DNA of 64,000 nucleotides. Origin: Thermodesulfobacteriota bacterium (lineage in GTDB: Bacteria; Desulfobacterota; QYQD01). Where the stretch lies: NCBI GenBank assembly GCA_031082315.1, contig JAVHLC010000002.1, positions 147,362 through 211,361 on the forward strand. Reading direction: 5' to 3'. How positions within the stretch are numbered: position 1 is the stretch's first letter; each line of letters starts with the position of its first letter. The notes under the pieces are model-generated. The model was not told the origin of the DNA. It did no database searches and was given only the letters and a program-made list of their open reading frames with translations. Below, piece by piece: positions 1 through 64,000 of the stretch. The translations under genes and the position numbers were made by a program.

Positions 1-480
1 CCTGTGCGCGCCACTTCTAAAATCTCCCGGCTTATATCCGTGGCCATAATTTTTATTTTCCAGGACGGGTACTGCCCCCAGAACGTGTTCGTAGTAATGG
101 CTACGGTATATACCTCTTCACCGGTAGAGCAGCCGGCGCACCAGACAGCTAATCTTCTGACACCGTTTTTTTCTCCTTCTTGCAGAAGGTGGGGGAAAAC
201 TACATCATTTAGGAATTCGAAATGGTGTTTTTCTCTGTAGAAATGCGTGGTGTGAGTAGTTAAACAATCAACGGCCCTGGCCAGTTCGTTCTCAGCATCC
301 GGGGCATGCCGCAGATATTGAGTATAGGCATCGATCGATTTCAGCCCTAAGGATTTAAAACGGCTGTTTAATCTGGATGTGAATAACATCTCCTTATGTT
401 CAGGCAAAAAGATACCTGTTTTTTCTTCTATTAGTTTTTGGAGGGGCTTGAAGTTCGCCTCGGTCGAAGATACGCCTGGG
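1..480 (-). CDS. cheR: Chemotaxis protein methyltransferase CheR (partial; 3' part runs off window start; start codon not resolved, no in-frame ATG near expected N-terminus)
   Basis: Minus-strand translation gives FKPLQKLIEEKTGIFLPEHKEMLFTSRLNSRFKSLGLKSIDAYTQYLRHAPDAENELARAVDCLTTHTTHFYREKHHFEFL...RRLAVWCAGCSTGEEVYTVAI, matching the CheR all-alpha N-domain and the SAM-MTase motif (FFRE-like, AGCSTGEE). Sits directly downstream of cheW. The listed + ORF 4..240 is antisense to it. Confidence 0.6.
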
Positions 481-540
481 CGTGCGAATCTGCCCGTGGC
501 ATGACCCGCGTCGTTTTCTTCAGAAAGATCACGGCCGTCC

Positions 541-990
541 TTAAGCGGTTGCATCCAGTTCTTCCAATTCCTTTTCATCCAGAATTCGTTCCAGATCCAG
601 TAAGATGATTAAACGGTCACCCTGTTGGGCCACGGCTTTTATATATTCCGTCCGTATGGAAGGAGAAAGCCTGGGTGTAAGCAAGATTTCTGCCGGGCTG
701 AGCGAGATGACGTCTGAGGTAGTGTCTACGATAATGCCCATGATACGCCCCGCGATTTCCAGGACAAATATAACGGAAAATTTGTTGTATTCCTTTGGTG
801 GCAGATTAAACTTGAGCCTCAAGTCAAAGATGGGAAATATAACACCGCGCAAGTTAACCATCCCCTTTACAATATCTTTAACCCCGGGTACCCGGGTAAA
901 ACGGCGATAGCCGATGATTTCTCTTATCTTATTAATTTCTATCCCGTATTCTTCGTCATCAAGATAAAAGGTTATATACTGTTCTTCCAT
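541..990 (-). CDS. cheW: Chemotaxis coupling protein CheW
   Basis: 149 aa, single CheW-like domain (ITFYLDDEEYGIEINKIREI...GMVNLRGVIFPIFDLRLKF); lies in a che operon between an MCP gene and cheR. Confidence 0.85.
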   Translation of the reverse strand: MEEQYITFYLDDEEYGIEINKIREIIGYRRFTRVPGVKDIVKGMVNLRGVIFPIFDLRLKFNLPPKEYNKFSVIFVLEIAGRIMGIIVDTTSDVISLSPAEILLTPRLSPSIRTEYIKAVAQQGDRLIILLDLERILDEKELEELDATA

Positions 991-1005
991 GTGGACTTTG
1001 GCTCC

Positions 1006-3313
1006 TTAGAATTCTTCAAAACCTTCCTCCATGTTGAGATCTGCTTCTTCCGGGGATATCTCTTTAAGCACGGCCTTTTGCAACATATCTTGACGTAAAG
1101 GCCTTTTTACCGGGGGCATAGTCCCCCTTTTTTCTCTCCCGGTGAGGGTTGCCGGAGTCAACGTCTCTTCCTCTATGGAATCTTCATCTGCCCCGGCCAC
1201 AGAAAATTCCTTGGTTAACTTTTTCAGGAGCGCGGCCTTAGCCGCCAGCGTTTGACTAGCGCCTGCTAATTGTTCAACCAGAGCGGCATTTTGCTGTACA
1301 ACATCCCCCATATCGGTAACAGCCTGATTCACTTGCTCAATACTGCGTGATTGTTCCTGAGTAGCCGCCGAGACCTCAGAAACGGCCTCGGACACGGCAG
1401 TGATGCATCCGGTTATCTTTTCCAGACTGCTGCCGGTTTGACCGACTAACTTATGGCTTTCTTCAATCTTAGCCATACTGTCATGGATGAGATTCTGTAT
1501 ATCTTTAGCTGCCTCCCCGCTTCTCTTGGAAAGATTGCGTATTTCCGTGGCTACCACCGCAAAACCGCGGCCGTGTTCACCGGCCCGGGCGGCCTCCACC
1601 GCGGCATTAAGGGCCAGGAGATTGGTCTGAAAGGTGATCTCGTTAACCAGGTCCATAATTTCTACAATTTTTTTGCTGGCGGTCCACACCTCAGTCATGG
1701 CATGGACCGTCTCTTTCACTACTGATGTTCCTTCCTGCGCCAGGGTCACGGATTCCTGAGCCAACTGGTTGACCTTCATGGTATTGGCAGCGTTCTGGCT
1801 GACATTGGCGGTCATTTGTTCGAGGGTGGCGCCGGCTTCTTCTATAGTGGCCGCCTGCTCCTGAGTCCGCTGCGACAGGTCCTGATTACCCGCGGAGATC
1901 TGATTTGTCCCCCGGGCCACAATTTCCGCAGTCCTTTTTGTCTGCTTTATGAGCGAGCCAATCTTCTCGAACATCTCGTTGACCTTGTCTGCCAGCCTGT
2001 CCATGAGGTCTTTTTTACCTATGGACTCTACTCTGGCCGTGAGATCTCCCCCGGCGGCCTTGTCCAGGACATTGAGCAGATTGTCCACCCGTCCTTCCAG
2101 ATACCGCCTTTGCTCCTCTTCCTTAGCGGCTGTTTCTTTGAGAATCTTTTCTGCCTCGACCCTGGCGGTAATGTCATGGAATATCTTGAAACCTCCCAGT
2201 ACCTTGCCGCTGGAGTCTTTAAGAACGGCGGCACTGGCCTCTATAGGAATAGTTTCCCCATGACGGTTAGTGATTTCACAATACACCCTTCCCCCCGCCT
2301 GGCCTGTTTCCATGCTTCTTTTTAATCCGCAGTCGGTCTTGCAGATGTTGCTGTTGAAGACGTTCCAGCACTTTACTTTGCCTTCCACTTCTTCTCTTTG
2401 GTATCCGGTTGTGGCCGCAGCGGCATCGTTCATATAGGTTATGGTAAGATCCGGATCGACAACGAAGAATGGATCGCTGATCCCGAGCTTCAGACTGTTC
2501 GCATATTCTATCCTGTCGCGCAGGTGTCGCAGCATGATATTGAAGTTTTTATTCAACGTCTCTATGGAGTCTTCGCCCCTCACCTCGATATTTACATCTA
2601 CGTCTCCTTCCGCTACCTGTTTTGCCTTATCGGCCAGATAGTGGATGCGCCGCGTGATGAGGCGGGTTATCAGATAGTTAAGGATTACAACCAAAGATAT
2701 GACTCCCAGCGCTCCGGCCATGATATACCGGTTTCTAAGAGAGGCAATAGAGGCATAATCAGCGGCTACGGATTGACGCACCACCAGAGAGCCCAGCACC
2801 CTTTTGGCCGGGGCATGGCAGTTGTAACAAGCCGGTTCATTAAGAATGGGATGAAAAATAAGGTTATATGGTTCGCCATTTATAGTCTGCAGGAATGGCC
2901 GTTTGGGATCAACGCCGGTAGAAAGTATATTGCTCAGGTTTTTTGTGAGTTCGGTATCCGCTAATAGATCCCCGAGCTTGGCCCCAACTGTTTCTTCATG
3001 ACTGGCATAGACTACGGTCTGGTCGGCATCCGTTATATAAACCTCTACCCCCTTCATGGCCGTTTTGATGTCCCTTAGTTGTTCCCTGACCGCGTCCATA
3101 TTACCGATGGCCATGGGGTGTTTTATCCCCGCGTGCGTCATGTCCGCCAGTTCCAGTTCAAACCGCGTCACTTTATTCAGGACATCCTCTCTATGACTAT
3201 TAACGCCAATGTATATAAGGACACCCGTAAAAAGCGCCGAGGTCAAGATTAGCGTGATCAGGATCTTGAAGCGCAAATTTTTGTTTATGTAGGATTGAAG
3301 GAACTTAAGCATG
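1006..3313 (-). CDS. Methyl-accepting chemotaxis protein with periplasmic c-type heme (CXXCH) sensor domain, HAMP, cytoplasmic PAS and MCP signalling domain
   Basis: Two TM helices flank a ~160-aa periplasmic region carrying a single CYNCH motif. C-terminal part carries methyl-accepting repeats ([31 protein letters not shown]...). Start reassigned to ATG at 3313 (MLKFLQSY), 24 nt after the cheA stop, with a G-rich RBS; the listed ORF start at 3408 would overlap cheA by 70 nt. Confidence 0.8.
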
Positions 3314-3337
3314 GGAATACCCCCCCTTTTTTTTGTT

Positions 3338-5479
3338 TCAATGGACTGGTTCATGGACCCGGCCTCGATCAAAAAATAGATGATCCAGACCATACACGTC
3401 CAGAACAAGGGCTACGCTGCCATCGGGCATAATAGCGCCCCCGGCAATCCCGGAAATTCTACAGAAATTTTTCTCCAGGTTTTTAATTACGACCTGCTGG
3501 TGATCGAGTATTTCGTCCACAACCAGGCCCAGGATCTTTTTTTCGCTACTTACAAAAACGACCAATGGTTCTGTATCTGTCTGCCGGCGGTCTATACCCA
3601 GGACTCTATCCAGGCGGATGAGCGGCACGCATGAGTCCCCCAAACGTATTACCTCACCCTTGCCTTCAATGGTCTTTAAGTTGCCTTTTTCAAGCTTGGC
3701 TGTGCTTAGAACGGTTAGCAAGGGTATGACAAAAATATCGTCCCCTATGCCAACATACATACCATCAATAACCGCCAGGGTTAAAGGGAGCTTTATGACG
3801 AAGGTAGCTCCTTTGCCTTTTTCGGAAAAGACATCGATCATCCCTCCCAATTGCTGAATGTTATTCTGTACTACGTCCATCCCTACCCCGCGGCCGGATA
3901 TGGAACTGATCTCTTTAGCAGTGGAAAATCCGGGGATAAATAGGAACTTGTAAATCTCTTCAGGCAAGGGCTGGTCGTTTTCTTTAATCAGGCCCTTTTC
4001 TATAGCCTTTCGCCGCACTGCTTCGGCGTCGATACCCCGGCCATCATCCTTAATTTCAATGTATATCTTGCCTTCCTGCTGGTAAGCATTAAGGCTGATG
4101 ATTCCCTCCGGGGATTTGCCCGACCGTTTCCTCTCCTCAGGGACTTCGATCCCGTGGTCAATGCAATTGCGTATCAGGTGCTTTAAGGGGTCGTTTATCT
4201 GTTCAATAACATCTTTGTCCAGTTCCGTTTCTCCTCCACCCAGGACAATCTTAACCTGCTTATGGTGCTCCCGGGCCAGGTCCCGGGCCATTCTTTGAAA
4301 CCTTTGAAATGTGCCTTCGATAGGAAACATGCGAAGACGCATAACCTGTTCCTGCACCTCCCGGCCGATCCTGTTCAGGATATCCGGCTCACCGCCCAAT
4401 TTTCTGGTGACATCCGGCGGCAAATTCCCCAGGATGGCGGAGATTCGCGCCATTTGTATGGTCATTTCTTCCACCATATTTGCGAGCTGGTCGAGCTTAT
4501 CTGTATCTACGCGTACCGTGGACTTACGCAGGACCGTCCGGCTTTTTTCCTGGAGGTCAACGATCTTGTTTAGTTCATCCGGAGAGATTTTGCCCTTTTC
4601 TAATAAAGCCTCCCCAACCTTTTTCTGCTGGGTGAGGACTTCTTGTATTTCCTGCTCGCTGACCAGTTTTTGATCAATTAATATCTCTCCCAGCGGCTTG
4701 TCAGCCATTCTGGTGTCCACCCCGTCCCGAAAATGTGATGATACGTCTCTTATGGAAACCTGGTTTAATTCATCTTCCTGGACAAAGACGAATACCTTTT
4801 CTATGGTGGGCAGGGGCCGGTCGGTTTTGATCAGGAGCCGCCAGGCAAGGTAAAGCTGAAAGGGGTCCATCTCCAGAAATGGCGGCAGAGAAGACAGGTC
4901 TGTCTCTACGGATATTATCTCAGCCAAATCTCCCAGTTCATACAGCAGCATCAGCGGATCCTGTCCGGTCTGGAAGATGTCCTTGCGAAAGCGCATATCA
5001 ATCTCGTAATAAGATCCCTTGGAGGATTCCTTCTGGCCGCCGGACATGCCGGTAGTTATCGGCGCAGTTGCCCGGCCTTCTTCTTGTTCTGCGGCTAGGC
5101 CCATGAACCGTTTTACTTTTTCGGCCATGGACGAAAAGGCATCCAGCCCTGCGTCCGGCTTTCCCTGGGAAGCATTTTCCACCGCCGATTTTATAACATC
5201 ATGGTTTTCCAGGAGAAAGGAGACCAGGTTTTGGGTTATAGGCAGTTGTTTGCTGCGTATCCTTTCCATGAGGTTTTCCAGGAGATGGGCGTGTTCAGAG
5301 AGCTGGGTAAAGCCGACCATAGCCGAGCTGCTCTTCATAGTGTGCATCGCCCGGAAGACCTCGTTAATAACGGACTGATTTTGCGGATCGGATTCTAAGG
5401 TCATCAGGCCGTGTTCCATGTTTTGCAACAATTCTTCCGCTTCTGAAAAATATATCTGTAAAAGCTCGTCCTGTTCCAT
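3338..5479 (-). CDS. cheA: Chemotaxis histidine kinase CheA
   Basis: 713 aa; N-terminal Hpt domain (FRAMHTMKSSSAMVGF), dimerization and HATPase_c regions (GRGVGMDVV), C-terminal CheW-like domain. Confidence 0.9.
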   Translation of the reverse strand: MEQDELLQIYFSEAEELLQNMEHGLMTLESDPQNQSVINEVFRAMHTMKSSSAMVGFTQLSEHAHLLENLMERIRSKQLPITQNLVSFLLENHDVIKSAVENASQGKPDAGLDAFSSMAEKVKRFMGLAAEQEEGRATAPITTGMSGGQKESSKGSYYEIDMRFRKDIFQTGQDPLMLLYELGDLAEIISVETDLSSLPPFLEMDPFQLYLAWRLLIKTDRPLPTIEKVFVFVQEDELNQVSIRDVSSHFRDGVDTRMADKPLGEILIDQKLVSEQEIQEVLTQQKKVGEALLEKGKISPDELNKIVDLQEKSRTVLRKSTVRVDTDKLDQLANMVEEMTIQMARISAILGNLPPDVTRKLGGEPDILNRIGREVQEQVMRLRMFPIEGTFQRFQRMARDLAREHHKQVKIVLGGGETELDKDVIEQINDPLKHLIRNCIDHGIEVPEERKRSGKSPEGIISLNAYQQEGKIYIEIKDDGRGIDAEAVRRKAIEKGLIKENDQPLPEEIYKFLFIPGFSTAKEISSISGRGVGMDVVQNNIQQLGGMIDVFSEKGKGATFVIKLPLTLAVIDGMYVGIGDDIFVIPLLTVLSTAKLEKGNLKTIEGKGEVIRLGDSCVPLIRLDRVLGIDRRQTDTEPLVVFVSSEKKILGLVVDEILDHQQVVIKNLEKNFCRISGIAGGAIMPDGSVALVLDVYGLDHLFFDRGRVHEPVH

Positions 5480-5488
5480 AGTCTATTC

Positions 5489-5866
5489 TCAACGAACAAA
5501 CTTTCTTACGACCCAGAGGAGTTGTTCCGGCCGGAAAGGTTTCAAGAGCCAGCCGGCGGCTCCGGCAGACTTTCCTCTCAATTTCTGCGCCTCTTGTGAT
5601 TCGGTGGTCAGAACAAGAATCGGGATAAACTTCCAGTTTGTTTTTTTGACTTCTTTTATAAAGGTTATGCCGTCCATTTCGGGCATATTCACGTCTGAGA
5701 TAATCAACGCCGGCGGCTTTTTTTGGGACTCCATCTCTTGCAGCCTGACGAGCCCGTCCTTGCCGTTCACAGCCTCGGATACCCTATATCCGGCGTTGTT
5801 CAGGCAAAAAGAGATGCTGGCGCGCAGAGTGGGTGAATCATCAACTACCAGGACATGTTTTTCCAT
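5489..5866 (-). CDS. cheY: CheY-like response regulator (receiver domain only)
   Basis: VLVVDDSPTLR...DVNMPEMDG...K receiver motifs. Start set to the internal ATG at 5866 (MEKHVLVVDD), preceded by AGGTGGA; the listed start at 5920 would overlap the STAS gene. Confidence 0.8.
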   Translation of the reverse strand: MEKHVLVVDDSPTLRASISFCLNNAGYRVSEAVNGKDGLVRLQEMESQKKPPALIISDVNMPEMDGITFIKEVKKTNWKFIPILVLTTESQEAQKLRGKSAGAAGWLLKPFRPEQLLWVVRKFVR

Positions 5867-5877
5867 ATGGCGTCCAC

Positions 5878-6180
5878 CTATTCTTTCAGGATCATCTGTT
5901 TGACCCCGATTATTTCCCAAACCTTTTCCAAGTCGGGCGGTATATTTTTAATGGTCAGCCTGTGACCTTCGGTAAGAGATTTTTTGAAGGCTATCAGTAC
6001 CTGTATAGCCGCTGTATCCATCTGCACGACTTCCTGACAGTCTATAGTCAGATCCTGCTCCAGCACAAACCGATCCTTCAGGCACTCATATAAGTCGTCA
6101 AGATGGTGGACGCCTATCTCGCCACGCAACTTAATAATGCCTTCTGCCTGTTCCTGACATGGAGAATACGCATCAGCCAT
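5878..6180 (-). CDS. STAS-domain protein (anti-sigma-factor antagonist-like), first gene of the che operon
   Basis: 100 aa with a STAS-like pattern (…DLTIDCQEVVQMDTAAIQVLIAFKKSL…); no other domain. Confidence 0.55.
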   Translation of the reverse strand: MADAYSPCQEQAEGIIKLRGEIGVHHLDDLYECLKDRFVLEQDLTIDCQEVVQMDTAAIQVLIAFKKSLTEGHRLTIKNIPPDLEKVWEIIGVKQMILKE

Positions 6181-6626
6181 TGAATTCTCGCAGTCTTACA
6201 TTTCTAATGGTTCATTATGGCTTTTCGGCTAATGGGAGGACTTACTTAAACGAAAAGGGGGTTTTTTCTATCTCAGTTTACGGGGACGGACGTGGGGTAA
6301 AATAAAAGCTGTATTCTCGGTCATCCATATTCAAAGTCCGTATTTATTTCAGGCTCTTTTGTTATTAGCCATACGTGCCGATCTGTTAAACTAATGAGCG
6401 CCCCCACTTAGTCAGGTATAAGGTCTTCGAAGGGAAATACCCGGATCAAAAACTTGCTTGCAGGAATATTACAGGAGTAGCTATCCAATATTGAAGCTCC
6501 CCGCAGCAAGCTGCGGGAAATGCGCTCGCTATGCATGTTCAAGAAAAAACACAGAAGAGTGGGGGCACTATGAACGCTCTACACGAACGTACGCACATGG
6601 ACGGAAAAGGAGGAAAAGAGGAAAAA

Positions 6627-7046
6627 ATGGACATAACGATCTTGTTAGCCGATGATTCAAAGTTGGTTCAAGCCAAGTTCAGGTTGGCACTGGAAAAGGC
6701 AGGGTTTCAAGTTATCAGTGCCCTCGACGGCAAAGAAGGGCTGAGTATTGCCAGGGAAAAGAAGCCGGATCTCATTATCCTGGATGTGAATATGCCGGGG
6801 ATGGACGGTTGGCAGGTCCTTCGCTCTTTAAAGATTCATCCTGAATTGCGCAAGATACCCGTCATTATGGCTACGACTGCGGACAAGATTGCCGACATAG
6901 AACGGGGTTTTTCTCTGGGCGCAAAAGAATACGTCGTCAAGGACGAGCAACTCACCCGTTTGGTCGACAAGGTTGAAAAAGTGATGGCAAGCCAGAAACC
7001 TGAGACAAAAGTTGAAGGGAGCTGGGTAAAAAAAATGTTCTCGTAA
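6627..7046 (+). CDS. Stand-alone response regulator (receiver domain)
   Basis: MDITILLADDSKLV...DVNMPGMDGWQVL...K receiver signature. Start chosen at the ATG at 6627, preceded by GGAAAAGAGG; the listed ORF begins upstream at 6531. Confidence 0.7.
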   Translation: MDITILLADDSKLVQAKFRLALEKAGFQVISALDGKEGLSIAREKKPDLIILDVNMPGMDGWQVLRSLKIHPELRKIPVIMATTADKIADIERGFSLGAKEYVVKDEQLTRLVDKVEKVMASQKPETKVEGSWVKKMFS

Positions 7047-7702
7047 GACTTCGTCTGAAGAGTAACCAAGGGATTGCCTTAGAAACAAGCTCGTTTGATA
7101 CACGTCTAAAGGCCTGCAATCCCCCCACCAGTTTCGGCCGACGAGCTTGATCCCGGCTGGTTTCTGCATAGGAAAGGTAACGCCTTCTCGCCAAAACAGG
7201 ACAGCACATATTTTGTACCCTGCGAGGAGCCGCCTTCGAAGTGATCGAGACCGAGCCTTTTTTCATCGGCCGAAGACTAGAAAACACTATATCTCTATGT
7301 AACGCCCGTCCATACAAAAAAGCAATGCACCGGCTGTTTTTCGCACTATGGTCCGGGTGCAGCGTCAGCTCAGGTTCCGCTTTGGGGTGTCGCCGGAGAA
7401 AAGGCCCGCGGACAATCTGACAAATGTGCCTGAATCCAAACAGGTAGCATCATAAGGGGGTGTGGCATGGGAACAATTGTTCTCTTTTAGTGGAATTGTT
7501 TTTCCACTGGTCCAATCCCTTTCTCCCTCTGTCGCGGTAATCGTCTTAGCCATCATTTCCATTGACAACGTAATAACAACATGTTAGCGTCTTTCGGTAA
7601 TGTCCATGCCATTGGCACTCCATTTGCATTAGCTACGATTCATCGACGTCGTCAGCTTTACCGTGTAAAGCAGCATCCGCAGGCCGCCTCAGGAGTAGCA
7701 TT

Positions 7703-8872
7703 ATGGTCATGCCCAAGGACCGGACGAAATCAGGCATCAAGATACCCCGGCAAAAGGCACTCACATTCGCGGCGACTTTAATCTTTTCCCTTGTCCTGAT
7801 CCTATCGCTCCCACCCGCCGCTTCCGCCAGAGTGACGGGACCATGTGCCAACTGCCACACCATGCACAACAGTCAGGGGGGACTTCCGGTAGCGCCCGGA
7901 GGCCCCTACGGCCAACTACTGGTAGGCGACTGTGTGGGCTGCCATTCTGCCACCGACGGCGCGACCTGGAAAGATCCGGTAACCGGCGCTCCTATTGTCA
8001 ATAATACCGGCCAGCCCTCCTACGGCAGTCAAGGTCTCGCCGGCGGGAATTTCTATTGGGTAACGGTAAGCGACGGGAACGGGCACAACGTGTTTCCGGC
8101 TAATCCCGATGACGTCCTGATGAGCGCCCCCGGGGAAGCGTACGTAGGCGGCGGCTGTGGCACAAACGTTTGCCATAGCAATCTCCATCTTCCTTTTCAG
8201 ACTTCTTCCGAATTCGAGCCCATTCATGGCTACCTGAACGGGCGATCCGGCTGCACCGGCTGCCATATGGTATCCGGCTTCAACAAGTTCAGTCAAATCA
8301 AGAGTTGGCATCATACCAGTGTTACAGATGGGGTGGCGGATAGCGCTGCAGAGGGATGGTACCGGTTTCTGTCGGGCCATTTCAGCGGTTACCAGTACGG
8401 AGTCGCAGGCATAGAGGATGGCGACTGGCAATACACCAGCAGTGCCAGTGACCATAATGAGTACCTGGGTAAGCAGGTCGCCAGCGGGACTGGTGGTTTC
8501 GTCTCCATAGCAGGGAACACGGCCACGGCCTTCTGCTGTGGCTGTCACGGAAATTTCCACATCAAGAGACAGGGAGGGGCCTGGATACGACACCCCGTAG
8601 ATCGTAAGATACCGGCGTCCGGTGAATACGCCGACGCTTTCGGTGCCGCCACCGGCACCGCGACGTATGACCCCATCGTCCCCGTAGCCCGACCCACACT
8701 CGCCGCGGTCAGTGACACGGTAACCATAGGCACGGACATGGTCATGTGTCTCTCCTGCCATAGGGCCCACGCCAGCCCCTATCCTGACATGCTTCGATGG
8801 GACTACGCGACTATCCAGGCCGACGGTGGAGGAACCGGCGGCTGCTTCCAATGTCACACGAGCAAGAATTAG
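7703..8872 (+). CDS. OmcS-family multiheme c-type cytochrome (nanowire-type outer-surface cytochrome), paralog 1
   Basis: Signal peptide, then CANCHTMHNSQGG (OmcS N-terminus is ...CEGCHTMHNS...). Also CVGCH, CGTNVCH (CX4CH), CTGCH, CCGCH, CLSCHRAHAS (as in OmcS CLSCHRAHASGFDSM) and C-terminal CFQCHTSKN. Low heme density and a Gly/Ser/Thr-rich sequence. Confidence 0.75.
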   Translation: MVMPKDRTKSGIKIPRQKALTFAATLIFSLVLILSLPPAASARVTGPCANCHTMHNSQGGLPVAPGGPYGQLLVGDCVGCHSATDGATWKDPVTGAPIVNNTGQPSYGSQGLAGGNFYWVTVSDGNGHNVFPANPDDVLMSAPGEAYVGGGCGTNVCHSNLHLPFQTSSEFEPIHGYLNGRSGCTGCHMVSGFNKFSQIKSWHHTSVTDGVADSAAEGWYRFLSGHFSGYQYGVAGIEDGDWQYTSSASDHNEYLGKQVASGTGGFVSIAGNTATAFCCGCHGNFHIKRQGGAWIRHPVDRKIPASGEYADAFGAATGTATYDPIVPVARPTLAAVSDTVTIGTDMVMCLSCHRAHASPYPDMLRWDYATIQADGGGTGGCFQCHTSKN

Positions 8873-9196
8873 AATCTCGACAGGAGGCGTTAACAAAATC
8901 CAGGGGAACACCATGGGGGCTTTATTGACTACATTGAATAAGTGCGATAATGGAATCTTGAACAATGAAAAAGAGGGCCGGGCATGCCCCGACAGGCACG
9001 GTTTGATGCGCCTGGGACGCTTTTCTTCTATGTAAAGAATGGCCAGGCCAACTCGAATTCCACCCGCCGCAGGCAGACATCAAATGGTGCACTTACAATT
9101 TGAACATGCATAGCGAGCGAATACGATGCATTTTACCTTGCATACGGAGATTCCCCGTCCGCCCCAGGCGGACTGCGGGAAGCTTCAATTCACCTG

Positions 9197-10783
9197 TCAG
9201 TTGTGTTCGCGGGTCTTGAGGAAGACAATATCAGGCCAGTCTTCCATCACAAAACCAAGTCGCCACTCGCTGGGCGCCAGGTAGGCCAGGTGTCCTTCTG
9301 CATCATGCGCCATGTTGAGCAGGTGTTTCTTTTGAAACCCTTCCATTATTTTCTTGTCCCGGCAGCTGACCCATCGCGCCGTCGTGTATTCTACCGGTTC
9401 ATAGACCGCATCTACACCGTATTCGCCTTTGAGGCGTGCGACGGTTACGTCGAATTGTAGAATCCCCACTGCTCCCAGGATGTAGTCGTTTCCCTGAATC
9501 GGCCGAAAGACCTGAACCGCCCCCTCTTCCGCCAACTGCGTCAGGCCTTTTTGCAGTTGTTTGGCCTTGATGGGGTTCTTCAGGCGCACCCGCCGGAAGT
9601 GTTCCGGGGCAAAATTTGGAATGCCTGTGAACTTGAGGGGTTCCTTCTCGCTGAAGGTATCCCCGATCTTGATGGTTCCATGATTGTGGATGCCGATGAT
9701 GTCTCCGGGGTAAGCCTCTTCCACATTCATGCGGTCCTGAGCCATAAAAATAGTGGCATTGGCCAGGGCTACCTCTCTACCGGTCCGGTTGTGGCGGACT
9801 TTCATCCCGCGCGTGAATTTGCCTGAAACTATTCGGAGAAAGGCAATGCGGTCTCGATGCGCCGGGTCCATGTTTGCTTGTATCTTGAAAACGAACCCCG
9901 AAAATGGTTCTTCGTAGGGGTGGACTTCACGCGAGACGGCGGCCCTCGGCCCGGGGGCGGGCGCCATCTCTACGAAGGCGTCAAGCAGCTCCTTGACGCC
10001 AAAATTATTGATAGCGCTCCCAAAAAACACCGGGGTCTGGCTCCCTTTCAGATAGTGCCCGTGTTCAAAGGGGTTTGCCGCGCCCTCGATCAACTCCACG
10101 TCTCGGCGCAGGTCATCAGCCTGGGTGCCGAGGATTTCATCGAGCAGACTATCGGCCAGGTCGGTGACCGTTACCCCGTCCTGAATCCTAGTCTCTTGCC
10201 CCGGGGTAAAAAGACGCAGTTTCTTACGGTAGAAGTCATACACTCCTTTGAAGCGCTTGCCCCCTCCAATCGGCCAGGAGAGCGGCGTACACTCAATCTG
10301 GAGCTTGTCTTCGATGTCCGCAAGCACATCCAGGGGGGACATCCCGTCCCGGTCCAGCTTGTTGATGAAGGTTATGATCGGGGTATTACGCAGTCGGCAG
10401 ACCTCCATCAGTCTTTCCGTCTGCGGTTCCACGCCCTTTGCGCTGTCTATCACCATGAGGGCGCTATCCACCGCCGTGAGGACCCTGTACGTGTCTTCAG
10501 AAAAATCCTGGTGTCCGGGGGTGTCAAGCAGGTTTATCTCGAAATCACGGTAGTTGAATTTCATCACCGAAGTGGTAACTGATATGCCGCGCTCCCTCTC
10601 GATGGACATCCAGTCGCTGGTAGCATGACGGGCAGCCTTTCGGGCCTTCACGGCCCCGGCCAGCTGAATGGCCCCACCGAAGAGGAGCAATTTTTCCGTA
10701 AGGGTGGTTTTCCCGGCGTCAGGATGGCTGATGATGCCGAAAGTGCGCCGTCGGTCAACCTCTCTCTGATGTTCCTTGTTCAC
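9197..10783 (-). CDS. prfC: Peptide chain release factor 3 (RF3)
   Basis: 528 aa; GTPase motifs [30 protein letters not shown]; GTG start. Confidence 0.9.
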
Positions 10784-10785
10784 GC

Positions 10786-10890
10786 TATAAACCCCGAAAA
10801 AGATGGTTGTAAAACAAAAAAAATCGGGCCGTCAGGCCCGTTTGGTGTTTCGTAGTATACACAAAGATCAACGTTCAGTCAACGGCGGAT
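10786..10890 (-). promoter_or_regulatory. Repeated promoter-leader module upstream of prfC: -35 TTGACT / 17 bp / -10 TATACT, followed by hairpin GGGCCTGACGGCCC + U8 about 45 nt before the start codon
   Basis: Minus strand reads ...CCGTTGACTGAACGTTGATCTTTGTGTATACTACGAAACACCAAACGGGCCTGACGGCCCGATTTTTTTTGTTTTACAACCATCTTTT. Almost the same ~100 bp precedes the ABC-F gene at 13586-13690. Confidence 0.45.
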
Positions 10891-11143
10891 TGGGCCGCAT
10901 AGCGAAGACAAAGCTCGACCCGGTAGGTGATGGTGCGTTCCCGTCTCCGCCTTACATCTTATCTCAACATCGGGGGTGCCAAAGAGGATTGAACCTTTAA
11001 GCGATCAAAAACCGACCTTGAAACTGTTTTCTGTTGACAAGAAACCAGCTTCTAGCTAAGGTCGCGAAAGAACAAGATATTTGAAAGCTGAACGGCAGGC
11101 TCCTGGATGAAATTCCAAACCTGACCCCGGGAGGTGAAAAAGC

Positions 11144-11251
11144 ATGACCAAAGGCATGGACAGCAAAAAGAAAACCAAGAAGGAACCGGCCAAGACCCTG
11201 AAGGAAAAAAAGGCCGCGAAAAGAGCCAAGAAGGATGAGAAAAAACGCTAG
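11144..11251 (+). CDS. Possible small lysine-rich protein (35 aa; MTKGMDSKKKTKKEPAKTLKEKKAAKRAKKDEKKR)
   Basis: Strong RBS GGGAGGTG 6 nt upstream of the ATG; below the ORF-track size cutoff; its 3' end meets the convergent minus-strand exonuclease gene. Confidence 0.3.
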   Translation: MTKGMDSKKKTKKEPAKTLKEKKAAKRAKKDEKKR

Positions 11252-11877
11252 GAGCCTGCCGAATCTCCTGAATCCCTGATCTGCAGGAGTTTTTGAAAGA
11301 GTATCCGGCCCAGCCAGGCATCGGTGGCCGCATATCGAATTTGCGGCGGGGTCAGTGTGCTTCGTGCCCAATTGGAAGTCTGGGCTGCCTTGGAAATGCG
11401 TAGCCCCAGCAGAACGGCGGCAAGTCCCCGCAAGCCCTGATTTAGAAGACCCGCTTCTCTGGCCATCCTGTCGAGGTCCACGCACCGTGCCGGCTGGAAG
11501 GGGGCTAGTTCCTGCAATTCCCGGATATCATACGTCAGAGCGACGCCGGCCTTGGTGATCTCGGGCTGCGCCAAGAGGCGGCGGAGCGGTTTGGGCAGGC
11601 CGAGGTACTGCAACTGGAAAATGAAAACCTCCTGTTCGCCTGCGAGCTGCAGCAGTGACGGCGGGTAACTCTCTCCCTTTTTGAAGGCAGGCCTGGTTTC
11701 CGTGTCCAACCCTAGCAGGGTTTCCTTTGCCAAATGCCGGACCGCATCGGCCAGCTCCCCGGCAGTGCGGATGACGTGAACCGGTCCACGCCATTTGGTC
11801 ATAGGGCAGGCGTTGATTTCCTTTTTGTTCAGCCGCCGGGCAACTCCCCGGCCGTCGCCGGCCTCTTTTCCGGACAT
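11248..11877 (-). CDS. 3'-5' exonuclease domain protein (DEDDy / RNase D-like)
   Basis: LGLDTETRPAFKKGESYPPSLLQLAGEQEVFIFQ (Exo I DTE motif); C-terminal YAATDA (Exo III). An alternative start at 11802 (MTKWRG) is possible; 11877 has a GGGGAG RBS. Confidence 0.6.
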   Translation of the reverse strand: MSGKEAGDGRGVARRLNKKEINACPMTKWRGPVHVIRTAGELADAVRHLAKETLLGLDTETRPAFKKGESYPPSLLQLAGEQEVFIFQLQYLGLPKPLRRLLAQPEITKAGVALTYDIRELQELAPFQPARCVDLDRMAREAGLLNQGLRGLAAVLLGLRISKAAQTSNWARSTLTPPQIRYAATDAWLGRILFQKLLQIRDSGDSAGS

Positions 11878-11934
11878 TACTTATTCTCCCCGGTGATTGG
11901 ATATCTCTCCGATTTTGGAGGGAGGGCTAGAGAT

Positions 11935-13563
11935 TCAGCTCGCCATTGCCTGGCAGAGATCACCTCTGAGCCTCGTCACCTCCCCGTCTTCCAGATAATC
12001 GTCATAATTTGTCATCCGATCTATGATTCCGGTCGGCGTAATCTCGATGATCCGGTTCGCCACTGTGGCGACGGACTGGTGATCATGGGAAGCGAAAAGC
12101 ACCACCTCAGGGAAGGCGATGAGGCCGTTGTTGAGGGCGGTGATCGATTCAAGGTCCAGGTGATTGGTCGGCTCATCGAAGATGAGAGCGTTGGCGTCGG
12201 CCAGCATCATCCGCGCCAGCATACAGCGGACCCGCTCGCCGCCGGAAAGGACGCCGACCTGCTTGAGCGCCTCTTCGCCGGAGAAGAGCATCCGGCCGAG
12301 AAACCCGCGGACGAAGTTCTCGCCCTCGGTGATGGGCGCAAACTGGCGGAGCCATTCGATCAGGTTCAGGTCATGGGCGAAGTAGTCGCTGTTCTCCTTA
12401 GGAAAATAGGCGGTGGAGATGGTCTGGCCCCAGCGGAAGCTGCCGCTGTCCGGCGCCATTTCCCCGGTCAGGATCTGGAAAAGGGTCGTCCTGGCCAGGG
12501 TGCTGTCGCCGACAAAGGCGATTTTGTCCCCCTTGTTGACGGTGAGGGTTAAATTGTGCAAGGCCGTGACCCCGTCCACCTCCTTGCAGAGGTCCTTGAT
12601 CTCGAGGATGATGTCGCCGCAGGGCCGCCCGGGCTTGAACACCACATAGGGGTATTTCCGCGACGAGACCGGCATGTCCTCGATGGTGAGCTTTTCCAAC
12701 AGTTTTTTCCGCGAGGTGGCCTGCTTCGCCTTGGAGGCGTTGGAGCTGAAACGCTGGATGAACGCCTTGAGCTCGTCGGCCCGGGCCGTGGCCTTTTTGT
12801 TCTCATTCTGCCTCTGCTTGAGAATCAACTGGCTGGCCTCGTACCAGAAGTCGTAGTTCCCAACATACACCTGGATGCGGCCGAAGTCGATATCCGCCAT
12901 ATGGGTGCAGACCTGATTCAGGAAATGGCGGTCATGGGAAACGATAATGGTCGTGTTCTGAAATCGGAAAAGGAAATTCTCCAGCCAGGCGATGGATTGC
13001 TGGTCCAGATTGTTGGTCGGCTCGTCAAGCAGAAGGATGTCCGGGTTACCGAACAAGGCCTGCGCGAGCAGCACTCGCACTTTGTCGCCGCCATCGAGCT
13101 CCTTCATCTTCTTCTGGCGCAGATCCTCATGAATGCCGAGACCGTTGAGCAGCACCGCCACCTCGGATTCAATGTCATAGCCGTTCATCGCCGCGAATTC
13201 GCCCTCGACCTCCCCACAGCGAAGGCCGTCCGCTTCCGAGAGATCGGGCTTGGCGTAGAGCGCCTCCCGCTCGGCCATCAGTTGGTAGAGCCTTCGGTGC
13301 CCCATGATGACGGTATGGAAGACCGTTTCCTCGTCAAAGGCGAAATGGTCCTGCCGCAGCACCGCAATCCGCTCGCCGGCCCCGACCGTAATTTCTCCCT
13401 TGTCCGGTTCTATTTCGCCGGCGAGGATCTGGAGAAAGGTGGACTTGCCGGCGCCGTTGGCGCCGATCAGGCCGTAACAGTTGCCGGGGGTGAATTTGAT
13501 GTTGACGTCCTTAAAAATAACCCTCTTGCCGTAGGCGAGGGCGACATTCGATGCGTTGATCAT
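11935..13563 (-). CDS. ABC-F family ATPase (YbiT/EttA-like translation factor); two ABC cassettes, no transmembrane domain
   Basis: 542 aa; Walker A GANGAGKST and a second GxxGxGKS; signature LSGG motifs; Walker B LLLDEPTN. Confidence 0.85.
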   Translation of the reverse strand: MINASNVALAYGKRVIFKDVNIKFTPGNCYGLIGANGAGKSTFLQILAGEIEPDKGEITVGAGERIAVLRQDHFAFDEETVFHTVIMGHRRLYQLMAEREALYAKPDLSEADGLRCGEVEGEFAAMNGYDIESEVAVLLNGLGIHEDLRQKKMKELDGGDKVRVLLAQALFGNPDILLLDEPTNNLDQQSIAWLENFLFRFQNTTIIVSHDRHFLNQVCTHMADIDFGRIQVYVGNYDFWYEASQLILKQRQNENKKATARADELKAFIQRFSSNASKAKQATSRKKLLEKLTIEDMPVSSRKYPYVVFKPGRPCGDIILEIKDLCKEVDGVTALHNLTLTVNKGDKIAFVGDSTLARTTLFQILTGEMAPDSGSFRWGQTISTAYFPKENSDYFAHDLNLIEWLRQFAPITEGENFVRGFLGRMLFSGEEALKQVGVLSGGERVRCMLARMMLADANALIFDEPTNHLDLESITALNNGLIAFPEVVLFASHDHQSVATVANRIIEITPTGIIDRMTNYDDYLEDGEVTRLRGDLCQAMAS

Positions 13564-13585
13564 TCTTGCCTTCCTAAAACTGATG

Positions 13586-13690
13586 AATTCCCAAAAAGAT
13601 GGTTGTAAAACAAAAAAAATCGGGCCGTCAGGCCCGTTTGGTGTTTCGTATTGTACACAAAAAACAGCGTTCAGTCAACGGCGGATTGTG
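13586..13690 (-). promoter_or_regulatory. Second copy of the promoter-leader module (-35 TTGACT / 17 bp / -10 TACAAT; hairpin GGGCCTGACGGCCC + U8) upstream of the ABC-F gene
   Basis: Near-identical to 10786-10890; lies 25-125 nt upstream of the ABC-F start codon. Confidence 0.45.
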
Positions 13691-13881
13691 GATTGCTCAT
13701 GTCCGGGACCTTTCCCGCATGCCTCACCGGTGCAACCCTCTTCATAACCTTTCTCCATCCGTGCAACCTAAAGGTCGTCCTGAACGTGCTTTCCATGTAA
13801 GAAAGCTTTGAACATGCATAGCGAGCGCATTCCCCGCTGCTCGCGGCGGGGAATATCGCTGCGCGGTGTGGGGAAAAAGGG

Positions 13882-14229
13882 CTAAGCCTGCTGAGGCGCT
13901 GCGCCCTCTTCCTTCTTCTTTTTCTTCTTGGGCTTGGCTTCGGGGGGCGGCGCGGCGACTTTCTTTGCCTTGGAGGTCTCTTCCTTGGGCCTTGCCAAGC
14001 GCTCCGCCTTGATCGTGGCCAACTCCGCCGTTCGCTTCTCCGTGGCGTCGATCGCCCGCAAACGGGCCTGCGATTCCTTGATCTTTGCCTTCAATCCCTT
14101 GACGAGCACATCGCGCGCGATCTTTTTCTTGTCCGCCCCCTTCTCCGCAAGAAGCGCCAGACGCTTCTGCAACTTCACTTCCCATTCGGCCTTCTGTTTC
14201 AGCCGCGTTTCCCTGCGTTCGGATGCCAT
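13882..14229 (-). CDS. Hypothetical lysine-rich coiled-coil protein (115 aa; C-terminal AKPKKKKKKEEG tail)
   Basis: Coding-like composition; highly basic with KAK repeats; no recognisable domain. Confidence 0.45.
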   Translation of the reverse strand: MASERRETRLKQKAEWEVKLQKRLALLAEKGADKKKIARDVLVKGLKAKIKESQARLRAIDATEKRTAELATIKAERLARPKEETSKAKKVAAPPPEAKPKKKKKKEEGAAPQQA

Positions 14230-14613
14230 TGGTTTCTCCTTTTTGGTTTTTCCGTGTCGGGTATCTTCACTGTTTCCTCATCATCGTGCCCGGAGACGGA
14301 AGTTACCTCTTACCAGAATTTCCGCCGAAAATCCAGTTAATTTGGCCGGCCGTCATAAGGAGCCAAACACCCAATCTCTTTGACCTTGTACCGGGATTGA
14401 AGTTCGGGGGTCAGTGGGCTACAGTCAATGCTGCATTGAGCATATATCTCGCTGATTTTTTGATAGAACCGCCTTTCAGAAGCCCGTATCTCGCGGTATT
14501 ATCTTTCCTGTAACAACCTCTTCTGCGGATCACAGCAGACGAGAAATGCCTGTTGTTCTAAAAGTGATAATTTTCAAGAATGTCCCGGTGTCCCTCCCGA
14601 GTGAGTCTATCTA

Positions 14614-14802
14614 TTAAAGGGTTGCGGTCTTTTTTTCTGCGCGCATACGATCCCTGATCTTCTTGGCCCTATCAGGCATGGCATAATAGAAAAACTCCAT
14701 TTGCGCCTCAAGCCACTTGATCTTTTGAAGAGCCGGCCGCTTCCGGTACTCTTTTATCTGCTCTATCGTCCTATAATATAACAGTGGCGTTTTATTCATC
14801 AC
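14614..14802 (-). CDS. Small protein (62 aa) overlapping the upstream nucleotidyltransferase gene by 11 nt; possible partner of a toxin-antitoxin-like pair
   Basis: MMNKTPLLYYRTIEQIKEYRKRPALQKIKWLEAQMEFFYYAMPDRAKKIRDRMRAEKK; operonic overlap with the NTase gene. Confidence 0.35.
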   Translation of the reverse strand: MMNKTPLLYYRTIEQIKEYRKRPALQKIKWLEAQMEFFYYAMPDRAKKIRDRMRAEKKTATL

Positions 14803-15301
14803 CCCACTCCTTTTCTATCTTTCTAAGATAATAGACATCGGCAATATCTTGAGGTCTGCCGACCTTCTTCTTCATCTCAATAAGCCGTTTTATAGGGACA
14901 AGTGGAATCCTCACATTTCCAGCCTTGATATTTTTCCGTTCTCCATAAACCTTATCAAAGTCAAACGGTTCCTCTACAAATACATCCAATAGGAAATATG
15001 GATTCTGCGGGTCATAAACGCTGAAAACCTTCATCCCCTTTTCACGAACCCACTTGTCCCTCATCTCCTTACTGCACAGATCTTCAAGTTTCACCGGAAT
15101 TTTGGGCCTGAAGCCTAACTCCTTCATGACCTCCACAAACTTTTCAAGATTATGCCGCTCCAGATGAACAACGATATCTATATCGCCTGTGGCTCGTTCA
15201 ATCCCATAAAGATTGACAGCCACTCCACCGGCGACGAGATAGCGAACCTTCTTATTGTTCAGGGTTGAAAACAGGTTAAGGATGTTTAATTTATCGCTCA
15301 T
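14792..15301 (-). CDS. Pol-beta-superfamily nucleotidyltransferase-fold protein (MNT-like)
   Basis: GG...G-x9-TGDIDIVV (GS...DxD NTase signature); 169 aa; preceded by a 41-nt leader identical to the one before the AlbA_2 gene. Confidence 0.6.
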   Translation of the reverse strand: MSDKLNILNLFSTLNNKKVRYLVAGGVAVNLYGIERATGDIDIVVHLERHNLEKFVEVMKELGFRPKIPVKLEDLCSKEMRDKWVREKGMKVFSVYDPQNPYFLLDVFVEEPFDFDKVYGERKNIKAGNVRIPLVPIKRLIEMKKKVGRPQDIADVYYLRKIEKEWGDE

Positions 15302-15395
15302 ATCGTCTTAAAGTCCATACCTTCTACGAACGTTTCAATACCGGTCATTGCCTCCAGGATATTTTTCAGGTAGTTCCAGTTTAGGAAATGTCATT

Positions 15396-16766
15396 TCATT
15401 TTTTCACCACTTCCCAATAGCCACCCTTGTCCGGGCCGATGCGCTTGAGAACTCCTTTTTTCCTAAGTCTGGTTATATGGTATTTTACTCCGTCTTCGGT
15501 TATCCCTATAACCGTTGCAAGTTCTTTTTGAGTAATATCTGATTTCTTAGTAATAGCTTCTATGATTTTCTGGGTAGTTTTCTGGGTAGTTTTCTGGGTA
15601 ATATCTTCTACCCCTTTTTCACCCAACTTTTCAAATCCTTTCTTGCCCTCAAAATAACTCCTACGCTTAAAAGTAGTAATAAACTTTGTCCCTACCTCGC
15701 TGAATTCAGTATCAGGTTCTTTTGAGAGCATAAGCTTGATACCCCTGCCCCATTTCTCTATGAAATGAACACGATGAAGCATCTCTGCAATCAGCTCGTT
15801 TCTTCTTTCTGAGACCATCTTTGTCCTGATGGTCTCTATGGTCAGCCCACCATAAAGCAGCCCCGGGCTCCTTATTTCAACACGATCTTTAAAAACAGCG
15901 ATGTTAACAGAATCAAACTCCCGGTAATCCCTATGGCAGAAGGCATTGATTATTGCTTCTCTGAAAGCCGCCTTGTCAATTTCAGGCACATCTACCCTTC
16001 TTAACCCTTCCAGCTTCATGCCGATATGAATATTTTTCAGGATGTATCCTTCGGCTTTTTCGATCAGGTAGAAGAGATCTCCTTCAAAATCCTGCATATC
16101 AATGGTAAACGATGTGTCTGTTGTGCCGAAAACAGCGCATCTGAGACGGGCATTGGGGAAAAATGCCTGCGGTTTTTTGGCAAATAAGATTACGGCTGCA
16201 TTGAGGGGCTTACCGTCAGACATGAGCTTTAATTTTTCAAGCGCATTGCGTACAGTGTCATATTTCAGCACTGAACCTTTCAAAAAAGATTTGACTTTAG
16301 TTGCGCTTATGTCTGTGATCTTTGCTTCTTTGCAAATTTCGGTATCCCATCTTAATTTATCCTTATTCTTTCCGAGAATCAGCCCTTCGAGTTCTTTAGC
16401 GCTTAATTGCCGGTCTTCATCCGCCACCCTTATATATGCCCTGCCATATGCAAAATAGGGAATATCGTTACCCTTAAACCGGACTTTAATACATGCCTTG
16501 CCGTCTATTTCGATACGGTTTATGTGAGGATAGATTTTGGGTTCAATATGGTCTGCAATGGATTTTGATACATCACGGATTGTTTTTTCCGTTACGTTCT
16601 GACCGGCTACAATGCCATTGTTTTTAATTCCAAAAAATAATTCTCCGTGTTGATGTTTATTGAGAATTGCCGCTATAGATATGATCGCCTCTTTAATCTC
16701 AGAAGTAGATTTTTTAAGTTCCAATGTTTCAGATTCAATAAATTTCATATTAAGCTTACGACTCAT
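15396..16766 (-). CDS. Schlafen/AlbA_2-type divergent AAA ATPase with C-terminal HATPase-like and wHTH regions (RecG-C-terminal-like 'putative transcriptional regulator' family)
   Basis: 456 aa; N-terminal region resembling an AlbA_2 fold (…ELKKSTSEIKEAIISIAAILNKHQHGELFFGIKNNGIVAGQ…). Internal tandem repeat TQKTTQKTTQK from three 12-bp DNA repeats at about 15570-15605. C-terminal HTH (ITQKELATVIGITEDGVKYHITRLRKKG). Confidence 0.55.
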   Translation of the reverse strand: MSRKLNMKFIESETLELKKSTSEIKEAIISIAAILNKHQHGELFFGIKNNGIVAGQNVTEKTIRDVSKSIADHIEPKIYPHINRIEIDGKACIKVRFKGNDIPYFAYGRAYIRVADEDRQLSAKELEGLILGKNKDKLRWDTEICKEAKITDISATKVKSFLKGSVLKYDTVRNALEKLKLMSDGKPLNAAVILFAKKPQAFFPNARLRCAVFGTTDTSFTIDMQDFEGDLFYLIEKAEGYILKNIHIGMKLEGLRRVDVPEIDKAAFREAIINAFCHRDYREFDSVNIAVFKDRVEIRSPGLLYGGLTIETIRTKMVSERRNELIAEMLHRVHFIEKWGRGIKLMLSKEPDTEFSEVGTKFITTFKRRSYFEGKKGFEKLGEKGVEDITQKTTQKTTQKIIEAITKKSDITQKELATVIGITEDGVKYHITRLRKKGVLKRIGPDKGGYWEVVKK

Positions 16767-16852
16767 ATCGTCTTAAAGTCCATACCTTCTACGAACGTTT
16801 CAATAGAAGAATTTTATGATCATCTCCCCTCTTCCCGCCTGTCGATGGAGCT

Positions 16853-17713
16853 TCAATTACTTAAGGACGGCTCGGCGCACCCTCCGTCTAGGTCGTAGTT
16901 CGCAATTGCCAATTCAGTCGTGATTTGGCGCTTGCAAACTACTGCTGCCAGCACGCTGTGCCGACGCAGCACGGCATAGTTCCATTCCGCAGCGGAATAG
17001 AGCCTCTTGATGCTGGGCGAGTCCGCATTTGACACGAGGACCAAAGCCCCCCGCCTGGAGGCTTCGCCAACAGCAGCCGCAAGGCGTTCCTGGTCTTCCC
17101 AGCAAAAAAGGCGTTCATTGTACTTAATGAAATTGTTCTGGTTGTGCTGGACCGTGTATGGAGGATCTACGTAAACGAAGTCACCTGCACCTGCTTCATA
17201 CAGCACTTCTTCAAAGTCACCACAGACTAAATGCGCAGACCGTAACGCATTCGCGACCGTTGAGAAATCATCATCGGGGAATGTGACAGTATCCTTGGTT
17301 CCTTTTGGCACGTTGAAAACGCCTTGCCTATTCACACGATAGAGGCCATTGAAACAAGTCCTGTTTAAGTAGATAAATCTGGCCGCACGAGAAGCAGCAG
17401 TTCTCGGCTTGCTGGTGCGGATCCGGTAGTAGTGTTCCTTACTGTGACGCTGCCGATGCCATAGAAGTCTCTCCCATACCAATCGCCAGTCGTCCCGTAT
17501 TGCGTAGTATGTCTCAATAAGGTCGTGATTCGCATCGCTGAGATAAGCATGACTAGGGCATAGGCCGAAAAAGACAGCCCCACTACCCAAAAACGGCTCG
17601 AAATACCGGTTGTATGACTTAGGAAAAACCGTACGGTGGTCAGACACAAGCCACCTCTTGCCTCCCGCCCATTTTAAGAATGGTTTCACACGCTGCCGGG
17701 TGTCCACAGTCAT
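16853..17713 (-). CDS. DNA N6-adenine methyltransferase, Dam/D12 class
   Basis: KWAGGKRWL (SAM-binding motif I), EPFLGSGAV, DPPY (catalytic motif IV); 286 aa. Confidence 0.85.
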   Translation of the reverse strand: MTVDTRQRVKPFLKWAGGKRWLVSDHRTVFPKSYNRYFEPFLGSGAVFFGLCPSHAYLSDANHDLIETYYAIRDDWRLVWERLLWHRQRHSKEHYYRIRTSKPRTAASRAARFIYLNRTCFNGLYRVNRQGVFNVPKGTKDTVTFPDDDFSTVANALRSAHLVCGDFEEVLYEAGAGDFVYVDPPYTVQHNQNNFIKYNERLFCWEDQERLAAAVGEASRRGALVLVSNADSPSIKRLYSAAEWNYAVLRRHSVLAAVVCKRQITTELAIANYDLDGGCAEPSLSN

Positions 17714-20028
17714 TCTTCGGCGCCTCCTTTAATGGTCGCCAGTCTCTGAGTGAATTCGCCGTAAATGTAATCAAGGTACTCGAAGTCCTCGCTCTTGTAG
17801 TGACGGCTCTCCGTAGGGTGGGCCGGTATTCTTCGCAACTCGTTTACTCTTTCCATCCACCGCACGTTTTTTGAGTAGCCCTTTTCGTTAGGATCGGGGA
17901 TATCAAAAACTGGCTTAAAAAGGGGCCAATGGAGCTTGTTTTCTACTATTTTCTTGTACTCGATAAAATCCAGATAGTTCTCCAAGGGCAGTCGGTCTTC
18001 GTCTTCATCGTCGAGCGACTTCTCGTAGGCACGAGTCTTGATGTTCTTGTCCAGAACACCTTTGTGCCAGTAAGCATCCTTCTCGGTTCCATACTGCTCT
18101 TTGAACTTATCAAATATGTATTTTTGAACAAGGACATTCAATTCCTTCAGTCTGTGGTCCGCAGTGTCGATCAGCTCAGTTGATTGCTCTTGTTCCCATT
18201 CTCCCATGCCTTCAGGCTCGAAATCCGAGAACTGCTGTCTTACTATCCTGCAGAGACGGAAGTAATATTCACGTGGACCACCTGATCCAAATTGAACCTT
18301 GAACTCCTGTTCCATAGCAGTGGGGGATGCTCCCTGCAGCCATCTCAGGATCGGATCAAGATATTCCTCGATCTCTAAGACAAGCTCCTCTGGCGACAGC
18401 TCTCTTGCCATGAGCCCTTTGTTTGGCTCCATATAGGAAATGAGAGACGCAAGAAGTTGCAGGTACGCCTGAAGGGCGACATTGGTGCAGAGGAAGCCTT
18501 GCCGCCCCATCTCCCATTGACTGTGGTTGCTGGACCGTATTAGGCTAAAGTACTGGTTTAGGACACTGCGGGCGTGATCCAGTGTCTCGCTGTCGGAGAC
18601 ACCAGAGAGAGGTCCTGGCGCATACTCCTTTTGTTTAAGAATCGCTCGCCCAAGTAAACCAGAGCGCCGCAGGCCATCCTTGAGCGCCGGCACTGTTAAG
18701 CATGTTTTTTCGGTTGCAGTAATCCCTTGCTGGGTCACTCGACCATATAGAGGCTCACCGATATCGGCATTAAGAATGCCGATCAGTCTCGCACTGATTG
18801 CGCCAACACGCTCCACGGGGACATCCGAACCCCACTTGAGTTCTCCCTCGAGATCGTCAAGAAGTGTTTTTGGCACAGACTTCTGCTCGTGGTTGATCGT
18901 AACGAAGAGGTTCGCCTCTTGTGCCGGGCTGAGGCCCTCAAAGGCTATAACTACGATGTTCTGATTCAGATATTTCTCATCAAGCGGGGCATACCCATAC
19001 AATCTATGCTGGCCGTCAATGATCCACACTGACCGGTAACGGTCCGGCAAATATAGGTACCCATATGTAACCTCGGCCGAATCATCTTTTGCCACAGTAT
19101 CGAAACGCACCTTCCGTGTAAAATTGACAAGTATGTTCGTCGGGAAGAAACCTCCGCCAAGAAGATACTTGCCGATCTGGTGCATTCGAGACCGATTCAC
19201 AAGTCGTTGGTATGTTGGCGCACCATCAGGATCATTCAGTGATCTGTGGTTTACGAAGGCTATCTTGAGAAGCTGCTTCGGAGTGGTAACAAAACAGAAG
19301 AACTTGTGACCGCCAAGCGTTCCACGGATTGCCGGAAGCTTCTGGTTCTGGAGTTCTGGGATTTTCTGGTCTTTGAGAAACTCGGCGAGGAACTGAAACC
19401 GTGCAGCTTTTCTGAGATGATCGGCAATCTGTAAGTAATACCGCAACTCACGTTCTGTTATAATACGGATGTTTTCACCGGCGGCCCGATCCTTATCCTG
19501 CTTCGACCAGATTATGTTCTGTGTTACGAAAAGCCAGATAATCTTTGGCTTGAAGTCAGCGCCATAGTGTTTTTTGATGGAGTCTGCCAAGTATCCCTTA
19601 AGATTGGCAAACTCCTCGATGTCCTTCTGAAGGCTTCTCCGTTTAAGGCTCTCGGATGCTTTGCATTCGGCAACAATTACTGTTTCTTCATCTTTGGCGA
19701 AAACATCAATTTGTTTTCGTATCGGATCAGCGCCCTTCCGGTCGATCCTGACTGTGAAGTTCCGGCCCGCATTAAGTTCATGATACCCCATAAGGTAAAG
19801 AAGCAGCCAAAGCCGATTCTCTAACTGCGTATCAAATGGTCGTGCTCGCTTGAGGCAAGTTTTACGCTTAAGTTCTCTGTCCAGCACCCATCCGTCTGCC
19901 AAGAAACCCTCGACCTCAGCTTTTGAGACAGAGATCTGGTCAAACAGGCTGCGTCTCTTTGCTGCTTCTCTGCCAATGCGAGATGAATCCGTCAACAGTG
20001 ACTCGAGTATTACTGCATTCTCGGTCAT
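17710..20028 (-). CDS. 772-aa fusion protein: N-terminal PD-(D/E)xK-like nuclease motif + DGQHR (DndB-like / ParB-fold) domain + C-terminal uncharacterised region; candidate restriction/defense component
   Basis: IDVFAKDEETVIVAECKASE fits a D...ExK nuclease core; SVWIIDGQHRLYGYAP is the DGQHR signature; the stop overlaps the Dam MTase start by 4 nt; AT-rich low-GC sequence lies upstream (20030-20330). Confidence 0.65.
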   Translation of the reverse strand: MTENAVILESLLTDSSRIGREAAKRRSLFDQISVSKAEVEGFLADGWVLDRELKRKTCLKRARPFDTQLENRLWLLLYLMGYHELNAGRNFTVRIDRKGADPIRKQIDVFAKDEETVIVAECKASESLKRRSLQKDIEEFANLKGYLADSIKKHYGADFKPKIIWLFVTQNIIWSKQDKDRAAGENIRIITERELRYYLQIADHLRKAARFQFLAEFLKDQKIPELQNQKLPAIRGTLGGHKFFCFVTTPKQLLKIAFVNHRSLNDPDGAPTYQRLVNRSRMHQIGKYLLGGGFFPTNILVNFTRKVRFDTVAKDDSAEVTYGYLYLPDRYRSVWIIDGQHRLYGYAPLDEKYLNQNIVVIAFEGLSPAQEANLFVTINHEQKSVPKTLLDDLEGELKWGSDVPVERVGAISARLIGILNADIGEPLYGRVTQQGITATEKTCLTVPALKDGLRRSGLLGRAILKQKEYAPGPLSGVSDSETLDHARSVLNQYFSLIRSSNHSQWEMGRQGFLCTNVALQAYLQLLASLISYMEPNKGLMARELSPEELVLEIEEYLDPILRWLQGASPTAMEQEFKVQFGSGGPREYYFRLCRIVRQQFSDFEPEGMGEWEQEQSTELIDTADHRLKELNVLVQKYIFDKFKEQYGTEKDAYWHKGVLDKNIKTRAYEKSLDDEDEDRLPLENYLDFIEYKKIVENKLHWPLFKPVFDIPDPNEKGYSKNVRWMERVNELRRIPAHPTESRHYKSEDFEYLDYIYGEFTQRLATIKGGAEE

Positions 20029-20389
20029 ATTCGTTACCCCTCAGTACGGCGGCGAATCTTATATAGATTCCACTTTTATCATCAAAACTCGTATATCTTA
20101 GTGATCATATTATAATTTAGATAGTGAACGTCTATAAAATTATAACTTATTATTTTACTGATAGCTCAAGCCCCTTTCTCTCTGGCGCCCTGCTCTTTGG
20201 CCATCTATTTCCCTGGTTTAATTACCTGAACGGCTCGTTTACTATAAATCCGGCAGAAATCAGCCAGCCTGTTTATTAGGATTAAATGAACCTGGCAAGG
20301 AATATCACGAAAAGAAATGGATGGTCAAGGAGATTTGCTGCGGCAACTATTTGAAGGCAAGGCGTGGAGAAGGCGGCTGCCTGGAGACG

Positions 20390-21169
20390 TCAGTATCTGA
20401 AGTGTTTGATCTGCTCACCCTTTTCTCCAATCTCCATCATCGCTTCAATCCCAATCTGGAGGTGCATTTCGGACCACTGCGCAGTCACGCGTTCGTCCAA
20501 TTCCTCTGTCTTGACCCCCTCAGGTGTAAGCGGAAGGTCAGATACAAGGAGGAGTGCGCCCCGGGCGATCTCGTTATAGTGGCCCACAATGAAGAACGTC
20601 GCTGTTTCCATATCAATGGCTATACAGGTCATTTGCTTAAGCCGATCCTGGAAACGCTGGTCGTGTTCCCACAGGCGACGATTTGTCGTGTAAACTACCC
20701 CGGTCCGGTATTCATGCCCGTGCTCCAAAATCTTTTCAGAGACGAACTTATGTAGCTTGAAGGACGGAAGCGCAGGCACTTCAGGCGGGAAATAGTCGTT
20801 GCTGGTGCCTTCGCCCCTTATGGCCGCGATTGGGAGGATGAAGTTGCCAATCTCGGTCGACTTCTTCAACCCTCCGCATTTGCCGAGAAACAACGCTCCC
20901 TTGGGGTGGCGGGCGCTGAGCAAATCCGTTATGGTCGCAACGTTGGCCGTTCCGATGCCGAAGTGGACGATCGTCAGACCGCTGCTGTTGGTCGCAGCCT
21001 GCATCGGCTTGTTGTCCCCGTATATGTCGCATTTGAACTTTTCGGCAAAGTTCGTGAGGTAGTACCGGAAGTTGGTCAGAAGGATATAGTCGCCGAAAAG
21101 ATCGAGGGGCATTCCGGTATAACGGGGGAGCCAGCACTTGGCGATCTCAAGTCGCTCAAGCATGGGCAA
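20390..21169 (-). CDS. Nucleoside phosphorylase family protein (PNP/UDP phosphorylase-type fold; possibly AMP nucleosidase-like)
   Basis: 259 aa; GIGTANVATITDLLSARHPKGALFLGKCGGL and IAIDMETATFF resemble PNP_UDP_1 family cores. Confidence 0.55.
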   Translation of the reverse strand: MPMLERLEIAKCWLPRYTGMPLDLFGDYILLTNFRYYLTNFAEKFKCDIYGDNKPMQAATNSSGLTIVHFGIGTANVATITDLLSARHPKGALFLGKCGGLKKSTEIGNFILPIAAIRGEGTSNDYFPPEVPALPSFKLHKFVSEKILEHGHEYRTGVVYTTNRRLWEHDQRFQDRLKQMTCIAIDMETATFFIVGHYNEIARGALLLVSDLPLTPEGVKTEELDERVTAQWSEMHLQIGIEAMMEIGEKGEQIKHFRY

Positions 21170-21369
21170 GTGCCTCCTTAACGCTCACACACCAAGGGGA
21201 TTCCATGATTGTTTATCGTAGCAGATAAAGAATCTTTTGTCCCGCCATTTTCGCCCATCGGCCTCTGGCTCAAAGGGAAGGTGGCGTCCTCCGTCTTCGG
21301 CCGACCTGGCGGCGTCTGCCCCCGGGGCGGGAGCGATAGGATGGAATGACTTACTCCGCGTAGATTTAT

Positions 21370-22170
21370 TTAATTTATATAGCTGTGCAGGCCGGAGAGA
21401 AGGAAATTGACGCCAAAATACGTAAAGAGCACTGATACAAAGCCGCCAATGGAGAGCAGGGCGATCTTTTTGCCATGCCACCCGCGCAGACGGACATGAA
21501 GAATGATCGCATAGACGAACCACGTAATCAGAGACCAGGTTTCTTTAGGGTCCCATTGCCAGTAGGCCCCCCAGGCCGAGTGTGCCCAGATGGAACCGGT
21601 TGCGATGCCGGCGGTAAGAAACAGAAAACCAAAGACAATCACCCGATAGTTAAGGGTATCCAGGTCTTTTTTGTCATCGGATCTTTTAAACAGGTATGCT
21701 ATGCTCAGGCCACAGGAAACAGCGAATGCGCCATAACCAATAAAGCAGGTGATGACATGGGCAATGAGCCAGTTGCTCTGCAAGGCCGGGACAAGCGGTT
21801 CAATGCGGCTTGAAATAGTCGGTGAAAACGAGGCGTAGGCCAGACCAAGGAAGGCAAAAGGTACGGTGAACACGCCTGCGTGGGCGAGTTTATACTTATA
21901 TTCAGCAATAAAATGGATCAAAATTATTGCCCAGGCAAAGAAGACCAGGGACTCATAAAAATTGGCAAATGGGGCATGGCCGATCCCGAGGTTGTGGGAT
22001 TCAACCCAGCGTAAAATAATAGCAGCGGTATGTGCAACAAAGGTGCCTATAGTGACAACCGAAGCGATCCTCTGGCCGATTTTTGTCTTAAAGATCAGGG
22101 CGCTCAGATAAAATATCACTGCCGCAAGATAGCTGAACGTTACGACAGCGAGAATTTTCGAACTCAGCAT
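21370..22170 (-). CDS. ccsA: Cytochrome c biogenesis protein CcsA (System II heme lyase subunit)
   Basis: WGAYWQWDPKETWSLITWFVYA is the tryptophan-rich WWD domain; multi-pass membrane protein; immediately downstream of resB. Confidence 0.8.
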   Translation of the reverse strand: MLSSKILAVVTFSYLAAVIFYLSALIFKTKIGQRIASVVTIGTFVAHTAAIILRWVESHNLGIGHAPFANFYESLVFFAWAIILIHFIAEYKYKLAHAGVFTVPFAFLGLAYASFSPTISSRIEPLVPALQSNWLIAHVITCFIGYGAFAVSCGLSIAYLFKRSDDKKDLDTLNYRVIVFGFLFLTAGIATGSIWAHSAWGAYWQWDPKETWSLITWFVYAIILHVRLRGWHGKKIALLSIGGFVSVLFTYFGVNFLLSGLHSYIN

Positions 22171-22188
22171 GGCCGTCCGTTTCCCCTT

Positions 22189-23559
22189 TTATTTTATATC
22201 GGCTTTCTGGAGTCGCAGGTAGAGATTATCAAGCCTTTCTTCCAGCCCCAGTTTGTTTTTATTTGTCTGGCCGCCGATGGTAACCGTTGTCCCCTCGCCT
22301 TTTTTCTCCAGCACAGCCCATATCTTACGGTGTGACATGAAAAAGGTCACGGCAATTCCCAATACCATTAATATACTGCCGGCCCAGACAAAGAGGATGC
22401 CCGGTTCCTTGGCTACCTGGAGGCCGGTGTAGAAACCTTCCCTTACCTCGGTTACGAGAAATCGGTACGGTAATTTCTTGGCCCGTCCAAAGTCCGGGTT
22501 GTTTTTGAATATCCAAAGGTCGGTTTGTCCTCCATCGGGTCTGGTCAACAGCATCTGAACCGCGGGGCCCATATCCATCACATTCGGCTCAACCCGTAAT
22601 GAACGAAGAGTACCCAGCCCATCAGGCAAAATGGCCTCCTGGCCGAATGGAACAGAAAGCGGAATGATTTTCCCGCTGCTTTTATCAACCAGATTAAGTT
22701 CAATCGTCTTTGGGAAGCGACCGTAAGAGGCCTGATAAAAAGTGATACCTCTGTACGTAAGGGGCTGGTTGACCCGGATGTTGCCGTTCAAAACCGGCTT
22801 CCCGTTTTCGATAATGGTTATGTCGCTGCGGTAATCCCTTGGTTCGCCGGTGGGATAAAACTGGGCCTCAAACTTATCAACGCGGAGGGCAAAGCCCAGA
22901 TTATAGCCTACGTTAGTATTAGGCAGGGGAACCTGTTCCACCACCGCCCCTTCCGGCAGATTAATGCTGGTCATGAACCCGCCCAGAGAGCTCGCTATCC
23001 CGGCAATATAGAAAATAACGACGCTAAGATGCACGACATAGACCCCGAGACGGGATAATCTTCCCTTTTCCCGCCAGAGAATTGTTGTTGAGCCGGTGGT
23101 AGTCTCGTTCAGATCGCCCAGCCTACCTGAAAGAATGGGCAAGAGCGCGGCCTTAACCACGGAAGGGTTCGCTTTATATTTTAAGGCCCTCGTCCCTGGA
23201 CTGGCCAGGACAGCGTTTTCGTTAAGCCTCTTTTCTTTTGGGAAAACAATATCCCAGACATGCCGGAGCCTGTCCGTAGTACAGACAATCAGGTTCAGCG
23301 CCAGGAGAAGGAGAAGGAGTCTAAACCACCCCGAATGATAGAGGTCCAGCAGAGACAACGAATCCAAAAGCTGGTAAGTGCCATACCCATACCGCTGAAC
23401 ATACATGGCGGGAGGCTCATTTTGAGGGATAAGCGTCCCGACAATAGAGCTTACCGCGAGAAATATAAGTAAGAATATGGTGAGGTTAACTGAAGCGAGA
23501 GATTTCCAGAAAGGTTGTTTTTTTTCGGGTGGCGCTGGGAGGCTGTTTTCCGGCTTCAT
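22189..23559 (-). CDS. ccsB: Cytochrome c biogenesis protein ResB/CcsB (System II)
   Basis: 456 aa; N-terminal TM, large periplasmic domain and C-terminal TM; adjacent to ccsA. Confidence 0.75.
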   Translation of the reverse strand: MKPENSLPAPPEKKQPFWKSLASVNLTIFLLIFLAVSSIVGTLIPQNEPPAMYVQRYGYGTYQLLDSLSLLDLYHSGWFRLLLLLLALNLIVCTTDRLRHVWDIVFPKEKRLNENAVLASPGTRALKYKANPSVVKAALLPILSGRLGDLNETTTGSTTILWREKGRLSRLGVYVVHLSVVIFYIAGIASSLGGFMTSINLPEGAVVEQVPLPNTNVGYNLGFALRVDKFEAQFYPTGEPRDYRSDITIIENGKPVLNGNIRVNQPLTYRGITFYQASYGRFPKTIELNLVDKSSGKIIPLSVPFGQEAILPDGLGTLRSLRVEPNVMDMGPAVQMLLTRPDGGQTDLWIFKNNPDFGRAKKLPYRFLVTEVREGFYTGLQVAKEPGILFVWAGSILMVLGIAVTFFMSHRKIWAVLEKKGEGTTVTIGGQTNKNKLGLEERLDNLYLRLQKADIK

Positions 23560-23760
23560 GTCATTGTATCTCAGAGGGTTATTAAGGTGTCATAACTAAC
23601 GGAAATCCTGTAAAGACTACCCAAAAACAGTCCATTCATTAACATCCCTGTCCCCCGCTTGTCAAGGATTTTATAGCCTCCACTGCTTACGGTTGACACC
23701 ATCCCAAAAAGAAAGGCGACCTAATGGTCGCCTTTCCAGGTTTATCTCCTGATATTACCC

Positions 23761-24684
23761 TTACCTGGGCATAGCGTGGGCAGTATTATGGCAGTCACCA
23801 CACTTTTTGAAGCCCTTAAGCAAAGTCGGACTATGCGGCTGGCCATGGCAGGCCTCGCACTGGATAATATCCCGATGTTTGGGATGGCATTTGGCACAAC
23901 TTAGTTGATCGTGCTTGGACTGGCTCTTCTGGAGATCCTGCAGGGCCTTGGGATGGCATGCCCCACAGGTATCGCGTGGTGTTTCGAGCGGATACGTGAT
24001 CACCAGTGGCATGTGCACCGGGTGGCAGCTTAAGCACTCGGCATTGGTCTGGGTCGGTGTATGCGGTGAATGACAATCGGCACAAACCGGAATATGACGG
24101 TGCACGGTATGGCAGTCGGAACACGCCACGTCTGTATGTTTACTCTTATGGGTCTTAAGCTCGTCGGCTACCTTGCCGTGACAGGTGGAACATCCGGCAT
24201 CCATGTCCGGGCCGGCCATCTTGCCCGTCGGCGCATGTGGGTTGGCGTGGCAGGCAGCGCAGTTAGCCAGTTTATCACCGTGAGCCAGTCCGTGACAGGT
24301 GTTGCATTTAGGCATAATGTCTTCGTATTTGACCTTGTCCGGACGGTACACGTGGTATTTCTCATGACATTTGGTGCAATCGATCTGGTGCTTTCCGCCT
24401 TCATTGCGGATGGTATTGTAATAATACAAATGGCACTGACCGCACTGCTCTGTCTTTAGGGGCGATATCTCCCTTTCATACAGCGGCGCTATCTTGGCCT
24501 TGGCCTTAGCCGGCGCTGCCACTACCGCTGGCGCCTCCGCCGGGGCCGGCATAATAGTTATGGTGCTTTCTCCCGAAATAGTCCCCGGGGCCGGTACCGT
24601 TACTACACGCTGCTCCGCGCAACCCCAAATAACTGCGATAAGCAGTAATACTAACCCCCCAAAGGCTACCAGCAATCTTTTCAT
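23761..24684 (-). CDS. Dodecaheme c-type cytochrome (12 CXXCH; GSU1996-like tandem c7-type domains)
   Basis: Signal peptide plus twelve CXXCH motifs in about 280 mature residues (CGQCH, CTKCH, CNTCH, CAACH, CSTCH, CSDCH, CADCH, CLSCH, CGACH, CAKCH, CEACH, CGDCH). Confidence 0.85.
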   Translation of the reverse strand: MKRLLVAFGGLVLLLIAVIWGCAEQRVVTVPAPGTISGESTITIMPAPAEAPAVVAAPAKAKAKIAPLYEREISPLKTEQCGQCHLYYYNTIRNEGGKHQIDCTKCHEKYHVYRPDKVKYEDIMPKCNTCHGLAHGDKLANCAACHANPHAPTGKMAGPDMDAGCSTCHGKVADELKTHKSKHTDVACSDCHTVHRHIPVCADCHSPHTPTQTNAECLSCHPVHMPLVITYPLETPRDTCGACHPKALQDLQKSQSKHDQLSCAKCHPKHRDIIQCEACHGQPHSPTLLKGFKKCGDCHNTAHAMPR

Positions 24685-24760
24685 TGTCCACCTCTCATAA
24701 CTAAACCTTGGAGGGGCGCCTTGGGGCGCCCCTTATCGCTTACGTATCAGCCCAAACGGC

Positions 24761-25564
24761 CTATTTCATCAGGGTGTGCGCAGCGCCATGACACTTGCCG
24801 CATTCCGTATATTTTGCATGGATACCGGATGCATGTGGTTTTCCATGACATGCCTCGCAGGGCGGAACTACCTTGTGTTTATCGCGATGGCAATAGGCAC
24901 AGGATAGATCATGATGTTTTGTAGTGTTGGCCTTCAAGTTGTCATAGGCATCATAGTGGCACGCCGCACAGGTCTCTGAGGGTGTATCCATGCCATATTT
25001 GATATCCAGGGGTTTATGCGGTGGATGACAGGTCTTACAGGTCTCAAAGGTCATATCTTTGGTATGCGGGTCGTGGCACTTTAAACAATCGAGGTACTGT
25101 CTGTGCGCCGGGTGACACTTTGAGCAATCTAATAGGGCATGTTTGCTTGGAGAAATCGCCATCTCATTTCCCTGCTGTGGATGGCAGGTGAGACATACCG
25201 GCGTAGTCTTCTCGCCCATCTTGATATCTAACGGGGCATGGGTATCCGCATGGCAGGAAGCGCATTCGGGCAATTCATAGTGAGGTTTACCGGCATGGCA
25301 CATAGCACATTTTGGGATAGACTGTGTTCCCAGCGGCGGATGCTCGGTGTGGCAATCCAAACAACCAATAGCCGTCTTGTGTTTGGCCCCTTTAGAGGCA
25401 ATAGTCTCCGGCTGTTGCGGGTGGCACTTCACGCAATCGCTGTTGGACAGGGACGCCTCTGCAGCAATGGCATTACCAACAGGACCGTTATAATACAAAA
25501 CCGCTGCCATAAGGCCTATGGCCAGAACCGCAAATACAACAAATAGTTCTTTTTTATGAAACAT
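24761..25564 (-). CDS. Dodecaheme c-type cytochrome, tandem paralog (12 CXXCH)
   Basis: Twelve CXXCH motifs. Start reassigned to the ATG at 25564 (MFHKKELFVVFAVLAIGLMAAV signal peptide) with a GGAGGG RBS; the listed ORF start at 25687 adds a non-signal N-terminus. Confidence 0.85.
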   Translation of the reverse strand: MFHKKELFVVFAVLAIGLMAAVLYYNGPVGNAIAAEASLSNSDCVKCHPQQPETIASKGAKHKTAIGCLDCHTEHPPLGTQSIPKCAMCHAGKPHYELPECASCHADTHAPLDIKMGEKTTPVCLTCHPQQGNEMAISPSKHALLDCSKCHPAHRQYLDCLKCHDPHTKDMTFETCKTCHPPHKPLDIKYGMDTPSETCAACHYDAYDNLKANTTKHHDLSCAYCHRDKHKVVPPCEACHGKPHASGIHAKYTECGKCHGAAHTLMK

Positions 25565-26149
25565 ATAGCGCCCTCCACAAGGGATGAATAGTGATTCAAC
25601 GCAAGCGATGTTAGCATTACGAATAAACCATGTCAAGCATTTAATAGGGGGTTTGTGATAAATTAGGGCCTTGTTGATTATTGGCACCTCACCTCTTGAA
25701 CCTTACTAACTAATTGCTTCGACTACAGTTTCGTCTCGTTCCCCATAACTCCGATATCCAAACAGGAGGAGAGGTTCATTGTTTCTTCAGGGACTGGTGT
25801 TAAATGTAGCCCTCCGATGATGGTAATAATATTCAAGCCAATGGCTTTGATCGCCTCAGCCAGTCGGACGGCCGGGTGTTATAGTAATAGTGGTAGCCGA
25901 TATACACAGATATTTGGGGCCTGATGAGATGACGTATCAGATGTTTTTTAGGGGCAAACACTTGGAACAGGCTTCGCTCACGGTGACCGGATAACGCGCC
26001 TTTCTAAGGCATGAGGCCCGAGAGAGAATCCCGAGGGAAGGGAGTGTGTTGCCAGCACCCGAAAGTGGCCCATAGCGTTCTTCCGGAGAAATCAAGGGAG
26101 ATAAGATTATGTCGGGTAGCCGGTTCAACGGTAAAACTTAAAAGATATA

Positions 26150-26193
26150 AGGGGCAAAAACAAGGCGGGATGGGTATAGATACCCATCCCGCC
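26150..26193 (-). terminator. Intrinsic terminator after the OmcS-like gene (perfect hairpin GGCGGGATGGGTAT/ATACCCATCCCGCC, then U-rich tract on the minus strand)
   Basis: Inverted repeat 26164-26193; minus-strand continuation TTGTTTTTGCCCC. Confidence 0.55.
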
Positions 26194-26224
26194 CGGGTTA
26201 ATTATCTTATCTTTACAACCAAGA

Positions 26225-27322
26225 TTAACTACCGTCATCCTTGGTGGTATGGCAGACAAAGCACCCTGTGCTAAGGGAGCCTCCGTTCGCTATCATAGTG
26301 CTATAATCCCATCTCAGAATATCCGCATAGCCGCTGGCATGGGCCCGGTGACAGGAGAGGCACGTAACGATATCAGTGCCGGCTGCCACTGTCCCGCTCG
26401 CCGCATTGGGGATTGTAGTCCGCCCCACCGGAACCGTAGGATTATAAGTAGTCGAGATGCTTGCATATTCACCGCTATTAGGTATGAGCACATCAGTTGG
26501 ATGTCTTGTCCAGGGGCTGGCTGTACCAATACCGGTAGCGCCTGACATATGGAAACTACCATGGCACTCGGCACAGAGCTCGCTTATGGTATTGACATCC
26601 GCCCAGGCCATGGTGGTTCTGGCGGCATAGATTGCACCTTTATACTCATTGTGGTCAGCGGCACCAACCGTGTCCTGCCAATCGGTGTCCTCTCCGCCCT
26701 GTACTTTGTAGAGGAAACGGTAACTGGTGGCTACAGAAGCCCCTTGAGAACCTTCGACGATACCGCCAAACTTAAGGACGGCGTCACTGCCATGGTGGGC
26801 TCCACTTACACCGGCATAATTGCCGGAATTATCCCGGTTGCCATGGCAACCATTTTGCCCGGCACAGGTCAGCCGGCTGGCGGTAGCGTAATCCGTGCTT
26901 GCAGGATCCATAGCAGCTGCATAGCCCGGGGGTGTGTTCGTTAATGTGCCGTCTGCGGCCACGACGCCCTCGACGTTGTGTCCGTAGGCATCGCCAGTAT
27001 CTACGACGTACTTAAAATTGCCGCCGGCCAGGTCATTACCGTCGCTGTGCCACACCTGGGGAATATTGGTAACAATGTTGCTTGCCCCTGCCGGATCGCT
27101 TCCGTGACAACCAACACAGGTACCGCGCACCAGGTTTCCCTGGGGGTCTGTCTCCCCAGCCTTTAACTGCATTTCCGTACCACCCTGGCTGTTGTGCATG
27201 GTATGGCAGTTTACGCAGGCACCTGTGACGGTTGCCAGGGCATACCCGACCGGTACCAAGGCCAGAAATACGCTCAATAGAACCGCCAAACAGCTAGTTT
27301 TAAACATACCTGCCCTTCTCAT
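26225..27322 (-). CDS. OmcS-family multiheme c-type cytochrome, paralog 2
   Basis: CVNCHTMHNSQGG, CVGCHGSDPAG, CAECHGSFH, CLSCHRAHASGYADILRWDY, CFVCHTTKDDGS; paralogous to 7703-8872. Start uncertain (27307 or 27322; signal peptide MRRAGMFKTSCLAVLLSVFLALVPVGYALA); the listed start at 27493 is unlikely. Confidence 0.8.
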   Translation of the reverse strand: MRRAGMFKTSCLAVLLSVFLALVPVGYALATVTGACVNCHTMHNSQGGTEMQLKAGETDPQGNLVRGTCVGCHGSDPAGASNIVTNIPQVWHSDGNDLAGGNFKYVVDTGDAYGHNVEGVVAADGTLTNTPPGYAAAMDPASTDYATASRLTCAGQNGCHGNRDNSGNYAGVSGAHHGSDAVLKFGGIVEGSQGASVATSYRFLYKVQGGEDTDWQDTVGAADHNEYKGAIYAARTTMAWADVNTISELCAECHGSFHMSGATGIGTASPWTRHPTDVLIPNSGEYASISTTYNPTVPVGRTTIPNAASGTVAAGTDIVTCLSCHRAHASGYADILRWDYSTMIANGGSLSTGCFVCHTTKDDGS

Positions 27323-27719
27323 GATTATCACCCCTTTCTCCATATTTTTCATATCTGTACTCAAAGTCATCCCCTCCTTTCTAATTTTTGGCCATAAAGA
27401 GAAGGGCCGGTTACGCCACTGGGCTCGCCTCCGGCACCATGGCGTCCAACTTGGGCACCGGGGGGTCACTGCCCTCCCTTTCCTAGGATTCAATGAGCCT
27501 TTTACTTTTATTTTAGGAGCCTATCCTTATCGTTTTAGCTTCACCTGCCTTCTTGCCTCTCACGTCCTTGTGAACCTGAGGCCAAGGGGATAGTTCTCAC
27601 CTTTAATTCACTTATCGGTAACTATGGAGAAAACTTTAATTTTTTATTCTTTTGCAGACACTTTTTCACTTGTTAAGTGTATCGGCAAACTGTCTGAAAA
27701 CTTTAATATTTTTAATTAA

Positions 27720-28832
27720 TTGACAGAATATAGAGAGCTTGGGTATGGTACTGCAAATACGCTATGTGGTGCGGATAAAGTGAGGAATAATCCAATCGAA
27801 TCATTGGGACAGCTTTTTATGATCGGCTTCCCGGGAACCGACCTGGACGTGGAGACGCAGGAACTGATCTATAGATACGGCATCGGCAATTTTATCCTCT
27901 TCAGGCGAAATGTGGCTGATCCGCTGCAAGTGGCCAGGCTCTGTCAAGACCTGAAAAAGGCCTGTCGGGATAGAGGGTTGCCCCTACCCCTCATTTCCAT
28001 CGACCAGGAAGGCGGGCCGGTGGCCAGGCTAAAGCCGCCTTTTACCCAGTTTCCCGGGGCGGCAGGCATCGCCAGGGCAGCCGATCCAGCCGCAGAGGCC
28101 CGCCGGTTTGCCGACATAACAGCCAGAGAGTTGAATCTCATCGGCTGTAACATGAATTTTGCCCCGGTCATGGACCTCGACGTGCCGGGGACTGACCGCA
28201 TTATGGAGGGGCGGGTATTCGGAAGTGACCCGGAGTTGGTGGGGCACCTGGGCGGCATTATAATTGAAGGCTTGCAAAAAGAAGGCATTCTGGCCACAGC
28301 CAAGCACTTTCCGGGCATAGGCGGGGTGAAACTGGACCCGCACCAGGACCTGCCGGTTATGGATACGCCTTTATCCGAACTGGAGAAAAGAGAACTTGTA
28401 CCTTTCCAAAAAGCCATCGTCGCCCGGGTAGCGGCTGTTATGACGGCCCATGTGATTTATCCGGATGTCGATCCCGATCTGCCGGCGACCCTGTCCCGGA
28501 ACTTCCTTATGGACATCCTGCGTTATAAGATGGGATTTGACGGCTTGGTCATTAGTGATGATCTGGAGATGGGAGCTATCGAAAGGCATTTCAGCCTGGA
28601 AGAGTCGGCAACGCTGTCCCTTATGGCCGGAACGGATATAATTCTTATCTGTCATGAAAAAGAAAAGATTGTACGGGCATTTGAAGCGGTAAGGGCATTT
28701 GTAGAGAAGGACAGAGAGGGGCGGATGCGCCTCGAAGAGTCCTTACGGCGTGTGATGGCTGCTAAAGAATGCTACGGTATAACAAAGAACGAATTTAACA
28801 AAGCAGCCATTAAGGAATATTTTAAACGATAG
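27720..28832 (+). CDS. nagZ: Beta-N-acetylhexosaminidase NagZ (GH3)
   Basis: GQLFMIGFPGTDLD...ILFRRN..., KHFPGIGG, ISDDLEMGA motifs of GH3 NagZ; exact start uncertain. Confidence 0.75.
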   Translation: MTEYRELGYGTANTLCGADKVRNNPIESLGQLFMIGFPGTDLDVETQELIYRYGIGNFILFRRNVADPLQVARLCQDLKKACRDRGLPLPLISIDQEGGPVARLKPPFTQFPGAAGIARAADPAAEARRFADITARELNLIGCNMNFAPVMDLDVPGTDRIMEGRVFGSDPELVGHLGGIIIEGLQKEGILATAKHFPGIGGVKLDPHQDLPVMDTPLSELEKRELVPFQKAIVARVAAVMTAHVIYPDVDPDLPATLSRNFLMDILRYKMGFDGLVISDDLEMGAIERHFSLEESATLSLMAGTDIILICHEKEKIVRAFEAVRAFVEKDREGRMRLEESLRRVMAAKECYGITKNEFNKAAIKEYFKR

Positions 28833-28877
28833 TGAATGTCACTTGTCAATGGTCATTTGTCACTAATAAAAATGGGC

Positions 28878-29058
28878 AATCAGCGTTCAGCATAAAGCCG
28901 GTCCACCGTTCACTGTTGACCGTTAACCGAAAGAAAATGTCGGACAACGGCTAACGGTTAACGGATAACAAACACGCTGATGGCTGAAAGCGTGAAGCCG
29001 GCCTTGGGCCGACCGTAGGCCGGGAACGGTAGTTTCCGGATGAACACTAACTATAAGA
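28878..29058. repeat. ~180-bp palindromic intergenic repeat element; second copy at 60648-60850
   Basis: Shared blocks AAGCCGGTCCACCGTTCACTGTTGACCGTT...CGAAAGAAAATGTCG.ACAACGG.TAACGGATAACAAACA.GCTGA...GGTAGTTT.CGGATGAACACTAA; contains internal inverted repeats. Confidence 0.55.
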
Positions 29059-29078
29059 TTATAGAAGGGATTTTACCT

Positions 29079-31754
29079 ATGAAACCTTATCACAAACGCA
29101 TTATAACCTCCTTACTATCCTTAATTCTACTGTCCTTTATTTTTATAACCATCCCGGTCATCCAGGCTGAAGAGGCCTTTCCCAACCCTTATCGCTTTCA
29201 GCTTGATAACGGCCTTACAGTAATCATCAAAGAAAACCATGCCGCCCCGGTCGCGGCCATTCAGGTCTGGGTGAAGGCCGGAAGTGTTTACGAGACGGAT
29301 AACGAGGCCGGCATTACCCACTTCATAGAGCACATGATCTTTAAAGGAACGGCCAAGCGCGAGCCCGGAGAGATAGCCAGGGCGATTGAGGCGGTGGGCG
29401 GGGATATAAATGCCTACACCTCTCTGGATTACACCGTCTATCACGTAGCTATAGGCAGTAAATTTTTCGATGTAGGACTGGACATACTTTCTGATGCCGT
29501 CCTTCACTCATCATTTGACCAGTTAGAGATCGAACGGGAAAAAATGGTGGTCCTGGAAGAAATCCGCATGCGCCAGGACCAGCCTTCCGTAAAACTCTTT
29601 GAAGCGGTTATGGCAAAGGCGTACACGGTTTCTCCATACCGGAGGCCGGTAATCGGTTTTCCCAAAACCGTCCAGCCCCTCACAAGAGACTCTATTCTGG
29701 CCTATATGAAAAAGCGCTACACGCCTTCTAACCTCACGGTAGTCGTGGTGGGGGACCTAGAGACCGCTGATTGTATCTCACGGATTAAACGGGCATTTTC
29801 CGGCATGAAAGGCGCAGCCCCTGAATCCGTTTCCCTTGAGGAACCGCCGCAGAATGAAGTGCGCACGGTCTTGCTTGAGGATGAGATCAACGAGTCGCAC
29901 CTTAATATGTGTTTCCCTATACCCGGTTTTAATGACCCTGATAGTGTGGCCCTGGATGTGCTGGCGAGCATCCTCGGAGAGGGTGAAAGTTCCCGGCTCT
30001 ACCGGGAGCTGAGAGACCAAAAGACACTGGTACACGACATAGGCGCCTACGCCTTTACGCCCATGGGTCCCGGCCTGTTCGAAGTCGCCTGTAGTCTGGA
30101 TGCGGAAAAGAGTAAGCAGGCAGCCGAAGCCGCATTACGTGAAATTTATCGCCTTCGGTATGACCACGTTACAGAGGACGAACTCAATAAGGCCAAGCTG
30201 AATATAGAGTCAGGTTTTATTTATGCCCAGGAAAGGGTACAGGGGCAGGCCCGCAAACTCGGGTATTTTGAGACCATGGCCGGTGACTATCGTGAACAGG
30301 CGAGTTATCTAAAGAAGGTGGCAGCCGTCACACCTGAAGATATACGGCGGGTAGCGGCGAAATATCTCCATCCGGAACGCCTTACCTTAGGACTCCTGGT
30401 TCCAAAGGAGGCGACGATGCCTTTTTCTATGGAAGAGGCAGCCCACCTATCCCGTGCGGCAGATGAAGAGGCAAAAAAATTATACGCCAGCCGGAAGGTG
30501 GAGATATCCGGGGCACAGAAATTCATCCTTTCAAACGGCATCACCCTCCTGGTGAAGGAAGAGCGAAACGTGCCTACGGTCTCCATGCACGCCGTTTTCC
30601 TGGGCGGACTGCGATATGAAACTGCGGCCGATAATGGCCTGTTTAATGCCCTGGCTCAGTTATGGACAAAAGGAACGAAGCGAAGAGGCGCCCAGGAGAT
30701 AGCCGCCGAGATTGAAGGCATGGCCGGTAGCATCAATGGCTTCTCGGGTAAGAATACCTTCGGACTGAGCGCTACCTTTCTATCCCGTTTCTTTTCCCGT
30801 GGGCTTGATATCCTGACCGAGGTCATGCTTGAGCCGGACTTTAGCCCGAAGGAGCTGGAAAAAGTGCGTCCGGTGTTGCTGGCGCAACTAAAACAGCAGG
30901 AAGACAGTCTCCCGGCTATTACCTTTCTCAACTTCAACAAGCTGCTTTTTACCGGTTATCCGTACAGTATGAATCCCCTCGGAAGCCCGGAGACTATTAA
31001 GAAGCTCTCAACAAAAAAAATTAAAGAGGGCTACCAGCGCTATGTCATCCCCGGTAATCTTGTCCTGGCGATAGTGGGTGACGTAGAGGCATCCAGTGTA
31101 AAGTCAGAGGTAGAAAGGCTGCTTTCCCGTTGGAAGAACCCGGGCTTTAGGGATGTCAGGATTGCGCTTCCCAGGCCTGTCGCGAGTCCCAAAACTGCCT
31201 CCATTTTAAAGTCCAAACAGCAGGTGCATATCGCCATCGGCTTTCGGGGTGTTACCCTTTCTCATCCGGATAGGGCCGCCCTGGATGTCTTGAATAACGT
31301 ACTTTCCGGGCAGGGCGGGCGTCTCTTTGCCAGGCTTCGGGATAAGGAAAGCCTGGCCTATAGCCTCTCGGCCTTTTCTACGGAAGGGATAGAAACGGGC
31401 GCCTTCGGCGTATATATAGCGACAAGCCCGGAAAAGAAAGATGCGGCTGTTAACAGTATGTGGCGGGAGCTGAACCGGGTGCGGGATGAGATAATCGACC
31501 CGGCGGAACTGGACCGGGCCAAGCGGTATATAATCGGAAGTACGGAGATCGGCCTCCAGACCAACGCCGCCCAGGCCATGGACATGGCCCTAAACGAACG
31601 CTACAGACTCGGTTTTGATTTTACAAAAACCTATCTGGACCAAATAGAAAAAATTACCGTTGACAACGTGTTGAGAGTGGCCAGAACATACATTCAACCC
31701 GAAAAATACGTGGTTGTCGCGGTGGGCCCGAATAGTGCAGAACAAAGGCATTGA
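29079..31754 (+). CDS. M16-family zinc peptidase (pitrilysin-like; two tandem M16 units)
   Basis: HFIEHMIFKGT (inverted zincin HxxEH) and a second, probably inactive M16 unit. Start set to the ATG at 29079 (MKPYHK, RBS AGAAGGGA); the listed start at 29040 lies inside the upstream repeat element. Confidence 0.8.
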   Translation: MKPYHKRIITSLLSLILLSFIFITIPVIQAEEAFPNPYRFQLDNGLTVIIKENHAAPVAAIQVWVKAGSVYETDNEAGITHFIEHMIFKGTAKREPGEIARAIEAVGGDINAYTSLDYTVYHVAIGSKFFDVGLDILSDAVLHSSFDQLEIEREKMVVLEEIRMRQDQPSVKLFEAVMAKAYTVSPYRRPVIGFPKTVQPLTRDSILAYMKKRYTPSNLTVVVVGDLETADCISRIKRAFSGMKGAAPESVSLEEPPQNEVRTVLLEDEINESHLNMCFPIPGFNDPDSVALDVLASILGEGESSRLYRELRDQKTLVHDIGAYAFTPMGPGLFEVACSLDAEKSKQAAEAALREIYRLRYDHVTEDELNKAKLNIESGFIYAQERVQGQARKLGYFETMAGDYREQASYLKKVAAVTPEDIRRVAAKYLHPERLTLGLLVPKEATMPFSMEEAAHLSRAADEEAKKLYASRKVEISGAQKFILSNGITLLVKEERNVPTVSMHAVFLGGLRYETAADNGLFNALAQLWTKGTKRRGAQEIAAEIEGMAGSINGFSGKNTFGLSATFLSRFFSRGLDILTEVMLEPDFSPKELEKVRPVLLAQLKQQEDSLPAITFLNFNKLLFTGYPYSMNPLGSPETIKKLSTKKIKEGYQRYVIPGNLVLAIVGDVEASSVKSEVERLLSRWKNPGFRDVRIALPRPVASPKTASILKSKQQVHIAIGFRGVTLSHPDRAALDVLNNVLSGQGGRLFARLRDKESLAYSLSAFSTEGIETGAFGVYIATSPEKKDAAVNSMWRELNRVRDEIIDPAELDRAKRYIIGSTEIGLQTNAAQAMDMALNERYRLGFDFTKTYLDQIEKITVDNVLRVARTYIQPEKYVVVAVGPNSAEQRH

Positions 31755-31793
31755 CGGAGCGGCCTAACTTTGTTATAAACATTTTTTATCTAT

Positions 31794-31869
31794 TCCCCGG
31801 TAGCTCAGCAGGTAGAGCGAGTGGCTGTTAACCACTTGGTCGCTGGTTCGAATCCGGCCCGGGGAGCCA
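31794..31869 (+). tRNA. tRNA-Asn (anticodon GTT)
   Basis: 76 nt cloverleaf folded by hand: acceptor TCCCCGG/CCGGGGA, D-arm GCTC...GAGC, anticodon stem AGTGG/CCACT with loop CTGTTAA, T-arm GCTGG TTCGAAT CCGGC, discriminator G, encoded CCA. Confidence 0.9.
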
Positions 31870-31877
31870 AAAGATAA

Positions 31878-31914
31878 AAAGGCTCGATTGCATAATCGGG
31901 CCTTTTTTGTTTTT
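31878..31914 (+). terminator. Intrinsic terminator after tRNA-Asn (GGCTCGATT...AATCGGGCC followed by TTTTTTGTTTTT)
   Basis: Hairpin plus T-run immediately 3' of the tRNA. Confidence 0.6.
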
Positions 31915-31987
31915 AGCAGGCATGGAATATAGCACGTCTTCAGGAAAATCATCTTGATCGGCGCAGGCAAGTGGATGACAAAAGGAT

Positions 31988-33382
31988 TCAGCGCAGCTTC
32001 CCTCTGGCCAGGGAGGCAAATATGCCGGCGAAGCAGAGGGCGGAAAAGATGATAAAGGCGGACTTCACACTTTTCAGAAAAAGCGGATAGCACGGAGGTG
32101 TAATCGGGACCCTTCCGATGTGGGCGGCGAAAAGCAGCATGACGACACCCATGCTGAGCATCTGTCCGGTCATGCGCATGGTAGCGACAATCCCTGACGC
32201 CACGCCATAAAACTTCCTTGAAACGGAACTCATAATGGCATTGGTGTTGGGAGATGAGAAAAGGGCAAAACCCAGGCCCAGGAGGCCCAAATCGGCTACA
32301 ATTAATGCCATGGCCGTTTTTTCGTTTAAAAAAATAAAAAAGGAAAGCCCGATGGCGATCAACGCCATTCCTGTTGAGGCCACCACGCGCGGCTCCATGC
32401 GGTCGGAAAGGCGTCCGGCAACCGGTGAAAAAACAGTCATCACAATGGGCTGGGCTACCATAATAAGCCCGGCATTTTGAGGACTCAGCCCCCTGATATA
32501 CTGGAGGTAAAGGCTCAAAAGGAAGGCTACACCAAAGGTTGCGCTATAGTTAATGAGGGCTGCCAGGTTAGATAAGGCGAAGACCCGGTTAGCCCGGAAA
32601 AGATTTATCTCAAGAAGAGGACTCCCTGCCTTCGTCTCCCACTTAAGAAATGTAATGGCCCCAAAGAGACCCATCCCGATAAGCGCCGCACCGGAGGCGG
32701 AAGACTGGGAAAACCCATACATTACGGCCATAAGTGAAAGACCATAGATTATAGAGCCTATAATATCTAATTTTTCTCCTCTGGCCTCGGCCCATTCTCC
32801 CTTTATTTTCCCGATAACAAGAAGAATTACAAGCAGGCCCAGGGGTATATTAGCCAGGAAGATGGCCCTCCAGCCAAAGTGCTCGGTTATGGCCCCGCCA
32901 ATAAAAGGCCCGAGAGAGAGGCCTAAATAAACAGCGGCAACGTTTATGCCCAGCGCCCTTCCCCTTTCCCCCGCCGGAAACACCGAGGTAAGTATGGCCA
33001 CTCCCGTGCCAAATATCATGGAACTCCCGATCCCTTGCATGACCCGGGAGGCAATGAGTACCCCGGCAGAGGGCGAAAGTGCGGAGAAAAGACAGGAAAG
33101 GGTATAGATCGAGATGCCGGACAAAAAGACCCTTTTTCTCCCGTAGATGTCGGCCACTCTTCCAAAAGGGACCAGAAACATTGCGGCAGATAGAAGAAAA
33201 GAGGTGGAAATCCAACTCAACAGGACGGCATCCATGTGAAATTCTTTGCCGATGGAGGGAAGGGCGATATTGACCGAAGAGCCTATAAAGGGTGTAAGAA
33301 ACGAGGCCAGGGTGGCCACAAGTAAGACACAACCCTTACTTGTGGCGTTATGTTCATCCTTGCAGACATCCCCGATTCCCAC
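31988..33382 (-). CDS. MFS transporter (DHA2/EmrB-like drug:H+ antiporter family, 14-TM type)
   Basis: 464 aa; MFS motif GRVADIYGRKRVFLSG; many TM segments. Confidence 0.8.
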   Translation of the reverse strand: MGIGDVCKDEHNATSKGCVLLVATLASFLTPFIGSSVNIALPSIGKEFHMDAVLLSWISTSFLLSAAMFLVPFGRVADIYGRKRVFLSGISIYTLSCLFSALSPSAGVLIASRVMQGIGSSMIFGTGVAILTSVFPAGERGRALGINVAAVYLGLSLGPFIGGAITEHFGWRAIFLANIPLGLLVILLVIGKIKGEWAEARGEKLDIIGSIIYGLSLMAVMYGFSQSSASGAALIGMGLFGAITFLKWETKAGSPLLEINLFRANRVFALSNLAALINYSATFGVAFLLSLYLQYIRGLSPQNAGLIMVAQPIVMTVFSPVAGRLSDRMEPRVVASTGMALIAIGLSFFIFLNEKTAMALIVADLGLLGLGFALFSSPNTNAIMSSVSRKFYGVASGIVATMRMTGQMLSMGVVMLLFAAHIGRVPITPPCYPLFLKSVKSAFIIFSALCFAGIFASLARGKLR

Positions 33383-33659
33383 TTTTTACCCCTCAACCAC
33401 AGAGCACACAGAGTTTTTAAAATTTAAAATTCTTTTTCTCTGTGCCCTCTGTGGTTATTTTTTATTGTCTCTTGTACCATAATCACAGACAGGCGGTCAA
33501 TTAGTGTTAATTTTGTCGGTTTTTTACGAAAGCATCAAAAATGCCCGGGGTAAATAGACAACTTAATAGAAAGGTTAGAAACTTGTATGTATTTAATGTT
33601 ATAATGAAATAATATGAATCCTGGTGGAAATCAGGTCATGATTTCCTTGTGGCGAAAGA

Positions 33660-35408
33660 ATGAAAGGGATAGATAAAATCAAATCAGGCTCGGATGCGCA
33701 GAATGCCGCGCCTCATCTGCAACAACCGGTCGGGAAGGCGATGAAAGGGCCGGCTATTGCCGTTCGCTTTTTGATTATTGTAATCGGCTCCATACTCGTA
33801 GCCGAGACATTGGTGATGTTCTTTCTCGCCCTCCTGCCGCCTTTATCCCCGAATCTGGTTGCTTTTCTGGATGCCATTTTGTTGGCCGTTGTGACCTTTC
33901 CGGTGCTTTACCTGGCCCTGTTCCGGCCGCTCGTCCGCCAAATCACGGAGACGCAGCGGGTCGAGGGGCGACTCCGCAAGGCCCATGAGCTTAGCGAGGC
34001 TATTATTAAGACCATCCCTTTTGGGATGGATGTCGTGGATGAAGAGGGCCGTATAGTTTACTTAAGCGAGAAACTGAAGGCGGTCCTGGGTAACGATGCG
34101 ATTGGCAAGACGTGCCCTGCTGTCTATAGAGAGGGCGGGGAAACGTGTGAGGATTGTCCGGTGAAACAAGGTATCCACGTAGGAGAAACCCGCTCGGTTG
34201 AGGTCGAAGGGATACTGGGTGGAAGGACCTTTCTGATAACCTATACCGGGATGATGCAGGATAATAAGAAGGTATTTTTGAGGGTTTTCGAAGACATCAC
34301 CGAGCGCCGGCGGGCCGAGGATGAACTGCGGGAGAGCGAAGAAAAGTACGCTACGCTGGTCGAAAATTCCTTAACGGGCATATATATCGACCAGGACGGG
34401 AAGATTGTATTTGCCAACCACCGGTTTGCCGAGATATATCGGTATCCGAGAGAGGCGCTGCTAGAAATAGAGAGCTGGAGGCTGGTCCATCCTGAGGACA
34501 GGCCCTTGATCAATCAAATAAGACTAAAGAGGCTGGCTGGAGAAGAAGCGCCCCCGGAATATGAGGCCAGGGGCCTGACAAAGGATGGAGAGACCATTTG
34601 GATCAATCGGAGAAACACCCGCATAGAGTATAAGGGAAGGCCGGCTATATTGGGCAATATTGTGGATATTACCGAACAAAAGCGAGCAGAAGAACAACTC
34701 CGCAAGATAAATGAAGAGCTTAAGAACTTTATCCATATGGTTTCCCATGACCTGAAAACCCCCATAATTTCCATTCAGGGATTTGCTGCCCGGCTGCTCA
34801 AGAACTATCAGGAAAAATTAGGGGACAAGGGCCGGAATTATCTTGAGCGGATCAAGTCCAGCGCCTGCCGGATGGAGATGTTGATCTCCGACCTCCTGGC
34901 CTTGTCAAAAATTGGCCGGGTGGCCTCTAGATTTGAGGATGTCTCCGCCCTGGATATTGTAACAGAGGTTATCTCAAACCTTCAATACAGAATGAGGGAA
35001 AAGGGGATAGAAGTCGTGGTCCCTCCCGGCCTTCCCGTTATCAACGCTGATCAGGCCAAGCTCTATCAGGTCTTTGAAAACCTGCTGGCTAATGCTACTA
35101 AGTACATGGGTAACACTAAGAACCCCAGAATCGACATCGGATACGAAGACAGAGGTGATTTTCATCGATTTTATGTAAGGGATAACGGCAGCGGGATTGA
35201 TCCTCAATATCACCGGAAGATATTTGAGATGTTCTACCGGTTAAAAGAGACAAAGGCCGAGGACGGAACCGGGTTGGGACTGGCCATCGTTGACAGGATT
35301 GTGCGTGCCCACGGTGGAAGGGTATGGGTGGAGTCTGAAAAAGGCAAGGGGGCCTCTTTCTATTTTGACTTGCCTAAAAAGAAAACGGGGTCTGCCCTAT
35401 CCAGTTAA
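33660..35408 (+). CDS. Sensor histidine kinase (membrane anchor, PAS domains, HisKA + HATPase_c)
   Basis: HisKA H-box MVSHDLKTP; HATPase N/G boxes (NLLANATKY, GTGLGLAIV); PAS segments; Cys cluster CPAVYREGGETCEDCPV. Confidence 0.8.
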   Translation: MKGIDKIKSGSDAQNAAPHLQQPVGKAMKGPAIAVRFLIIVIGSILVAETLVMFFLALLPPLSPNLVAFLDAILLAVVTFPVLYLALFRPLVRQITETQRVEGRLRKAHELSEAIIKTIPFGMDVVDEEGRIVYLSEKLKAVLGNDAIGKTCPAVYREGGETCEDCPVKQGIHVGETRSVEVEGILGGRTFLITYTGMMQDNKKVFLRVFEDITERRRAEDELRESEEKYATLVENSLTGIYIDQDGKIVFANHRFAEIYRYPREALLEIESWRLVHPEDRPLINQIRLKRLAGEEAPPEYEARGLTKDGETIWINRRNTRIEYKGRPAILGNIVDITEQKRAEEQLRKINEELKNFIHMVSHDLKTPIISIQGFAARLLKNYQEKLGDKGRNYLERIKSSACRMEMLISDLLALSKIGRVASRFEDVSALDIVTEVISNLQYRMREKGIEVVVPPGLPVINADQAKLYQVFENLLANATKYMGNTKNPRIDIGYEDRGDFHRFYVRDNGSGIDPQYHRKIFEMFYRLKETKAEDGTGLGLAIVDRIVRAHGGRVWVESEKGKGASFYFDLPKKKTGSALSS

Positions 35409-35471
35409 TTGTCACAATAAATCCCCTTGACCATTCTTTTGGCTTCGTGCTATTTTCCCTGAAATTTCAGG

Positions 35472-36488
35472 ATGATATGCTTAACCCCGGACCTGGGGGC
35501 TAATGCCATGGGAGACATTATTATGCCCTATGCCGTAGGCGTGGATATTGGCGGGACCCATTTTCGTCTGGCTGTAGTTGATGAAACCGGACAATATGGT
35601 ATTATTAAAAAATTTGCGTCTGAAAGTCACCTGGGGCCGCATACACTTATTGACCGGATAGTATCAGCCGTCTCCGGGGTAATCGAGGAGGCGCCGGAAC
35701 CGGTTGCCGGTATCGGAGTAGGTATAGCCGGCGCTGTAGATCATATAAAAGGTGTAGTCCGTTTCTCACCTAATTTGCCGGGTTGGGACTATATCCCGTT
35801 GGCCGAAATAATGGAGGACCGGCTGGGGCGGTCTGTTCTGGTGGATAACGATGCCGATCTTATCGCCTTTGGAGAAAAGTGGCGGGGCACCGGCCGTGGA
35901 TACGAAAATTTTTTGTGTATAACACTGGGCACCGGCGTAGGAGGAGGACTAATACTCCGCAATGAGATATGGCACGGGTGCGGCACGGCCGGAGAGATAG
36001 GGCATGTGACTATCGACCGGCATGGAGCCCGGTGTAACTGCGGTAATTATGGCTGCCTGGAGACTGTGGCCTCGGCTACCGGCCTCATCCGCATGGCACG
36101 CGAGGGTCTTGGAAAAGGGAAAAAGGGCTTGTTAGCGCAAAGGATGGCTTCTGATCCGGACGCGCTTTCCGCCCGTCTCATCGCAGATCTAGCCGGGCAG
36201 GGAGATCCGTGGGCCTTGGAGCTTTTTGCCGAGTTGGGTAAGACCCTTGGTGTGGCCATAGCCAGCGTAATGAATCTGCTCTGCCTCGATGTTATTATTA
36301 TTGGCGGAGGCGTTTCCGATGCCTGGGATCTTTTTATAGGGCCTTTGCGCACGGAGTATGCCCGGCGGGTTATGCCTGGAACAAGGCCGGAGGCGCCTGT
36401 TCTCCCCTGGACATTGAAGGACGCAGCCGGGATTATCGGTGCGGCCGCCGCTGTTTTTAATAAAGAGTCAAAATTGATGAACTCGTAA
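35472..36488 (+). CDS. ROK-family sugar kinase (glucokinase-like)
   Basis: GVDIGGTHFRLAVVD ATP-binding motif; zinc-binding CNCGNYGCLE; start possibly 35508. Confidence 0.75.
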   Translation: MICLTPDLGANAMGDIIMPYAVGVDIGGTHFRLAVVDETGQYGIIKKFASESHLGPHTLIDRIVSAVSGVIEEAPEPVAGIGVGIAGAVDHIKGVVRFSPNLPGWDYIPLAEIMEDRLGRSVLVDNDADLIAFGEKWRGTGRGYENFLCITLGTGVGGGLILRNEIWHGCGTAGEIGHVTIDRHGARCNCGNYGCLETVASATGLIRMAREGLGKGKKGLLAQRMASDPDALSARLIADLAGQGDPWALELFAELGKTLGVAIASVMNLLCLDVIIIGGGVSDAWDLFIGPLRTEYARRVMPGTRPEAPVLPWTLKDAAGIIGAAAAVFNKESKLMNS

Positions 36489-36670
36489 AAAGTTCAAAAT
36501 ATCACGCAAAGCCGCCAAGGACGCAAAAAGAATAAAATTTGGAACTCAGGAACTCATGGAAAAATCTTTTACTCCTGATTTCTTGATTTCCAGATTTTCA
36601 TTTTTCTTCGCGGTCTTTGCGCCTTTGCGTGAGAAACTGACTTTTACCAGTGACTATTGACTAACGGCTA

Positions 36671-38470
36671 ATGACATTTACTATAGATAACATACGCAAC
36701 TTCTGCATTATCGCCCACATCGACCATGGCAAATCCACCTTGGCGGACAGGCTGCTGGAATATACAGGCGCAGTCTCCGCCCGGGAAATGGTTTCTCAGT
36801 TCCTGGACAAGATGGATCTGGAAAGGGAAAGGGGCATAACCATCAAGGCCCAGACAGTGCGTCTGAATTATCAGGCCAAAGACGGGAAGACCTACATGCT
36901 GAACCTGATAGATACACCGGGCCACGTGGACTTTACTTATGAGGTATCCCGTAGCCTCTCAGCCTGTGAGGGGGCCTTATTGGTCGTTGATGCCAGTCAG
37001 GGAGTGGAGGCCCAGACCCTGGCCAATGTCTATCTTGCGCTGGATAACAACTTGGAAATTATACCGGTCTTAAACAAGATTGACCTGCCCAGCGCCGAAC
37101 CGGAAAGAGTTAAAGAGGAAATAGAAAATATAATCGGCCTCGACTGTAAGGACGCCATTCTGGCCAGCGCCAAAGAGGGCATAGGCACCGTCGAGATACT
37201 GGAGGCCATTGTAAAACGCATCCCGCCGCCTGAGGGCGATCCTGCGGCCCCTCTTAAGGCCCTCATCTTTGATTCCTGGTTTGATTCCTACCAAGGCGCA
37301 GTCGTTCTCGTACGGGTGTACGAGGGTACAGTTAAAAAAGGCGATATAATAAAGATCATGGCCACCGATAAGGTCTATGAGGTGGCCAAGGTCGGTATTT
37401 TTATGCCCTACGCCGGAGAGATTCCGGAACTCAAGGCCGGCGAAGTAGGATTCATCATGGCCGGCATCAAGGGGGTGCGTGATACCAAAATCGGTGACAC
37501 CATCACCGGGACCCAGCGGCCGACATCCAGCGCCCTGCCGGGATTCAAGGTAGTAAAACCCATGGTCTTTTGCGGACTCTTTCCAACAGATCCCGGCCAA
37601 TATGACACGCTCCGGGAGGCCATGGAGAAGCTCTGGTTAAACGACTCCTCTTTTAGTTACGAGCCGGAGACCTCATTGGCGCTGGGGTTTGGTTTTCGAT
37701 GCGGCTTTCTCGGACTTTTACACATGGAGATTGTACAGGAAAGGCTGGAACGCGAATACGGCCTTTCTCTGATCAGCACCGCCCCTTCCGTGGTTTATCG
37801 CGTCACAGATAAAAAGGGGCAGGTAAAGATGGTGGACAATCCCAGCAAGTTACCGCCGGCACAGGATATCGAGACCATTGAGGAGCCTTTTATACGGGCG
37901 GATATCTATACCCCGGCTGAATACGTAGGAGGGGTGATCACGCTTTGTGAAGGCAAAAGAGGGATTCAAAAGGATCTCAAGTTTATCACTGAAACCCGGG
38001 TACTACTTTCTTATGAAATCCCCTTTAGCGAGATGGTGCTTGACTTTTACGATCGGCTGAAGTCCGTAACCAGCGGCTATGCCTCTCTCGATTACGCATT
38101 TCTGGATTTCAGGCCGTCACCGCTGGTCAAGCTGGATATCCTTATTAATAAGCTTCCGGTGGATGCCCTTTCTACTATTACCCATAATGACCGGGCCTAC
38201 CACCGTGGCAGGCAGTTAGCCGAGAAGCTGAAAGAGGTTATTCCGCGCCAGATGTTTGAGGTCATCATCCAGGCCGCTATAGGCAGCCAAGTCATTGCCC
38301 GCGAACGCGTCGTGCCTCTGCGCAAAAATGTTACGGCCAAGTGCTACGGCGGCGACATAACCCGAAAGAGAAAGTTGCTCGAAAAACAAAAAGAAGGTAA
38401 AAAGAGGATGAAACAGGTCGGCCAGGTGGAAATTCCGCAGGAGGCGTTTCTGTCTGTGTTGAAGGTGTAG
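36671..38470 (+). CDS. lepA: Elongation factor 4 (LepA)
   Basis: [30 protein letters not shown]; 599 aa; upstream of lepB as in most bacteria. Confidence 0.9.
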
Positions 38471-38480
38471 AATAGAAAAG

Positions 38481-38573
38481 CATTCAGCTATCAGCGGTCA
38501 GCAGTCAGCAGGATGGAAATCTTCCATTTTTAGCTGAAAGCTGATAGCTGAATGCTGACAGCTAATTTACAAG
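38481..38573. repeat. Heptanucleotide-tandem palindromic repeat (GCTGA family); other copies at 39226-39301, 42658-42692, 43521-43560, 49626-49764, 52590-52670, 57608-57648, 62105-62140
   Basis: CATTCAG CTATCAG CGGTCAG CAGTCAG ...loop... AGCTGAA AGCTGAT AGCTGAA TGCTGAC AGCT: period-7 arrays in inverted orientation forming a long imperfect hairpin. Confidence 0.6.
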
Positions 38574-38583
38574 GAGGATTCGT

Positions 38584-39222
38584 TTGCAGAAGGTAAAAAG
38601 CGACACTAAAAAAGATTGGAAGGCCACGACCAGGGAATACGTTGAGGCTATTGTTATTGCCTTTGTCCTGGCCATGTTAATCCGGACGTTTGTAGTACAG
38701 GCATTCAAAATACCTTCCGGCTCCATGAAACCCAATCTCCTCATAGGAGACCATATATTGGTAAACAAGTTTATCTATGGGATAAAGAACCCGTTCACCG
38801 GCAGCACTCTTATCCCGCTGGAGAAGCCGGAGCGGAGCGATGTGGTGGTTTTTATCTACCCGGTTGATCGCGACAAGGACTTTATAAAGCGGGTCGTTGG
38901 GACGGAGGGCGATTGCGTCCAGATTATAAACAAAAAGGTTCATATAAATGGACAGCCCATGCCGGATAACTATACCATGCACACCGACGGCGATGTGTTA
39001 TCCTCCGCCATAGGCGGACCACGCGATAACTTTGGCCCTTATATCGTCCCCAAAAACTCTATCTTCGTTATGGGAGATAATCGGGATCAGAGCTATGACA
39101 GCAGGTTTTGGGGGCCTGTTAACCTGAAGGATGTCAAGGGAAAGGCGTTTATCGTTTACTGGTCGTGGGATAGTGAAAACTTCGGTGTCCGCTGGAAGCG
39201 CTTTGGAAAAACCATACATTAA
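38584..39222 (+). CDS. lepB: Signal peptidase I
   Basis: IPSGSMKPNLLIGDHILVNKF (catalytic Ser box), GDNRDQSYDSRFWG; TTG start with AAGGAGGA RBS. Confidence 0.85.
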   Translation: MQKVKSDTKKDWKATTREYVEAIVIAFVLAMLIRTFVVQAFKIPSGSMKPNLLIGDHILVNKFIYGIKNPFTGSTLIPLEKPERSDVVVFIYPVDRDKDFIKRVVGTEGDCVQIINKKVHINGQPMPDNYTMHTDGDVLSSAIGGPRDNFGPYIVPKNSIFVMGDNRDQSYDSRFWGPVNLKDVKGKAFIVYWSWDSENFGVRWKRFGKTIH

Positions 39223-39317
39223 GTTATTAGCAGTCAGATGTCAGCGGTATGAGGAATCTTTCTATTTTTAGCTGAAGGCTGAAAGCTGAATGCTGATAGC
39301 CATAAAAGGAGGACAAA

Positions 39318-39758
39318 ATGGCAGGTATCAACAAAGTTATCCTGGTAGGTAATCTTGGGGCCGATCCCGAGGTGCGTTATACGCCGGGGGGTTTGGCAGT
39401 GACTAACTTCCGCCTGGCCACCACAGAAAATCGCACCAATAAGGAAGGACAGCGGGAACAACGCACTGAATGGCACAGAATTGTAGCTTATGGGAGGCTG
39501 GCGGAGATATGTGGGGAATACCTGGCTAAAGGGAAACAGGTCTATATCGAAGGCCGCCTGCAGACACGTTCCTGGGATGATAAAGACGGCAACAAGAGAT
39601 GGGCTACTGAGATTATAGCCGGCAATATGCAGATGCTCGGCCCGGCCGGACGTCAGCCCGGATCAGGTGAGGGAACGACGGCCACGCCCTCGGCGGATTT
39701 AACGACAGATACTGGACCTGAACTCGGCCCGGGGCCGGATGACGATATACCATTTTAA
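39318..39758 (+). CDS. ssb: Single-stranded DNA-binding protein
   Basis: [22 protein letters not shown]...TEWHRIV OB-fold; Gly/Pro-rich tail ending DDDIPF. Confidence 0.9.
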
Positions 39759-40009
39759 GAAGTTACAAAAGTTGATCAATTCGTAAAAAAGCCTTTTCAC
39801 CGTTGAGCACGCAGAGTGCGCAGAGAAAAACCGTAAACTATTCAATATGTTATCTCAGCATTCTCGGCGATCTCTGCGGTAAAATTTTACTTTTTACGAG
39901 ACCATCAACTTTGGTATTCAGACATTTGGATTTTGGCATTTGAGATTCCGGCGAGTTTTGTGGCATCCCCGGACTATAATGGTTTTCAGAAAACGGCTTT
40001 TCAAGCCGG

Positions 40010-40400
40010 CTACTTATCGACCTGCAGTTCTCTGAGGAGTCGTTTGAACTCTTCGGTTTCTTTGTAGCCTAATACGGCATTTTGATACTCTATCCAGTGC
40101 CGCCAGATATCCATCCATTTTTCATTGTACCAGTAATAAGAAGGAGTTCCCTGCCCGAGCTGGCGTTTTATATATTCCTCATATTCTTCCTGGCAATTCG
40201 AGCAGAAGCGGAAGGGGATACTGATATCCCGATTCACCGCTTCCGGCAGATCCATTTGTACACCGCATTTGGCGCACTTAAGCATGCATTGGGTACATTC
40301 GATGAACTTTTTGAGCAAGGAGACCTTTTTTATCCTCTCTATCTCATCCTTTTTCTTCTTCTCATATTTTAATCTTTCTTCTATATCGATTATATCCGCC
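40010..40400 (-). CDS. Hypothetical zinc-ribbon protein (CxxC...CxxC)
   Basis: CTQCMLKCAKCG...CSNCQEEYEEY; start set at 40400 (MADIID) with GGAGGGAG RBS. Confidence 0.5.
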
Positions 40401-40542
40401 ATGTTATTAATCTCCCTCCTCGCCATATCTACAGGCGACGTCACTGGTCATTAGTCATCAGTCATGTTAAGTGTGAAAGATCGAGCAACTTTTACCAGTG
40501 ACAAATGACCTTAATTATACTTCCTTCCTTCCCTCCAACCCG

Positions 40543-41847
40543 TTACTCATCCGTATCTGCCGGTTCACCATTAAGGTTAAATATCCGGCGGGCAAAATCA
40601 AGATAGATATCCTTATGCTCACGGCCGCTTTTCCCTTTGAGATAAGTGATAGGATCGTGGAGCATCTTGTTGATGATAGAGGCGGTCAGGACATGAACGG
40701 CCTTTTCCTGTTCCGGGGTCAGGGAACCCATATTGGAAAGGGTCTTCTGGCACTCTTTGAGCCTGATCTGCTCTGCCTTTTCACGTAAGGATACTATTAT
40801 GGGTGTAATATCCAGCGCCTGGAGCCAATACTTAAATTTAATGACCTCTTCTTCGACAATCCTTTCAGCCCGCAGGGCTTCCTTTTGCCTTTCGGCCTTA
40901 TTCAGCTCTACGATCCCCTTCAAGTCGTCTATATCATAGAGATAAACATTATCTATCTCATTGGTGCGCGGGTCAATATCCCTGGGAACGGCAATATCAA
41001 TAAGGAACAACGGCCGGTTCTTACGGGCCCGCATGACGCCCTTTACATTATCATAATTAATTACCAGCCCCGGCGCACCGGTGGAGCTTATTATGATGTC
41101 CACATTTGACAGTTGGTCATATACCTCATCCAGGGAAATAGCCCGGCCCTTAAACTTTTGCGCCAGATCTATAGCCCGTTCCAAAGTCCGGTTGGCCACT
41201 ACGATTTCTGCCACGCCGTTGGAAATAAGGTGCTCAGCGGCCAGTTCGGCCATCTCGCCGGCTCCGATCAACATGGCCCGCTTCCCTTTCAAATCCGCAA
41301 ATATCTTCCGGGCCAGTTCGACCGCCGCAAAACTTATCGAAACTGCATGGCTGCAAATGCCGGTCTCGGTGCGCACACGCTTGGCCACAGAAAAGGTCTT
41401 GTGCAGGAGGCGGTTGAGTATGACACCGGAGGTCTTCAGGTCTGTGGCCTGGCGGTAGGCGTCTTTGATCTGGCCGAGTATCTGTGGTTCGCCTAAAACC
41501 ATGGAATCCAGGCTGGCCGCCACCCGGAACAAATGCTTGGCGGCCTCTTCTTCATGATAAATGTACAGGCAGCGTTCAAAGTCGCCGAGAGAGATGCCGT
41601 TTGACTCGGTAAAGACCTTTTTTATCTCCATTTCCGCATTCGCCGGATCAGGGGTGGTCATCAGGACTTCTACACGGTTGCATGTGGAAAGAAATATGAA
41701 TTCCCTGATGAATGGCATCCTGCGTATCAGGGTAAAAGGCAGTTCCCGGTCGCCGCCGAAAGTCAGGCGTTCCCTGATCTCAACCGGCGCTGTCTCATGA
41801 TTGAGACCGATCAGAACTATACTCAGATTAGACGCCCCATCCGGCAT
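40543..41847 (-). CDS. hemA: Glutamyl-tRNA reductase
   Basis: IVLIGLNHETAPVEIRERL, catalytic region STCNRVEV, NADPH-binding GAGEMAELAAEHL. Confidence 0.9.
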   Translation of the reverse strand: MPDGASNLSIVLIGLNHETAPVEIRERLTFGGDRELPFTLIRRMPFIREFIFLSTCNRVEVLMTTPDPANAEMEIKKVFTESNGISLGDFERCLYIYHEEEAAKHLFRVAASLDSMVLGEPQILGQIKDAYRQATDLKTSGVILNRLLHKTFSVAKRVRTETGICSHAVSISFAAVELARKIFADLKGKRAMLIGAGEMAELAAEHLISNGVAEIVVANRTLERAIDLAQKFKGRAISLDEVYDQLSNVDIIISSTGAPGLVINYDNVKGVMRARKNRPLFLIDIAVPRDIDPRTNEIDNVYLYDIDDLKGIVELNKAERQKEALRAERIVEEEVIKFKYWLQALDITPIIVSLREKAEQIRLKECQKTLSNMGSLTPEQEKAVHVLTASIINKMLHDPITYLKGKSGREHKDIYLDFARRIFNLNGEPADTDE

Positions 41848-42655
41848 AAGTATGTAATCCTTTGAGCAGCAGCGAAACCCCGAGGAATGTAAAAAGCAAT
41901 GCCCCCAGGCCGATGATGGCCATGATGGCCGCCCGTCTCCCCCGCCAGCCTACGGTCAGGCGTTCATGGAGAAGAGCCGCATAAAAAAGCCAGGTGACTA
42001 GAGACCAGGTTTCCTTGGGATCCCACTGCCAATGCGCACCCCAGGCCTGCTCGGCCCAGAGCGAGCCGGTTAGTATGCCTACGGTCAGAAGCGGAAAACC
42101 GATGGTCAGGCAGCGGTAATTTATGGCATCCAGAACCTCCAAAGAGGGCAGGCGCTGATAAAAGGCCCCGAGCTTCTTTTTCTTGATCTGGCGTTCCTGA
42201 ATCAAATACATGATACCGGCACAGGCAGCCACGGCCAGAATTCCGTAGGCAAAAAAATAAACTGTAGCATGAACAGGCAGCCAATAGCTTTTGAGCACCG
42301 GGGGTAAGGCTATTATTTTCTTGGGAAGGGTGGAAGAGGCGATCATGGAAAGGGCGGCTATCGGCGCAGCAAAGGCGCCCAGATTCTTCACCTTGTACCG
42401 CTGGTGAATGTAGAGGTAACTGCCTACCAGCGCCCAGGCAAAAAACGAGAGAGACTCGTGCAGGTTCGTTACCGGGGCGTAACCCGCCTCATAATAGCGG
42501 ACTACGATGGTGGCGGTATGGAGAAAGAAGCCGGCGATGGCCACGCCCATGGCTACCCGGGCGGCCGGCCTTTGTTGAGAGATTATATAGACCAGGTAAC
42601 CCGCCGTAGCCGCCAGGTATAACAATAAGGTCAGTTTAAAAAGGATGACGTTCAT
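41828..42655 (-). CDS. CcsA-family cytochrome c assembly protein, hemA-associated (HemX-like)
   Basis: WGAHWQWDPKETWSLVTWLFYAALLHERL WWD motif; overlaps hemA by 20 nt. Confidence 0.75.
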   Translation of the reverse strand: MNVILFKLTLLLYLAATAGYLVYIISQQRPAARVAMGVAIAGFFLHTATIVVRYYEAGYAPVTNLHESLSFFAWALVGSYLYIHQRYKVKNLGAFAAPIAALSMIASSTLPKKIIALPPVLKSYWLPVHATVYFFAYGILAVAACAGIMYLIQERQIKKKKLGAFYQRLPSLEVLDAINYRCLTIGFPLLTVGILTGSLWAEQAWGAHWQWDPKETWSLVTWLFYAALLHERLTVGWRGRRAAIMAIIGLGALLFTFLGVSLLLKGLHTYAGWGV

Positions 42656-42672
42656 TTCTTAGCTTTCAGCTA

Positions 42673-43362
42673 TCAGCGTTCAGCTTTCAGCTCTACCTTA
42701 AGATTTGAAAGCCCAAATTCCGGTCCCAGGACTTCTTGTAAAAAGCGGTCAATGCGTACCCGGTCGCCGTCCCGAATCCAGTCCAGGAGATCTGAATAGA
42801 CCAGCCGGTTGAAAATGGCCTCGTTTTCAGACTGCGGCCGGCCCATAGCCAGCACCCTAGGCCTGACGGCCCCCATAAGCCTGAGAAAATCGGCATATTC
42901 CCGGCCATAGGCATCTTCCAACTCCCGGCGCAGTTTTTTCGCCAGGGCCGGGCTTTTGCCCGCGGTGGAGATGGCAATCAAGAGATCGCCTCTTGCCACC
43001 ATAGAAGGAACTATGAAATTACACAGGTTCGGCTTGTCCACAATATTACAGAGGATATTTTTCTCCTGTGCCGCGCTGCTGACTGCTGTATTAATGCCCG
43101 GGTCGTCTGTGCAGGCCACCACTAAAAACACCCCGTTCAAGTCTCCAGTCTGATAGCCCCGTGCCGTATGTGTTATTCTCTTTTCTCCGGCCAATCCCTG
43201 GAGATAAGGAGTAAGTTCCGGACTTATGACCCTGACCCTGGCGCCGCAGGAAAGCAGGGTCTCGACCTTCCTTTCCGCAACCTTACCGCCGCCGATTACC
43301 AGGCATTGTTTGTCCTTAATATCCAGGTTTATGGGATAATACCGCAAATGTTCACCGCCCAT
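42673..43362 (-). CDS. sirC: Precorrin-2 dehydrogenase / sirohydrochlorin ferrochelatase (SirC/CysG N-terminal-type)
   Basis: YPINLDIKDKQCLVIGGGKVAERKVETLLSCGARVRVISPEL Rossmann fold; start set at 43362 (MGGEHLRYYP); the listed ORF start at 43527 is probably too far upstream. Confidence 0.7.
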   Translation of the reverse strand: MGGEHLRYYPINLDIKDKQCLVIGGGKVAERKVETLLSCGARVRVISPELTPYLQGLAGEKRITHTARGYQTGDLNGVFLVVACTDDPGINTAVSSAAQEKNILCNIVDKPNLCNFIVPSMVARGDLLIAISTAGKSPALAKKLRRELEDAYGREYADFLRLMGAVRPRVLAMGRPQSENEAIFNRLVYSDLLDWIRDGDRVRIDRFLQEVLGPEFGLSNLKVELKAER

Positions 43363-43557
43363 CTCTTGGTCAAAGTCTGACTTAAGCCAGCAATGTAACA
43401 ATAATCGGAAGGTTAGGCAAGATTTTTCCCTCACCGCAAAGGCGTAAAGGACACATATTATGTAGTCAACTGGTTGAGTAGATGAGTGGTAAAAACACAC
43501 AAAAGGATGTGAACCTGATAGGCTCATAGCTGAGAGCTGAAGGCTGATAGCTGATGG

Positions 43558-43740
43558 CTACTTGTCTTTGCCCTTGCGGGCATAGTCAAGCAGGTAGACA
43601 AGACCCAGCAGGGCTGCGGTCATCCCCACTACAGCCCAAGGGCCTTTTCGCAGGAAAGAAAAAAGGCGTGAAAAGACGATGGCGAAGATACCGGACAGCA
43701 TCAATCGCATGAGAAATATCCTGAATTTAGATGCATCCAT
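43558..43740 (-). CDS. Small hypothetical membrane protein (60 aa, two hydrophobic segments)
   Basis: ORF only; hydrophobic. Confidence 0.3.
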   Translation of the reverse strand: MDASKFRIFLMRLMLSGIFAIVFSRLFSFLRKGPWAVVGMTAALLGLVYLLDYARKGKDK

Positions 43741-43747
43741 AATTATT

Positions 43748-43850
43748 AGCGTTTAGCGCATAGCGATTAGCGAGTCATGTAGGGTGGGCTCCGCCCACCG
43801 AAACCACGCTGCGTCGCCAATGATGGTGGGCAAAGCCCACCCTACGTCTG
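43748..43850. repeat. Palindromic repeat (GTAGGGTGGGCTCCGCCCACC...GGTGGGCAAAGCCCACCCTAC family) preceded by a TTAGCGN heptamer array; copies also at 54290-54358 and 54973-55042
   Basis: Three near-identical ~70-bp copies with terminal 11-bp inverted repeats. Confidence 0.6.
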
Positions 43851-43920
43851 CGACCATAAAAACAAGTAAAGGGATGCCCTTTCCGGGGCATCCCTTTACC
43901 CAATAGCTTCTGACGCCGAT

Positions 43921-44817
43921 TTAGAATACCTTTTCTACTACCGGCACGACCTGTTTCTTACGGGACATAAGGCCGGGGATATATACTGAAGCGCCCTCTA
44001 CCTTGGTATTAAAGGCCTTTTCAATCTTGGCCTTGTCGCCTGCAAAGTACAGCTCGGAGCCTTCCTTTATGATATCCGTGGCGACAAAGATGACCATCTC
44101 ATAGCCCTCTTTGGCCTTCAGATCGTTCAGGAATTTCGTGACCTCGGAGGCGCGGTTGTAAACATCGGTCAGATCCACGACCTCGGTCTGGCCGATGCCG
44201 ACTTTTTTGCCGGCAAAATCAAAATTCTTATAGTCGGCAAAGATAACGTCTTTAATCGACTTATCCGCTATATTGGCCTTGGCCTTCTTCACATCAATGC
44301 CAAACTTCGTCATGTCGTCGATACCGGCTATCTTAGCCAGTACGGCAGCCACGTCCTTGTCTTCCTGGGTGGTGGTGGGCGACTTAAAGACTACGGTATC
44401 GGAAAGGAGCGCACCCAGCAGGATACCGGCCAAAGCCTTATCCTTGGCCACGACATCCTTGTATTTCTTGGCCAGAATGGTGGCCGTGCTGCCTACCGGC
44501 TCTACCAGAATGGCAATAGGGTTGGGATTGGAAAAATTCATCTTGTGATGATCGATAATCTCAATGATTTCCGCTTTAGCGACGTCATCCGGAGACTGGC
44601 TGGCCTCGTTATGGTCCACCAGCACAAGCTTCTTGCCCTCGGCGCTGCCCAGTTCCCCCGGCACAGGCACACCGAACGTCTTGAGCACAAATGCGGTCTC
44701 CTCGTTGATCGACCCCAGGGTGGCCGGGGTATAGCCCTTTATCTTGGCGTAAGCGATTGCCGAACATACCGTATCCGTATCCGGACTCTTATGACCTATT
44801 ACGTATACATCTGCCAT
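43921..44817 (-). CDS. ppaC: Manganese-dependent inorganic pyrophosphatase (family II, DHH-DHHA2)
   Basis: YVIGHKSPDTDTVCSAIAYA (DHH N-terminal motif), DHH at IIDHHKMN; 298 aa. Confidence 0.85.
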   Translation of the reverse strand: MADVYVIGHKSPDTDTVCSAIAYAKIKGYTPATLGSINEETAFVLKTFGVPVPGELGSAEGKKLVLVDHNEASQSPDDVAKAEIIEIIDHHKMNFSNPNPIAILVEPVGSTATILAKKYKDVVAKDKALAGILLGALLSDTVVFKSPTTTQEDKDVAAVLAKIAGIDDMTKFGIDVKKAKANIADKSIKDVIFADYKNFDFAGKKVGIGQTEVVDLTDVYNRASEVTKFLNDLKAKEGYEMVIFVATDIIKEGSELYFAGDKAKIEKAFNTKVEGASVYIPGLMSRKKQVVPVVEKVF

Positions 44818-45035
44818 CTTCTTCTGTCCTCCATATTATTTAGTTTATTTTTTACGTCTTCGAAAAGACAACAATTGAAGGACAATCATAATAGTTAGGC
44901 GGTATCTTTGTCAAGGATAAAATGAAGCGCTATTCACTTTCGTTTTAATGGTCTTACCGGGAAATGACGACCCGGGATTTGAGATTTGAAATTTCAGATT
45001 TGAGATTTTAAGAAAATAAGGCTATCATACAACAA

Positions 45036-45680
45036 ATGGACATCTCTGCCCTTGCCAAATTCTTTATAGCCAGCTTCGTCTCCATCTTTGTCATCGTCAA
45101 TCCCCTGGCCAACATATCTGTCTTCATTACCATGACGGAGGGAGATGCCCCGGAAAAGCGCCGGGCTACGGCCCTTAAGGCCTGCACGACCTGTTTCGTT
45201 GTCCTGGCTGCCTTTACCTTCGGGGGTCATTATATCCTCCGTTTTTTTGGCATAACCGTCCCCGCCTTCCGCATAGCCGGCGGCATCATCCTCTTCATGG
45301 TGGCCCTTCAGATGCTCCAGGTCAAACCCGCCCTCATCCGCACCAGCCCGGAAGAGGAGAAAGAAGGCATGGAAAAGGAAGATATCGCGATCGTCCCCCT
45401 GGCCATCCCCATGTTGAGCGGCCCCGGGGCCATCACTACGGTCATGGTGCTTGGCAGCGAACACGAAGGCTGGACGCCCAAGCTTCTTATAATACTATCC
45501 AGTCTGCTGACCAGTCTTATATCTTATGTTATCTTTTCCCGATCGGTTTCCATGGCGCGGGTGCTGGGCAGGTCCGGGGTAAATATCCTGACCCGGGTCA
45601 TGGGACTTATCCTGGCCGTCATTGCCGTAGAGATAGTAGTCAGCGGGATTCGGGGCATGTTCCCGCGCCTGTTTTCCTGA
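45036..45680 (+). CDS. MarC-family (UPF0056) integral membrane protein
   Basis: FFIASFVSIFVIVNPLANISVF...; six predicted TM segments. Confidence 0.7.
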   Translation: MDISALAKFFIASFVSIFVIVNPLANISVFITMTEGDAPEKRRATALKACTTCFVVLAAFTFGGHYILRFFGITVPAFRIAGGIILFMVALQMLQVKPALIRTSPEEEKEGMEKEDIAIVPLAIPMLSGPGAITTVMVLGSEHEGWTPKLLIILSSLLTSLISYVIFSRSVSMARVLGRSGVNILTRVMGLILAVIAVEIVVSGIRGMFPRLFS

Positions 45681-45873
45681 AATACTTGCCGGCGCGAGAA
45701 AGCCTACCCTGAAACATTTCTAATAGGGGGCGCATGGTCAGGGGATAGTTTTTGCGGCGGCTCAAATGACCTGTTGAGTATAATTCTCACTTGCTAAATA
45801 ATGGTTGTCGGGTAGCCAGACCGGCTAAGCGCTGGCTACCCGACACTCGGTTGGGGCGAAATTTCTTAATAGT

Positions 45874-47178
45874 CTATTCCCCCGGCAGGCGCTCCAAACT
45901 GGTTGGTTTGCCTGCGGCCTGCCGCGCTGCGTTCCAGTCCTCGCGGCTGCGCGCCGCCTCTTCACCCGGCAGGCTGCTCAGTATCTCAAAATAATCCAAT
46001 TTGTACTTGTCTTCGACCACCACCGCTTCCGGATTGCATCTGACCGCATAGACCGTTTGCACGGACTGGTGATCAAAGTCGCGCCATATCTGCTTATCCT
46101 TCAATAGCGTGTACTCGTGACCCTCGAGCGCCTTGATCACCCCGGGTGAATCAAAGCCTTTGGCCCTCTCCGCGGCTCCCTTGTATTCGTATAGAATTGT
46201 ATAGGCCGAAGCGCCCGAAGTGCTGGGATAACGGCCGTATTTAGCGGCAAACTTCTCTACAAACTCTTTTCCCCTTTGGTAATTGTGCTTGTATGGAATC
46301 TTCCAGGTCCAGGGAACAGATCCAATCACGCCCTCCATGACCTTGGGACCGCCGGCCTCGGCCATGCCCAGGGTGAGATTCGGGACTACTATCTGGCAAT
46401 CCTTTTTCAGTCCCATGGTTGTCGCAATCTGGATGGCTGAGGACATGTCCCGGCCAAAAAGGACCAATACCAGGACATCGGGCTTTATCATCCGGGCGAT
46501 GTTGAGGGCCTTGGTAAAATGCTCCAGTGTGGCCCCTGGAAACGGGGTCTTCACCCCTTTGTGCACTGATGTGTCCTCGGTGCCGCTGAGTTTTCTCACA
46601 GAGGTCTCGGTAGTCCAACCCCAGGTGTAGTCAGCGGTAATGTAAAAATATTTCTTTCCCGCAAAATTTTCCTTTAAGTATTTGGATATGGCCTTGGCCC
46701 CCATCCACGCGTCGTAGCACTCGCGGAAGGTATGGCGATGCCCTTCTTCGCATGTAGTCTCATTGGAATAGGTGAGGGTCCCAAAGAATGGGATGCCTTT
46801 TTCCTGGCACACCTTGGCCGCGGCTATGGCTACAGCGCTTGAAGACCCACCGAATACCATCTTCACGCCTTCCTGATCGATCAACTCGGTAACGTTTTTG
46901 GTGGTGATATCCGATTTTGACATGGAGTCGCGTTTTACAAGCTCTATCTGCTTTCCCAGGATGCCCCCGGCCGCATTAATCTCCTCCGCAGCGAGTTCCG
47001 CGGCACGTAACTGATCCAGACCCTCAATCGCATACGGCCCGGTTGCAGGATAGTTCAAACCAATCTTCACCGCATCGGCCCCGGCCAGGGAAACAGACAG
47101 GGTGTTGGCCAGAAACAGCCCGGTGATCAGGGAGATCATCAGAACCCGGCCTGATCGTTCCAAAATTCCTTTAAACAT
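45874..47178 (-). CDS. Periplasmic substrate-binding protein, Liv/branched-chain-amino-acid type (no cognate permease or ATPase genes adjacent)
   Basis: Signal peptide; Liv-type substrate-binding-protein size and composition; AAGGAGGAA RBS. Confidence 0.7.
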   Translation of the reverse strand: MFKGILERSGRVLMISLITGLFLANTLSVSLAGADAVKIGLNYPATGPYAIEGLDQLRAAELAAEEINAAGGILGKQIELVKRDSMSKSDITTKNVTELIDQEGVKMVFGGSSSAVAIAAAKVCQEKGIPFFGTLTYSNETTCEEGHRHTFRECYDAWMGAKAISKYLKENFAGKKYFYITADYTWGWTTETSVRKLSGTEDTSVHKGVKTPFPGATLEHFTKALNIARMIKPDVLVLVLFGRDMSSAIQIATTMGLKKDCQIVVPNLTLGMAEAGGPKVMEGVIGSVPWTWKIPYKHNYQRGKEFVEKFAAKYGRYPSTSGASAYTILYEYKGAAERAKGFDSPGVIKALEGHEYTLLKDKQIWRDFDHQSVQTVYAVRCNPEAVVVEDKYKLDYFEILSSLPGEEAARSREDWNAARQAAGKPTSLERLPGE

Positions 47179-47212
47179 GGTTTCCTCCTTAGTCTCGTTT
47201 TACTTTAAACAA

Positions 47213-49609
47213 TCATGCGCCGGAATTCAGCTTACGTATGCCGTGCAATTTCTTAACAAATGATGCCCTGGGAGAATCGTCCGGCTCCTGGCCCCCCTCC
47301 ATGGTCTTTATATTCTTTCCGCCAACCAATTCGGACAGTTGATCTACATAATCTTGCAAGGTATGGGCCTGGGCGTTCAATTCTTCGGAGGCAGAAGCGG
47401 TCTCCTCGGCATTGGCCGCATTCTTTTGCACTACCTGATCCATTTGACCCAAGGCATTGCTTATCTGATCCATTCCCTGGCTTTGCTCGCGGGAGGCGGC
47501 CGCTATCTCTGCCACCAGATTAGCGACCTTTTTGGCGCTGGTAGCCACTTCCCGGAAGTCAGCTTCCGTCCCGCTGACCAGGCCGGAACCCTCTGCTATC
47601 TTTTGAATCACATCTTCAATCAGGTTGCTGGTATTCTTTGCCGCTTCGGCCGCCCGCTTAGCCAGATTCCTTACCTCCTCCGCCACTACGGCAAATCCCA
47701 TACCGGCCTCGCCGGCCCGCGCCGCCTCGACTGCGGCATTGAGCGCCAGGAGGTTGGTCTGAAAAGCGATGCCATCGATGGTCTTGATAATTTTACCGAT
47801 TTCCTCACCGGCAGCAGAAATGTTGTGCATAGAGGTACTCATCTGGGACATGGAACTATTGGCCTTTTCTACGACCTGCCTTGACTCTTCCATGAGCATG
47901 TTGGCCTGTTGGGCATTGTCCGCATTTTGCCTGGTCATGCTCGTTATCTCTTCGAGAGAGGCCGAGGTCTGTTCCAGGGCTGCGGCCTGTTCCGAAGCCC
48001 CTTCGGCCAGTTGTTGCGAGGCCCCGGAGACCTCTCCGGCGGCAGAGGACACCTGTCCCGAAGAATCGTTCAATCCGGAAATAACCCTTTCTAAATAGGT
48101 ATTAATGGACCGGCTGATCCAGCCACCCACAATAATGCCGAAAGCTATGGAGATGATACCGGCAATGGCCAGGGCCGTAGTGGTCATGGCTGCCACCTTT
48201 TCCACGGCCTCCACCGCCTTCTCCTGGCCGGCTTCAGCCGAGCGCGTCTTCTCGGCGCTGGCCTGGCCAATCCTTTCAATCAACTTTTTCGCTTCGCTGA
48301 ATATCTGGGCAGAACGGGCCTGGGTGGCCAGATTCTTTAAGATCTGATCCAGAATGCCGTCTTTGCTCAACAATAACCCCCGCATGCCGGCAAAAGCCGA
48401 TTCAACATTCTTTACCGTTGCCGCCTGAGCCCCGGCCCTTATGGAACCAAGGCCGTTTCTAATACCGCCCAGCTCTCTCGCCACTGCCGCAAACTGTCCC
48501 TCCAGCCTGGTCCTCAGATTGCCTGCCTCGTCAGCAGAACCGGCCAACATAATCTGTTTGGAGGTACTTTCTATGGTTCGGGCCAGAATGGCTATATTTG
48601 CGCTGGCTCCTGATATGTGCCCTACCGAGGTAACCAGACGAATGGAGTTGCCCATCTTCTGGTTTTCCTGGGGAACAACCAGATCTAATTTATCTATTTC
48701 GCCGGCAAGTTTGTTGCCGAGCCCCTCAATTTTCTTTGTCATCTCTCCGCTTTTTTTCTCATACGCCTGGCTGAGCGCATCAGACGTTGGATCAGCGATT
48801 ATGCTGGCTCGGGCGGCGAGGAGTCCGGCATCCCCCGAAAATCCCTTTTCTATTTCCTCAACGAATTCCTTTAGCTGACCGGCCAATCCACCCTTTCCAA
48901 TGGCCATTTCTATGCCGTCCGCCTCAGCCCGCATCCTATCCACCTCAGCCCGCATCTTATCTTTAAGCGGGTTCAGCTTGAAGCGATTGAACACCGTATC
49001 TATCTGCATGATCAATGCCCTGGCGCTGCTTAACCTATCTTGAATTACCAGCATTCGCTTAATGAGGGTATTGGCCTTCAGGCTCGCCTCTTTGGATTTT
49101 TCAACCGAGGCATAACTCTCTTTTTGCATTCTTTGCATGGCGGCATCGAGCCTTCCGACCTCCCCGACCACCCCGGCAATGCCCGACCGGAGCTGCTCAT
49201 TGGCCGCAGCCACCTTATTCATACATTGCAGCCTTTCTTCGCCCATAATAGTCAATTGTTTATAGGCTTTTTCTATGTCCTCGACCACCTTCTCATCGAT
49301 ACCCGCCTTTAATTTGGTCAGGTCTTGAACTGTGGCATTGACCTGGGATAATGCCTTATCCGTATCCTTACGAATCGCGGCAAGTTCCGCCGCTGAAGTG
49401 GTCAGGGCCATCTGCGTAAAGTTGGCCGCCACCTTTTCAAACCCCTGCTGGAGATTGACCATCTTTACCTGGAGGGGTGACGACTCCCGGGTCAGATAGT
49501 AGATTTTGCCGCTCACCATGCGCACGGCAAAAAAACCCACCGTGCCCACCCCAGCCACGGCCACGAGGAGCAGGGCTACCAGCAGGAAGAGTTTCCTTTT
49601 AATGGTCAT
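47213..49609 (-). CDS. Methyl-accepting chemotaxis protein with large (~440 aa) helical periplasmic sensor domain
   Basis: N-terminal TM, long coiled periplasmic region, second TM, HAMP, and MCP signalling domain ([39 protein letters not shown]). Confidence 0.85.
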
Positions 49610-49765
49610 ATTTGTCTCCTTAAAGATCAGCTTTCAGCGTTCAGCCATGCGTCGCAGCCGGGATGCTGCTCCTACGGAATGGGGCCAGGCGGCCGCTTTA
49701 ACCTCCGTAGGAGCGCCTCCCCCAGGAGCAAACTGAAAGCTGAATGCTGATAGCTGACAGCTTAC

Positions 49766-50953
49766 TTATGGTTTAGCCACCTTGGCCACTGGCTTGGCCT
49801 TTCCGCCACCCACCTGGGTCATATAGACCTTGTTCAATCCCTGATGGTTATCCTTGCTAAAAGATACACTCAGACCGCCGATGTCCGTATTGGACATAGA
49901 CTCAATAGTGTCGATCAACCCTTCCCGGGTAAGGACCGCACCGGCCTTTTCTAAGGCTGTAGTAAGCACCCTGGCGGTTACATACCCTTCCAATCTGACA
50001 TAGGAGGGCGCCTCATTGGGGAAGGACTTTTTGAGCGCGGCCTGGAAGTCCCGGACTACGGGCACAGAGGTATCATCCGGAGAAGGGACTACCTGGGAGA
50101 TAATGATCCCATTGGCCGCATCGCCTGACTCCTTTATCAGATTCTCGGTGCCGACAAAGGAAATGGTAGCCAGAACCGGATTAAACCCGGCGGTCTTGGC
50201 CTCTTTCACAAAGGCTGCGATCGGTTTATAAGGGCCGACCATAACCACCGCCCCCGGCTTTGCCGCCATTATGGAGGCCAGGCCTCCCTTGACCGCCTCG
50301 GTATTGCGGGCAAAAGTCCCCGTACCAGCCAGTTTCAAACCGCGTTTTTTAAGGGCCTTTTCCGTCCCACTCAGACCGGCCAGCCCGAAGGCGTCATCCT
50401 GGTAAAATACCGCTATGTCCTTTATTCCCAGGTCGCTGGTTATCCTCTCCACCAGGGCCTCGGTCTCATCGTCATAAGAGGCCCGGATATTAATGATATA
50501 CCGCGAGACCGGGTTCCGGAGTAGTCCGGCGCCGGTAAAGAGTCCCACCAGGGGAACCTTCATCTCCTGCACGATAGGCAGGGCGGCCTTGCCAGTCGGC
50601 GTCCCCACATAGCCGGCCAAGGCAAAGACCTTTTCGTTTTCGATCATGTTAAGGGTGCAATCCACCGTCTTGTCCGGTTCATAACCGTCGTTGCTGGCTA
50701 TAAACTTTATCTTGCGTCCATTGATGCCGCCTTTGGCATTGACCTCATCCAGACAGGCCTTCATACCCACGTTCATGCCCGTCCCCAGCCCGGCTGCCGG
50801 CCCTTCCAGGGCCGCACACTGTCCAATGACCACCTCGCTGTCTGTCACCCCGTCCTCGGCCCAGGCCGCCGGGATAACGAAAGCTATACCGGCTAACACG
50901 GCCGCTACAAACCAGAACCTGTACCCCAAAAACCTTTTGATGCCTTTCTTCAT
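49766..50953 (-). CDS. Periplasmic substrate-binding protein, Liv type (no cognate permease or ATPase genes adjacent)
   Basis: Signal peptide; VIGQCAALEGPAAGLGTGMNVGMKACLDEVNAKGGINGRKIKF is typical of the Liv-type SBP N-lobe. Confidence 0.7.
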   Translation of the reverse strand: MKKGIKRFLGYRFWFVAAVLAGIAFVIPAAWAEDGVTDSEVVIGQCAALEGPAAGLGTGMNVGMKACLDEVNAKGGINGRKIKFIASNDGYEPDKTVDCTLNMIENEKVFALAGYVGTPTGKAALPIVQEMKVPLVGLFTGAGLLRNPVSRYIINIRASYDDETEALVERITSDLGIKDIAVFYQDDAFGLAGLSGTEKALKKRGLKLAGTGTFARNTEAVKGGLASIMAAKPGAVVMVGPYKPIAAFVKEAKTAGFNPVLATISFVGTENLIKESGDAANGIIISQVVPSPDDTSVPVVRDFQAALKKSFPNEAPSYVRLEGYVTARVLTTALEKAGAVLTREGLIDTIESMSNTDIGGLSVSFSKDNHQGLNKVYMTQVGGGKAKPVAKVAKP

Positions 50954-51094
50954 GCCTGTAAACCTCCCTGTTTTTAGAATGTTATAGTGCTGTGTTTACT
51001 TGTATCGGGGGAAAACAAAAAAATCTTAAACAAAAAAAGTAATCGTGAAAAGATTCACGCTAAAACCCCTTTCACCGCCAAGGCGCAAAGAACG

Positions 51095-52190
51095 CACGGT
51101 AGTTTTTTATTATCCCACATTCAAGGTCGAAGTGCAACAAAAGTAGAAGCGACCTCAAGCGGTGTTTTGTAGCCCAGGCATTTTCTGGGCCTGTTGTTAA
51201 TGATTGATTCGACCATTGCCACCTGTTCATCCGTTATCTTACTAAAGTCAGTACCCTTTGGGAAGTACCGCCTGACCAGACCATTGACGCTTTCGTTGGT
51301 TCCCCTCTGCCACGAAGCATAAGGACGAGCGAAATAGCACTGCATGCCTATGGCATCTGTGATCACCTCATGCTGAGCATTCTCGGTCCCGTTGTCCAGC
51401 GTCAGCGTGCGTCTAGCTTTCTCGGGGAGCTCATGAAGCCTTCGTATCACGGTATCCGAAGTCAGCTCTGCCGACTTCCTCTTAAGTTTTGTCAAAAACA
51501 GAAGCCTGCTTTTGCGCTCCACCAGTGAGTTCAGGGCCGCAAGGCTTTTCCTCGATACCAGCGAGTCACCTTCCCAATGACCAAACCGACTCCGGTTCTC
51601 TACCGAGATAGGCCTCTCCTCTATCGGGATACGGTTGGGAATCTTGGTTTTACGCTCCCTTCTGCCTATCCCCTTGGTTTTGCGTTTGCGGTGCCCCCGC
51701 ACAAGGTGTCCTATCAGTTCAGCCCTCCCTTCTGTCTTCGGATGGTAGATGTACTGATAGATGGCCTCGTGGCTTATGCCGAGCCCTGAATGTTCCAGTC
51801 GTATTCTTCCCGCTATGAGCTCGGGGGACAAACCCTGCTTGAGCTTACTGCGAACATACGAGACAACCTGCTCATTCTTGAGCCTCGGTCGGCTGCCTGC
51901 CTCTTGCTTCCTCGTAATTGCACGCTCGTGAGCCCTGTGCGACAGGTACACTTTGTATGCAGGCGTAGCGTTCCTCCTCAACTCCCTCGACAGGATGCTC
52001 TTTGAGCGCCCCAACGCCTCAGCTATCTCTGTCACCGTGTGCCCCAACGACTTCATCTCCGCTATCCTGTCCCTCTCTTCAAGACTGATGTGCCTGTATT
52101 TTTTTCCCATATCCACCCAGAGTACCAGCCATAAGGCCATTTCTCCAAGTGTTGCACTTCCTCATTGAACTGGGGTATTTAATTTAATGC
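51095..52190 (-). mobile_element. IS30-family insertion sequence (~1.1 kb)
   Basis: Single transposase ORF; perfect 11-bp terminal inverted repeat GAAGTGCAACA (51129-51139 / 52150-52160) within longer imperfect inverted repeats. Confidence 0.75.
51121..52110 (-). CDS. IS30-family transposase (DDE)
   Basis: N-terminal HTH (ISLEERDRIAEMKSLGHTVTEIAEALGRSKSILSREL); C-terminal DDE region (DNGTENAQHEVITDAIGMQCYFARPYASWQRGTNESVNGLVRRYFPKGTDF). Confidence 0.85.
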   Translation of the reverse strand: MGKKYRHISLEERDRIAEMKSLGHTVTEIAEALGRSKSILSRELRRNATPAYKVYLSHRAHERAITRKQEAGSRPRLKNEQVVSYVRSKLKQGLSPELIAGRIRLEHSGLGISHEAIYQYIYHPKTEGRAELIGHLVRGHRKRKTKGIGRRERKTKIPNRIPIEERPISVENRSRFGHWEGDSLVSRKSLAALNSLVERKSRLLFLTKLKRKSAELTSDTVIRRLHELPEKARRTLTLDNGTENAQHEVITDAIGMQCYFARPYASWQRGTNESVNGLVRRYFPKGTDFSKITDEQVAMVESIINNRPRKCLGYKTPLEVASTFVALRP

Positions 52191-52699
52191 AGGAGCAACA
52201 TCTTGCTGCGATCCTTATCGCTGGCTTTTTTGTTTGACAGCCCCGGATTTATTTTGCTAAGAGATGCTACAAGGGTGAAGAGGGATTCACTGATGTTGTG
52301 TCCTTTACCGATCCTTGTGTGCCTTTTTTGCCACAGAGGGCGGGAAGTTTAAAATTTAAGGTTCAAAGTTCAAAGTTCAAAAACATGAATAATTTCACAC
52401 TATTCGCTATTCGCTATACGCTATACGCTAGCATGGCACGGTCATTGCTTGGTATGGTCAATGGTCATTAGTCAGTGGTTTTTAATATCTTCCAATTGAC
52501 CAGTGACAAGTGACCAATGACTAAATGAAAGGAGGTGGATCTGAAAGCTGAAACGTAATCGGGCGAGACGCCCGGCCTGCAAGTAAATGAAAGTCAGTCA
52601 ATAATCAGTAGTCAGAAGACAGAATACAGAAGTAAAGGCTGATAGCTGAAAGCTGAATGCTGACAGCTAAACAAAACGGATAAAGGAGAAAGGAAAGAT

Positions 52700-54043
52700 A
52701 TGAAGAAAGGTCTAATTATTATAGCTGCTGCCCTGTTTGTGGCCGCTATGGTGCTCCCGGCTATGGCCGTGGATATGAGCCTGAGCGGTTTCTACAGGGT
52801 GCGCGGCTTCTATCAGAGCAATGCCGACAGCGGCATGGTAACACCTTGGGATGCGGGCGCTGAGCATGGTGCTTACAATGCCGACGACCCGGAGGCCTGG
52901 TGGGATCACATGCTCCAGTTGAACCCGGTCTTTAAAGTGGCCGACAATCTGAAGCTGGTAACCCGCGTCTCTATGTTTAACAACCAGATGTGGGGAAGCA
53001 CCAATACTTCCGGCGCTGTGGCAGATAACGATCTTACTCCGTCGAGTTTTAATACTGCCGCGGACAACATTATCTTCAACCGCGCCTACATCGAGTGGGC
53101 CACCCCCAAGGGCACCTTGAAGGTCGGTCGCATGGCCGGTAACTACACATTCTTTCTGCCCTTCGGGAACACCGAGCTGGATGCCGACCGCATCGTCTAT
53201 GTGTCACCGAATTATAGCGGCTTCAACGTGGTCCTCGGCCACGAAAAACGGGTAGAAGGCAGTGTTGGCACGGATGAAGCGGATAAGGATCATGACCGTT
53301 ATTTCGCCATCCTGCAGTATGCCTGCCCCGGCCTGTACGTCGGCTATGCCCCGGACTGGTACCGTGACCGGCAATCTGACGCTACTGCAAGGATTGACAA
53401 GATCAACCATAATTTCTGCCTGAAGTTGAACGACCCCACGAACACCTTCTTCTTCGAGGGCGAACTTCAGTACCGGGACGGTGAATATGATTCCGATAGC
53501 GGCACGGATTATGACTATGATGGTCTGGGCTACTATGCCGCGGCCGGCATGAGAAAGGGCCCACTTACGGCCTGTCTGGCCACGGCCTTCTGCTCCGGCG
53601 ACGATAACAGCGCTGCTACTACTGACGACGAACGGGGCACGCCCTTCGGCCTGGACTTCATGCCGCTCTACATCGCGACCGGTCCGTACAGCAATATCCT
53701 GACCAGCCAGACCGGCGGCTATGGTGCCGCTATGACGCTTGATACCGGCATGCAAAATACCGGCGCTCAGGTCTATTTGATCTCTGCCGACTACGTGGTC
53801 AACCCGGAGTTGGCCGTGCACGGCGCTCTGGGTGTAGCATACGCGGAAAAGACCACTTCTGGTGTCGATGATGAGTTCGGCAAGGAGTTAGACCTCGGTC
53901 TGAAGTACCAGATCATGAGCAACCTGGCCTATGAGCTACATATGGGCTACCTGTGGACCGGCGACTACTTTAAGGTCGGTTCGGCTTCGGTCAGGACTGA
54001 TGACGTCTATCAGATCGACCACAGCCTGACCCTCAGTTTCTAA
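52700..54043 (+). CDS. Outer-membrane beta-barrel protein (porin-like; C-terminal ...LTLSF), paralog 1
   Basis: Signal peptide MKKGLIIIAAALFVAAMVLPAMA; alternating amphipathic pattern; C-terminal Phe typical of OM beta-barrels; 5' region identical to the paralog at 55507. Confidence 0.6.
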   Translation: MKKGLIIIAAALFVAAMVLPAMAVDMSLSGFYRVRGFYQSNADSGMVTPWDAGAEHGAYNADDPEAWWDHMLQLNPVFKVADNLKLVTRVSMFNNQMWGSTNTSGAVADNDLTPSSFNTAADNIIFNRAYIEWATPKGTLKVGRMAGNYTFFLPFGNTELDADRIVYVSPNYSGFNVVLGHEKRVEGSVGTDEADKDHDRYFAILQYACPGLYVGYAPDWYRDRQSDATARIDKINHNFCLKLNDPTNTFFFEGELQYRDGEYDSDSGTDYDYDGLGYYAAAGMRKGPLTACLATAFCSGDDNSAATTDDERGTPFGLDFMPLYIATGPYSNILTSQTGGYGAAMTLDTGMQNTGAQVYLISADYVVNPELAVHGALGVAYAEKTTSGVDDEFGKELDLGLKYQIMSNLAYELHMGYLWTGDYFKVGSASVRTDDVYQIDHSLTLSF

Positions 54044-54217
54044 GTGATGAGTACTGAGTGACAAGTGATGGGTAAGACTTTTCACCGCAGAGAACACAGA
54101 GAAAAAAGCATATTTACTTTGCGTTCTTTGCGCCTTTGCGGTGAAAGGGTGAAAGAAAGTAACAAACCATTGACTGACTGACATTTTGCAGGCCGGGCAT
54201 CTGGCCTGGTTAGTAAA

Positions 54218-54259
54218 TAAAAAACCGGCCCTGGAGTAATTCCAGGGCCGGTTTTTTTG
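54218..54259. terminator. Bidirectional intrinsic terminator (A-run, CCGGCCCTGGA-GTAAT-TCCAGGGCCGG, T-run) between the OMP gene (+) and hicB (-)
   Basis: Perfect 11-bp stem flanked by AAAAAA and TTTTTTT. Confidence 0.65.
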
Positions 54260-54368
54260 TTCACCACTTATTCACCGCAGAGCACGCGGAGTAGGGTGGG
54301 CTCCGCCCACCGAAACACGCTACGCCGCCAATGATGGTGGGCAAGGCCCACCCTACGTCTGATAGGTA

Positions 54369-54584
54369 TCAGGCATATTGGAGTCGTCGACCCTTGGGCT
54401 CCGGGATCTGCCTGCCGAACTCCTTCGCAGTGTCCAACCAGAGGCCGATCGCCTCTTGACAATTGGTTAAAGCGACATCCGGCGAACGCCCGTGTGCAGT
54501 ACACCCCGGAAGCTCGGGGACTTCCGCAACAAAAACCTGATCCTCTTCACTCCAGTAAATTATGATCTCGTACTTGTGCATCAC
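54369..54584 (-). CDS. hicB: HicB-family antitoxin (UPF0150)
   Basis: YEIIIYWSEEDQVFVAEVPELPGCTAHGRSPDVALTNCQEAIGLWL is the classic HicB N-domain; overlaps hicA by 4 nt. Confidence 0.75.
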   Translation of the reverse strand: MMHKYEIIIYWSEEDQVFVAEVPELPGCTAHGRSPDVALTNCQEAIGLWLDTAKEFGRQIPEPKGRRLQYA

Positions 54585-54835
54585 TCATCGCCTCCAAGCT
54601 TGTACCGCGTAATTACCGCGCGAACCTGCCGGACCTGATAGGATTTTGCCGTTTTGCCCTCGCGCTGAAGATTGATCAATTCCTCGACACCGGGTCTCAC
54701 AAAGATATGGTGGCTGCCACGGACCCGCTCCTGAAAGCCCAGGCGGATTAAAAGGTTGCGTAGCTCATCAAAATTAATATTGGCATTTGCCCGGCCACTC
54801 AGGATGCGCGCAAGTAATTTCTCGTATGTTGCCAT
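54581..54835 (-). CDS. hicA: HicA-family mRNA interferase toxin
   Basis: LIRLGFQERVRGSHHIFVRPG (HicA/YcfA GSHH motif); 84 aa. Confidence 0.75.
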   Translation of the reverse strand: MATYEKLLARILSGRANANINFDELRNLLIRLGFQERVRGSHHIFVRPGVEELINLQREGKTAKSYQVRQVRAVITRYKLGGDE

Positions 54836-55506
54836 TACTGGACTTTATCCGGCATAGTCAAAGAGAGCGACCGGTAAGCGGTGCTCTCTGAGCTTAGAAT
54901 GTATTTTAGTACGATAATTATTCAATAAATCAGGCGATCTTGTCAAGCAGAGATAATCTGGGGCATCAGCTATGTAGGGTGGGCTCCGCCCACCAAAACC
55001 ACGCTGCGCCGCCAATGATGGTGGGCAAAGCCCACCCTACGCCTGTCCTCAATGACTCAATACATTCTCTATAAAAGCATTCCCACCGCCATTAAGGACC
55101 TTACCGCATTTATGGAGGAGATTTCCGAAAGTCTTTAACGCATGTAGCAACCAATCGCAGCATCACATCGTCTGGCCGTTTAACTCCGAAACCGCAGGTG
55201 CCGAGAAGTAACACAACAGAATGACACATTTCTGTTGTCATCCGCATTTGTTTTGTGATAAGAGACCGTCGCAGGAAAGGAGGTAATCGTTAGTCGAAAG
55301 CCAGAAAGCTGAAAGCTATCAAACCGTAGGAGCGGCATCCCTGCCGCGACGTGGCTGGGGCGGAAAAATCCGTTAATAGAAGAGTCAGTAGTCAATGGCC
55401 AGAGAAAGGACTTTTAGCCACAACGACACGGAGACACGGATAAAATTTTTTTCTCTGCGTGCTCTGCGGTGAAAACACAAAAACGGAGAAAGGAGAAAGG
55501 AAAGAT

Positions 55507-56979
55507 ATGAAGAAAGGTCTAATAATTATAGCTGTCGCCCTGTTCGTGGCCGCTATGGCGCTGCCGGCTATGGCCGTGGAGGTAAGCATCAGCGGTTACT
55601 ACCAGGTGCGGGGTTTCTATCAGAGCAATGCTAATCAGGGTATGGTTACGCCGTGGGATGGATCATCCGTACCAGCCGCTGTTGATAATTCTTCGCCAGC
55701 GGACGCTGATTACACTGATCCAGGCGATTTTCCCGGCAATTACGGCAGCCCGGAGGCCTGGTGGGATCATTTCCTGTGCATCGAGCCGGTATTCAAGATA
55801 ACCGACAACCTGAAACTCCATACCGCCATCGGCATTTTTAACAACCAGATGTGGGGAAGCAGTAAGACCAGCGGCGCTTGTTCCTGTGCCGGTGAGGTAG
55901 GAGTGGACGCCTTTGGAGCTGATGCCACCAACATCAGTTGGGATGCTGCTTACATCGAATGGGCCACGCCTAATGGTACCCTTATGGTGGGCCGCATGGC
56001 CGGCAATTACACCTATTTTACGGGCTGGGCCAACACCGAGATGTGTCTGGACCACATCGAATATACCTCGCCGCTGTGGAACGGCTTCGGTCTGAACGCC
56101 TTCATGGAGAAACGGCAGGAAAACAGCGCTACCTCCGGCAACAACGCTGCGGATGAGGACATCGACCGCTATTCGCTGGTCCTCAGCTATGCCCAGCCTT
56201 GTTACTCCATCGGCGCGGGCATCAACTACGTCCGTGACCGGAGTGGGTCTGCTACCGGTACTACCTGGAAGGCCGATCAATATGACTACGTCTTCGGCCT
56301 GACGGCCAATGACCCGACCAACACCTGGTTCTTCGAGGGCGAACTCATGCTCAATGACGGCGACTATACAGATTACTATGGCGCCACGCAGGACATCGAC
56401 CGGGGCGGCTGGGGTTACTATGTCAACCTCGGCATGAAAAAGGAAGCGCTCACGGTCGGTGTGGCCACGGCCTTTACCTCCGGCGATGACAATGACAGCG
56501 ACAGCGACTATGACGTAGGTCCGGCCTCCGGCCTGGACTTCCAGCCGCTCTATATCGTCTATGGTCCATACGGCAACATCCTGAATTCTTCGCTCATGGA
56601 TACGACGAGGAAGGCCGGTTATTCCAATACCACCGGGGAACAGTTTGGCCTCCCGGGAACTGACGGTGGCGCAAACGATACCGCAACAGGTTCACAGGTC
56701 TATTGGCTCTATGCCGACTACCAGGTCAATCCCCAGTTGGCCCTGCACGGCGCCCTGGCCGTGGCCTATGCGGACAAGGTCAACAGCACTCTCTACCAGG
56801 ACGACAAGTTCGGCACCGAGTTTGATTTGGGCCTGAAGTACCAGATCATGAGCAATCTGGCCTATGAGTTGCACTTCGGCTACCTGTGGACGGGCGACTT
56901 CTTCAAGGGTGCGAGCGCTAACAATTACAACACGGATGACGTCTATCAGATCGACCACAGCCTGACGCTGAGCTTCTAG
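55507..56979 (+). CDS. Outer-membrane beta-barrel protein (porin-like), paralog 2
   Basis: Same signal peptide, N-terminal ~45 aa and C-terminal YQIDHSLTLSF as 52700-54043; start set at the ATG at 55507, with RBS and upstream 30 nt identical to paralog 1. Confidence 0.6.
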   Translation: MKKGLIIIAVALFVAAMALPAMAVEVSISGYYQVRGFYQSNANQGMVTPWDGSSVPAAVDNSSPADADYTDPGDFPGNYGSPEAWWDHFLCIEPVFKITDNLKLHTAIGIFNNQMWGSSKTSGACSCAGEVGVDAFGADATNISWDAAYIEWATPNGTLMVGRMAGNYTYFTGWANTEMCLDHIEYTSPLWNGFGLNAFMEKRQENSATSGNNAADEDIDRYSLVLSYAQPCYSIGAGINYVRDRSGSATGTTWKADQYDYVFGLTANDPTNTWFFEGELMLNDGDYTDYYGATQDIDRGGWGYYVNLGMKKEALTVGVATAFTSGDDNDSDSDYDVGPASGLDFQPLYIVYGPYGNILNSSLMDTTRKAGYSNTTGEQFGLPGTDGGANDTATGSQVYWLYADYQVNPQLALHGALAVAYADKVNSTLYQDDKFGTEFDLGLKYQIMSNLAYELHFGYLWTGDFFKGASANNYNTDDVYQIDHSLTLSF

Positions 56980-57073
56980 GAAAACAGGAGACAGAATAGG
57001 ATTTTTCACCGCAAAGACGCGGAGGACGCAAAGGAAGATATAATTTTTCTCTGCGTTCTCCGCGCGCTCTGCG

Positions 57074-57577
57074 GTGAAATTTTTTGTAATGGACATGCCG
57101 AAACGTCTTTATATAGACCCGAAGGAATGCAAGGCCTGCGGCGCATGTGAGGAGATATGCCCGGAGGTCTTCAGGGTCGATGAAAATCTCGGGTATGCCC
57201 AGATACTGGATTTAGAGACGTATCCGGAAGACAAGATCAACGAGGCCATTGTTGCCTGCCCGGGCCGCTGCATTGACTGGAATGAATCAAAGGATGCCGA
57301 AAATCCCCCTGTATCCCCCTTTTCCAAAGGGGGAAGTAATAAGATCCCCCCGTTAGTAAAGGGACAAACTAAAACCCCCCTTTTGCTAAATGGGCAAGCT
57401 AAAATCCCCCCTTTAACAAAGGGGGGCGAGGGGGGATTTTCAGGTGACAACGAATACTTTTGTCAGAAATACCAGGAACCCATCAAGACAAAGCCGCCGG
57501 CCTGTCCCCATCCCCTGGATTACTGTCAGTTCAGGTCTTCCTGCCCGGTGCATTTCTTAGAGAAGGAGCGTAGTTAA
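57074..57577 (+). CDS. Small 4Fe-4S ferredoxin-like ORF whose reading frame continues through an inserted G/C-run palindromic repeat
   Basis: N-terminal ~65 aa: CKACGACEEICP...ACPGRC (single-cluster ferredoxin pattern). Residues ~75-130 (ENPPVSPFSKGG...IPPLTKGGEGGF) are encoded by the repeat at 57296-57445. Confidence 0.45.
   Translation: MKFFVMDMPKRLYIDPKECKACGACEEICPEVFRVDENLGYAQILDLETYPEDKINEAIVACPGRCIDWNESKDAENPPVSPFSKGGSNKIPPLVKGQTKTPLLLNGQAKIPPLTKGGEGGFSGDNEYFCQKYQEPIKTKPPACPHPLDYCQFRSSCPVHFLEKERS
57296..57445. repeat. G/C-homopolymer palindromic repeat (AATCCCCCTGTATCCCCCTTTTCCAAAGGGGGAAG ... CGAGGGGGGATT); copies at 57683-57760 and 58150-58230
   Basis: Three copies sharing CCCCC(T)TTT..AAAGGGGG hairpin arms and the GACGAGGGGGGATT end. 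Confidence 0.55.
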
Positions 57578-58859
57578 TTTACATCCGAAAACTCCGGTTT
57601 ACTGGATGCAGCGGTCAGCAGTCAGCTATCAGCTTTCAGCTTAAGCTGTTGTTTGTCTTATTTTTTACTGACGGCTAAACGCTAAAATCCCCCTCAATCC
57701 CCCTTTTCCGAAGGGGGAAGTGTCTCTCCTCCCTTTGAAAAGGGAGGTTGGGAGAGATTTAAGAATACTCTCTCAACCAACTAAAATGACACAAGAGAGG
57801 CGCTTGCAAAACTGCTTGTCATCCCCGAATGCCTCTATCGGGGATATGGTTTTTAAGGCAGTTAGAACCAGATTACCGCTCAGAATCGCTACGGGAATGA
57901 CAGAATGGAGGCTTTTGCAAGAAACTCTCAATTTATTGATATTCTTATTTTCTCTGTGTGCTCTATGGTTAATCCTCCCCCCCGCCGGTCCCGATTTTTT
58001 TCCTCAATCGCCGGTCCGCATCTATTATTTGCCTTACATCATCACCAGTTATCTCCCAGGAATACTTTCCCTTCGCATCGCGCCTCAGACGTATGCGGAG
58101 TTTGCTGTCGGCCTTGGATTGTTTTCCGTCACGTTTGGATATTTCATTTGAAAATCCCCCTGTATCCCCCTTTCCCAAAGGGGAACCTAACATATTCCCC
58201 CCCTTACTAAAGGGGGACGAGGGGGGATTATTCTCATCGGCCTTCGCTGATGGGCCTGCAATGGGATTGGCCCTCTCGTCTGAAGGGCTGCAATTAAAAC
58301 TAGCCAGTGACAGGAGGAGGATTATACCTATATGTGCCAATAACCTTAGCATGTTCCTGTGGCCAACTCCTGGGGCATACATATCGTTTATTATCGGTAA
58401 GGATGCCGGTGGACTGAAATATCTGCTAGCTTTCAACAGCCCGAAATGCTACAGGTTCTTAGATTTGGAACTCAGAAACTCATGAAGAAAAATGCGTTCT
58501 ATTCCTGATTTCTTGATTTCCAGATTCATTTAAGTGAGCCTCTTACAAAACTCCATTTTTTGTCATTCCCGCAACGCTTTTGAGCGGGAATCTGGTTTTT
58601 AAACCCGTATCCGTCCCCGAGTGCCTGTATCGGGGATAAAGGCATTCGGGGATGACAGACAATAGAATCGCTCGGAGATGTTTGGATTACCCACTTGAAA
58701 TGAGAAAGAACCTAAAAATATGTTTTTTTTCTTTGCGCCCTTTGCGCCTTTGCGGTGAAAGGAGAAAATCAATTTTATATTGGCAAAAAGGGAAGTTAGG
58801 GCTATCTTGTACGCATTTTTGAAACAGGATAACCCATTTTAAAGGGGGGCAAGGCACGG

Positions 58860-60617
58860 GTGAACGTCTTATTTTATCTTCTAATCAGTCTTATAGCTTT
58901 TTTTCTGGCTTACAGGTTCTATGCCGGACGCATTGAACGCATTCTTGGCGCCAGCGATGAAAATGAGCCGCCGGCAGTTGCCTATTATAACGGTATAGAC
59001 TATGTGCCTACAAAACCTTCCGTTGTATTCTCCCATCATTTCGCCTCCATAGCCGGGGCCGGCCCTGTTATCGGCCCGGTGGTGGCCTTAGTTTATGGTT
59101 TTGCCCCGGCCTGGGTATGGATCGTGGCCGGTACAGTTTTCTTCGGCGCCGTGCATGATTATACGGCCCTCTTTGTCAGTATGCGCGAAAAGGGGCGCTC
59201 TATGGCGGAAGTGGCCCGCATATCCATGGGTAATGCCGGTTTTGTGCTGTTTATTCTTTTTACTCTTACTATGGTCTTCCTGGTGACCGGCGCCTTTCTC
59301 AGACTCACGGCCACGGCCTTGACCTCGGTAGTTGACCTTGATGTGATCGGGTTGGATAAAAACCAGACCATTCTGCGCACGGTGACGGATGCAGGAACAG
59401 GGACGGTGCAAGGGGCTATCGGGGGTATTGCCTCTACCTCAGTTATCGTTATTACCTTCATGGCCCCTGCAATCGGGTATCTGCTTTATAAGAAAAAGAT
59501 TAAGCCAGGCCTGGCTGCCGTATTGGCCTCTTCCGTATGCCTTTTTTCCGTGCTGACAGGCTTTAAATATCCTTTGAGCCTTTCGCCTGACCACTGGATG
59601 CTCATTCTTTCCTTGTATGCCCTGGTAGCCGCGGGAGTTCCGGTCTGGATCATCCTTCAGCCACGGGACTATATTAACTCTTTCATCCTTTATGCCGGGA
59701 TCGTGCTTCTTACCGTGGCTATCGCCATAGGAGGGTTTTCAGGCCTGGCCGTCGGCGCGCCGTTAATAAACGTGGAGATGGGCGCAGCAAAACTTGGTTT
59801 GATGTGGCCGGTTCTTTTCATCACCGTGGCCTGCGGGGCCATATCCGGGTTTCATGCCCTGGTGTGCGGCGGCACCACTTCCAAACAGTGCGCCTCTGAG
59901 AGTGACGCTAAAAAGATAGGCTATGGCGCTATGCTGCTGGAAGGACTTCTGGCGGTCATTGTCCTGGTGGTGGTAGCCAGCAGCCTGACCCATAGCGATT
60001 ATCTACGCATCGTCTTCCCGGATGACCCCGGCGCGCGCAGCAACCCCGTGCTGGCCTTTGCCCTGGCCACCGGCCGGATCATGCATGGTTCTCTAAACAT
60101 GCCGGTTTATCTGGGGACTATCTTCGGTATCCTGCTGGTAGAGGGATTCCTGGCCACTACCCTGGATACGGCGGTGCGGTTGAACCGCTATCTTTTCGAG
60201 GAGTTATGGGGGGTTATATTTAAGCGAGTCCCCCGGCTTTTAAGGTCGTATCTCTTTAATGCCGGACTGTCCGTGGTCATAATGTATGCCCTGGCCTATA
60301 AACAGGCGTTTTTTATCCTGTGGCCGGTTTTTGGCACGGCCAACCAGCTCCTGGCCGGGCTGACGCTTATAGCGGTTAGTATCTGGTTTATGCGCCAGGG
60401 TAAAAAAGTCGGCCTTATCACCCTGATCCCGGCCTCATTCATGATGATTACCACCATCTTTTCGCTTTTTTATCTTTTACTTAAGAAGGACGGTTACCTG
60501 GTCACGGGAAACTATGTGCTGGCCCTTGCCGATCTTTGTCTTATAGCGCTGGCCATAGGCGTGGTATTTGTGGCTATGCGGACGAAGCTTGACAGGGTAC
60601 CTCAAAAAGAATATTAA
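58860..60617 (+). CDS. cstA: Carbon starvation protein CstA-family transporter
   Basis: 585 aa, polytopic; conserved N-terminus FSHHFASIAGAGPVIGPVVAL...VHDY. Confidence 0.85.
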   Translation: MNVLFYLLISLIAFFLAYRFYAGRIERILGASDENEPPAVAYYNGIDYVPTKPSVVFSHHFASIAGAGPVIGPVVALVYGFAPAWVWIVAGTVFFGAVHDYTALFVSMREKGRSMAEVARISMGNAGFVLFILFTLTMVFLVTGAFLRLTATALTSVVDLDVIGLDKNQTILRTVTDAGTGTVQGAIGGIASTSVIVITFMAPAIGYLLYKKKIKPGLAAVLASSVCLFSVLTGFKYPLSLSPDHWMLILSLYALVAAGVPVWIILQPRDYINSFILYAGIVLLTVAIAIGGFSGLAVGAPLINVEMGAAKLGLMWPVLFITVACGAISGFHALVCGGTTSKQCASESDAKKIGYGAMLLEGLLAVIVLVVVASSLTHSDYLRIVFPDDPGARSNPVLAFALATGRIMHGSLNMPVYLGTIFGILLVEGFLATTLDTAVRLNRYLFEELWGVIFKRVPRLLRSYLFNAGLSVVIMYALAYKQAFFILWPVFGTANQLLAGLTLIAVSIWFMRQGKKVGLITLIPASFMMITTIFSLFYLLLKKDGYLVTGNYVLALADLCLIALAIGVVFVAMRTKLDRVPQKEY

Positions 60618-60647
60618 TTAGTTCCCATCCGAAAAGTCAAAATTTTC

Positions 60648-60850
60648 GGATGGAGCGGTCAGCATTCAGCTATCGGCATGAAGCCGGTCCACCGTTCACT
60701 GTTGACCGTTTACCGAAAGAAAATGTCGAACAACGGTTAACGGATAACAAACATGCTGACGGCTGAATGCTGACCGCTGAGAGCTTTCATTCGGAAACGG
60801 TAGTTTTCGGATGAACACTAATCTGCCGTCAGCTATCAGCCTTCTTGCCC
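60648..60850. repeat. Second copy of the ~180-bp palindromic element (see 28878-29058) flanked by GCTGA heptamer arrays
   Basis: Shared sequence blocks with 28878-29058. Confidence 0.55.
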
Positions 60851-60890
60851 GTCAGAGACGGACGGCTACAGGGGGACAGGACACAAGGGA

Positions 60891-62096
60891 ATGAATGCCT
60901 CCAGAAAAAGCGAGAATTATCTTTTTCTTTGTGTCTTTGTGTCCTTGTGGCTAAATTTTCTCTTTTTTATCCCTCATTTTTCTTCCTCTCTTAGTTACGC
61001 CCAGGCCGGACCTTTTCCAAAGGACAAGATAGTCTATGTAGGCCAGATTACACAGGACGAAGAGGGAAAATTTATTTCCTATCCCTCTTATGTCTATGTG
61101 GACCCTGTTAAGCGCGAGGTTTATATTATTGAAGGCCGGGGCCGCATTTTGATCTACAATGCCAGTTTTTTCCCCTTATTTACATTAGATAAGAACTACG
61201 GCATTGAGAGCCCGCAGGGGGTGATGATAGACGCCCGCGGCTATCTATGGGTAGCGCAGGGGGCGGGACCGAATAACCGGCGCGGCCGTATCTCGCTCTT
61301 TGACCCTTGTCTTAAATGGATGCGGGACATATATTTTAGCGGGTTTATAGGGGCGGAGGAATTTATCCCGTATCGATTAGCTGAAAATAGCCGCGGGGAA
61401 ATATTTGTTATCGGCACTTACAGCCCGGCAGTCGTCATCCTGGACAGTTTCGGTAATTTTCAGGGGACTTTTTTTCAGGAGGAAGAGGGGGAAGGCCAGA
61501 AGAAGAGGGTGGCGGTCAATGATGTCCTGATCGGCCCGGACGACCGCTTATATCTGTTAAGTGAAGAGACCAGCCATGTCTATGTCTATGATGCCGACCG
61601 TAATTTCCTCTTTAAATTCGGTCAGAAGGGCGGCAGCACCGGCAAGATGAGCCGGCCGCAGGGCATCGGGCTGGACAAACGGACCGGGATTTTTTTTATC
61701 GTCGATTACATGCGCCATGTGGTGACGGCTTATGACCGCAAGGGCGGGTTTATATTTGAATTTGGCGGCTTAGGATGGGGAGAGGGATGGCTGCAATATC
61801 CCAAGGACATCACGGTGGATGAAACCGGTCGGGTTTTTATAGCCGATTTGTTTAATAACCGTGTGCAGGTGTTACAGGTTATAGAGCAGGTTTTACCGGA
61901 AAAAGCGGCAGAGGAAGTAGAACCGGTAGGGCCGGAAGGGGTCGAGGTCCCCGGAGAACAGGTTAAGGCGCCGGAGCCGGCCGGAGCCGTAGAAAGTAAG
62001 GGCGTAACATCCATACCGCCGGTGCCGATAAGCGAGACAGAGCCTAAAAAGAGTGAACGCATGGAAACCGGCACGGAAGGGGAAGCAGGCAAATAA
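60891..62096 (+). CDS. NHL-repeat beta-propeller protein (secreted/lipoprotein-like) with acidic Pro/Glu-rich C-terminal tail
   Basis: Repeated NHL-type blades (PQGIGLDKRTGIFFIVDYMRHVVTAYD; PKDITVDETGRVFIADLFNNRVQVLQV). Confidence 0.7.
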   Translation: MNASRKSENYLFLCVFVSLWLNFLFFIPHFSSSLSYAQAGPFPKDKIVYVGQITQDEEGKFISYPSYVYVDPVKREVYIIEGRGRILIYNASFFPLFTLDKNYGIESPQGVMIDARGYLWVAQGAGPNNRRGRISLFDPCLKWMRDIYFSGFIGAEEFIPYRLAENSRGEIFVIGTYSPAVVILDSFGNFQGTFFQEEEGEGQKKRVAVNDVLIGPDDRLYLLSEETSHVYVYDADRNFLFKFGQKGGSTGKMSRPQGIGLDKRTGIFFIVDYMRHVVTAYDRKGGFIFEFGGLGWGEGWLQYPKDITVDETGRVFIADLFNNRVQVLQVIEQVLPEKAAEEVEPVGPEGVEVPGEQVKAPEPAGAVESKGVTSIPPVPISETEPKKSERMETGTEGEAGK

Positions 62097-62261
62097 GAGC
62101 TGGGTGATAGTTCAAAGCTGAAAGCTGGAAGGCTCAAGGCAAAAAGTAATGACCGGTTCAAATGGATTTTGGAAAAACATTTTTAAAACTAATGTTATAG
62201 GCACAATCTGCCGATAAAATAAATGGTAAGGTTCAAACTCTGAGGGGCTTTATCTAATCAG

Positions 62262-63440
62262 ATGAAAGATACCTTAATCACACTTGCAATATGTATCTTC
62301 TTGACCACAAATCCGGTATATGCCGGGACTTATCTTGATTCAGCCCACGGGAATACCTCTTACGGTGTAAGCCGAACGAGCACTTCCTCCGTCTATACCA
62401 AGGGGCACTGCGCCCACTGCCATGAGCAGCACGCCAGTATTGAGGGTGTGGAACCAGACCCTACCGGCGGGCCTGATAAATGGCTGGTCTTCACCACCCT
62501 GTATACTGATCAGGATACCGGGCTCTGTCTCAGCTGCCACGCCGGCAGTTCCAGCCAGGTAGGCATGCCCAACCAATACACCTTCAGTTACAAATTCGGA
62601 GGGGACACCAGTCTTACCTGTCCAAGCAGCATCGCACAGGCGTTCAGCTTTATCACAGAAGGCGGCGTGCCCCAATCAACCTGCGGCTCCACCACGGGCT
62701 CTTCGCATCAGCTGACGGCAGTGAGAACGTTTTTGAAGAGCAAGTGGGGATTCGGCGCCACAAACCCCAAGGTGAATCCGTGCTCCGGGTGCCACAATCC
62801 GCACAGGGCGCAGAGGCATAGCTACCCGTCGGGGAGCGCAGGCACGTCTCCGCTATCCCGGCCCACCACGCATGACGGTGACTGGAATGTGTACGGCGCC
62901 GCCACGAACGAACGGATGAGCAACTACGTCTATCAGGCCCCTTACTCTTCCGGTTCCGCAACGACCTATGAGCCTGACGGTACGGTTACCTTGGACGGAT
63001 CCAATATGCCGGATTATGTGACGTTTTGTACGGACTGCCACAATGCCTCTTACAGCACCGGCCAGATGACAAGCTCGCAGAAATCCCAGTTCGCAACCGT
63101 CGGTGCACAGCCGTACATCAGGAGCCCGAACTGGACTACATCCCCGCACGGGCAGGCCGATGCCAGTATGGACGCCACGAAAAGAAAGGCTCCCTACACA
63201 GCAGACAAGAATTATGTCCTTTCCTGTACTGATTGCCACGAGGCCCATGGCAGCCCCAACCGCATGCTCATCCGCAAGGAAATAAACGGCTCAAGCGTCG
63301 TGACCTTTGATACCTGGAATGATCGAGACGGCTGGTTCACGGTCTGCCAGCGCTGTCACACCATCGACAGCGGCCACAAGGGCTCCAATCCGTGCTATGT
63401 GTGCCATCAGCACGACACAAGCTGGTTCAAACCTATCTAA
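62262..63440 (+). CDS. Heptaheme c-type cytochrome (7 CXXCH in 392 aa; low heme density, Ser/Thr/Gly-rich; extracellular-type)
   Basis: CAHCH, CLSCH, CSGCH, CTDCH, CTDCH, CQRCH, CYVCH; signal peptide; immediately upstream of an OmcS-like gene. Confidence 0.8.
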   Translation: MKDTLITLAICIFLTTNPVYAGTYLDSAHGNTSYGVSRTSTSSVYTKGHCAHCHEQHASIEGVEPDPTGGPDKWLVFTTLYTDQDTGLCLSCHAGSSSQVGMPNQYTFSYKFGGDTSLTCPSSIAQAFSFITEGGVPQSTCGSTTGSSHQLTAVRTFLKSKWGFGATNPKVNPCSGCHNPHRAQRHSYPSGSAGTSPLSRPTTHDGDWNVYGAATNERMSNYVYQAPYSSGSATTYEPDGTVTLDGSNMPDYVTFCTDCHNASYSTGQMTSSQKSQFATVGAQPYIRSPNWTTSPHGQADASMDATKRKAPYTADKNYVLSCTDCHEAHGSPNRMLIRKEINGSSVVTFDTWNDRDGWFTVCQRCHTIDSGHKGSNPCYVCHQHDTSWFKPI

Positions 63441-63522
63441 AGAGGGGAGACAATGGCAAGATTATCGCTCTATATAGGGTTTGGGAAATTTTAAAATAAA
63501 TATTCAAGAGACGGTCCGTTCC

Positions 63523-64000
63523 ATGGAACTCAAGCGGCATAACGTAAAAATACTACAAATAATCATTATATATATTGCGGCATTGATCGTAGTAATCCCA
63601 AATCTATCCCACGCCAAGGTCACCGGCGTCTGTTACAACTGTCATACCATGCACAACAGCCAGGGCGGCGCGTCCATGGCCCAGGAATATTCTTCCGGGA
63701 GCGGCGGGTTGACAGGGGATTCCAGCCCAAACCCGTGTCTGCTGTCTTATGACTGCGTTGGTTGTCATTTTTCCAGTACGGCCAATACCATTGTAAGTAA
63801 TACCCCCGTAGTTCTGAATAGCGCCGCCCCTGCTTCTCCTCTGGCGGGGGGTAATTTTTATTGGGCTGTGAATACTGGCGATAAATATGGTCACAATGTG
63901 TATGGAATTAAGGCTCAGGAAGGCTCGCCGATGGATGCACCTCCGGGCTTCAAGGCAAGTGCTGGCACGCCCAGTGGCTACGGAACCGGGCCGGCCTCAT
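63523..64000 (+). CDS. OmcS-family multiheme cytochrome, paralog 3 (partial; runs off window end)
   Basis: Signal peptide, then KVTGVCYNCHTMHNSQGGAS, CVGCH, GGNFYWAVNTGDKYGHNVYG (parallel to GGNFYWVTVSDGNGHNVF in paralog 1). Confidence 0.75.
   Translation, partial: MELKRHNVKILQIIIIYIAALIVVIPNLSHAKVTGVCYNCHTMHNSQGGASMAQEYSSGSGGLTGDSSPNPCLLSYDCVGCHFSSTANTIVSNTPVVLNSAAPASPLAGGNFYWAVNTGDKYGHNVYGIKAQEGSPMDAPPGFKASAGTPSGYGTGPAS

Follow-up and report, generated by a model that had tools for sequence, protein, structure and literature searches.

Haem-c sensors of the periplasm, such as DcrA, GSU0582, GSU0935 and the sCache_heme proteins at large, are known, and what they control is poorly understood. 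GSU0582 and GSU0935 (PDB 3B47 and 3B42) carry their sensor domain between two transmembrane segments of a methyl-accepting chemotaxis protein (MCP), belong to class 40H by the name of their Pfam family (Mcp40H-20_sensor) and are not known to have a cytoplasmic PAS domain. DcrA of Desulfovibrio vulgaris Hildenborough is reportedly a haem-c MCP, an identification credited to Fu and colleagues in 1994; its motif is CHHCH and its length 668 aa. In DcrA, the periplasmic c-type haem is combined with a cytoplasmic PAS domain in one MCP (PMC8396549). The CXXCH of sCache_heme domains is described as lying in a short helix between strands, and CXXCH conservation above 99% belongs to the definition of the family (PMC12889525). 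A redox cofactor can also be held by a PAS domain; for example, C52, C61 and C65 of the D. vulgaris sigma-54 activator OrpR are required for a [4Fe-4S] cluster and redox sensing (PMC8359166). Similarly, three-Cys coordination of an Fe-S cluster by a PAS domain is structurally proven in NreB, which provides a second precedent.

Several described chemosensory clusters resemble the operon examined here, including the stage 1 and stage 2 F7 clusters of Gammaproteobacteria (V. cholerae cluster III, P. aeruginosa Che2, and S. oneidensis Che1), which work with an Aer2/McpB receptor. Their ancestral function, before the takeover of flagellar control, is said to be treated as unclear in the study of these clusters. 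In the Pseudomonas Wsp system (with WspR) and the Geobacter Esn system (EsnABCD), an MCP-CheW-CheA module is joined to a REC-GGDEF regulator. The Wsp kinase, WspE, combines CheA and REC in one hybrid protein, and Wsp is not known to include CheY, CheD, or a STAS protein. EsnA lacks a periplasmic domain and has a GAF domain on the cytoplasmic side, and esnD lies apart from the remaining esn genes. Esn is required by a cytochrome-rich metal reducer to colonise electrodes (PMC5585712). The stage 1 F7 order runs anti-sigma antagonist, cheY, cheA, cheW, a dedicated 36H MCP, cheR, cheD, and cheB (PMC7184735).

The MCP studied here is encoded in a 64-kb window, the whole stretch of DNA that was analysed, from a member of the Thermodesulfobacteriota, and its domains follow the order TM1, sCache_heme, TM2, HAMP1, PAS with three cysteines (Cys3), HAMP2, 36H signalling domain, linker, and GFEEF (Table 1). 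It is a transmembrane chemoreceptor of the 36-heptad class (36H) and probably holds one redox cofactor in the periplasm and another in the cytoplasm. The initial annotation placed the gene at 1006-3313, where the open reading frame was found with its end one nucleotide short of that (3312), and two transmembrane segments were likewise recovered, their stated residues (46-68 and 225-250) having been counted from a longer 800-aa frame that opens with TTG. The start is the ATG at 3312, which follows a GGGGGG ribosome-binding site and lies 25 nt past the cheA stop, and five orthologues and the NCBI-annotated relatives share an MLK... start and a length of 769 aa. The N-terminus ahead of TM1 is rich in K/R. 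When aligned with E. coli Tsr 222-535, the signalling bundle has zero indels, one-residue gaps being confined to the HAMP connector and the C-terminal tail; Aer2 is the best NCBIfam match of the signalling domain, and a variable linker of ∼55 residues precedes GFEEF.

Table 1. Positions of the chemoreceptor, its domains and motifs, the che operon and the cytochrome c maturation genes in the window.
Feature	Position	Strand	Basis
MCP coding sequence, 768 aa	1006..3312	(-)	ORF, start, Pfam HAMP/PAS/MCPsignal, orthologue alignment
TM1, residues ∼15-37	3202..3270	(-)	Kyte-Doolittle hydropathy
Periplasmic haem-c single-Cache domain (sCache_heme), residues 38-196	2725..3201	(-)	phmmer, profile, PF21563, AF2, Foldseek
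Met67 in conserved HPM motif, candidate distal haem ligand	3112..3114	(-)	Profile alignment to Met60 of GSU0935
CYNCH haem-attachment motif, residues 162-166 (C162, C165; H166 putative proximal ligand)	2815..2829	(-)	Orthologues, DSSP, alignment
TM2, residues ∼197-219	2656..2724	(-)	Hydropathy; leads directly into HAMP
HAMP1, residues 214-266	2515..2673	(-)	Pfam PF00672, E = 2e-15
Cytoplasmic PAS, residues 278-385	2158..2481	(-)	Pfam PAS_9, E = 6.5e-16
Cys triad C315-x8-C324-x3-C328, putative Fe-S ligands, E-alpha/F-alpha region	2329..2370	(-)	Conservation, OrpR spacing
HAMP2, residues ∼405-455	1948..2100	(-)	Aligns with Tsr HAMP and Af1503-HAMP/Tsr chimera; Aer2 HAMP match
36-heptad-class signalling/adaptation bundle, residues ∼456-705	1198..1947	(-)	Tsr alignment; methylation-site motifs conserved
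GFEEF C-terminal pentapeptide, probable CheR/CheB tether	1009..1023	(-)	Fits x-[HFYW]-xx-[HFYW] (PMC7184735)
STAS (anti-sigma-factor-antagonist-like), first operon gene	5878..6180	(-)	Pfam STAS, STAS_2; NCBIfam
CheY, 125 aa from internal ATG	5489..5866	(-)	Pfam Response_reg; orthologue length
CheA (Hpt, dimerisation, HATPase_c, CheW-like; no REC)	3338..5479	(-)	Pfam
CheW	541..990	(-)	Pfam
CheR, N-terminal 184 residues, runs off window	1..554	(-)	Orthologous loci; Pfam on L004
System II cytochrome c maturation genes	21370..23559	(-)	Pfam
ResB	22189..23559	(-)	Pfam ResB, E = 1.5e-94
CcsA	21370..22170	(-)	Pfam Cytochrom_C_asm, E = 8e-53

The loop between TM1 and TM2 spans ∼160 residues and contains the single CYNCH motif that had been reported there, within the quoted peptide PILNEPACYNCHAPAKRVL, which was found in the MCP as given. 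This motif is the sole CXXCH of the MCP, its two cysteines are the sole cysteines of the loop, and both hydropathy and the HAMP domain directly after TM2, in answer to the topology check proposed earlier, place it in the periplasm. A CXXCH appeared by chance in 0.04% of shuffles of the loop composition. Word-indexed protein search was nearly blind to the family (one match for the periplasmic domain), and exhaustive HMMER searches were needed; exhaustive phmmer with the periplasmic domain returned 251 representatives, and the CXXCH is invariant in the orthologues and kept at the same place in all homologues of judgeable length (144/144). A family profile built from 40 relatives matches PDB 3b42 (GSU0935) with E = 1.4e-13 over 137 of 159 positions and PDB 3b47 (GSU0582) with E = 7e-11, and PF21563 (Mcp40H-20_sensor) and PF11845 (Tll0287-like) match 40 and 38 of the 40 aligned members, respectively. 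As a single sequence, the MCP reaches 22.9 bits against PF21563, under the gathering score of 27 bits, and E = 0.068 against 3b42, with other family members reaching PF21563 at E = 3.7e-12; homology of the loop to sCache_heme is secure at the profile level only.

The AF2 model of the periplasmic domain (pLDDT 95.3) has the CXXCH in a short helix between beta strands (domain positions: strands 102-107 and 110-120, helix 123-125, motif 125-129, and strand 135-144), and its top Foldseek match is 3b42_B (GSU0935), followed by the Cache domains of WalK, DctB, and PctD. Although divergent, the loop clearly belongs to the GSU0582/GSU0935/Tll0287 haem-c single-Cache family. The kinship with GSU0582 and GSU0935 proposed in the initial annotation is thus upheld by the profile, Pfam and Foldseek matches, and its term "PAS-like" is superseded, the family having been reclassified as a haem-containing single Cache, sCache_heme (PMC12889525). 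The domain shares with the two Geobacter sensors its location between two transmembrane segments, the single CXXCH at the same structural place (CYNCH being in register with their CQSCH), the context P-x-x-N-E-x-x-C-x-x-C-H, a Met60 equivalent and the fold, and differs from them in being only ∼20% identical and ∼25 residues longer. The receptor as a whole also departs from theirs, being of class 36H instead of 40H, with a HAMP-PAS-HAMP arrangement, a C-terminal tether and a che operon of its own. The lineage of the window has CYNCH or CYSCH, whereas CxHCH is found in 84% of the family, with CHHCH as the commonest variant. The Met60 equivalent is Met67, at position 30 of the profile, which aligns with residue M26 of the 3b42 chain (Met60 in the numbering of PMC8396549); Met67 is invariant in the orthologues, and the position is Met in 68% and Leu in 31% of the family. 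From these comparisons, the MCP almost certainly carries a covalent haem outside the cell membrane. DcrA is similar in uniting a periplasmic haem-c with a cytoplasmic PAS and in having a host from the Desulfobacterota; its CHHCH is the commonest variant noted above, and it is ∼100 residues shorter.

The cytoplasmic PAS domain contains four cysteines, three of which (C315, C324, and C328) are invariant in five orthologues and kept in 11 of 15 PAS-bearing family representatives, whereas the fourth (C345, in YCEI) is not conserved. Their spacing, C-x8-C-x3-C, arose in 0.18% of PAS shuffles and is the same as that of C52/C61/C65 in OrpR, where the triad lies at a similar distance from the PAS start; the two are likened by motif spacing and position only. 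The Cys cluster noted previously is therefore present, and it is less unusual than was claimed because three of its four cysteines are conserved and match the [4Fe-4S] triad of OrpR (PMC8359166). The shared spacing makes a second, cytoplasmic redox cofactor likely, and an iron-sulfur cluster is its likely identity. OrpR is a soluble protein with an N-terminal PAS, whereas the PAS here sits between the two HAMP domains of a membrane receptor, and the Asp/Glu that OrpR conserves at the second position past its first Cys corresponds to Asn317 in the MCP. The same position holds N, D, D, K, and S in the five orthologues, 8 of 12 aligned sequences (7 of 11 distant representatives) have an acidic residue there, Ser321 is nearly invariant, and an Asp is also frequent just ahead of the second Cys.

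The AF2 model of the PAS domain (pLDDT 91) places the triad on the E-alpha/F-alpha pocket side, and the folds nearest to it in Foldseek, DosP and LOV, are PAS domains that bind cofactors. C315 aligns with the photoactive Cys position of LOV domains; a LOV-like flavin PAS was rejected because the motif around C315 is KCWNVF instead of NCRFLQ. Searches of the PDB by sequence and by fold found no solved PAS with the Cys triad, and word-indexed searches gave zero matches for the PAS domain and four for the PAS profile, one of them relevant. In one relative (P0033), the same Cys-triad PAS is fused to a sigma-54 AAA+ activator domain.

The System II genes in the window indicate that machinery for haem attachment to a periplasmic CXXCH is present. 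Besides the MCP, seven open reading frames of the window have 2-12 CXXCH motifs each, and the cytochrome-rich genomic context is accordingly real. In two distant relatives, a gene for a secreted tetrahaem cytochrome lies directly upstream of the MCP gene, which suggests that this cytochrome is an electron-transfer partner.

The che operon follows the order STAS, CheY, CheA, MCP, CheW, and CheR, the last being cut by the window edge, and Pfam confirms the earlier observation that a STAS gene heads it. In orthologous loci, CheR is followed by CheD, CheB, and REC-GGDEF. The operon is conserved in loci L002-L005 and L007-L011, the F7-like gene order is seen in the window, L001-L005, and L008-L011, and in each of the seven related loci long enough to show it (L002, L003, L004, L005, L007, L008, and L010), the operon ends in a REC-GGDEF gene. 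In the REC-GGDEF protein of L004, the GGEEF motif is intact and an RxxD I-site is present. By comparison with orthologues whose MCPs are 69-92% identical, the operon of the window genome probably ends in REC-GGDEF as well. A scan upstream of the operon for sigma-70 promoters and terminators gave nothing above chance.

The operon resembles the F7 clusters in its gene order, in a 36H receptor with PAS and HAMP domains, in the x-[HFYW]-xx-[HFYW] tether and in the Aer2 NCBIfam match. It differs in that Aer2 is cytoplasmic with a haem-b PAS and the MCP here is transmembrane with a haem-c Cache and a Cys-triad PAS, in having one cheW, placed after the MCP, instead of two, and in its host, which is from the Thermodesulfobacteriota. 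An mcpA-like receptor, a second STAS, and a phosphatase were not seen in the operon, and in the related loci REC-GGDEF occupies that place. The related loci share with Wsp and Esn the MCP-CheW-CheA module with a REC-GGDEF regulator; unlike in Wsp, the CheA here has no REC domain and a stand-alone 125-aa CheY is encoded upstream. From the operon order, the 36H receptor, the tether, and the REC-GGDEF end together, c-di-GMP signalling under redox or gas control is no less likely than taxis. The operon-encoded CheY leaves control of motility possible.

The best explanation of the locus as a whole, in which we place moderate confidence, is an MCP that acts as a dual haem-c/Fe-S sensor and feeds c-di-GMP signalling through its Che operon. 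Judging from homologues, C162 and C165 would receive the haem from the System II machinery, with H166 as the proximal ligand and Met67, at the end of a long N-terminal helix continuing from TM1, as the distal ligand while the haem is reduced. Met67 would be released when the haem is oxidised or when NO or CO takes its place, the haem would then pass from a low-spin to a high-spin state, and this switch would shift the helix and send a signal via TM2 and HAMP1. Between the two HAMP domains, the PAS triad most likely holds a redox-sensitive Fe-S cluster, as its match to the OrpR motif suggests, in which case the receptor would integrate the redox states of the cytoplasm and the periplasm. The MCP is the single dedicated input of a conserved operon that, as read from the window and the related loci, comprises STAS, CheY, CheA, MCP, CheW, CheR, CheD, CheB, and REC-GGDEF, and adaptation would run by methylation through CheR tethered to the C-terminal GFEEF. 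Phosphorylated CheA would then pass its signal to CheY and to the REC-GGDEF diguanylate cyclase, the likely output being c-di-GMP and hence attachment or biofilm decisions that respond to redox or electron-acceptor conditions, whether or not motility is affected as well.

The periplasmic half of this explanation can be read in two other ways. A CXXCH that is accidental or has a role other than haem binding (e.g., as a thiol-disulfide pair), in an ordinary ligand-binding Cache domain, would agree with its being a single motif and with the single sequence falling under the Pfam threshold; this is extremely improbable given its presence in 144/144 homologues, its in-register alignment with CQSCH, which binds haem in two crystal structures, a chance expectation of 4e-4, and a family defined by >99% CXXCH conservation. 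The haem may also sense gas, mainly NO and perhaps CO, through displacement of the distal Met, and not redox potential. A membrane-bound sCache_heme-HAMP protein has a slow NO off-rate, as is typical of NO sensors, and forms no stable O2 complex, and the signalling-linked members are held in the same 2026 sCache_heme preprint to resemble NO sensors rather than redox sensors (PMC12889525); GSU0582 and GSU0935 also bind NO and CO reversibly with displacement of Met60 (PMC8396549). The NO-binding protein that was tested, however, lacks a distal ligand from the protein, whereas the MCP here keeps the Met60 equivalent, and in the Geobacter sensors the spin state and the ligand change with redox state, at potentials of -156 and -251 mV (PMC8396549). 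The tetrahaem cytochrome gene beside the MCP in two distant relatives likewise speaks for electron transfer, and a gas sensor in place of a redox sensor is somewhat unlikely, the two not being mutually exclusive.

On the cytoplasmic side, the triad could instead bind Zn or another metal, form a thiol-disulfide redox switch or be structural. Only three cysteines are conserved, an invariant fourth ligand was not found among the aligned sequences, Asn317 stands where OrpR has Asp/Glu, the triad is absent from the solved PAS structures covered by the PDB searches, and Zn-binding cytoplasmic PAS domains exist, as in WalK. An Fe-S cluster is favoured over these roles, to which we give a minor share of belief, by the identity of the spacing to the experimentally supported [4Fe-4S] triad of OrpR, whose Desulfovibrio host falls in the same broad group as the hosts of the receptor family (Desulfovibrionales/Thermodesulfobacteriota metagenome-assembled genomes), by the fusion of the same module to a sigma-54 activator in P0033, by the structurally proven three-Cys cluster of NreB and by Ser321 and the frequent Asp before the second Cys, either of which could give the fourth ligand. 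For the output, classical redox or energy taxis, as suggested in the initial annotation, would have the haem-c report periplasmic redox and CheA-CheY steer the flagellar motor, a role already put forward for DcrA and for GSU0582/GSU0935. The operon does encode a stand-alone CheY and the full adaptation set of CheR, CheD, and CheB, the methylation of DcrA depends on its haem redox state (PMC2886117), and models for Geobacter propose redox-range-specific control of movement (PMC8396549). This suggestion is nevertheless doubtful and, in our view, unlikely, as the gene order, the STAS gene, the tethered 36H receptor and CheD match the stage 1 F7 clusters (PMC7184735), the operon ends in REC-GGDEF in 7/7 informative loci, and the 64-kb window contains no flagellar genes.

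The sensor domain is already known in kind, and what is new is its combination with a Cys-triad PAS, an F7-like Che system and REC-GGDEF. This wiring, in which a haem-c Cache and an OrpR-like Cys-triad PAS are combined with an F7-like Che core and a REC-GGDEF cyclase, is conserved across the loci. Should the inferences on the Fe-S cluster and the cyclase fail, the receptor would merely be another MCP of the sCache_heme family. If both cofactors are confirmed, it would represent, to our knowledge, the first chemoreceptor family to carry redox cofactors on both faces of the membrane, and a function would be suggested for the cytoplasmic PAS behind the haem domain in DcrA-type receptors.

The sCache_heme-HAMP-Cys3-PAS module occurs coupled to MCP, histidine-kinase, and sigma-54 outputs. 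A bolder and rather improbable proposal is that it serves as a portable two-compartment redox comparator that turns respiratory electron flow into c-di-GMP synthesis, the periplasmic haem c being poised by the pool of periplasmic cytochromes and the Fe-S cluster reporting cytoplasmic redox; the dedicated tetrahaem cytochrome beside the receptor in some relatives fits such a comparator. If so, cytochrome-rich Desulfobacterota would possess a direct link from electron-acceptor availability to surface or biofilm commitment. The preferred explanation, a dual-sensor MCP with c-di-GMP as its output, would, if both cofactors are confirmed, provide a concrete and testable connection between respiratory or redox state and c-di-GMP in uncultured sulfate or metal reducers rich in cytochromes and would bear on how such bacteria choose to colonise minerals or electrodes.

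The chemoreceptor gene lies within a minus-strand open reading frame (1006..3408), and its true start is the ATG at 3312, which is 25 nt past the cheA stop and is preceded, at a distance of 9 nt, by the ribosome-binding site GGGGGG; the same MLK... start is found in the five orthologues and in NCBI-annotated relatives, those proteins being 769 aa long. The initial annotation had identified the correct reading frame, but its residues were numbered along a longer ORF of 800 aa, and the end coordinate it gave was one off. By hydropathy, TM1 of the 768-aa product spans ~15-37 and TM2 ~197-219, and Pfam assigns HAMP to residues 214-266, PAS to 278-385, and MCPsignal to 516-671. The sole CXXCH motif of the protein, CYNCH (residues 162-166), uses both cysteines of the loop between TM1 and TM2, which has no others. 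This loop is placed in the periplasm because HAMP directly follows TM2 and the N-terminus is rich in K/R, which upholds the proposal of a single periplasmic CYNCH between the two membrane helices. CXXCH arose in 0.04% of shuffles of the periplasmic-loop composition, and the C-x8-C-x3-C pattern of the cytoplasmic PAS domain in 0.18% of PAS shuffles.

A word-indexed search with the periplasmic domain returned one close fragment only; an exhaustive HMMER search covering 1.84 billion representatives recovered 251 relatives (E <= 1e-3), with CxxCH at the same position in every one of the 144 whose length allowed a call, most commonly as CxHCH. Used as a single sequence against the PDB, the domain ranked the Geobacter haem-c sensor GSU0935 first (3b42, E = 0.068) and GSU0582 second (3b47, E = 0.43), weak matches that are in register across P-x-x-N-E-x-x-C-x-x-C-H, and a profile of 40 relatives matched the same structures at E = 1.4e-13 and 7e-11, respectively, covering 137 of 159 positions. 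PF21563 (Mcp40H-20_sensor) was matched by 40/40 members and PF11845 (Tll0287-like) by 38/40; the window sequence alone scored 22.9 bits against PF21563, under the 27-bit threshold. In the AF2 model (pLDDT 95.3), a long helix at the N-terminus accompanies a sheet of five strands, and CXXCH lies within a short helix between strands; a CXXCH-bearing insertion between strands is the defining trait of the recently named sCache_heme domain (PMC12889525). Foldseek placed GSU0935 first, followed by the Cache domains of WalK, DctB, and PctD; the low TM-score against GSU0935 is to be expected because the crystal structures are reportedly domain-swapped dimers (PMC3460858). Judged from sequence, the periplasmic domain adds a divergent member to a known haem-sensor family, and the suggested kinship with GSU0582/GSU0935 is borne out by the profile and by the top Foldseek match. 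The third motif position is His in 84% of the family, Asn at residue 164 of the window receptor (2821-2823), and Ser (CYSCH) in the orthologous locus L003.

His144 of GSU0935 is chain residue H110, an offset that places the distal ligand Met60 at chain M26, which aligns with a conserved "PM" of the family corresponding to Met67 of the window receptor. Met67 does not vary in the orthologues; 68% of the family has Met at this position and 31% has Leu. In GSU0582/GSU0935, the oxidized haem is high spin (His/water) and the reduced haem low spin (His/Met60), the Met can be displaced by NO and CO, and the potentials are -156 and -251 mV (PMC8396549). By homology, the haem of the window receptor would undergo the same spin and ligand switch, which is the most economical model. 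The window encodes ResB and CcsA, the two proteins of a System II maturation pathway, together with seven ORFs besides the receptor that carry 2-12 CXXCH motifs each; the host is therefore able to mature periplasmic c-type haem proteins. A 2026 preprint makes the case that sCache_heme domains, when joined to signalling modules, act as NO sensors (PMC12889525), and the signal read by this haem may be redox or gas, two readings inseparable by sequence alone.

The cytoplasmic PAS domain had been noted for a cysteine cluster, of which C315, C324, and C328 are unchanged in the five orthologues but C345 varies. A PAS domain follows the first HAMP in at least 15 family representatives among the 150 listed, and the triad is present in 11 of those 15, whose outputs include MCPs, histidine kinases (P0007, P0018, and P0029), and a sigma-54 activator (P0033). 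Because these outputs differ, sCache_heme-HAMP-Cys3-PAS is a portable module; its fusion partner in P0033 is a sigma-54 activator of the AAA+ type. A second motif, CW(E/Q/H)(Y/F)xxCGxxSC, occurs at residues ~578-781 of the representatives P0005, P0007, P0021, and P0029, close to the C-terminus in P0021 and P0029.

The triad spacing is identical to that of C52/C61/C65 in Desulfovibrio OrpR, compared by its reported Cys positions, and in D. vulgaris these three residues are needed for redox sensing and the PAS domain holds a [4Fe-4S] cluster (PMC8359166). OrpR has a conserved acidic residue two positions past the first Cys, whereas the window receptor has Asn317 there. NreB is a further, structurally solved case of a three-Cys Fe-S PAS, its Cys spacing being unlike that of the triad. 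In the AF2 model of the PAS domain (pLDDT 91), the triad spans the E-alpha/F-alpha segment, C315 lines up with the photoactive Cys of phototropin LOV, at a pocket-lining site, and the structural neighbours are cofactor-binding PAS domains; sequence and fold searches of the PDB returned no solved PAS with this triad. Our best guess, to which we give about an even chance, is that the triad would hold an Fe-S cluster. A periplasmic haem c combined with a cytoplasmic PAS is also the general layout of Desulfovibrio DcrA; the literature consulted gave no description of an OrpR-type triad in the PAS of periplasmic-haem-c receptors, of the tight link of Cys3-PAS with the haem domain across differing outputs, or of a conserved F7-like operon with a terminal cyclase.

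Features near the che operon and elsewhere in the window are collected in the table. The stand-alone receiver protein is found in the orthologous locus L004 at 88% identity, with no match above the filter in L001, L002, L003, or L005. The hexahaem cytochrome gene recurs at 91% identity in the corresponding position of L002, where it fills the gap between PrfC and STAS, and has no match in L001 or L004, in which PrfC and STAS lie too close together to accommodate it. In L007 and L011, which surround more distant receptor relatives, orthologous genes between cheA and the haem-MCP encode a secreted, c554-like tetrahaem cytochrome (146-160 aa); this cytochrome may serve the sensor as a dedicated redox partner, and no orthologue was found within the window. 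The low-GC island resembles those devoted to defence or restriction.

Coordinates of features in the window and, where a locus is named, in related loci
Location	Strand	Feature
6531-7046	+	171-aa stand-alone receiver-domain protein, divergent from che operon
7613-7628	+	Exact sigma-54 -24/-12 consensus TGGCAC-N5-TTGCA, ~75 nt 5' of hexahaem cytochrome gene
7703-8872	+	Hexahaem cytochrome gene adjoining che operon
~14000-20100		Low-GC island (0.45 vs ~0.51 elsewhere): Schlafen/AlbA_2-HATPase_c_4-HTH protein, D12 N6-adenine methyltransferase, 772-aa DndB-like protein
21370-27493	-	Three multihaem cytochrome genes (5, 12, 12 CXXCH), then directly ResB and CcsA
26225-27493		Paralogue of the hexahaem cytochrome
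40543-43527	-	Haem-biosynthesis cluster: HemA (glutamyl-tRNA reductase), second CcsA-like Cytochrom_C_asm protein, sirohaem-synthase-like NAD-binding protein
45874-50953	-	Second MCP (798 aa, without CXXCH), Peripla_BP_6 periplasmic binding protein genes either side
52434-52449	+	Second exact sigma-54 consensus, ~250 nt 5' of 447-aa ORF
52700-54043	+	447-aa ORF, no Pfam match
55459-56979	+	506-aa ORF, no Pfam match
63478 to window end		Paralogue of the hexahaem cytochrome
L007 1364-1804		Tetrahaem cytochrome
L011 2908-3390		Tetrahaem cytochrome

Residues 409-722 of the receptor align with residues 222-535 of E. coli Tsr, and the coiled-coil bundle is free of indels. Besides a second HAMP at ~405-455, the alignment shows a bundle of the 36-heptad class and methylation motifs like those of Tsr. 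Aer2 is the best NCBIfam match, and the GFEEF C-terminus, which follows a variable linker, matches the CheR-tether motif x-[HFYW]-xx-[HFYW]. As initially annotated, the receptor sits in a STAS-led che operon. The window holds STAS, CheY, CheA, MCP, CheW, and CheR, in this order, the last broken off at base 1. In the orthologous loci L002-L005, CheR is followed by CheD, CheB, and a REC-GGDEF protein, and the same arrangement is found in L007, L008, L009/L010, and L011 at a sensor-domain identity of only 30-48%. REC-GGDEF is present in 7/7 loci extending far enough; in the L004 protein the GGEEF motif is intact and an RxxD I-site is present.

These loci share the plan of "stage 1 F7" clusters, in which the genes run STAS-cheY-cheA-cheW-MCP-cheR-cheD-cheB and the receptor is a dedicated, tethered 36H protein; the role of such clusters before the F7 takeover of flagellar control is reportedly unclear. 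Cluster III of V. cholerae belongs to this type, as does Che2 of P. aeruginosa with Aer2 (PMC7184735). Motility control is possible given the CheY of the operon, but the conserved REC-GGDEF protein makes the redox or energy taxis initially proposed doubtful as the output. Wsp is a precedent for Che-like control of a diguanylate cyclase. A second is the Esn network of Geobacter, a cytochrome-rich metal reducer, in which it is needed for electrode colonization (PMC5585712). Because the F7-like operon ends in REC-GGDEF in the related loci and the Wsp and Esn precedents exist, c-di-GMP signalling is at least as likely as taxis to be the output of the window operon.

What the first reader, a model, noticed from the sequence alone, without database searches (positions are those of the whole stretch)
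7703..8872. OmcS-family nanowire-type cytochrome paralogs: three copies within one 64-kb window
Genes at 7703-8872 (+), 26225-27322 (-) and 63523->64000 (+) share the OmcS N-terminal motif C-x-x-CHTMHNSQGG and a mid-protein GGNFYW block. The two complete copies also share CLSCHRAHAS-x7-RWDY and the C-terminal CF(Q/V)CHT(S/T)K. These are the blocks I recall from Geobacter sulfurreducens OmcS (CEGCHTMHNS; CLSCHRAHASGFDSM; CNKCHAKD). In OmcS they include residues that coordinate hemes of neighbouring subunits in the polymerised filament. Several divergent paralogs suggest multiple filament types or regulated isoforms, as with omcS/omcT in Geobacter.
Basis: partly seen in the sequence, partly recalled or inferred. 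Interest (0 to 1): 0.7.

Follow-up and report, generated by a model that had tools for sequence, protein, structure and literature searches.

The report
Three OmcS-like multihaem cytochrome genes
The window carries three real, diverged copies of a secreted multihaem cytochrome that is a distant relative of the Geobacter "nanowire" protein OmcS, but this OmcS-like clade and its habit of occurring in several copies are already described, so the genes are ordinary members of a known kind.

Summary

There are differences from OmcS. Copy 1 has seven haem motifs, with a CX4CH third motif and one extra CxxCH. Copy 2 has six, with a CX5CH third motif. The family is very large, at 1,507 50%-identity clusters. 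It is usually multi-copy, and it has been published as "OmcS-like" for syntrophic sulfate reducers and for Desulfurivibrio DA_402. Polymerisation has not been shown for this clade. Natural tandem fusions and circular permutations found elsewhere in the family give indirect support for head-to-tail contact. Verdict: new members of a known kind, moderate-to-low interest.

The parts
7703..8872 (+). Copy 1 (c1): OmcS-like cytochrome, 389 aa, seven haem motifs. Signal peptide is residues 1-42, cleaved after A-S-A.
7844..7867 (+). c1 haem-1 'arm' motif C48-A-N-C-H52-T-M-H55. H55 aligns with OmcS His16, the inter-subunit ligand of haem 5.
   Evidence: Alignment to OmcS. His in 212 of 213 occupied family rows.
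8156..8176 (+). c1 third haem motif CGTNVCH (CX4CH). It aligns with OmcS C140-S-S-C-H144.
   Evidence: The spacer between the two Cys is 4 residues in 87 of 122 relatives and ranges from 3 to 9 in all but one.
8252..8266 (+). c1 extra (fourth) haem motif CTGCH, absent from OmcS and from copy 2.
   Evidence: It co-occurs with His226 across the family: 173 rows have both, 36 neither, 25 the motif only, 3 the His only.
8747..8770 (+). c1 block CLSCHRAH, aligned with the OmcS haem-5 motif C328-H332 plus H335.
   Evidence: Invariant in A1.
7613..7628 (+). Exact sigma-54-type -24/-12 box TGGCAC-N5-TTGCA, 75 nt upstream of the c1 start codon.
   Evidence: Only two exact boxes occur in the window. Function is not tested.
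26225..27322 (-). Copy 2 (c2): OmcS-like cytochrome, 365 aa, six haem motifs (five CxxCH plus CAGQNGCH, a CX5CH). It lacks the extra haem motif and His226. Signal peptide is cleaved after A-L-A.
   Evidence: Subfamily profile A3 against OmcS gives E=2e-14. 100% identical to the NCBI MAG protein P0121, annotated 'cytochrome c3 family protein'.
26163..26194 (-). Strong intrinsic-terminator-like hairpin (14-bp stem, 9 G-C pairs, T-run) 31 nt after the c2 stop codon. c2 is probably monocistronic.
63523..64000 (+). Copy 3 (c3): N-terminal 159 aa of a third OmcS-like gene, cut by the end of the window. It carries a signal peptide, CYNCHTMHNSQGG, CVGCH, GGNFYW and GHN.
62262..63440 (+). Seven-haem cytochrome (392 aa) 82 nt upstream of c3. 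It shares only the N-terminal CxxCHxxH...CxxCH module with the OmcS-like family and is a recurrent neighbour of OmcS-like genes.
   Evidence: hhalign of A1 against A4 gives 95% probability, E=3.4e-8, over 53 columns. Homologues are present in 22 of 79 related loci; where both positions were compared, the gene begins within about 200 nt of the end of the OmcS-like gene. No OmcS hit in the PDB.
60891..62096 (+). NHL-repeat beta-propeller protein at the head of the c3 cluster.
   Evidence: Pfam NHL. Homologues occur in 25 of 79 loci. The same neighbour is present in D. ferrophilus (PMC9769857).
23761..25570 (-). Two dodecahaem cytochromes downstream of c2: 24761-25570 with an N-terminal anchor or signal, and 23761-24684 with lipobox IWGC.
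   Evidence: Homologues lie next to OmcS-like genes in 22 and 16 of 79 loci.
21370..23559 (-). System II cytochrome c maturation pair: ResB/CcsB (22189-23559) and CcsA (21370-22170).
   Evidence: Pfam PF05140 at E=1.5e-94 and PF01578 at E=8e-53.

Best explanation
The three genes encode Sec-exported multihaem c-type cytochromes of the 'OmcS-like' clade, a distant sister group of Geobacter OmcS that keeps the OmcS fold. Copy 1 has seven haem motifs, copy 2 has six, and copy 3 is incomplete.

Proposed mechanism:
1. The signal peptide is cleaved about 5 residues before the first haem cysteine.
2. Haems are attached in the periplasm. A ResB/CcsA System II pair is encoded in the window.
3. The proteins act outside the cell as a linear chain of bis-His haems that carries electrons between the cell envelope and external partners such as minerals or syntrophic cells.
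4. The most likely mode of action is the OmcS one. The N-terminal haem-1 module (CxxCHTMH) of one subunit docks on the C-terminal haem-5/6 face (CLSCHRAH...RWDY...CxxCH) of the next. Its second histidine completes haem 5 in trans. This gives head-to-tail polymers.
5. The paralogs represent distinct subunit types, hexahaem and heptahaem. At least copies 1 and 2 appear to have separate transcription signals: a candidate sigma-54 promoter before c1, and a terminator directly after c2.

Shown: paralogy, homology and fold similarity to OmcS, conservation of haem motifs and His positions, secretion signals, and gene context.
Inferred: extracellular location, polymerisation, and direction of electron flow.
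For: Homology and fold:
- Profile hits to OmcS only, or far ahead of other hits.
- Reciprocally, OmcS detects 238 of 240 family proteins, with a best score of 36 bits.

Ligands:
- All six OmcS haem motifs align. So do H16, H110, H247, H257 and H335, all invariant or nearly so.
- Filman et al. (PMC6584659) state that 11 of the 12 axial His come from the same subunit and one, on haem 5, from the neighbouring subunit. That this ligand is His16 is my own recollection of Wang et al. 2019.

Block conservation between c1 and c2:
- The blocks aligned with the OmcS haem-1 arm and the haem-5 motif are the best conserved. By my count on the alignment, 15/17 and 21/26 residues are identical, against 39% overall.

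Export:
- Signal peptides are present, with no lipobox or anchor.

Indirect support for head-to-tail contact elsewhere in the family:
- Tandem two-unit fusions exist. The junction has 8-11 residues between the last haem-motif His and the next unit's first haem Cys. That is about the length of a normal C-terminal tail plus a mature N-terminal lead, with no signal peptide between the units (P0241, P0037).
- A subfamily carries the arm motif moved to the C-terminus, after the last haem motif (P0266, P0270, P0271, P0285, P0311, P0365).

Literature:
- OmcS-like genes are proposed as nanowires and are highly expressed in syntrophic SRB (PMC10553843).
- DA_402 of D. alkaliphilus is upregulated more than 100-fold on iron oxide. 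It has 7 motifs, is predicted to polymerise, and forms a sister clade of OmcS (PMC12545173).

Context:
- Dodecahaem cytochromes, an NHL protein and a ResB/CcsA pair lie in the neighbourhood.
Against: - No member of this clade has a solved filament structure. In a PDB copy from 2026, only OmcS itself matches.
- The likely sixth distal His of OmcS (H147) is not conserved, and family-specific histidines (H203, H204, H251) replace it. Haem packing may therefore differ.
- The AlphaFold model leaves the first 34 mature residues, which contain the arm, at pLDDT<50. The trans-ligation geometry is untested.
- In D. ferrophilus, the probable ortholog cluster (DFE_0464-0465) could be deleted without loss of Fe(III) oxide reduction. 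Its products were also not recovered in outer-membrane fractions (PMC9769857).
- The fusions and permutations show that the arm lies close to the C-terminal face. They do not prove open-ended polymerisation.
Confidence: 0.6

Rival explanations
1. The proteins are OmcS-fold cytochromes that do not polymerise. They would act as discrete extracellular or periplasmic electron carriers. They might instead be subunits of a bounded complex with the neighbouring NHL beta-propeller, the seven-haem cytochrome and the dodecahaem cytochromes, forming a surface-attached module rather than a wire.
For: - Polymerisation has never been shown for this clade.
- Neighbours recur: NHL in 25 of 79 loci, the seven-haem cytochrome in 22 of 79, and the dodecahaems in 16-22 of 79.
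- The same NHL-cytochrome order is seen in D. ferrophilus.
- P0241 is a closed two-unit fusion whose first unit lacks the arm histidine (CNRCHDGG). Bounded assemblies of this fold therefore exist.
- Deletion of the probable D. ferrophilus orthologs gave no phenotype (PMC9769857).
Against: - The arm histidine is almost universally conserved in canonical members (212 of 213).
- If the fold keeps the linear OmcS haem order, haem 1 and haem 5 lie at opposite ends of a subunit. A cis ligand is then hard to arrange.
- Multiple tandem copies per locus, up to 6, together with the very high expression reported for relatives (PMC10553843, PMC12545173), fit a structural polymer subunit.
Confidence: 0.3
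2. The proteins are catalytic multihaem enzymes, for example a reductase with an open haem coordination site, rather than pure electron conduits.
For: The c2-subfamily profile has weak local hits to cytochrome c nitrite reductase NrfA (E=0.002-0.014, profile positions 237-354). The CX4CH and CX5CH motifs are non-canonical.
Against: - There is no CxxCK or other catalytic-haem motif.
- Conserved non-motif histidines outnumber the haems: 9 for 7 haems in the c1 type and 8 for 6 in the c2 type. Every haem can therefore be bis-His.
- The NrfA hits are about 11 orders of magnitude weaker than the OmcS hit and cover only a haem-packing segment.
Confidence: 0.04
3. The resemblance to OmcS is a chance or compositional effect of CxxCH-rich sequences, with no common ancestry.
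For: The single-sequence E-value against OmcS is only 0.015. Foldseek found nothing. Pfam and NCBIfam recognise only generic paired-CxxCH domains.
Against: - Two independent subfamily profiles give E=1e-18 and 2e-14 over about 320 aligned positions, with OmcS the sole or top hit among 177,635 sequences.
- Shared non-haem blocks include GG(N/D)F, GHN, YR(F/I)L, RHP and the tail of CLSCHRAHAS.
Confidence: 0.01

Closest known systems
OmcS of Geobacter sulfurreducens (GSU2504; PDB 6EF8/6NEF), hexahaem nanowire subunit
   Same: - All six haem motifs are in the same order.
- The N-terminal CxxCHTMHNS arm, with the His16 equivalent, is present.
- The GG-x-F, GHN, RHP and CLSCHRAHAS blocks are shared.
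- Both have a Sec signal peptide and no anchor.
   Different: - Only about 26% identity.
- c1 has a seventh haem motif.
- The third motif is CX4CH (c1) or CX5CH (c2) instead of CxxCH.
- OmcS H147 is not conserved, and the family has its own invariant histidines (HH at 203/204, and DHNEY at 251).
- The roughly 45-residue OmcS insertion between haems 5 and 6 is absent.
- The mature N-terminus is 5 residues before the first haem Cys, not 8.
- No filament has been demonstrated.
OmcS-like clade of Desulfurivibrio alkaliphilus (DA_402, DA_756, DA_765; Nature 2025, PMC12545173)
   Same: - DA_402 is described with seven CX2-5CH motifs, six of which align to OmcS, as in c1.
[quoted passage not shown]
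- Desulfurivibrio MAG loci are among the relatives found here at about 41% identity (L059, L062). These MAG loci were not compared with DA_402 itself.
   Different: - That paper discounts the seventh motif for lack of a paired His in its model. Here the extra motif co-occurs with a conserved His (H226) across the family, and copy 2 has lost both.
- The host here is an uncultured Thermodesulfobacteriota MAG, and no expression data exist.
OmcS-like cytochromes of syntrophic sulfate reducers (Seep-SRB1a/1g/2, HotSeep-1; Murali et al. 2023, PMC10553843)
   Same: Multiple copies per genome, co-location with other putative extracellular cytochromes, and the proposed nanowire role.
   Different: No oetABI porin-cytochrome cassette is visible in the 64-kb window, and the region downstream of c3 is cut off. 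I did not test identity of the neighbouring seven-haem cytochrome with OmcX.
Desulfovibrio ferrophilus extracellular cytochromes DFE_0450/DFE_0464 (Deng et al. 2018, PMC5815863; PMC9769857)
   Same: P0070 of D. ferrophilus is 50% identical to c1. It sits after an NHL-repeat gene and before a homologue of the window's seven-haem cytochrome. This matches the published DFE_0463-0465 order.
   Different: The mapping of P0070 to DFE_0464 is inferred from gene order only. The published work did not recognise the OmcS relationship. The deletion mutant had no Fe(III) oxide phenotype.
OmcE and OmcZ cytochrome filaments of Geobacter
   Same: Extracellular polymerised multihaem cytochromes. OmcE also uses a histidine from the adjacent subunit (PMC9473688).
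   Different: No sequence or fold match was found here: they are absent from the hits. They have different haem numbers (4 and 8) and folds.

Membership tests
OmcS family (Geobacter OmcS/OmcT type hexahaem nanowire cytochromes) | Full-length sequence homology to OmcS | tested here: met
   Profile E=9.6e-19 (profile positions 35-358 against OmcS 8-348) and E=2e-14. The single sequence gives only E=0.015, so the relationship is distant.
OmcS family (Geobacter OmcS/OmcT type hexahaem nanowire cytochromes) | OmcS fold | tested here: met
   [not shown]
OmcS family (Geobacter OmcS/OmcT type hexahaem nanowire cytochromes) | Exactly six CxxCH haem motifs in conserved order | tested here: inconclusive
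   All six OmcS motifs have aligned counterparts. However, c1 has a seventh motif, and the third motif is CX4CH in c1 and CX5CH in c2. c2 has six in total. c3 is incomplete.
OmcS family (Geobacter OmcS/OmcT type hexahaem nanowire cytochromes) | N-terminal CxxCHxxH whose second His (OmcS His16) ligates haem 5 of the neighbouring subunit | tested here: met
   The sequence position is conserved: c1 H55, c2 H43, c3 H44, and His in 212 of 213 occupied family rows. The trans-ligation itself is not testable here.
OmcS family (Geobacter OmcS/OmcT type hexahaem nanowire cytochromes) | Remaining distal His ligands conserved | tested here: inconclusive
   H110, H247, H257 and H335 are conserved. H147 is not: the position is Leu in c1 and Arg in c2. 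The assignment of OmcS ligands other than His16 is my inference from conservation, not read from the structure.
OmcS family (Geobacter OmcS/OmcT type hexahaem nanowire cytochromes) | Secreted soluble protein: Sec signal peptide, no lipobox, no transmembrane anchor | tested here: met
   The N-termini carry A-x-A-type cleavage sites. The first mature Cys belongs to a haem motif. The maximum Kyte-Doolittle 19-residue mean after residue 45 is <=1.24.
OmcS family (Geobacter OmcS/OmcT type hexahaem nanowire cytochromes) | Polymerises into conductive filaments | not testable with these tools
   Support is indirect only: natural tandem fusions and arm-permuted relatives.
Published 'OmcS-like' sister clade (DA_402 type; syntrophic-SRB OmcS-like) | About 350-400 aa, signal peptide, 6-7 CX2-5CH motifs alignable with OmcS, and occurrence in Desulfobacterota/Nitrospirota, often in several copies | tested here: met
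   descriptions in PMC12545173 and PMC10553843. Relatives include Desulfurivibrio MAGs (L059, L062). No direct alignment with the DA_402 sequence was possible because that sequence was not held.
TIGR01904 (GSu_C4xC__C2xCH, CxxxxCH/CxxCH domain cytochromes) | Score at or above the curated cut-off of 27 bits | tested here: not met
   Only c2 matches, at 20.1 bits. c1 and c3 have no hit.
Pfam PF09699 / TIGR01905 (paired CXXCH) | Score above the gathering threshold | tested here: met
   On Pfam PF09699, c1 scores 42.4 bits and c2 35.3 bits against a cut-off of 20.6, at the C-terminal haem pair. On TIGR01905, only c1 passes: 30.9 bits against a cut-off of 25.2, while c2 scores 19.9. This is a generic domain and says nothing about function.

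The most novel reading that the evidence does not exclude
The OmcS-like genes may belong to a modular 'donor-arm' polymer system. In this reading the haem-1 arm module (CxxCHxxH) of any unit plugs into the C-terminal haem-5/6 face of another unit. Different paralogs could then co-assemble into mixed or capped wires. These would include the hexahaem c2 type, the heptahaem c1 type with a possible side-branch haem, and the adjacent seven-haem cytochrome family (62262-63440).

Four observations hint at this:
- The seven-haem family shares only the arm module with OmcS-like proteins.
- Its gene recurs beside OmcS-like genes, in 22 of 79 loci.
- One natural protein (P0327) fuses a c2-type unit directly to a seven-haem unit with no signal peptide between them.
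- An anchored subfamily carries the arm at its C-terminus, as if self-capped.
Probability: 0.2. Interest if true: 0.7.

Novelty: new member of a known kind. Interest (0 to 1): 0.35.

Why it matters
Cytochrome nanowires are the only structurally proven route for micrometre-scale biological electron transport, and OmcS is the paradigm. These genes show that an uncultured Thermodesulfobacteriota lineage carries three diverged OmcS-like subunits, with hexahaem and heptahaem types side by side. The closest genome is the MAG SpSt-1152.

This extends the picture of a very large OmcS-like clade: 1,507 clusters at 50% identity, and at least 572 matching stretches in species-representative genomes, including Desulfobacterota and Nitrospirota MAGs. 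Public annotation still calls these proteins 'cytochrome c3 family protein'.

The practical gains are:
- a clean ligand map against OmcS;
- a candidate distal ligand for the seventh haem;
- natural fusion and permutation variants that could guide structural tests of whether this clade polymerises.

Nothing here overturns current views.

Tried and rejected
- The first AlphaFold run, full length with 40 sequences, was too poor to use (pLDDT 55). It was rerun on the mature sequence with 122 sequences.
No OmcS-specific Pfam or NCBIfam model matched.
- I looked for riboswitches upstream of the genes, such as the GEMM type known before Geobacter cytochrome genes. Rfam at gathering thresholds found only one tRNA in the whole window.
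- Exact-sequence look-ups of c1, the seven-haem cytochrome and P0121 found no contig on record. The rest of copy 3 and its downstream genes could therefore not be recovered.
- My recollection that Geobacter GSU2505, next to omcS, is an NHL-repeat protein was not confirmed. The paper I checked lists it as hypothetical, so I make no such claim.
- My reading of the N-terminal hydrophobic segment of the permuted fusions as pilin/PilX-like was not confirmed by Pfam. I describe it only as an N-terminal hydrophobic anchor.
- The seven-haem neighbour is not demonstrably a fourth OmcS-family member. Its family profile does not hit OmcS in the PDB, and only 53 N-terminal columns align with the OmcS-like profile.
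- A literature search for heptahaem OmcS-type cryo-EM structures found none.
- Many 'OmcS' text hits in PMC5815863 were the plural 'OMCs'.
Full report
**Observation**

The three ORFs are present as described. I call them copy 1 (c1), copy 2 (c2) and copy 3 (c3).
- c1: 7703-8872(+), 389 aa.
- c2: 26225-27322(-), 365 aa.
- c3: starts at 63523(+) and runs off the window after 159 codons.

All three carry C-x-x-CHTMHNSQGG a few residues after a signal peptide. c1 and c3 have GGNFYW, while c2 has GGNFKY. The two complete copies share CLSCHRAHAS-x6-RWDY (six residues, not seven) and CF(Q/V)CHT(S/T)K.

The copies are true paralogs:
- c1 vs c2: 39% identity over the full length, E=1e-66.
- c3 vs c1: 45%, E=1e-19.
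- c3 vs c2: 47%, E=5e-29.

**Is it OmcS-related or just CxxCH-rich?**

Library models see only generic haem domains. PF09699/TIGR01905 match at the C-terminal haem pair, and TIGR01904 is below threshold. Against all PDB sequences, c1 alone finds OmcS first, but only at E=0.015.

Profiles settle the question:
- A 40-sequence alignment of c1 relatives (A1) hits OmcS (6ef8_A) as the only PDB sequence, at E=9.6e-19 over profile positions 35-358 and OmcS residues 8-348.
- A separate 40-sequence alignment of c2 relatives (A3) hits OmcS at E=2e-14. The next hits are NrfA-type cytochromes at E>=0.002.

I checked the OmcS sequence I used. It matches 6ef8_A over residues 1-407 at E=4e-282, and the printed alignment shows no mismatch.

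Structure prediction:
- The first run was poor (pLDDT 55).
- The mature sequence with 122 relatives gave pLDDT 72.6 and pTM 0.74.
- Foldseek found nothing.

Homology and a shared fold are therefore established.

**Ligand map**

OmcS haem motifs begin at C9, C47, C140, C239, C328 and C400. Each aligns with a motif in c1 and c2. Five non-motif OmcS histidines align with invariant or near-invariant family histidines:

| OmcS | c1 | c2 |
|---|---|---|
| H16 | H55 | H43 |
| H110 | H128 | H115 |
| H247 | H286 | H258 |
| H257 | H297 | H274 |
| H335 | H356 | H328 |

The H16 equivalent in c3 is H44.

Filman et al. (PMC6584659) state that all 12 axial ligands of OmcS are His, with 11 from the same subunit and one, on haem 5, from the neighbouring subunit. 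That this ligand is His16, paired with His332, is my recollection of Wang et al. 2019 (Cell). I could not read that paper here. The His16 equivalent is His in 212 of 213 family rows that have a residue at that position.

Differences from OmcS:
- OmcS H147 is not conserved.
- The family has its own invariant histidines, c1 H203, H204 and H251.
- The third haem motif is CX4CH in c1 and most of its relatives (spacer of 4 in 87 of 122 sequences). In the c2 subfamily it is an invariant CAGxNGCH, a CX5CH.
- c1 has an extra CxxCH (C184-H188) between OmcS haems 3 and 4, giving seven motifs.
- c2 lacks this motif and also lacks H226.
- Across 237 aligned family rows, the extra motif and a His at or near position 226 go together: 173 rows have both, 36 neither, 25 the motif only, 3 the His only. 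I infer that H226 is the distal ligand of the seventh haem.
- The window therefore holds a heptahaem subunit type and a hexahaem subunit type.

Neither criterion applies.
- Similarity is not limited to CxxCH spacing, and the inter-subunit ligand position is conserved.
- Each protein has a typical Sec signal peptide: PAASA|RVTGPC, YALA|TVTGAC and LSHA|KVTGVC.
- The first mature cysteine belongs to a haem motif, so there is no lipobox.
- No hydrophobic segment follows the signal peptide.

**How common is this?**

- Word-indexed searches returned 2,617 relatives for c1 and 3,251 for c2.
- An exhaustive profile search of 1.84 billion representatives found 1,507 clusters at E<=1e-3 and 527 at E<=1e-30.
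- In GTDB species representatives, at least 572 stretches match. Titles among the best 80 include Thermodesulfobacteriota, Nitrospirota, Desulfuromonadales and Desulfurivibrio MAGs. D. ferrophilus has a member (P0070).
- The closest genome is the MAG SpSt-1152, with c1 at 91% and prfC at 96.6% identity.
- c2 is 100% identical to an NCBI MAG protein from a Thermodesulfobacteriota bacterium, annotated only as 'cytochrome c3 family protein'.
- Multiple copies are the rule. 30 of 79 related loci of at most 17 kb contain 2-6 OmcS-like genes, and several MAGs appear with two loci.

**Literature**

The clade is already described.
- Murali et al. 2023 (PMC10553843) report OmcS-like cytochromes in all four syntrophic SRB clades. 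They occur in multiple copies, are highly expressed, and are proposed to form nanowires together with OmcX and Apc2a.
- In D. ferrophilus, P0070 lies after an NHL-repeat gene and before a homologue of the window's seven-haem cytochrome. This matches the published DFE_0463-0465 arrangement. The Delta464-465 mutant still reduced Fe(III) oxide (PMC9769857). Deng et al. (PMC5815863) reported these 'extracellular' cytochromes as induced by electron-donor starvation.

**Context in the window**

- c1 stands alone between a receiver-domain gene and prfC. An exact sigma-54 box, TGGCAC-N5-TTGCA, lies 75 nt before its start codon.
- c2 is followed 31 nt after its stop codon by a strong terminator-like hairpin.
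- Downstream of that lie two dodecahaem cytochromes, one with a lipobox, and a ResB/CcsA System II pair.
- c3 follows an NHL-repeat protein and a seven-haem cytochrome.
- Homologues of these neighbours recur beside OmcS-like genes elsewhere: NHL in 25 of 79 loci, the seven-haem cytochrome in 22 of 79, and the dodecahaems in 22 and 16 of 79.
- The seven-haem family shares only the N-terminal CxxCHxxH...CxxCH module with the OmcS-like family (hhalign 95%, E=3.4e-8, 53 columns). Its profile does not hit OmcS in the PDB.

**Indirect evidence on polymerisation**

Among the best 150 representatives, three kinds of natural variant bear on this.
- Tandem fusions of two OmcS-like units:
  - P0241 has the junction CLSCHTEK-IGAAGP-CSDCHTMHN, and P0037 is similar.
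  - The junction has 8-11 residues between the last haem-motif His and the next unit's first haem Cys. That is about a normal C-terminal tail plus a mature N-terminal lead.
  - There is no signal peptide between the units.
- An arm-permuted subfamily (P0266, P0270, P0271, P0285, P0311, P0365):
  - These lack the N-terminal arm. They carry CxxCHTMH-type motifs 12-20 residues after the last haem motif instead.
  - The four full-length members (P0266, P0270, P0271, P0285) also have an N-terminal hydrophobic segment.
  - One such gene lies convergent to a canonical copy in L047.
- A direct fusion of a c2-type unit to a seven-haem-type unit (P0327).

These variants indicate that the arm module works next to the C-terminal face of a unit, as in the OmcS filament interface. 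They are consistent with head-to-tail assembly but do not prove open-ended polymers.

**Conclusion**

The genes are new members of the already described OmcS-like clade.
- The electron-conduit role is well supported by homology.
- I rate filament formation as likely but not shown, at about 0.6.
- Having three copies is typical for the family rather than remarkable.
- The more novel leads concern the wider family more than this window. They are the candidate ligand for the seventh haem, the arm permutations and fusions, and the possible partner role of the adjacent seven-haem cytochrome.

Noticed in passing
window 62262-63440 (+); related loci such as L006 9174-10382, L007 9076-10239, L010 9050-10219: A seven-haem cytochrome family recurs beside OmcS-like genes, in 22 of 79 loci. 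In L007 and L010 the two genes are almost contiguous. The family shares only the N-terminal CxxCHxxH...CxxCH module with OmcS-like proteins. It has a conserved YLxSAHGNxSYGVxR lead and has no solved relative. One natural protein (P0327) is a direct fusion of an OmcS-like unit to a unit of this type. It could be the 'OmcX' of the syntrophic-SRB literature, but I did not test this.
   Followed up: partly
proteins P0266, P0270, P0271, P0285, P0311, P0365; locus L047 7389-9494 (-): A subfamily of OmcS-like proteins has the haem-1 arm motif (CxxCHTMH) moved from the N-terminus to the C-terminus. The four full-length members (P0266, P0270, P0271, P0285) also have an N-terminal hydrophobic segment and an insert of about 250 aa. 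In L047 such a gene is convergent with a canonical OmcS-like gene. It may be a self-capped or anchoring unit.
   Followed up: partly
proteins P0241 (841 aa) and P0037: Natural tandem fusions of two OmcS-like units are joined by a linker no longer than a normal C-terminal tail plus a mature N-terminal lead. In P0241 the first unit's arm lacks the second histidine (CNRCHDGG).
   Followed up: partly
window 7613-7628 (+) and 52434-52449 (+): There are two exact sigma-54-type boxes (TGGCAC-N5-TTGCW). One is 75 nt before the c1 start codon. The other is about 250 nt before a porin-like ORF (52700-54043). By my own arithmetic, about 0.06 exact boxes are expected by chance on both strands. The tool's count at up to one mismatch was not above chance.
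   Followed up: partly
window 21370-25570 (-): Two dodecahaem cytochromes are followed by a ResB/CcsA System II haem-attachment pair directly downstream of copy 2. The lyase might be specialised for the CX4CH/CX5CH motifs, as dedicated CcsA isoforms are in Wolinella. That idea comes from my own knowledge and is untested. CcsA-like genes occur near OmcS-like genes in only 7 of 79 loci.
   Followed up: partly
window 40543-43527 (-): A second CcsA-family gene (41828-42655) lies between hemA (glutamyl-tRNA reductase) and a sirohaem-synthase-like gene. This is a haem-biosynthesis-linked arrangement, separate from the ResB/CcsA pair.
   Followed up: no
window 15396-20028 (-): A defence-island-like block: a DndB-domain protein (772 aa), a D12-class N6-adenine methyltransferase, and a Schlafen/AlbA_2 protein with HATPase_c_4 and HTH domains.
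   Followed up: no
window 51121-52140 (-); 52700-54043 (+); 55459-56979 (+): An IS30-family transposase lies next to two ORFs with weak, sub-threshold similarity to the Desulfovibrio-type homotrimeric outer-membrane porin (NF033939).
   Followed up: no
window 1006-5479 (-), 6531-7046 (+), 47213-49609 (-): Chemotaxis genes in the window: a PAS-containing methyl-accepting chemotaxis protein, CheA, a stand-alone receiver domain directly upstream of copy 1, and a second methyl-accepting chemotaxis protein.
   Followed up: no

Follow-up and report, generated by a model that had tools for sequence, protein, structure and literature searches.

Does a regulatory scheme or a rearrangement explain why two translation-factor genes carry the same leader? 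The question is raised by a direct repeat that lies immediately 5' of prfC and of an ABC-F ATPase gene on the minus strand of the window (the whole stretch of 64,000 nucleotides that was analysed). The repeated unit, called the cassette below, is probably the whole expression signal of prfC, present twice around a 2.8-kb ABC-F block, and its leader is predicted to be a sensor-less terminator resembling that of GraL in E. coli.

Genes and segments at the locus

Relatives' loci are given as L numbers. Genes and segments in the region of the two copies were assigned as follows:

9197–10783, minus strand: prfC (peptide chain release factor 3, RF3), GTG start, 864 bits against NF001964
10787–10892, minus strand: cassette copy A (direct repeat family D9), which comprises all of the prfC promoter and 5' UTR up to 3 nt from the start codon
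10893–11129, no strand assigned: segment of about 237 nt between block and copy A, not common to L103 (blastn)
11130–13582, minus strand: block common to L103, with 19 nt of native ABC-F 5' UTR including the SD, the ABC-F gene, the exonuclease gene and a small ORF (boundaries from blastn; Pfam, NCBIfam)
11144–11251, plus strand: 35-aa lysine-rich small ORF (MTKGMDSKKKTKKEPAKTLKEKKAAKRAKKDEKKR), convergent with the exonuclease gene, good SD
11248–11877, minus strand: 3'-5' exonuclease gene inside the block (Pfam/NCBIfam)
11935–13563, minus strand: ABC-F gene, ATG start, YbiT-like, best model NF011646/PRK15064
13583–13688, minus strand: cassette copy B (family D9), fused to the ABC-F gene
13882–14229, minus strand: lysine-rich ORF of 115 aa, upstream of copy B and with conserved counterparts in L013, L012 and L002

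The ABC-F protein scored 629 bits against NF011646/PRK15064, under that model's cut-off, and was closest to this YbiT-type model, not to the EttA, Uup or ARE subfamilies; with the ARE-ABCF models every score was far below cut-off. The initial annotation had named RF3 and an EttA/YbiT-type ABC-F; RF3 and the YbiT likeness stood, and EttA was dropped. The prfC message has a weak SD (GGGG) and a GUG start. For the 115-aa ORF, Pfam and NCBIfam gave no match.

The unique DNA between the two cassettes consists of the block (11130–13582) and the segment at 10893–11129, 2.8 kb in total. A plus-strand promoter-like site in this segment (TTGACA-17-TAAGGT, about 11034–11062), read by eye and absent from the promoter-scan output, faces the small ORF and thus places copy A in a divergent promoter region. 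Small genes of 35–41 aa were also called at the equivalent ABC-F-adjacent spot in L103, L105, L106 and L109. On the minus strand at about 10960–10990, GGTTCAATCCTCTTTGGCACC resembles the T-arm and 3' acceptor strand of a tRNA and was called by neither ARAGORN nor Rfam; as an impression only, it may be left over from an integration site at the border of the unique inter-cassette DNA.

Architecture of the cassette

The two copies (10787–10892 and 13583–13688) form a direct repeat of 106 nt with 92% identity and a 57-nt perfect core, and the minus strand is the functional one; the duplicated element that had been described 5' of both genes is therefore real, with refined bounds. A 28-nt core (AAACGGGCCTGACGGCCCGATTTTTTTT) occurs exactly twice in the 64-kb window versus 0.00 occurrences expected by chance. 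The duplicated unit spans the entire expression signal, from about 10 nt upstream of the -35 element to within 3 nt of the prfC start, and contains these elements:

10854–10882, minus strand: sigma70-type promoter of copy A (-35 TTGACT 10882–10877, 17-nt spacer, -10 TATACT 10859–10854)
10811–10840, minus strand: terminator-like element of copy A (hairpin 10840–10825, A, U8 10823–10816, G, UUUU)
13650–13678, minus strand: sigma70-type promoter of copy B (TTGACT 13678–13673, 17 nt, TACAAT 13655–13650)
13607–13636, minus strand: terminator-like element of copy B (hairpin 13636–13621, A, U8 13619–13612, G, UUUU)

The promoter-like sites were the two best of the 9–17 kb region in the promoter scan and matched 10/12 positions each, in agreement with the near-consensus promoters noted before; the transcription start site (TSS) of copy A is predicted at about 10848–10845. 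The hairpin (CGGGCC-TGAC-GGCCCG: six G-C pairs, 4-nt loop, -12.6 kcal/mol, z = -3.5 by folding) starts 13 nt past the -10 element, roughly at +6 to +8 of the predicted transcript, and not about 25 nt downstream of the promoter as first reported. Its stem has the features of an intrinsic terminator (at least 5 bp, GC-rich, short loop), and the U-tract fits as well: in both copies A + U8 and then G + U4 begin 1 nt past the stem. Beyond this tract the 5' UTR continues, U-rich, for about 30 nt. Measured from the U-tract, the start codon lies 32 nt away for prfC (GTG 10783) and 48 nt away for the ABC-F gene (ATG 13563), so that the distance of about 45 nt originally given for both holds for the latter only. 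The spurious, near-identical plus-strand ORFs attributed to the repeat are present in the ORF list.

When terminator-like hairpins of the window were required to lie <100 nt ahead of a gene on their own strand and >400 nt past the end of the preceding gene on that strand, only those of the two cassettes qualified. No other terminator-like hairpin was found between the end of the exonuclease gene (11248) and copy A, or between the end of the 115-aa ORF (13882) and copy B.

Occurrence in the window and in relatives

An nhmmer profile search over the window and all relatives' loci gave no further cassette in the window beyond the two. When one genome per species was scanned with the core, it was found in three close relatives only, besides unrelated terminators: L013 has both copies in the same synteny as the window, L012 has the ABC-F copy and L002 the prfC copy. 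These three species-representative genomes hold 1 or 2 core matches each, always at prfC or the ABC-F gene; the counts are lower bounds, because the relatives' genomes are MAGs. The remaining core matches were to an unrelated terminator in Oxalobacteraceae and other Pseudomonadota. The terminator-like element of copy A is identical in L013, L012, L002 and L119.

A REP- or MITE-like origin of the cassette, as a mobile or dispersed repeat lying upstream of two genes by chance, is very improbable. The window is indeed rich in other short repeats and palindromic elements, which would suit such an origin. Repeats of that type are present in many copies per genome at varied positions, however, and here even a profile search found 2 copies in 64 kb, and the core matches of the three cassette-bearing relatives (1–2 each, as lower bounds from MAGs) all lie at prfC or ABC-F. 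The unit also lacks terminal inverted repeats, and its ends match a promoter and a 5' UTR. A generic REP element had been named beforehand as the outcome that would overturn the leader assignment; the search for further copies left that assignment in place.

REP-like elements of another kind (a GC palindrome, e.g. TTCCCCGCCGCGAGCAGCGGGGAA, then GCTCGCTATGCATGTTCAAA) were seen at 13808–13853 and 9111–9195 of the window, at L103:8658–8779 and in L002, in positions downstream of prfC, upstream of cassette B and, in L103, downstream of ABC-F.

Origin of the two copies

In L119, whose RF3 is 92% identical, prfC is preceded by TTGACC-17-TATGAT, then 11 unrelated nt, then an identical CGGGCCTGACGGCCCGAUUUUUUUU. 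This leader lies within a 385-nt intergenic region whose other flanking gene is divergent; because of that orientation the L119 hairpin cannot be the terminator of the upstream gene, and the same promoter, hairpin and U8 at this position support the terminator-like structure inside a 5' leader that the initial annotation had recognised. Comparison of the window with L119 gives 100% conservation for hairpin and U8 and unrelated sequence for the 11–13 nt before the hairpin. A recognisably homologous prfC leader (GAACGGGCC...GGCCCGUUUUUCAUUUUAUGAACCAUC) is also present in L033 (RF3 76%), and the promoter hexamers of prfC are kept in L040 (TTGACT-17-TATAGT) and in L039 (TTGACT then TATGAA, spacer 17–18 nt, read from the sequence). 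As judged by these alignments, the cassette is shown to be ancestral and native to prfC. As a separate observation, the L119 prfC leader has an inserted palindrome, about 50 nt long (TGGGAGTCTGTCGGACTTTAGGG...CCCTAAGTCCGACAGGCTCCCA), just past the terminator (L119:5922–5975).

L002 (RF3 96.6%) offers an 'empty site', in which the 115-aa ORF, the upstream flank of copy B, one cassette, the downstream flank of copy A and prfC are contiguous and the whole ABC-F/exonuclease/small-ORF block between the 115-aa ORF and prfC is missing. L103 (ABC-F 93%) possesses the block of ABC-F, exonuclease and 35-aa ORF but no cassette; blastn aligns it with the window over 13582 to 11130, and the alignment sets in exactly at the end of copy B. 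In the window, therefore, the flank is followed by cassette B and by the block, which retains 19 nt of native ABC-F 5' UTR; about 237 nt further on come cassette A and prfC. Since the block keeps only those 19 nt, a copy of the prfC signal now drives the ABC-F gene. The comparison fits two structural events: an insertion of the block that duplicated the cassette, or a deletion of the block in L002 through recombination between the repeats.

At three sites in the alignment of the copies, both paralogues of one genome have a common derived base. The derived states common to both copies are CCGCCG and ACACC in the window and CATTTTTTT in L013, and the outgroups L002, L012 and L119 have the other state. 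Such lineage-specific substitutions, common to both copies, indicate that the copies were homogenised by gene conversion after the duplication.

Shared regulation of the two genes by translational status or another common signal had been suggested at the outset. The sharing is accounted for by the structural event instead, the 2.8 kb being absent in the single-cassette L002: it comes from a rearrangement that copied the prfC signal and is not evidence of a dedicated regulon. The locus is a clean natural case in which an entire promoter and 5' UTR was copied as a unit to drive a newly placed gene, with an 'empty site' relative (L002) for comparison and later concerted evolution between the copies.

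Searches for a sensor

A conditional attenuator has a mutually exclusive antiterminator upstream of the terminator, and commonly a leader-peptide uORF or ligand aptamer; the cassette has none of these. Folding, which had been proposed as the check for alternative antiterminators, gave the terminator hairpin only. From the -10 element to the stem there are 13 nt, of which about 6–8 are transcribed, and this pre-hairpin sequence is not conserved in L119. An antiterminator pairing through GGCCC just upstream of copy A was discarded, GGCCC being missing from copy B. A uORF upstream of the hairpin is not possible. Downstream, the U-tract contains a TTG-initiated uORF whose end lies 1 nt ahead of the GTG of prfC and, in the other leader, overlaps the ATG of ABC-F (ATGA); across 17 leaders there was no consistent uORF, frame or stop position, and the leaders of L110, L112 and L107 have no downstream uORF, so that uORF-coupled control was rejected. 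Pairing of the U-tract with the SD/start region was predicted, at a level no better than in shuffled sequence (z = -0.4 to -1.6).

Rfam gave no match for the cassette at gathering thresholds, and relaxing the limit to E <= 10 for the window region and for two leaders of ABC-F orthologues yielded only sub-threshold noise (for example STnc50, 26 bits versus a cut-off of 55). In the literature searched, nothing linked prfC or ybiT to leader termination, and Rfam together with that literature held no cis-regulatory element for prfC or for housekeeping YbiT-type ABC-F genes.

Leader hairpins in other lineages

Among 69 prfC loci with enough upstream sequence, 12 had a sense hairpin and U-tract <=250 nt upstream (antisense, 1/69). 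Nine of the 12 hairpin/U-tracts end 24–43 nt before the start codon, and several follow a conserved TTGAC -35 element. The stems differ wholly between lineages (CGGGCC, CCGGGC, GGCGAAGA, CGGTTTGCCG and others), and in at least L044, L055 and L056 the gene upstream of the prfC leader hairpin appears divergent by ORF analysis.

Six ABC-F lineages, with orthologues at 79–88% identity, have a common hairpin CCACRGG-loop-CCYGUGG + U6 about 20–65 nt before the ATG (97.9% of cells paired, two pairs with compensatory changes):

L105:6798–6863, ABC-F leader motif
L107:2385–2450, ABC-F leader motif
L109:6964–7029, ABC-F leader motif
L112:2925–2990, ABC-F leader motif
L115:2425–2490, ABC-F leader motif
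L116:2432–2497, ABC-F leader motif

In the fuller form CGCGAA-CCACRGG-loop-CCYGUGG-U6-N-U4 it was observed before YbiT-like ABC-F genes in Desulfuromonadia- and Desulfobulbia-type lineages; the leaders of L105, L107 and L109 have an additional upstream hairpin. The six-lineage motif had no Rfam match and is a candidate for an undescribed cis-regulatory motif in its own right. The ABC-F leader of L110 has a different hairpin and U-tract. The gene upstream of the ABC-F leader hairpin is divergent in L110, L112 and L116; in L105, L107 and L039 a co-directional gene ends just upstream of the leader hairpin. Hairpins start 8–21 nt past the -10 element across various leaders, i.e. at or near the 5' end, and in L059, L061, L063, L103 and L113 the leader hairpin has no adjacent U-tract.

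In a crude survey of 70 divergent intergenic regions, 7 had a leader-sense terminator, and 5 of these 7 precede prfC or ABC-F; another is an Rfam-confirmed TPP riboswitch in L058, which served as a positive control for the hairpin/U-tract detector. In E. coli, neither the prfC leader nor the ybiT leader contains a terminator hairpin; the 5' UTR of prfC there includes a comparable U-rich stretch (AUUUUUCGUUUUCAAC), with no such hairpin ahead of it. A motif UUUU-N-CAAC/CAAG follows the terminator in several leaders and also occurs in the E. coli prfC leader; it is not essential, since the palindrome insertion breaks it in L119.

The recurrence at both gene families across the phylum, the compensatory stem changes and the divergent contexts suggest a real control point for factors that cope with problematic translation. 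With ABC-F orthologues having terminator-type leaders of their own, a common regulatory logic for prfC and ABC-F leaders is plausible.

Proposed function and alternatives

In the reading that we consider probable, the duplicated prfC signal contains a GraL-like leader terminator without a sensor. RNA polymerase starting at the cassette promoter would meet a canonical intrinsic terminator soon after the start, at about +8 to +32, so that many transcripts would be expected to stop early: a large fraction would end at about +30 to +37 as RNAs of about 30–40 nt, and only read-through transcripts would become prfC or ABC-F mRNA. The hairpin would in addition halt transcription coming from upstream (the 115-aa ORF or the ABC-F/exonuclease operon) and insulate each gene, since the stretch from each preceding gene to the cassette contains no further terminator. 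If read-through is controlled, this would have to occur in trans or kinetically (e.g. by Nus factors, cold-shock RNA chaperones, NTP/ppGpp effects on elongation or Hfq), since there is no room for an antiterminator, no conserved uORF and no aptamer, and the pre-hairpin sequence is not conserved. TSS, 3' ends and termination efficiency are all predicted here. Among the points against a leader terminator are that termination as near as about 30 nt to the start site has less documentation than that in classical leaders, and that it would seem wasteful to put a strong constitutive terminator behind a near-consensus promoter unless regulation or the short RNA matters.

The main rival, to which we give a small but real chance, is that hairpin and U-rich tract serve as a 5' UTR stabiliser or translation enhancer, with termination minor or incidental: a stem-loop near the 5' end would protect the mRNA from 5'-end-dependent decay, and the U-tract would bring ribosomal protein S1 or Hfq to a message whose SD is weak and whose start is GUG. 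The position of the hairpins so close to the 5' end across leaders is what such a role would call for, and the relatives that keep the hairpin without an adjacent U-tract suggest that the conserved function could be the hairpin rather than termination; the U-rich stretch of E. coli prfC lacking a preceding terminator hairpin, and the folding of the U-tract onto the purine-rich SD/start region, which was not significant, point the same way. Against this, a hairpin with A-U8-G-U4 behind it is the textbook form of an intrinsic terminator, most leaders have the U-tract directly at the stem, and it is hairpin and U8 together that are perfectly conserved between the window and L119 next to unrelated sequence. 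In the window, moreover, the stem is preceded by 6–8 unpaired nt, more than 5'-protecting stems usually have. That the hairpin is a mere 3' terminator of upstream co-directional genes, with a fortuitous promoter and expression from real promoters elsewhere or by read-through, is improbable. It would account for the lack of any other terminator-like hairpin between the upstream gene ends (11248, 13882) and the cassettes and for the co-directional gene ends in L105, L107 and L039, yet the same promoter and hairpin precede prfC in L119, and the ABC-F leader hairpins of L110, L112 and L116 stand, in divergent intergenic regions. The -35/-10 hexamers are also conserved where the surrounding sequence has diverged, and copy A faces a plus-strand promoter and the small ORF across a divergent promoter region. 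Quite improbable, too, is a cassette that is primarily a small-RNA gene, whose RNA of about 30–40 nt (a Hfq-type 3' module) acts in trans with read-through secondary. GraL and the 5'-UTR-derived sponges ChiZ and IspZ (PMC2836576, PMC6829880, PMC7815308) are precedents, promoter and terminator are both strong, and two identical copies would double the dosage; the 5' single-stranded 'seed', however, would have about 6–8 nt and is unconserved in L119 (ACGAAACACCAAA versus AGTGGATCAGA) or in more distant leaders, and neither gene has another evident promoter.

For the leader-terminator reading, co-regulation of prfC and ABC-F in this genome is a by-product of the rearrangement and may be functionally apt. 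A wider proposal, which we regard as unlikely, is that sensor-less promoter-proximal terminators form an undescribed clade-wide control layer for RF3 and YbiT-like ABC-F, as ribosome quality-control factors, in Thermodesulfobacteriota. The layer would respond to one signal common to both, trans-acting or kinetic in nature (NTP/ppGpp status, Nus factors and cold-shock RNA chaperones are examples), and the short RNAs left by termination may also work in trans. If true, it would explain how a prfC cassette could replace the unrelated CCACGG-type ABC-F leader without loss of function, and why the two copies were kept identical by conversion or selection.

Other repeats and islands

A second duplicated upstream module of 59 nt (88% identical) was observed at 15282–15340 and 16747–16805 of the window, where each copy takes in the 5' UTR and first codons of a gene, the two genes being neighbours on the minus strand of a defence-like island:

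14792–15301, minus strand: AbiEii-like nucleotidyltransferase, with the second duplicated module
15396–16766, minus strand: Schlafen/AlbA_2-HATPase_c_4-HTH protein, with the second duplicated module
16853–17713: D12 adenine methyltransferase, beyond the Schlafen/AlbA_2 gene

In L103, a defence-type island (L103:9664–15367) follows the ABC-F/exonuclease block and encodes an N6_N4 methyltransferase, two ThsB_TIR proteins and a guanylate-cyclase-like protein; the flanks of the block are variable islands in both the window genome and L103.

Further repeats lie in the distal part of the window. Heptad-like GCTGA(A/T)AG / CAGC(T/A)TTCAGC arrays (families D1, D3 and D4) occupy many intergenic sites at 38479–62134, a 74-nt palindromic repeat has three copies (43777, 54288 and 54972), and CCCCC/GGGGG-rich repeats were seen at 57299–58229. 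Between 52600 and 57000, repeat families D2, D7, D10, D12, D13, D15 and D20 are spaced by about 2.8–2.9 kb, a spacing that points to tandem duplication of a gene-sized segment, with paralogues of about 71–91% DNA identity.

Comparison with known systems

Leader terminators as a class are already known, and the cassette is an undescribed, structurally ordinary instance. With classical attenuators and riboswitch platforms (trp, pyrBI, TPP) it has in common an intrinsic terminator between promoter and start codon; it differs by having no sensor domain, antiterminator or Rfam match. Attenuation of ARE ABC-F genes (msrD, vmlR, lmrC; 10.1101/2021.11.29.470318, PMC8546547) likewise places a terminator in the leader of an ABC-F gene, but it needs a leader-peptide uORF and alternative hairpins, whereas the cassette has 6–8 nt before the hairpin and no conserved uORF. 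The ribosome-mediated form further combines an antibiotic-sensing leader ORF with an ARE-type ABC-F; the window has no such leader ORF, and its ABC-F is of the YbiT-like housekeeping type, outside the ARE subfamily.

Premature termination in E. coli 5' UTRs, e.g. in the ispU leader, was mapped by experiment (PMC7815308), whereas the 3' ends of the cassette are predicted. Some of the E. coli 3' ends give sRNA sponges, and the genes and taxa are unrelated to the cassette. Term-seq in E. coli includes a 5' UTR 3' end with a 6-bp stem and eight U (PMC7815308).

The closest documented analogue, by likeness of arrangement, is the E. coli greA leader, where two-thirds of transcripts stop at a leader terminator with an AU7GCU2 tail to give the GraL RNAs (PMC2836576) and which participates in autoregulation (PMC6829880). 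greA encodes a transcription factor and the cassette genes encode translation factors, in another clade and without sequence homology; GraL has an 11-bp stem and RNAs of 40–60 nt versus a 6-bp stem and a predicted length of about 30–40 nt; and termination and trans/cis activity are experimental for GraL, whereas termination at the cassette is predicted. Both nevertheless have one or more strong promoters and an intrinsic terminator within a few tens of nucleotides in the leader of a housekeeping factor gene, with no alternative antiterminator structure known and most transcripts expected to end as short RNAs, and the tails resemble each other (AU7GCU2 and AU8GU4). With a strong promoter, a leader terminator of a factor gene and no known antiterminator, the cassette falls into the GraL-type class, which is a functional class and not a homology family.

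Follow-up and report, generated by a model that had tools for sequence, protein, structure and literature searches.

Type II restriction-modification (R-M) systems of the DpnII type are compact cassettes built around an N6-adenine DNA methyltransferase (MTase) of the DpnM/Dam family, with DpnM as the modification enzyme and R.DpnII as the nuclease of a GATC system. A different logic is seen in the Type IV restriction proteins GmrSD, BrxU, and SspE, where a DUF262 ParB-fold NTPase is fused to a DUF1524 HNH nuclease. The DGQHR domain (TIGR03187/PF14072) is in turn common to DndB of the Dnd phosphorothioation systems and DpdB of the 7-deazaguanine Dpd systems, which are modification-side proteins: DndB represses and limits phosphorothioation, and the ATPase DpdB assists DpdA in the insertion of preQ0 (PMC4507180, PMC12839542). 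DndB was described as a combination of ParB and HEPN domains by Makarova et al. in 2013 (PMC3632139), and DndB-like ParB folds bind ATP and GTP (bioRxiv 10.1101/2025.10.10.680097). Fusions of a ParB fold with PD-(D/E)xK and HEPN domains, linked to R-M systems, were noted generically in surveys of the same year (PMC3632139, PMC3710099), one of which lists a "ParB (Saro_3948)" fusion under the Swt1-like HEPN domains (Anantharaman et al. 2013; PMC3710099). These listings record the fusion only and define no system, MTase partnership, or function.

The locus analyzed here, in a 64,000-nt stretch of a Thermodesulfobacteriota contig (the window), has features of each of these systems. It comprises a 772-aa protein with PD-(D/E)xK, DGQHR/ParB-fold, and HEPN domains (17710 to 20028, minus strand), a putative restriction subunit (R), and a 286-aa Dam/DpnM-family MTase (M; 16853 to 17713, minus strand). 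As in the DpnII-type systems, a compact cassette is organized around a DpnM-like enzyme, and methylation is predicted to shield self DNA from a nuclease of the PD-(D/E)xK fold; here, however, the nuclease is part of a three-domain protein that is probably NTP dependent, and GATC is a predicted rather than a known target. With GmrSD, BrxU, and SspE it shares a nucleotide-binding ParB/Srx-fold domain, a DGQ(Q/H)R motif, and a DNA nuclease in one polypeptide directed against invaders (PMC4619093), but the nuclease is an N-terminal PD-(D/E)xK module in place of a C-terminal HNH domain, a HEPN domain is added, and the obligate cognate MTase implies cleavage blocked by modification rather than dependent on it. 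Compared with DndB and DpdB, the protein is double their length, contains an additional nuclease domain, and is partnered by an adenine MTase.

The two genes overlap by 4 nt in an ATGA stop/start configuration read directly in the sequence (17710 to 17713, minus strand; context ...GAAGAATGACTG...), with the MTase ATG at 17713 to 17711 and the TGA of the 772-aa ORF at 17712 to 17710, an arrangement that suggests translational coupling. They head a series of five minus-strand ORFs that includes three more, of 456 aa (15396 to 16766), 169 aa (14792 to 15301), and 62 aa (14614 to 14802). All five ORFs and the overlap lie where the original prediction had placed them, but the single block that it described resolves by composition into two units, the R-M pair with a GC content of 0.49 to 0.52 and a Schlafen (SLFN)/nucleotidyltransferase (NTase) part with 0.40 to 0.45. 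The supposed NTase pair is likewise reduced to one NTase-like protein with a weak match (AbiEii, E = 5.7e-4, under the Pfam cut-off), as the 62-aa protein returned zero matches in profile searches.

Within the 772-aa protein, the PD-(D/E)xK (restriction-endonuclease fold) domain occupies residues ~60 to 215 (19384 to 19851, minus strand). Its catalytic candidates are E70, D108, and E121-C-K123 (E-C-K codons at 19660 to 19668), the latter two falling within the segment IDVFAKDEETVIVAECK (residues 107 to 123). In an alignment of 21 close homologs, 90% or more of the sequences have D108, and D113, E121, C122, and K123 are invariant. Profile searches recovered no match to DpnII/MboI or any restriction endonuclease family in Pfam or NCBIfam, nor to DUF262 or DUF1524/HNH. 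The central DGQHR domain (residues 233 to 529; 18442 to 19332, minus strand), with a DndB/DpdB-like ParB/Srx fold, was detected well above threshold by TIGR03187 (E = 2.8e-42; 145.4 bits versus a cut-off of 58.85). Its signature, D338 to R342 (nt 19003 to 19017, within WIIDGQHRLYGY, residues 335 to 346), is invariant in the same alignment, and the Pfam DndB profile matches all 30 of 30 diverse family members. Both motifs had thus been correctly recognized at the outset. Identity with a canonical DndB or DpdB was rejected, in keeping with the original prediction, since the equivalog scores are 26.5 bits versus a cut-off of 328 for DndB and 69.7 versus 300 for DpdB. The AlphaFold2 model of the ParB core is of low confidence, with pLDDT below 50 near residues 258 to 299, 335 to 349, and 376 to 397, too low to support a predicted NTP-binding geometry.

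The remaining ~350 aa, originally held to be free of recognized domains, in fact contain a HEPN-fold domain of the Swt1/AbiF clade that had been overlooked (residues ~600 to 768; 17725 to 18231, minus strand). Its Rx4H motif (R732-R733-x3-H737; nt 17818 to 17835) is invariant, and its nearest structural relatives are the Abi proteins AbiF and AbiA and HEPN toxins. The PADLOC model for component B of the candidate defense system PDC-M34 (about 185 to 192 aa) aligns to the HEPN-like region (~residues 610 to 750) in 14 of the 30 family members, which ties the domain to defense islands, although that component is a small stand-alone protein; the model has no match to the 772-aa protein of the window at E ≤ 0.01, and the literature searched yielded no mention of PDC-M34.

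A word-indexed search recovered 3649 homologs of the 772-aa protein, the best 120 of which align over its full length with 63 to 84% identity. The family with all three domains comprises 510 clusters (50% identity, E < 1e-30), mostly of 745 to 790 aa, and relatives with 60 to 84% identity occur in Thermodesulfobacteriota, Acidobacteriota, Verrucomicrobiota, Planctomycetota, Ignavibacteria, Coriobacteriia, and Proteobacteria, a spread that favors horizontal mobility. Among the 21 close homologs, little or no variation is seen at the catalytic-type residues of all three domains, and these residues are kept in the consensus of 30 members with only 21 to 32% identity, which argues for active enzymes rather than decayed domains. 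A 769-aa homolog on plasmid pNL1 of Novosphingobium aromaticivorans (32% identity over residues 45 to 756) has a C terminus matching Pfam HEPN_Swt1 and, unlike the copy in the window, is paired with a radical-SAM module instead of an MTase. The Saro_3948 fusion and the generic ParB-PD-(D/E)xK-HEPN fusions of the 2013 surveys probably belong to this same family.

The partner was confirmed as a Dam-family enzyme (TIGR00571, 234.8 bits versus a cut-off of 114.85; Pfam D12, E = 2e-49; PADLOC MTase_II, E = 3.4e-89). Its nearest solved relative is DpnM (PDB code 2dpm; 177.6 bits), followed by Escherichia coli Dam (118 bits). It carries the KWAGGK, FxGxG, and DPPY motifs and keeps residues equivalent to Dam K9, N120, L122, R124, and P134, and its predicted specificity is probably GATC. 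This tetranucleotide is not avoided in the window (observed/expected ratio of 0.85, a weak test for a recently acquired element), and there is thus no genomic footprint of GATC restriction. As a separate observation, the R protein has no recognized target-recognition element while MTase partners in the family come from three families, and the matching of specificities that this entails likewise counts against an R-M model.

We then evaluated gene contexts across 106 informative loci, each with 1 kb or more of flanking DNA on either side. An N6-adenine MTase directly adjoins the gene on the same strand in 95 of them (87 Dam-type, 5 divergent D12, and 3 MT-A70), and two more (L045 and L162) were added on inspection, so the partnership holds in 97 of 106 loci (~92%) across many phyla. 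The order may be R-M or M-R, and the MTase family swaps between clades while the partnership stays. In 65 related loci, the commonest distance from R stop to M start is −8 nt (15 loci), followed by −4 nt (11 loci). The MTase is the sole conserved neighbor (118 loci; the next real cluster reaches at most 11); dnd and dpd genes (dndACDE, dpdA/C) are absent from the conserved neighbors, and the Schlafen/AlbA_2, NTase, and Abi/TA-like genes of the window are not conserved partners. An adjoining MTase is absent in ~4% of loci (L064, L065, L107, and L144), which counts against an R-M reading because, unless an MTase gene lies elsewhere, an active restriction enzyme would kill its unprotected host. 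In ~4% of loci, a module of a radical-SAM protein, a GHKL ATPase, and a small DGQHR protein replaces the MTase, which makes the large protein a portable unit able to join different candidate modification modules.

We consider it fairly likely that the two genes constitute a self-contained, horizontally mobile R-M cassette, and infer from its fold, its conserved residues, and its genomic setting that the 772-aa protein is a new kind of restriction subunit. The MTase would modify host DNA at the N6 position of adenine, with GATC as the probable site, and the PD-(D/E)xK domain would cleave DNA without the methyl mark. The DGQHR/ParB-fold domain may bind DNA and a nucleotide triphosphate and serve as a clamp or switch through which the nuclease is licensed or positioned, an analogy drawn from DndB-like proteins that bind ATP/GTP, the ATPase DpdB, and DUF262 of GmrSD/BrxU; the modification-sensing role first proposed for it is unsupported, and data on DndB-like proteins and DpdB indicate instead that NTPs are bound or hydrolyzed (bioRxiv 10.1101/2025.10.10.680097; PMC12839542). 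The Swt1/AbiF-type HEPN domain might either contribute RNase activity, in the role of a second or reserve effector, or mediate dimerization. With the R gene in first position and its stop codon overlapping the start of M, translation of the nuclease would always be accompanied by translation of the MTase gene. All tests run agree with the original assignment to an R-M-like module distinct from Dnd, Dpd, Ssp, BREX, and DISARM, and the family looks like a widespread, so far uncharacterized R-M system in many bacterial phyla. No name or characterization of the pair was found in the literature and model libraries searched, PADLOC v2 and NCBIfam having no model for it; given the 2013 surveys (PMC3632139, PMC3710099), "undescribed" holds in the sense of unnamed and uncharacterized but not of unanticipated.

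In an unlikely alternative, the pair would function chiefly in abortive infection or addiction and not as a conventional self/nonself restriction system: infection or loss of the cassette would unleash the HEPN RNase, alone or together with the DNase, as a suicide toxin, and the MTase would be its antidote or sensor. The structural proximity of the HEPN domain to Abi proteins and toxins, its homology to PDC-M34B, the suicide roles proposed for ParB-nuclease-HEPN fusions in 2013 (PMC3632139), and the Abi/TA-like genes near the pair are consistent with this. However, those neighbors are not conserved, pairing with three DNA N6-adenine MTase families in either gene order is a classical signature of modification-based discrimination, and the two roles are compatible, making this partly a subcase of the R-M model. 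Less probable still is an accessory or regulatory role for the large protein, in which it would load, target, or restrain the MTase and its nuclease-fold domain would only bind or nick DNA. The modification-side roles of DndB and DpdB (PMC4507180, PMC12839542) and the frequent ParB-fold/MTase associations of phages (PMC4738411; 10.1101/2025.10.10.680097) favor such a role, but a regulator needs neither the PD-(D/E)xK residues nor the HEPN Rx4H motif, both kept down to ~25% identity; Dam-family MTases act alone; 50,697 phage records contain no full-length homolog; and in the radical-SAM loci the DpdB-like position is already taken by a separate small DGQHR protein, making a helper function of the large one unlikely. 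A Type IV-like nuclease attacking foreign modified DNA beside an unrelated or tuning MTase is very improbable, for although the ParB-fold NTPase-nuclease logic is that of GmrSD, BrxU, and SspE (PMC4619093) and DGQHR resembles the DGQQR of GmrS, Type IV enzymes lack a cognate MTase, whereas here one adjoins in ~92% of loci and the stop and start codons often overlap, a nuclease dependent on m6A would be suicidal beside a working Dam-type MTase, and the DUF262 and DUF1524/HNH profiles do not match.

Upstream of the R-M cassette, the AT-rich flank noted at the outset is present (20029 to 20330, minus strand), with a GC content of 0.381 versus ~0.51 to 0.56 in its surroundings. Such contrasts in GC within the window also favor mobility of the cassette. 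It includes a promoter-like TTTATA-18-TATAAT (20138 to 20109, minus strand), for which the evidence is positional only, as consensus matches as such number 9 against 8.5 expected in the region. A Shine-Dalgarno sequence, GAGGGG, lies 8 nt ahead of the ATG of the 772-aa ORF.

We predict from sequence that two adjacent minus-strand genes in the window, coding for a large DGQHR-domain protein (772 aa; 17710-20028) and a Dam-family N6-adenine methyltransferase (MTase) (286 aa; 16853-17713), constitute a widespread, uncharacterized restriction-modification (R-M) system whose multidomain restriction subunit is new. They head a block of five minus-strand open reading frames (ORFs), found at the positions given by the original prediction, which continues with an SLFN/AlbA_2 protein (456 aa; 15396-16766), an NTase-like protein (169 aa; 14792-15301), and a 62-aa protein without a family match (14614-14802). 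Also borne out were the ATGA at 17710-17713 that is common to the stop of the 772-aa ORF and the start of the 286-aa ORF, two motifs of the large protein (IDVFAKDEETVIVAECK, residues 107 to 123, and WIIDGQHRLYGY, residues 335 to 346), and the AT-rich upstream stretch (GC of 0.381 at 20029-20330). Composition splits the block in two, with the large gene and the MTase gene at a GC of 0.49-0.52 and the other three genes at 0.40-0.45; the housekeeping flanks are at 0.51-0.56, with prfC and an ABC-F ATPase gene on one side and a nucleoside-phosphorylase-like gene, ccsA/resB, and multiheme cytochromes on the other. Neither a tRNA gene nor any convincing direct or inverted repeat flanks the island, and no integration signature was thus found at its boundaries. 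An Rfam scan of 10000-21500 returned 0 matches at E ≤ 0.01, and a promoter scan returned sites at the chance level, so that promoter assignment is positional only.

The large protein combines, from the N to the C terminus, a restriction endonuclease (REase) fold, a DGQHR/ParB fold, a helical linker, and a HEPN domain. The first of these has the alpha-beta-beta-beta-alpha-beta core of the PD-(D/E)xK fold with the D...(D/E)xK catalytic residues. The second (residues 233 to 529) matches TIGR03187 (E = 2.8e-42; 145.4 bits versus a cut-off of 58.85), contains a pentapeptide (D338-R342) that is invariant among homologs, and places the protein in the DGQHR superfamily (ParB/Srx fold); the AF2 model of this core is of low confidence. 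The third recognizable domain was missed by the original prediction, which had left the C-terminal ~350 aa without a recognized domain. When the terminal pieces were searched separately against Pfam (E ≤ 10), the N-terminal one gave weak nuclease matches only and the C-terminal one gave nothing; hence, a fold search was needed. This related the C-terminal domain, a four-helix up-down bundle with an Rx4-6H motif placed in the Swt1/Abi2 clade of the HEPN superfamily, to the HEPN domains of Roquin and sacsin, HI0074, and HEPN toxins, as well as to AbiA, Csm6, LsoA, and Cas13b, with N729...R732-R733-x3-H737, invariant in the family, providing the HEPN Rx4-6H signature. The Pfam HEPN_Swt1 model (PF18731; gathering score, 27.5 bits) does not match the window protein. 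At E ≤ 0.01, it does match 6 in a set of 30 diverse members of the family (best E, 1.3e-5) and also the distant homolog on the Novosphingobium aromaticivorans plasmid pNL1 (20.1 bits; E = 8e-4), and the PADLOC model PDC-M34B, which describes a small stand-alone candidate-defense protein, aligns precisely to the HEPN domain in 14 of the 30; these matches in relatives thus give the domain sequence-level support. A PDB sequence search with the 772-aa protein returned no meaningful match, and Foldseek with the full model against PDB returned weak nuclease-domain matches only and no solved structure sharing the architecture.

A word-indexed search recovered 3,649 homologs of the large protein, the best 120 of which are all ~775 aa long, share 63-84% identity, and come from very different phyla. 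An exhaustive search of 50%-identity representatives recovered 2,244 clusters at E ≤ 1e-3, 510 of them at E ≤ 1e-30, and the best 150 are mostly full-length proteins of 745-790 aa with identities of 28-54%. Within a set of species-representative genomes, at least 487 places gave matches, and 0 full-length homologs were found among 50,697 phage records. The source annotations read "DGQHR domain-containing protein" or "DndB" and nothing else. Cultured strains with the pair include Stenotrophomonas daejeonensis JCM 16244, Luteimonas aquatica RIB1-20, Lysobacter cavernae KCTC 42875, Gordonibacter sp. 28C, Polaromonas sp. A23, and Bosea sp. BH3, and Bradyrhizobium semiaridum WSM 1704 is among those in which the partner is an MT-A70 or divergent D12 MTase. 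A consensus of 30 members with 21-32% identity retains the motifs QIDVFA-DDE...ECK, IIDGQHRLYGY, and LN-IR-xxxx-HP. Their retention at such divergence argues against decayed domains, and all three catalytic-type motifs are, judging from the alignment, under selection. A homolog search with the C-terminal 189 aa alone recovered only fragments of the same family, which points to there being no other architectures with that domain at the sequence level.

Gene neighborhoods were sampled in two sets of 80 loci: the first with one genome per species (39-75% identity) and the second from metagenomes, with distant family members as seeds. In most loci of the first set, the gene directly downstream on the same strand codes for an MTase closely related to that of the window; in its place is a divergent D12 MTase of 375-390 aa in loci L053, L054, and L069 and an MT-A70 MTase in L075, L077, and L079, and L067 has an MT-A70 MTase on the opposite strand. 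In the distant set, a Dam-family MTase is found on the same strand, either downstream or immediately upstream. Partners were counted in the 106 loci with at least 1 kb on both sides. Adjacent N6-adenine MTase genes occur in 97 (about 92%), which thus show the co-oriented, adjacent MTase and REase-fold nuclease genes of Type II R-M systems: the MTase is of the Dam type and on the same strand in 87, a same-strand divergent D12 enzyme in 5, a same-strand MT-A70 enzyme in 3, and one recognized by inspection in 2 (L045 and L162). A radical-SAM module stands in place of the MTase in 4 loci, about 4 have no visible partner (L064, L065, L107, and L144), and in 1 the large gene is disrupted (L056). We then clustered every ORF within 3 kb of the large gene across the 160 loci. 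The MTase was the sole conserved neighbor cluster (118 loci); the second largest was an artifact, an ORF antisense inside the MTase gene, and all others comprised at most 11 loci. Between the stop of the nuclease gene and the start of the MTase gene, the spacing is most often -8 nt (15 loci) or -4 nt (11 loci), so that stop/start overlap is the prevailing layout. The obligate pairing in either order, translational coupling, exchange of MTase families between clades, and spread across phyla together form the signature of a mobile R-M cassette. The original prediction of an R-M-like module is thereby supported, with three corrections concerning the HEPN domain, modification sensing, and the block neighbors.

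The SLFN/AlbA_2 and NTase genes, which the original prediction had placed in one island with the pair, proved to be incidental: neither they nor the 62-aa protein forms a conserved neighbor cluster, and an SLFN-like gene lies near a homolog in 1 of the 80 loci of the first set, at a distance of 4 kb. An assignment of the large protein to DndB or DpdB was rejected, as it scores below both equivalog cut-offs (DndB, TIGR03233, 26.5 bits versus 328, with the alignment limited to residues 229 to 377; DpdB, NF041060, 69.7 bits versus 300), and its PADLOC match to DpdB (E = 3.3e-22) is at the domain level. No dnd, dpd, ssp, BREX, or DISARM genes occur among the identified remaining neighbor clusters, and no TGT/DpdA-like conserved cluster was found across the 160 loci; within the window, dndC/D/E and dndA are absent from beside the large gene, where the MTase, SLFN/AlbA_2, NTase, and housekeeping genes lie instead. 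Separately, 9 loci (e.g., L054, 6006-7121, minus strand) encode near the large gene a further DGQHR/DndB-like protein, which stands alone and is 371 aa long; some of these loci also carry a divergent D12 MTase. One distant locus (L162, 3912-9043) presents a compound R-M-like stack, with a T5orf172/DUF4357 protein, a D12 MTase directly 5' of the large gene, and an N6_N4 MTase fragment 3' of it.

Full-length homologs with ~32% identity on pNL1 and on an Agrobacterium plasmid have no MTase and are accompanied by a 335-aa DGQHR protein, a ~540-aa radical SAM protein, and a ~510-aa GHKL/HSP90-like ATPase (module and large-protein homolog in L081, N. aromaticivorans pNL1, 7215-11355, and L082, Agrobacterium sp. 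S7/73 plasmid, 7353-11576). About nine loci of the metagenome set of 80 also contain the radical-SAM module, which is seen at L110, L111, L114, L117, L118, L137, L155, L158, and L161. We consider these three proteins a candidate for an undescribed DNA modification module that replaces the methylase. As it pairs with either MTases or this module, the large protein behaves as a portable unit. It might alternatively be a modification helper; however, the radical-SAM loci own a small DpdB-like protein, which makes the restriction side the more likely place for the large protein.

The window MTase matches TIGR00571 (234.8 bits; cut-off, 114.85), displays the SAM-binding EPFLGSGAVFF (FxGxG) and catalytic VDPPY motifs, and is nearest to DpnM of the DpnII GATC system (177.6 bits), followed by Escherichia coli Dam (118 bits). 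Of the residues that contact GATC in Dam-DNA structures, K9, N120, L122, R124, and P134 have retained equivalents in the window MTase, and those of R137 and Y138 are not conserved. GATC is thus its likely specificity as predicted from these comparisons. Avoidance of GATC in the window, sought as a restriction footprint, was uninformative, with an observed/expected ratio (O/E) of 0.85, near expectation. As for other tetramers in the whole window, CTAG is strongly underrepresented (24 observed versus 96 expected; O/E, 0.25), and CGCG (O/E, 0.64) and GTAC (O/E, 0.73) are moderately low.

The function predicted around a DpnM-like MTase likens the pair to Type II R-M systems, possibly with NTP dependence here, and its nuclease subunit belongs to none of the described REase families. 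The fusion of a ParB-fold domain to a nuclease is shared with the Type IV enzymes GmrSD, BrxU, and SspE, from which the large protein is set apart by its nuclease fold, its order of domains, its additional HEPN domain, and its cognate MTase; neither DUF262 nor DUF1524 (HNH) matches the window protein or the 30 family members. With DndB and DpdB, it has only the DGQHR domain in common. PADLOC-DB v2.0 yielded domain-level matches only for the large protein (DpdB, DndB, CARF_PDDEXK, and ZorD nuclease), PDC-M34B covers nothing but the HEPN domain in some relatives, and neither PADLOC-DB v2 nor NCBIfam holds a system-specific model for the pair. In a literature search (DGQHR, DndB-like, MT-A70 + ParB + HEPN, and PDC-M34), the pair was nowhere defined, named, or tested. 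Such fusions were already broadly anticipated by specialists: surveys of 2013 connect ParB/DGQHR domains with R-M systems, describe them as "often fused" to domains of the PD-(D/E)xK, HNH, and HEPN types (PMC3632139), and enter a "ParB (Saro_3948)" fusion, probably the pNL1 homolog, under Swt1-like HEPN domains (PMC3710099).

In the proposed mechanism, the MTase would mark host DNA and the REase domain would cut unmarked DNA, with the DGQHR/ParB fold providing DNA binding and an NTP-dependent switch and the HEPN domain acting as a second effector through RNase activity or in dimerization. The nuclease-then-MTase order with the ATGA overlap would couple translation of the MTase to that of the nuclease. 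NTP binding or hydrolysis by the DGQHR domain is predicted only by analogy with a DndB-like protein that binds both ATP and GTP (10.1101/2025.10.10.680097) and with the ATPase DpdB (PMC12839542). In GmrSD-type enzymes, the HNH nuclease is gated by the related DUF262 domain (PMC4619093). The description of this domain as modification sensing was unsupported. RNase activity as a second effector has been predicted for HEPN-REase fusions (PMC3710099 and PMC3632139). NTP dependence, as suggested by the ParB-fold domain, would put the pair outside the classical Type II systems. It is conceivable, if rather doubtful, that the REase-DGQHR-HEPN protein represents a new class of NTP-gated restriction enzymes, in which a DNase and a HEPN RNase are held under a ParB-type switch as a portable reader-effector for different self-marks. 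These marks would be N6-methyladenine made by Dam, MT-A70, or divergent D12 MTases or, at the radical-SAM loci, an undescribed DNA modification arising from radical-SAM chemistry.

If confirmed, the R-M assignment would extend the R-M repertoire by a restriction enzyme family that is common and broadly distributed across phyla, with clusters at 50% identity numbering in the hundreds. In current annotation pipelines, the large protein goes by no more than "DGQHR domain-containing protein" or, wrongly, by "DndB," and the MTase beside it may then be taken for a Type II or orphan methylase; this pair may account for some of the "orphan Dam" signal of environmental genomes. It would also furnish a model for the control of a PD-(D/E)xK nuclease by a ParB/DndB-type nucleotide-binding fold and a tractable case of a HEPN RNase domain inside a restriction subunit, which would test the decade-old prediction of RNase backup effectors in R-M systems. 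The alternative pairing with radical-SAM proteins points to a possible new DNA modification.

The remainder of the block and its flank offer further observations. The 456-aa protein (15396-16766, minus strand) combines SLFN/AlbA_2, HATPase_c_4 ("RecG C-terminal"-like), and winged-HTH domains, its gene has the lowest GC of the block (0.403), and it partly matches the PADLOC Aga_SIR2-PNTD1-PNTD2 models (E = 2.4e-14), which represent N-terminal domains of SIR2-associated short pAgo partners. The 169-aa NTase-like protein has weak matches to AbiEii, NTP_transf_5, and Lnu, all under cut-offs, and its ORF shares 11 nt with the downstream 62-aa ORF (14614-15301, minus strand); the two may be a small toxin-antitoxin-like pair in which the partner is unusual. 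Exactly two identical copies of a 42-nt sequence, TATTGAAACGTTCGTAGAAGGTATGGACTTTAAGACGATATG, lie in the window (15299-15340 and 16764-16805, minus strand; 0 copies expected), each forming a 39-nt leader plus start codon before one of two unrelated adjacent genes, those of the NTase-like and SLFN/AlbA_2 proteins. The sequence holds a 6-codon mini-ORF (ATG GAC TTT AAG ACG ATA TGA), with a stop that overlaps the main ATG, and may serve both genes as a regulatory or translational-coupling leader or else be a cassette junction. Finally, a near-identical element of ~100 nt, without an Rfam match, is found at about 10797-10895 and about 13590-13690, just upstream on the minus strand of prfC (release factor 3; 9197-10783) and of the ABC-F ATPase gene (11935-13563). 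In its minus-strand reading, it has a TTGACT -35-like box and a terminator-like hairpin with a U-run (GGGCCTGACGGCCCGATTTTTTTT) ~25 nt 5' of each start codon, making it a candidate for an attenuation leader shared by the two translation-factor genes.
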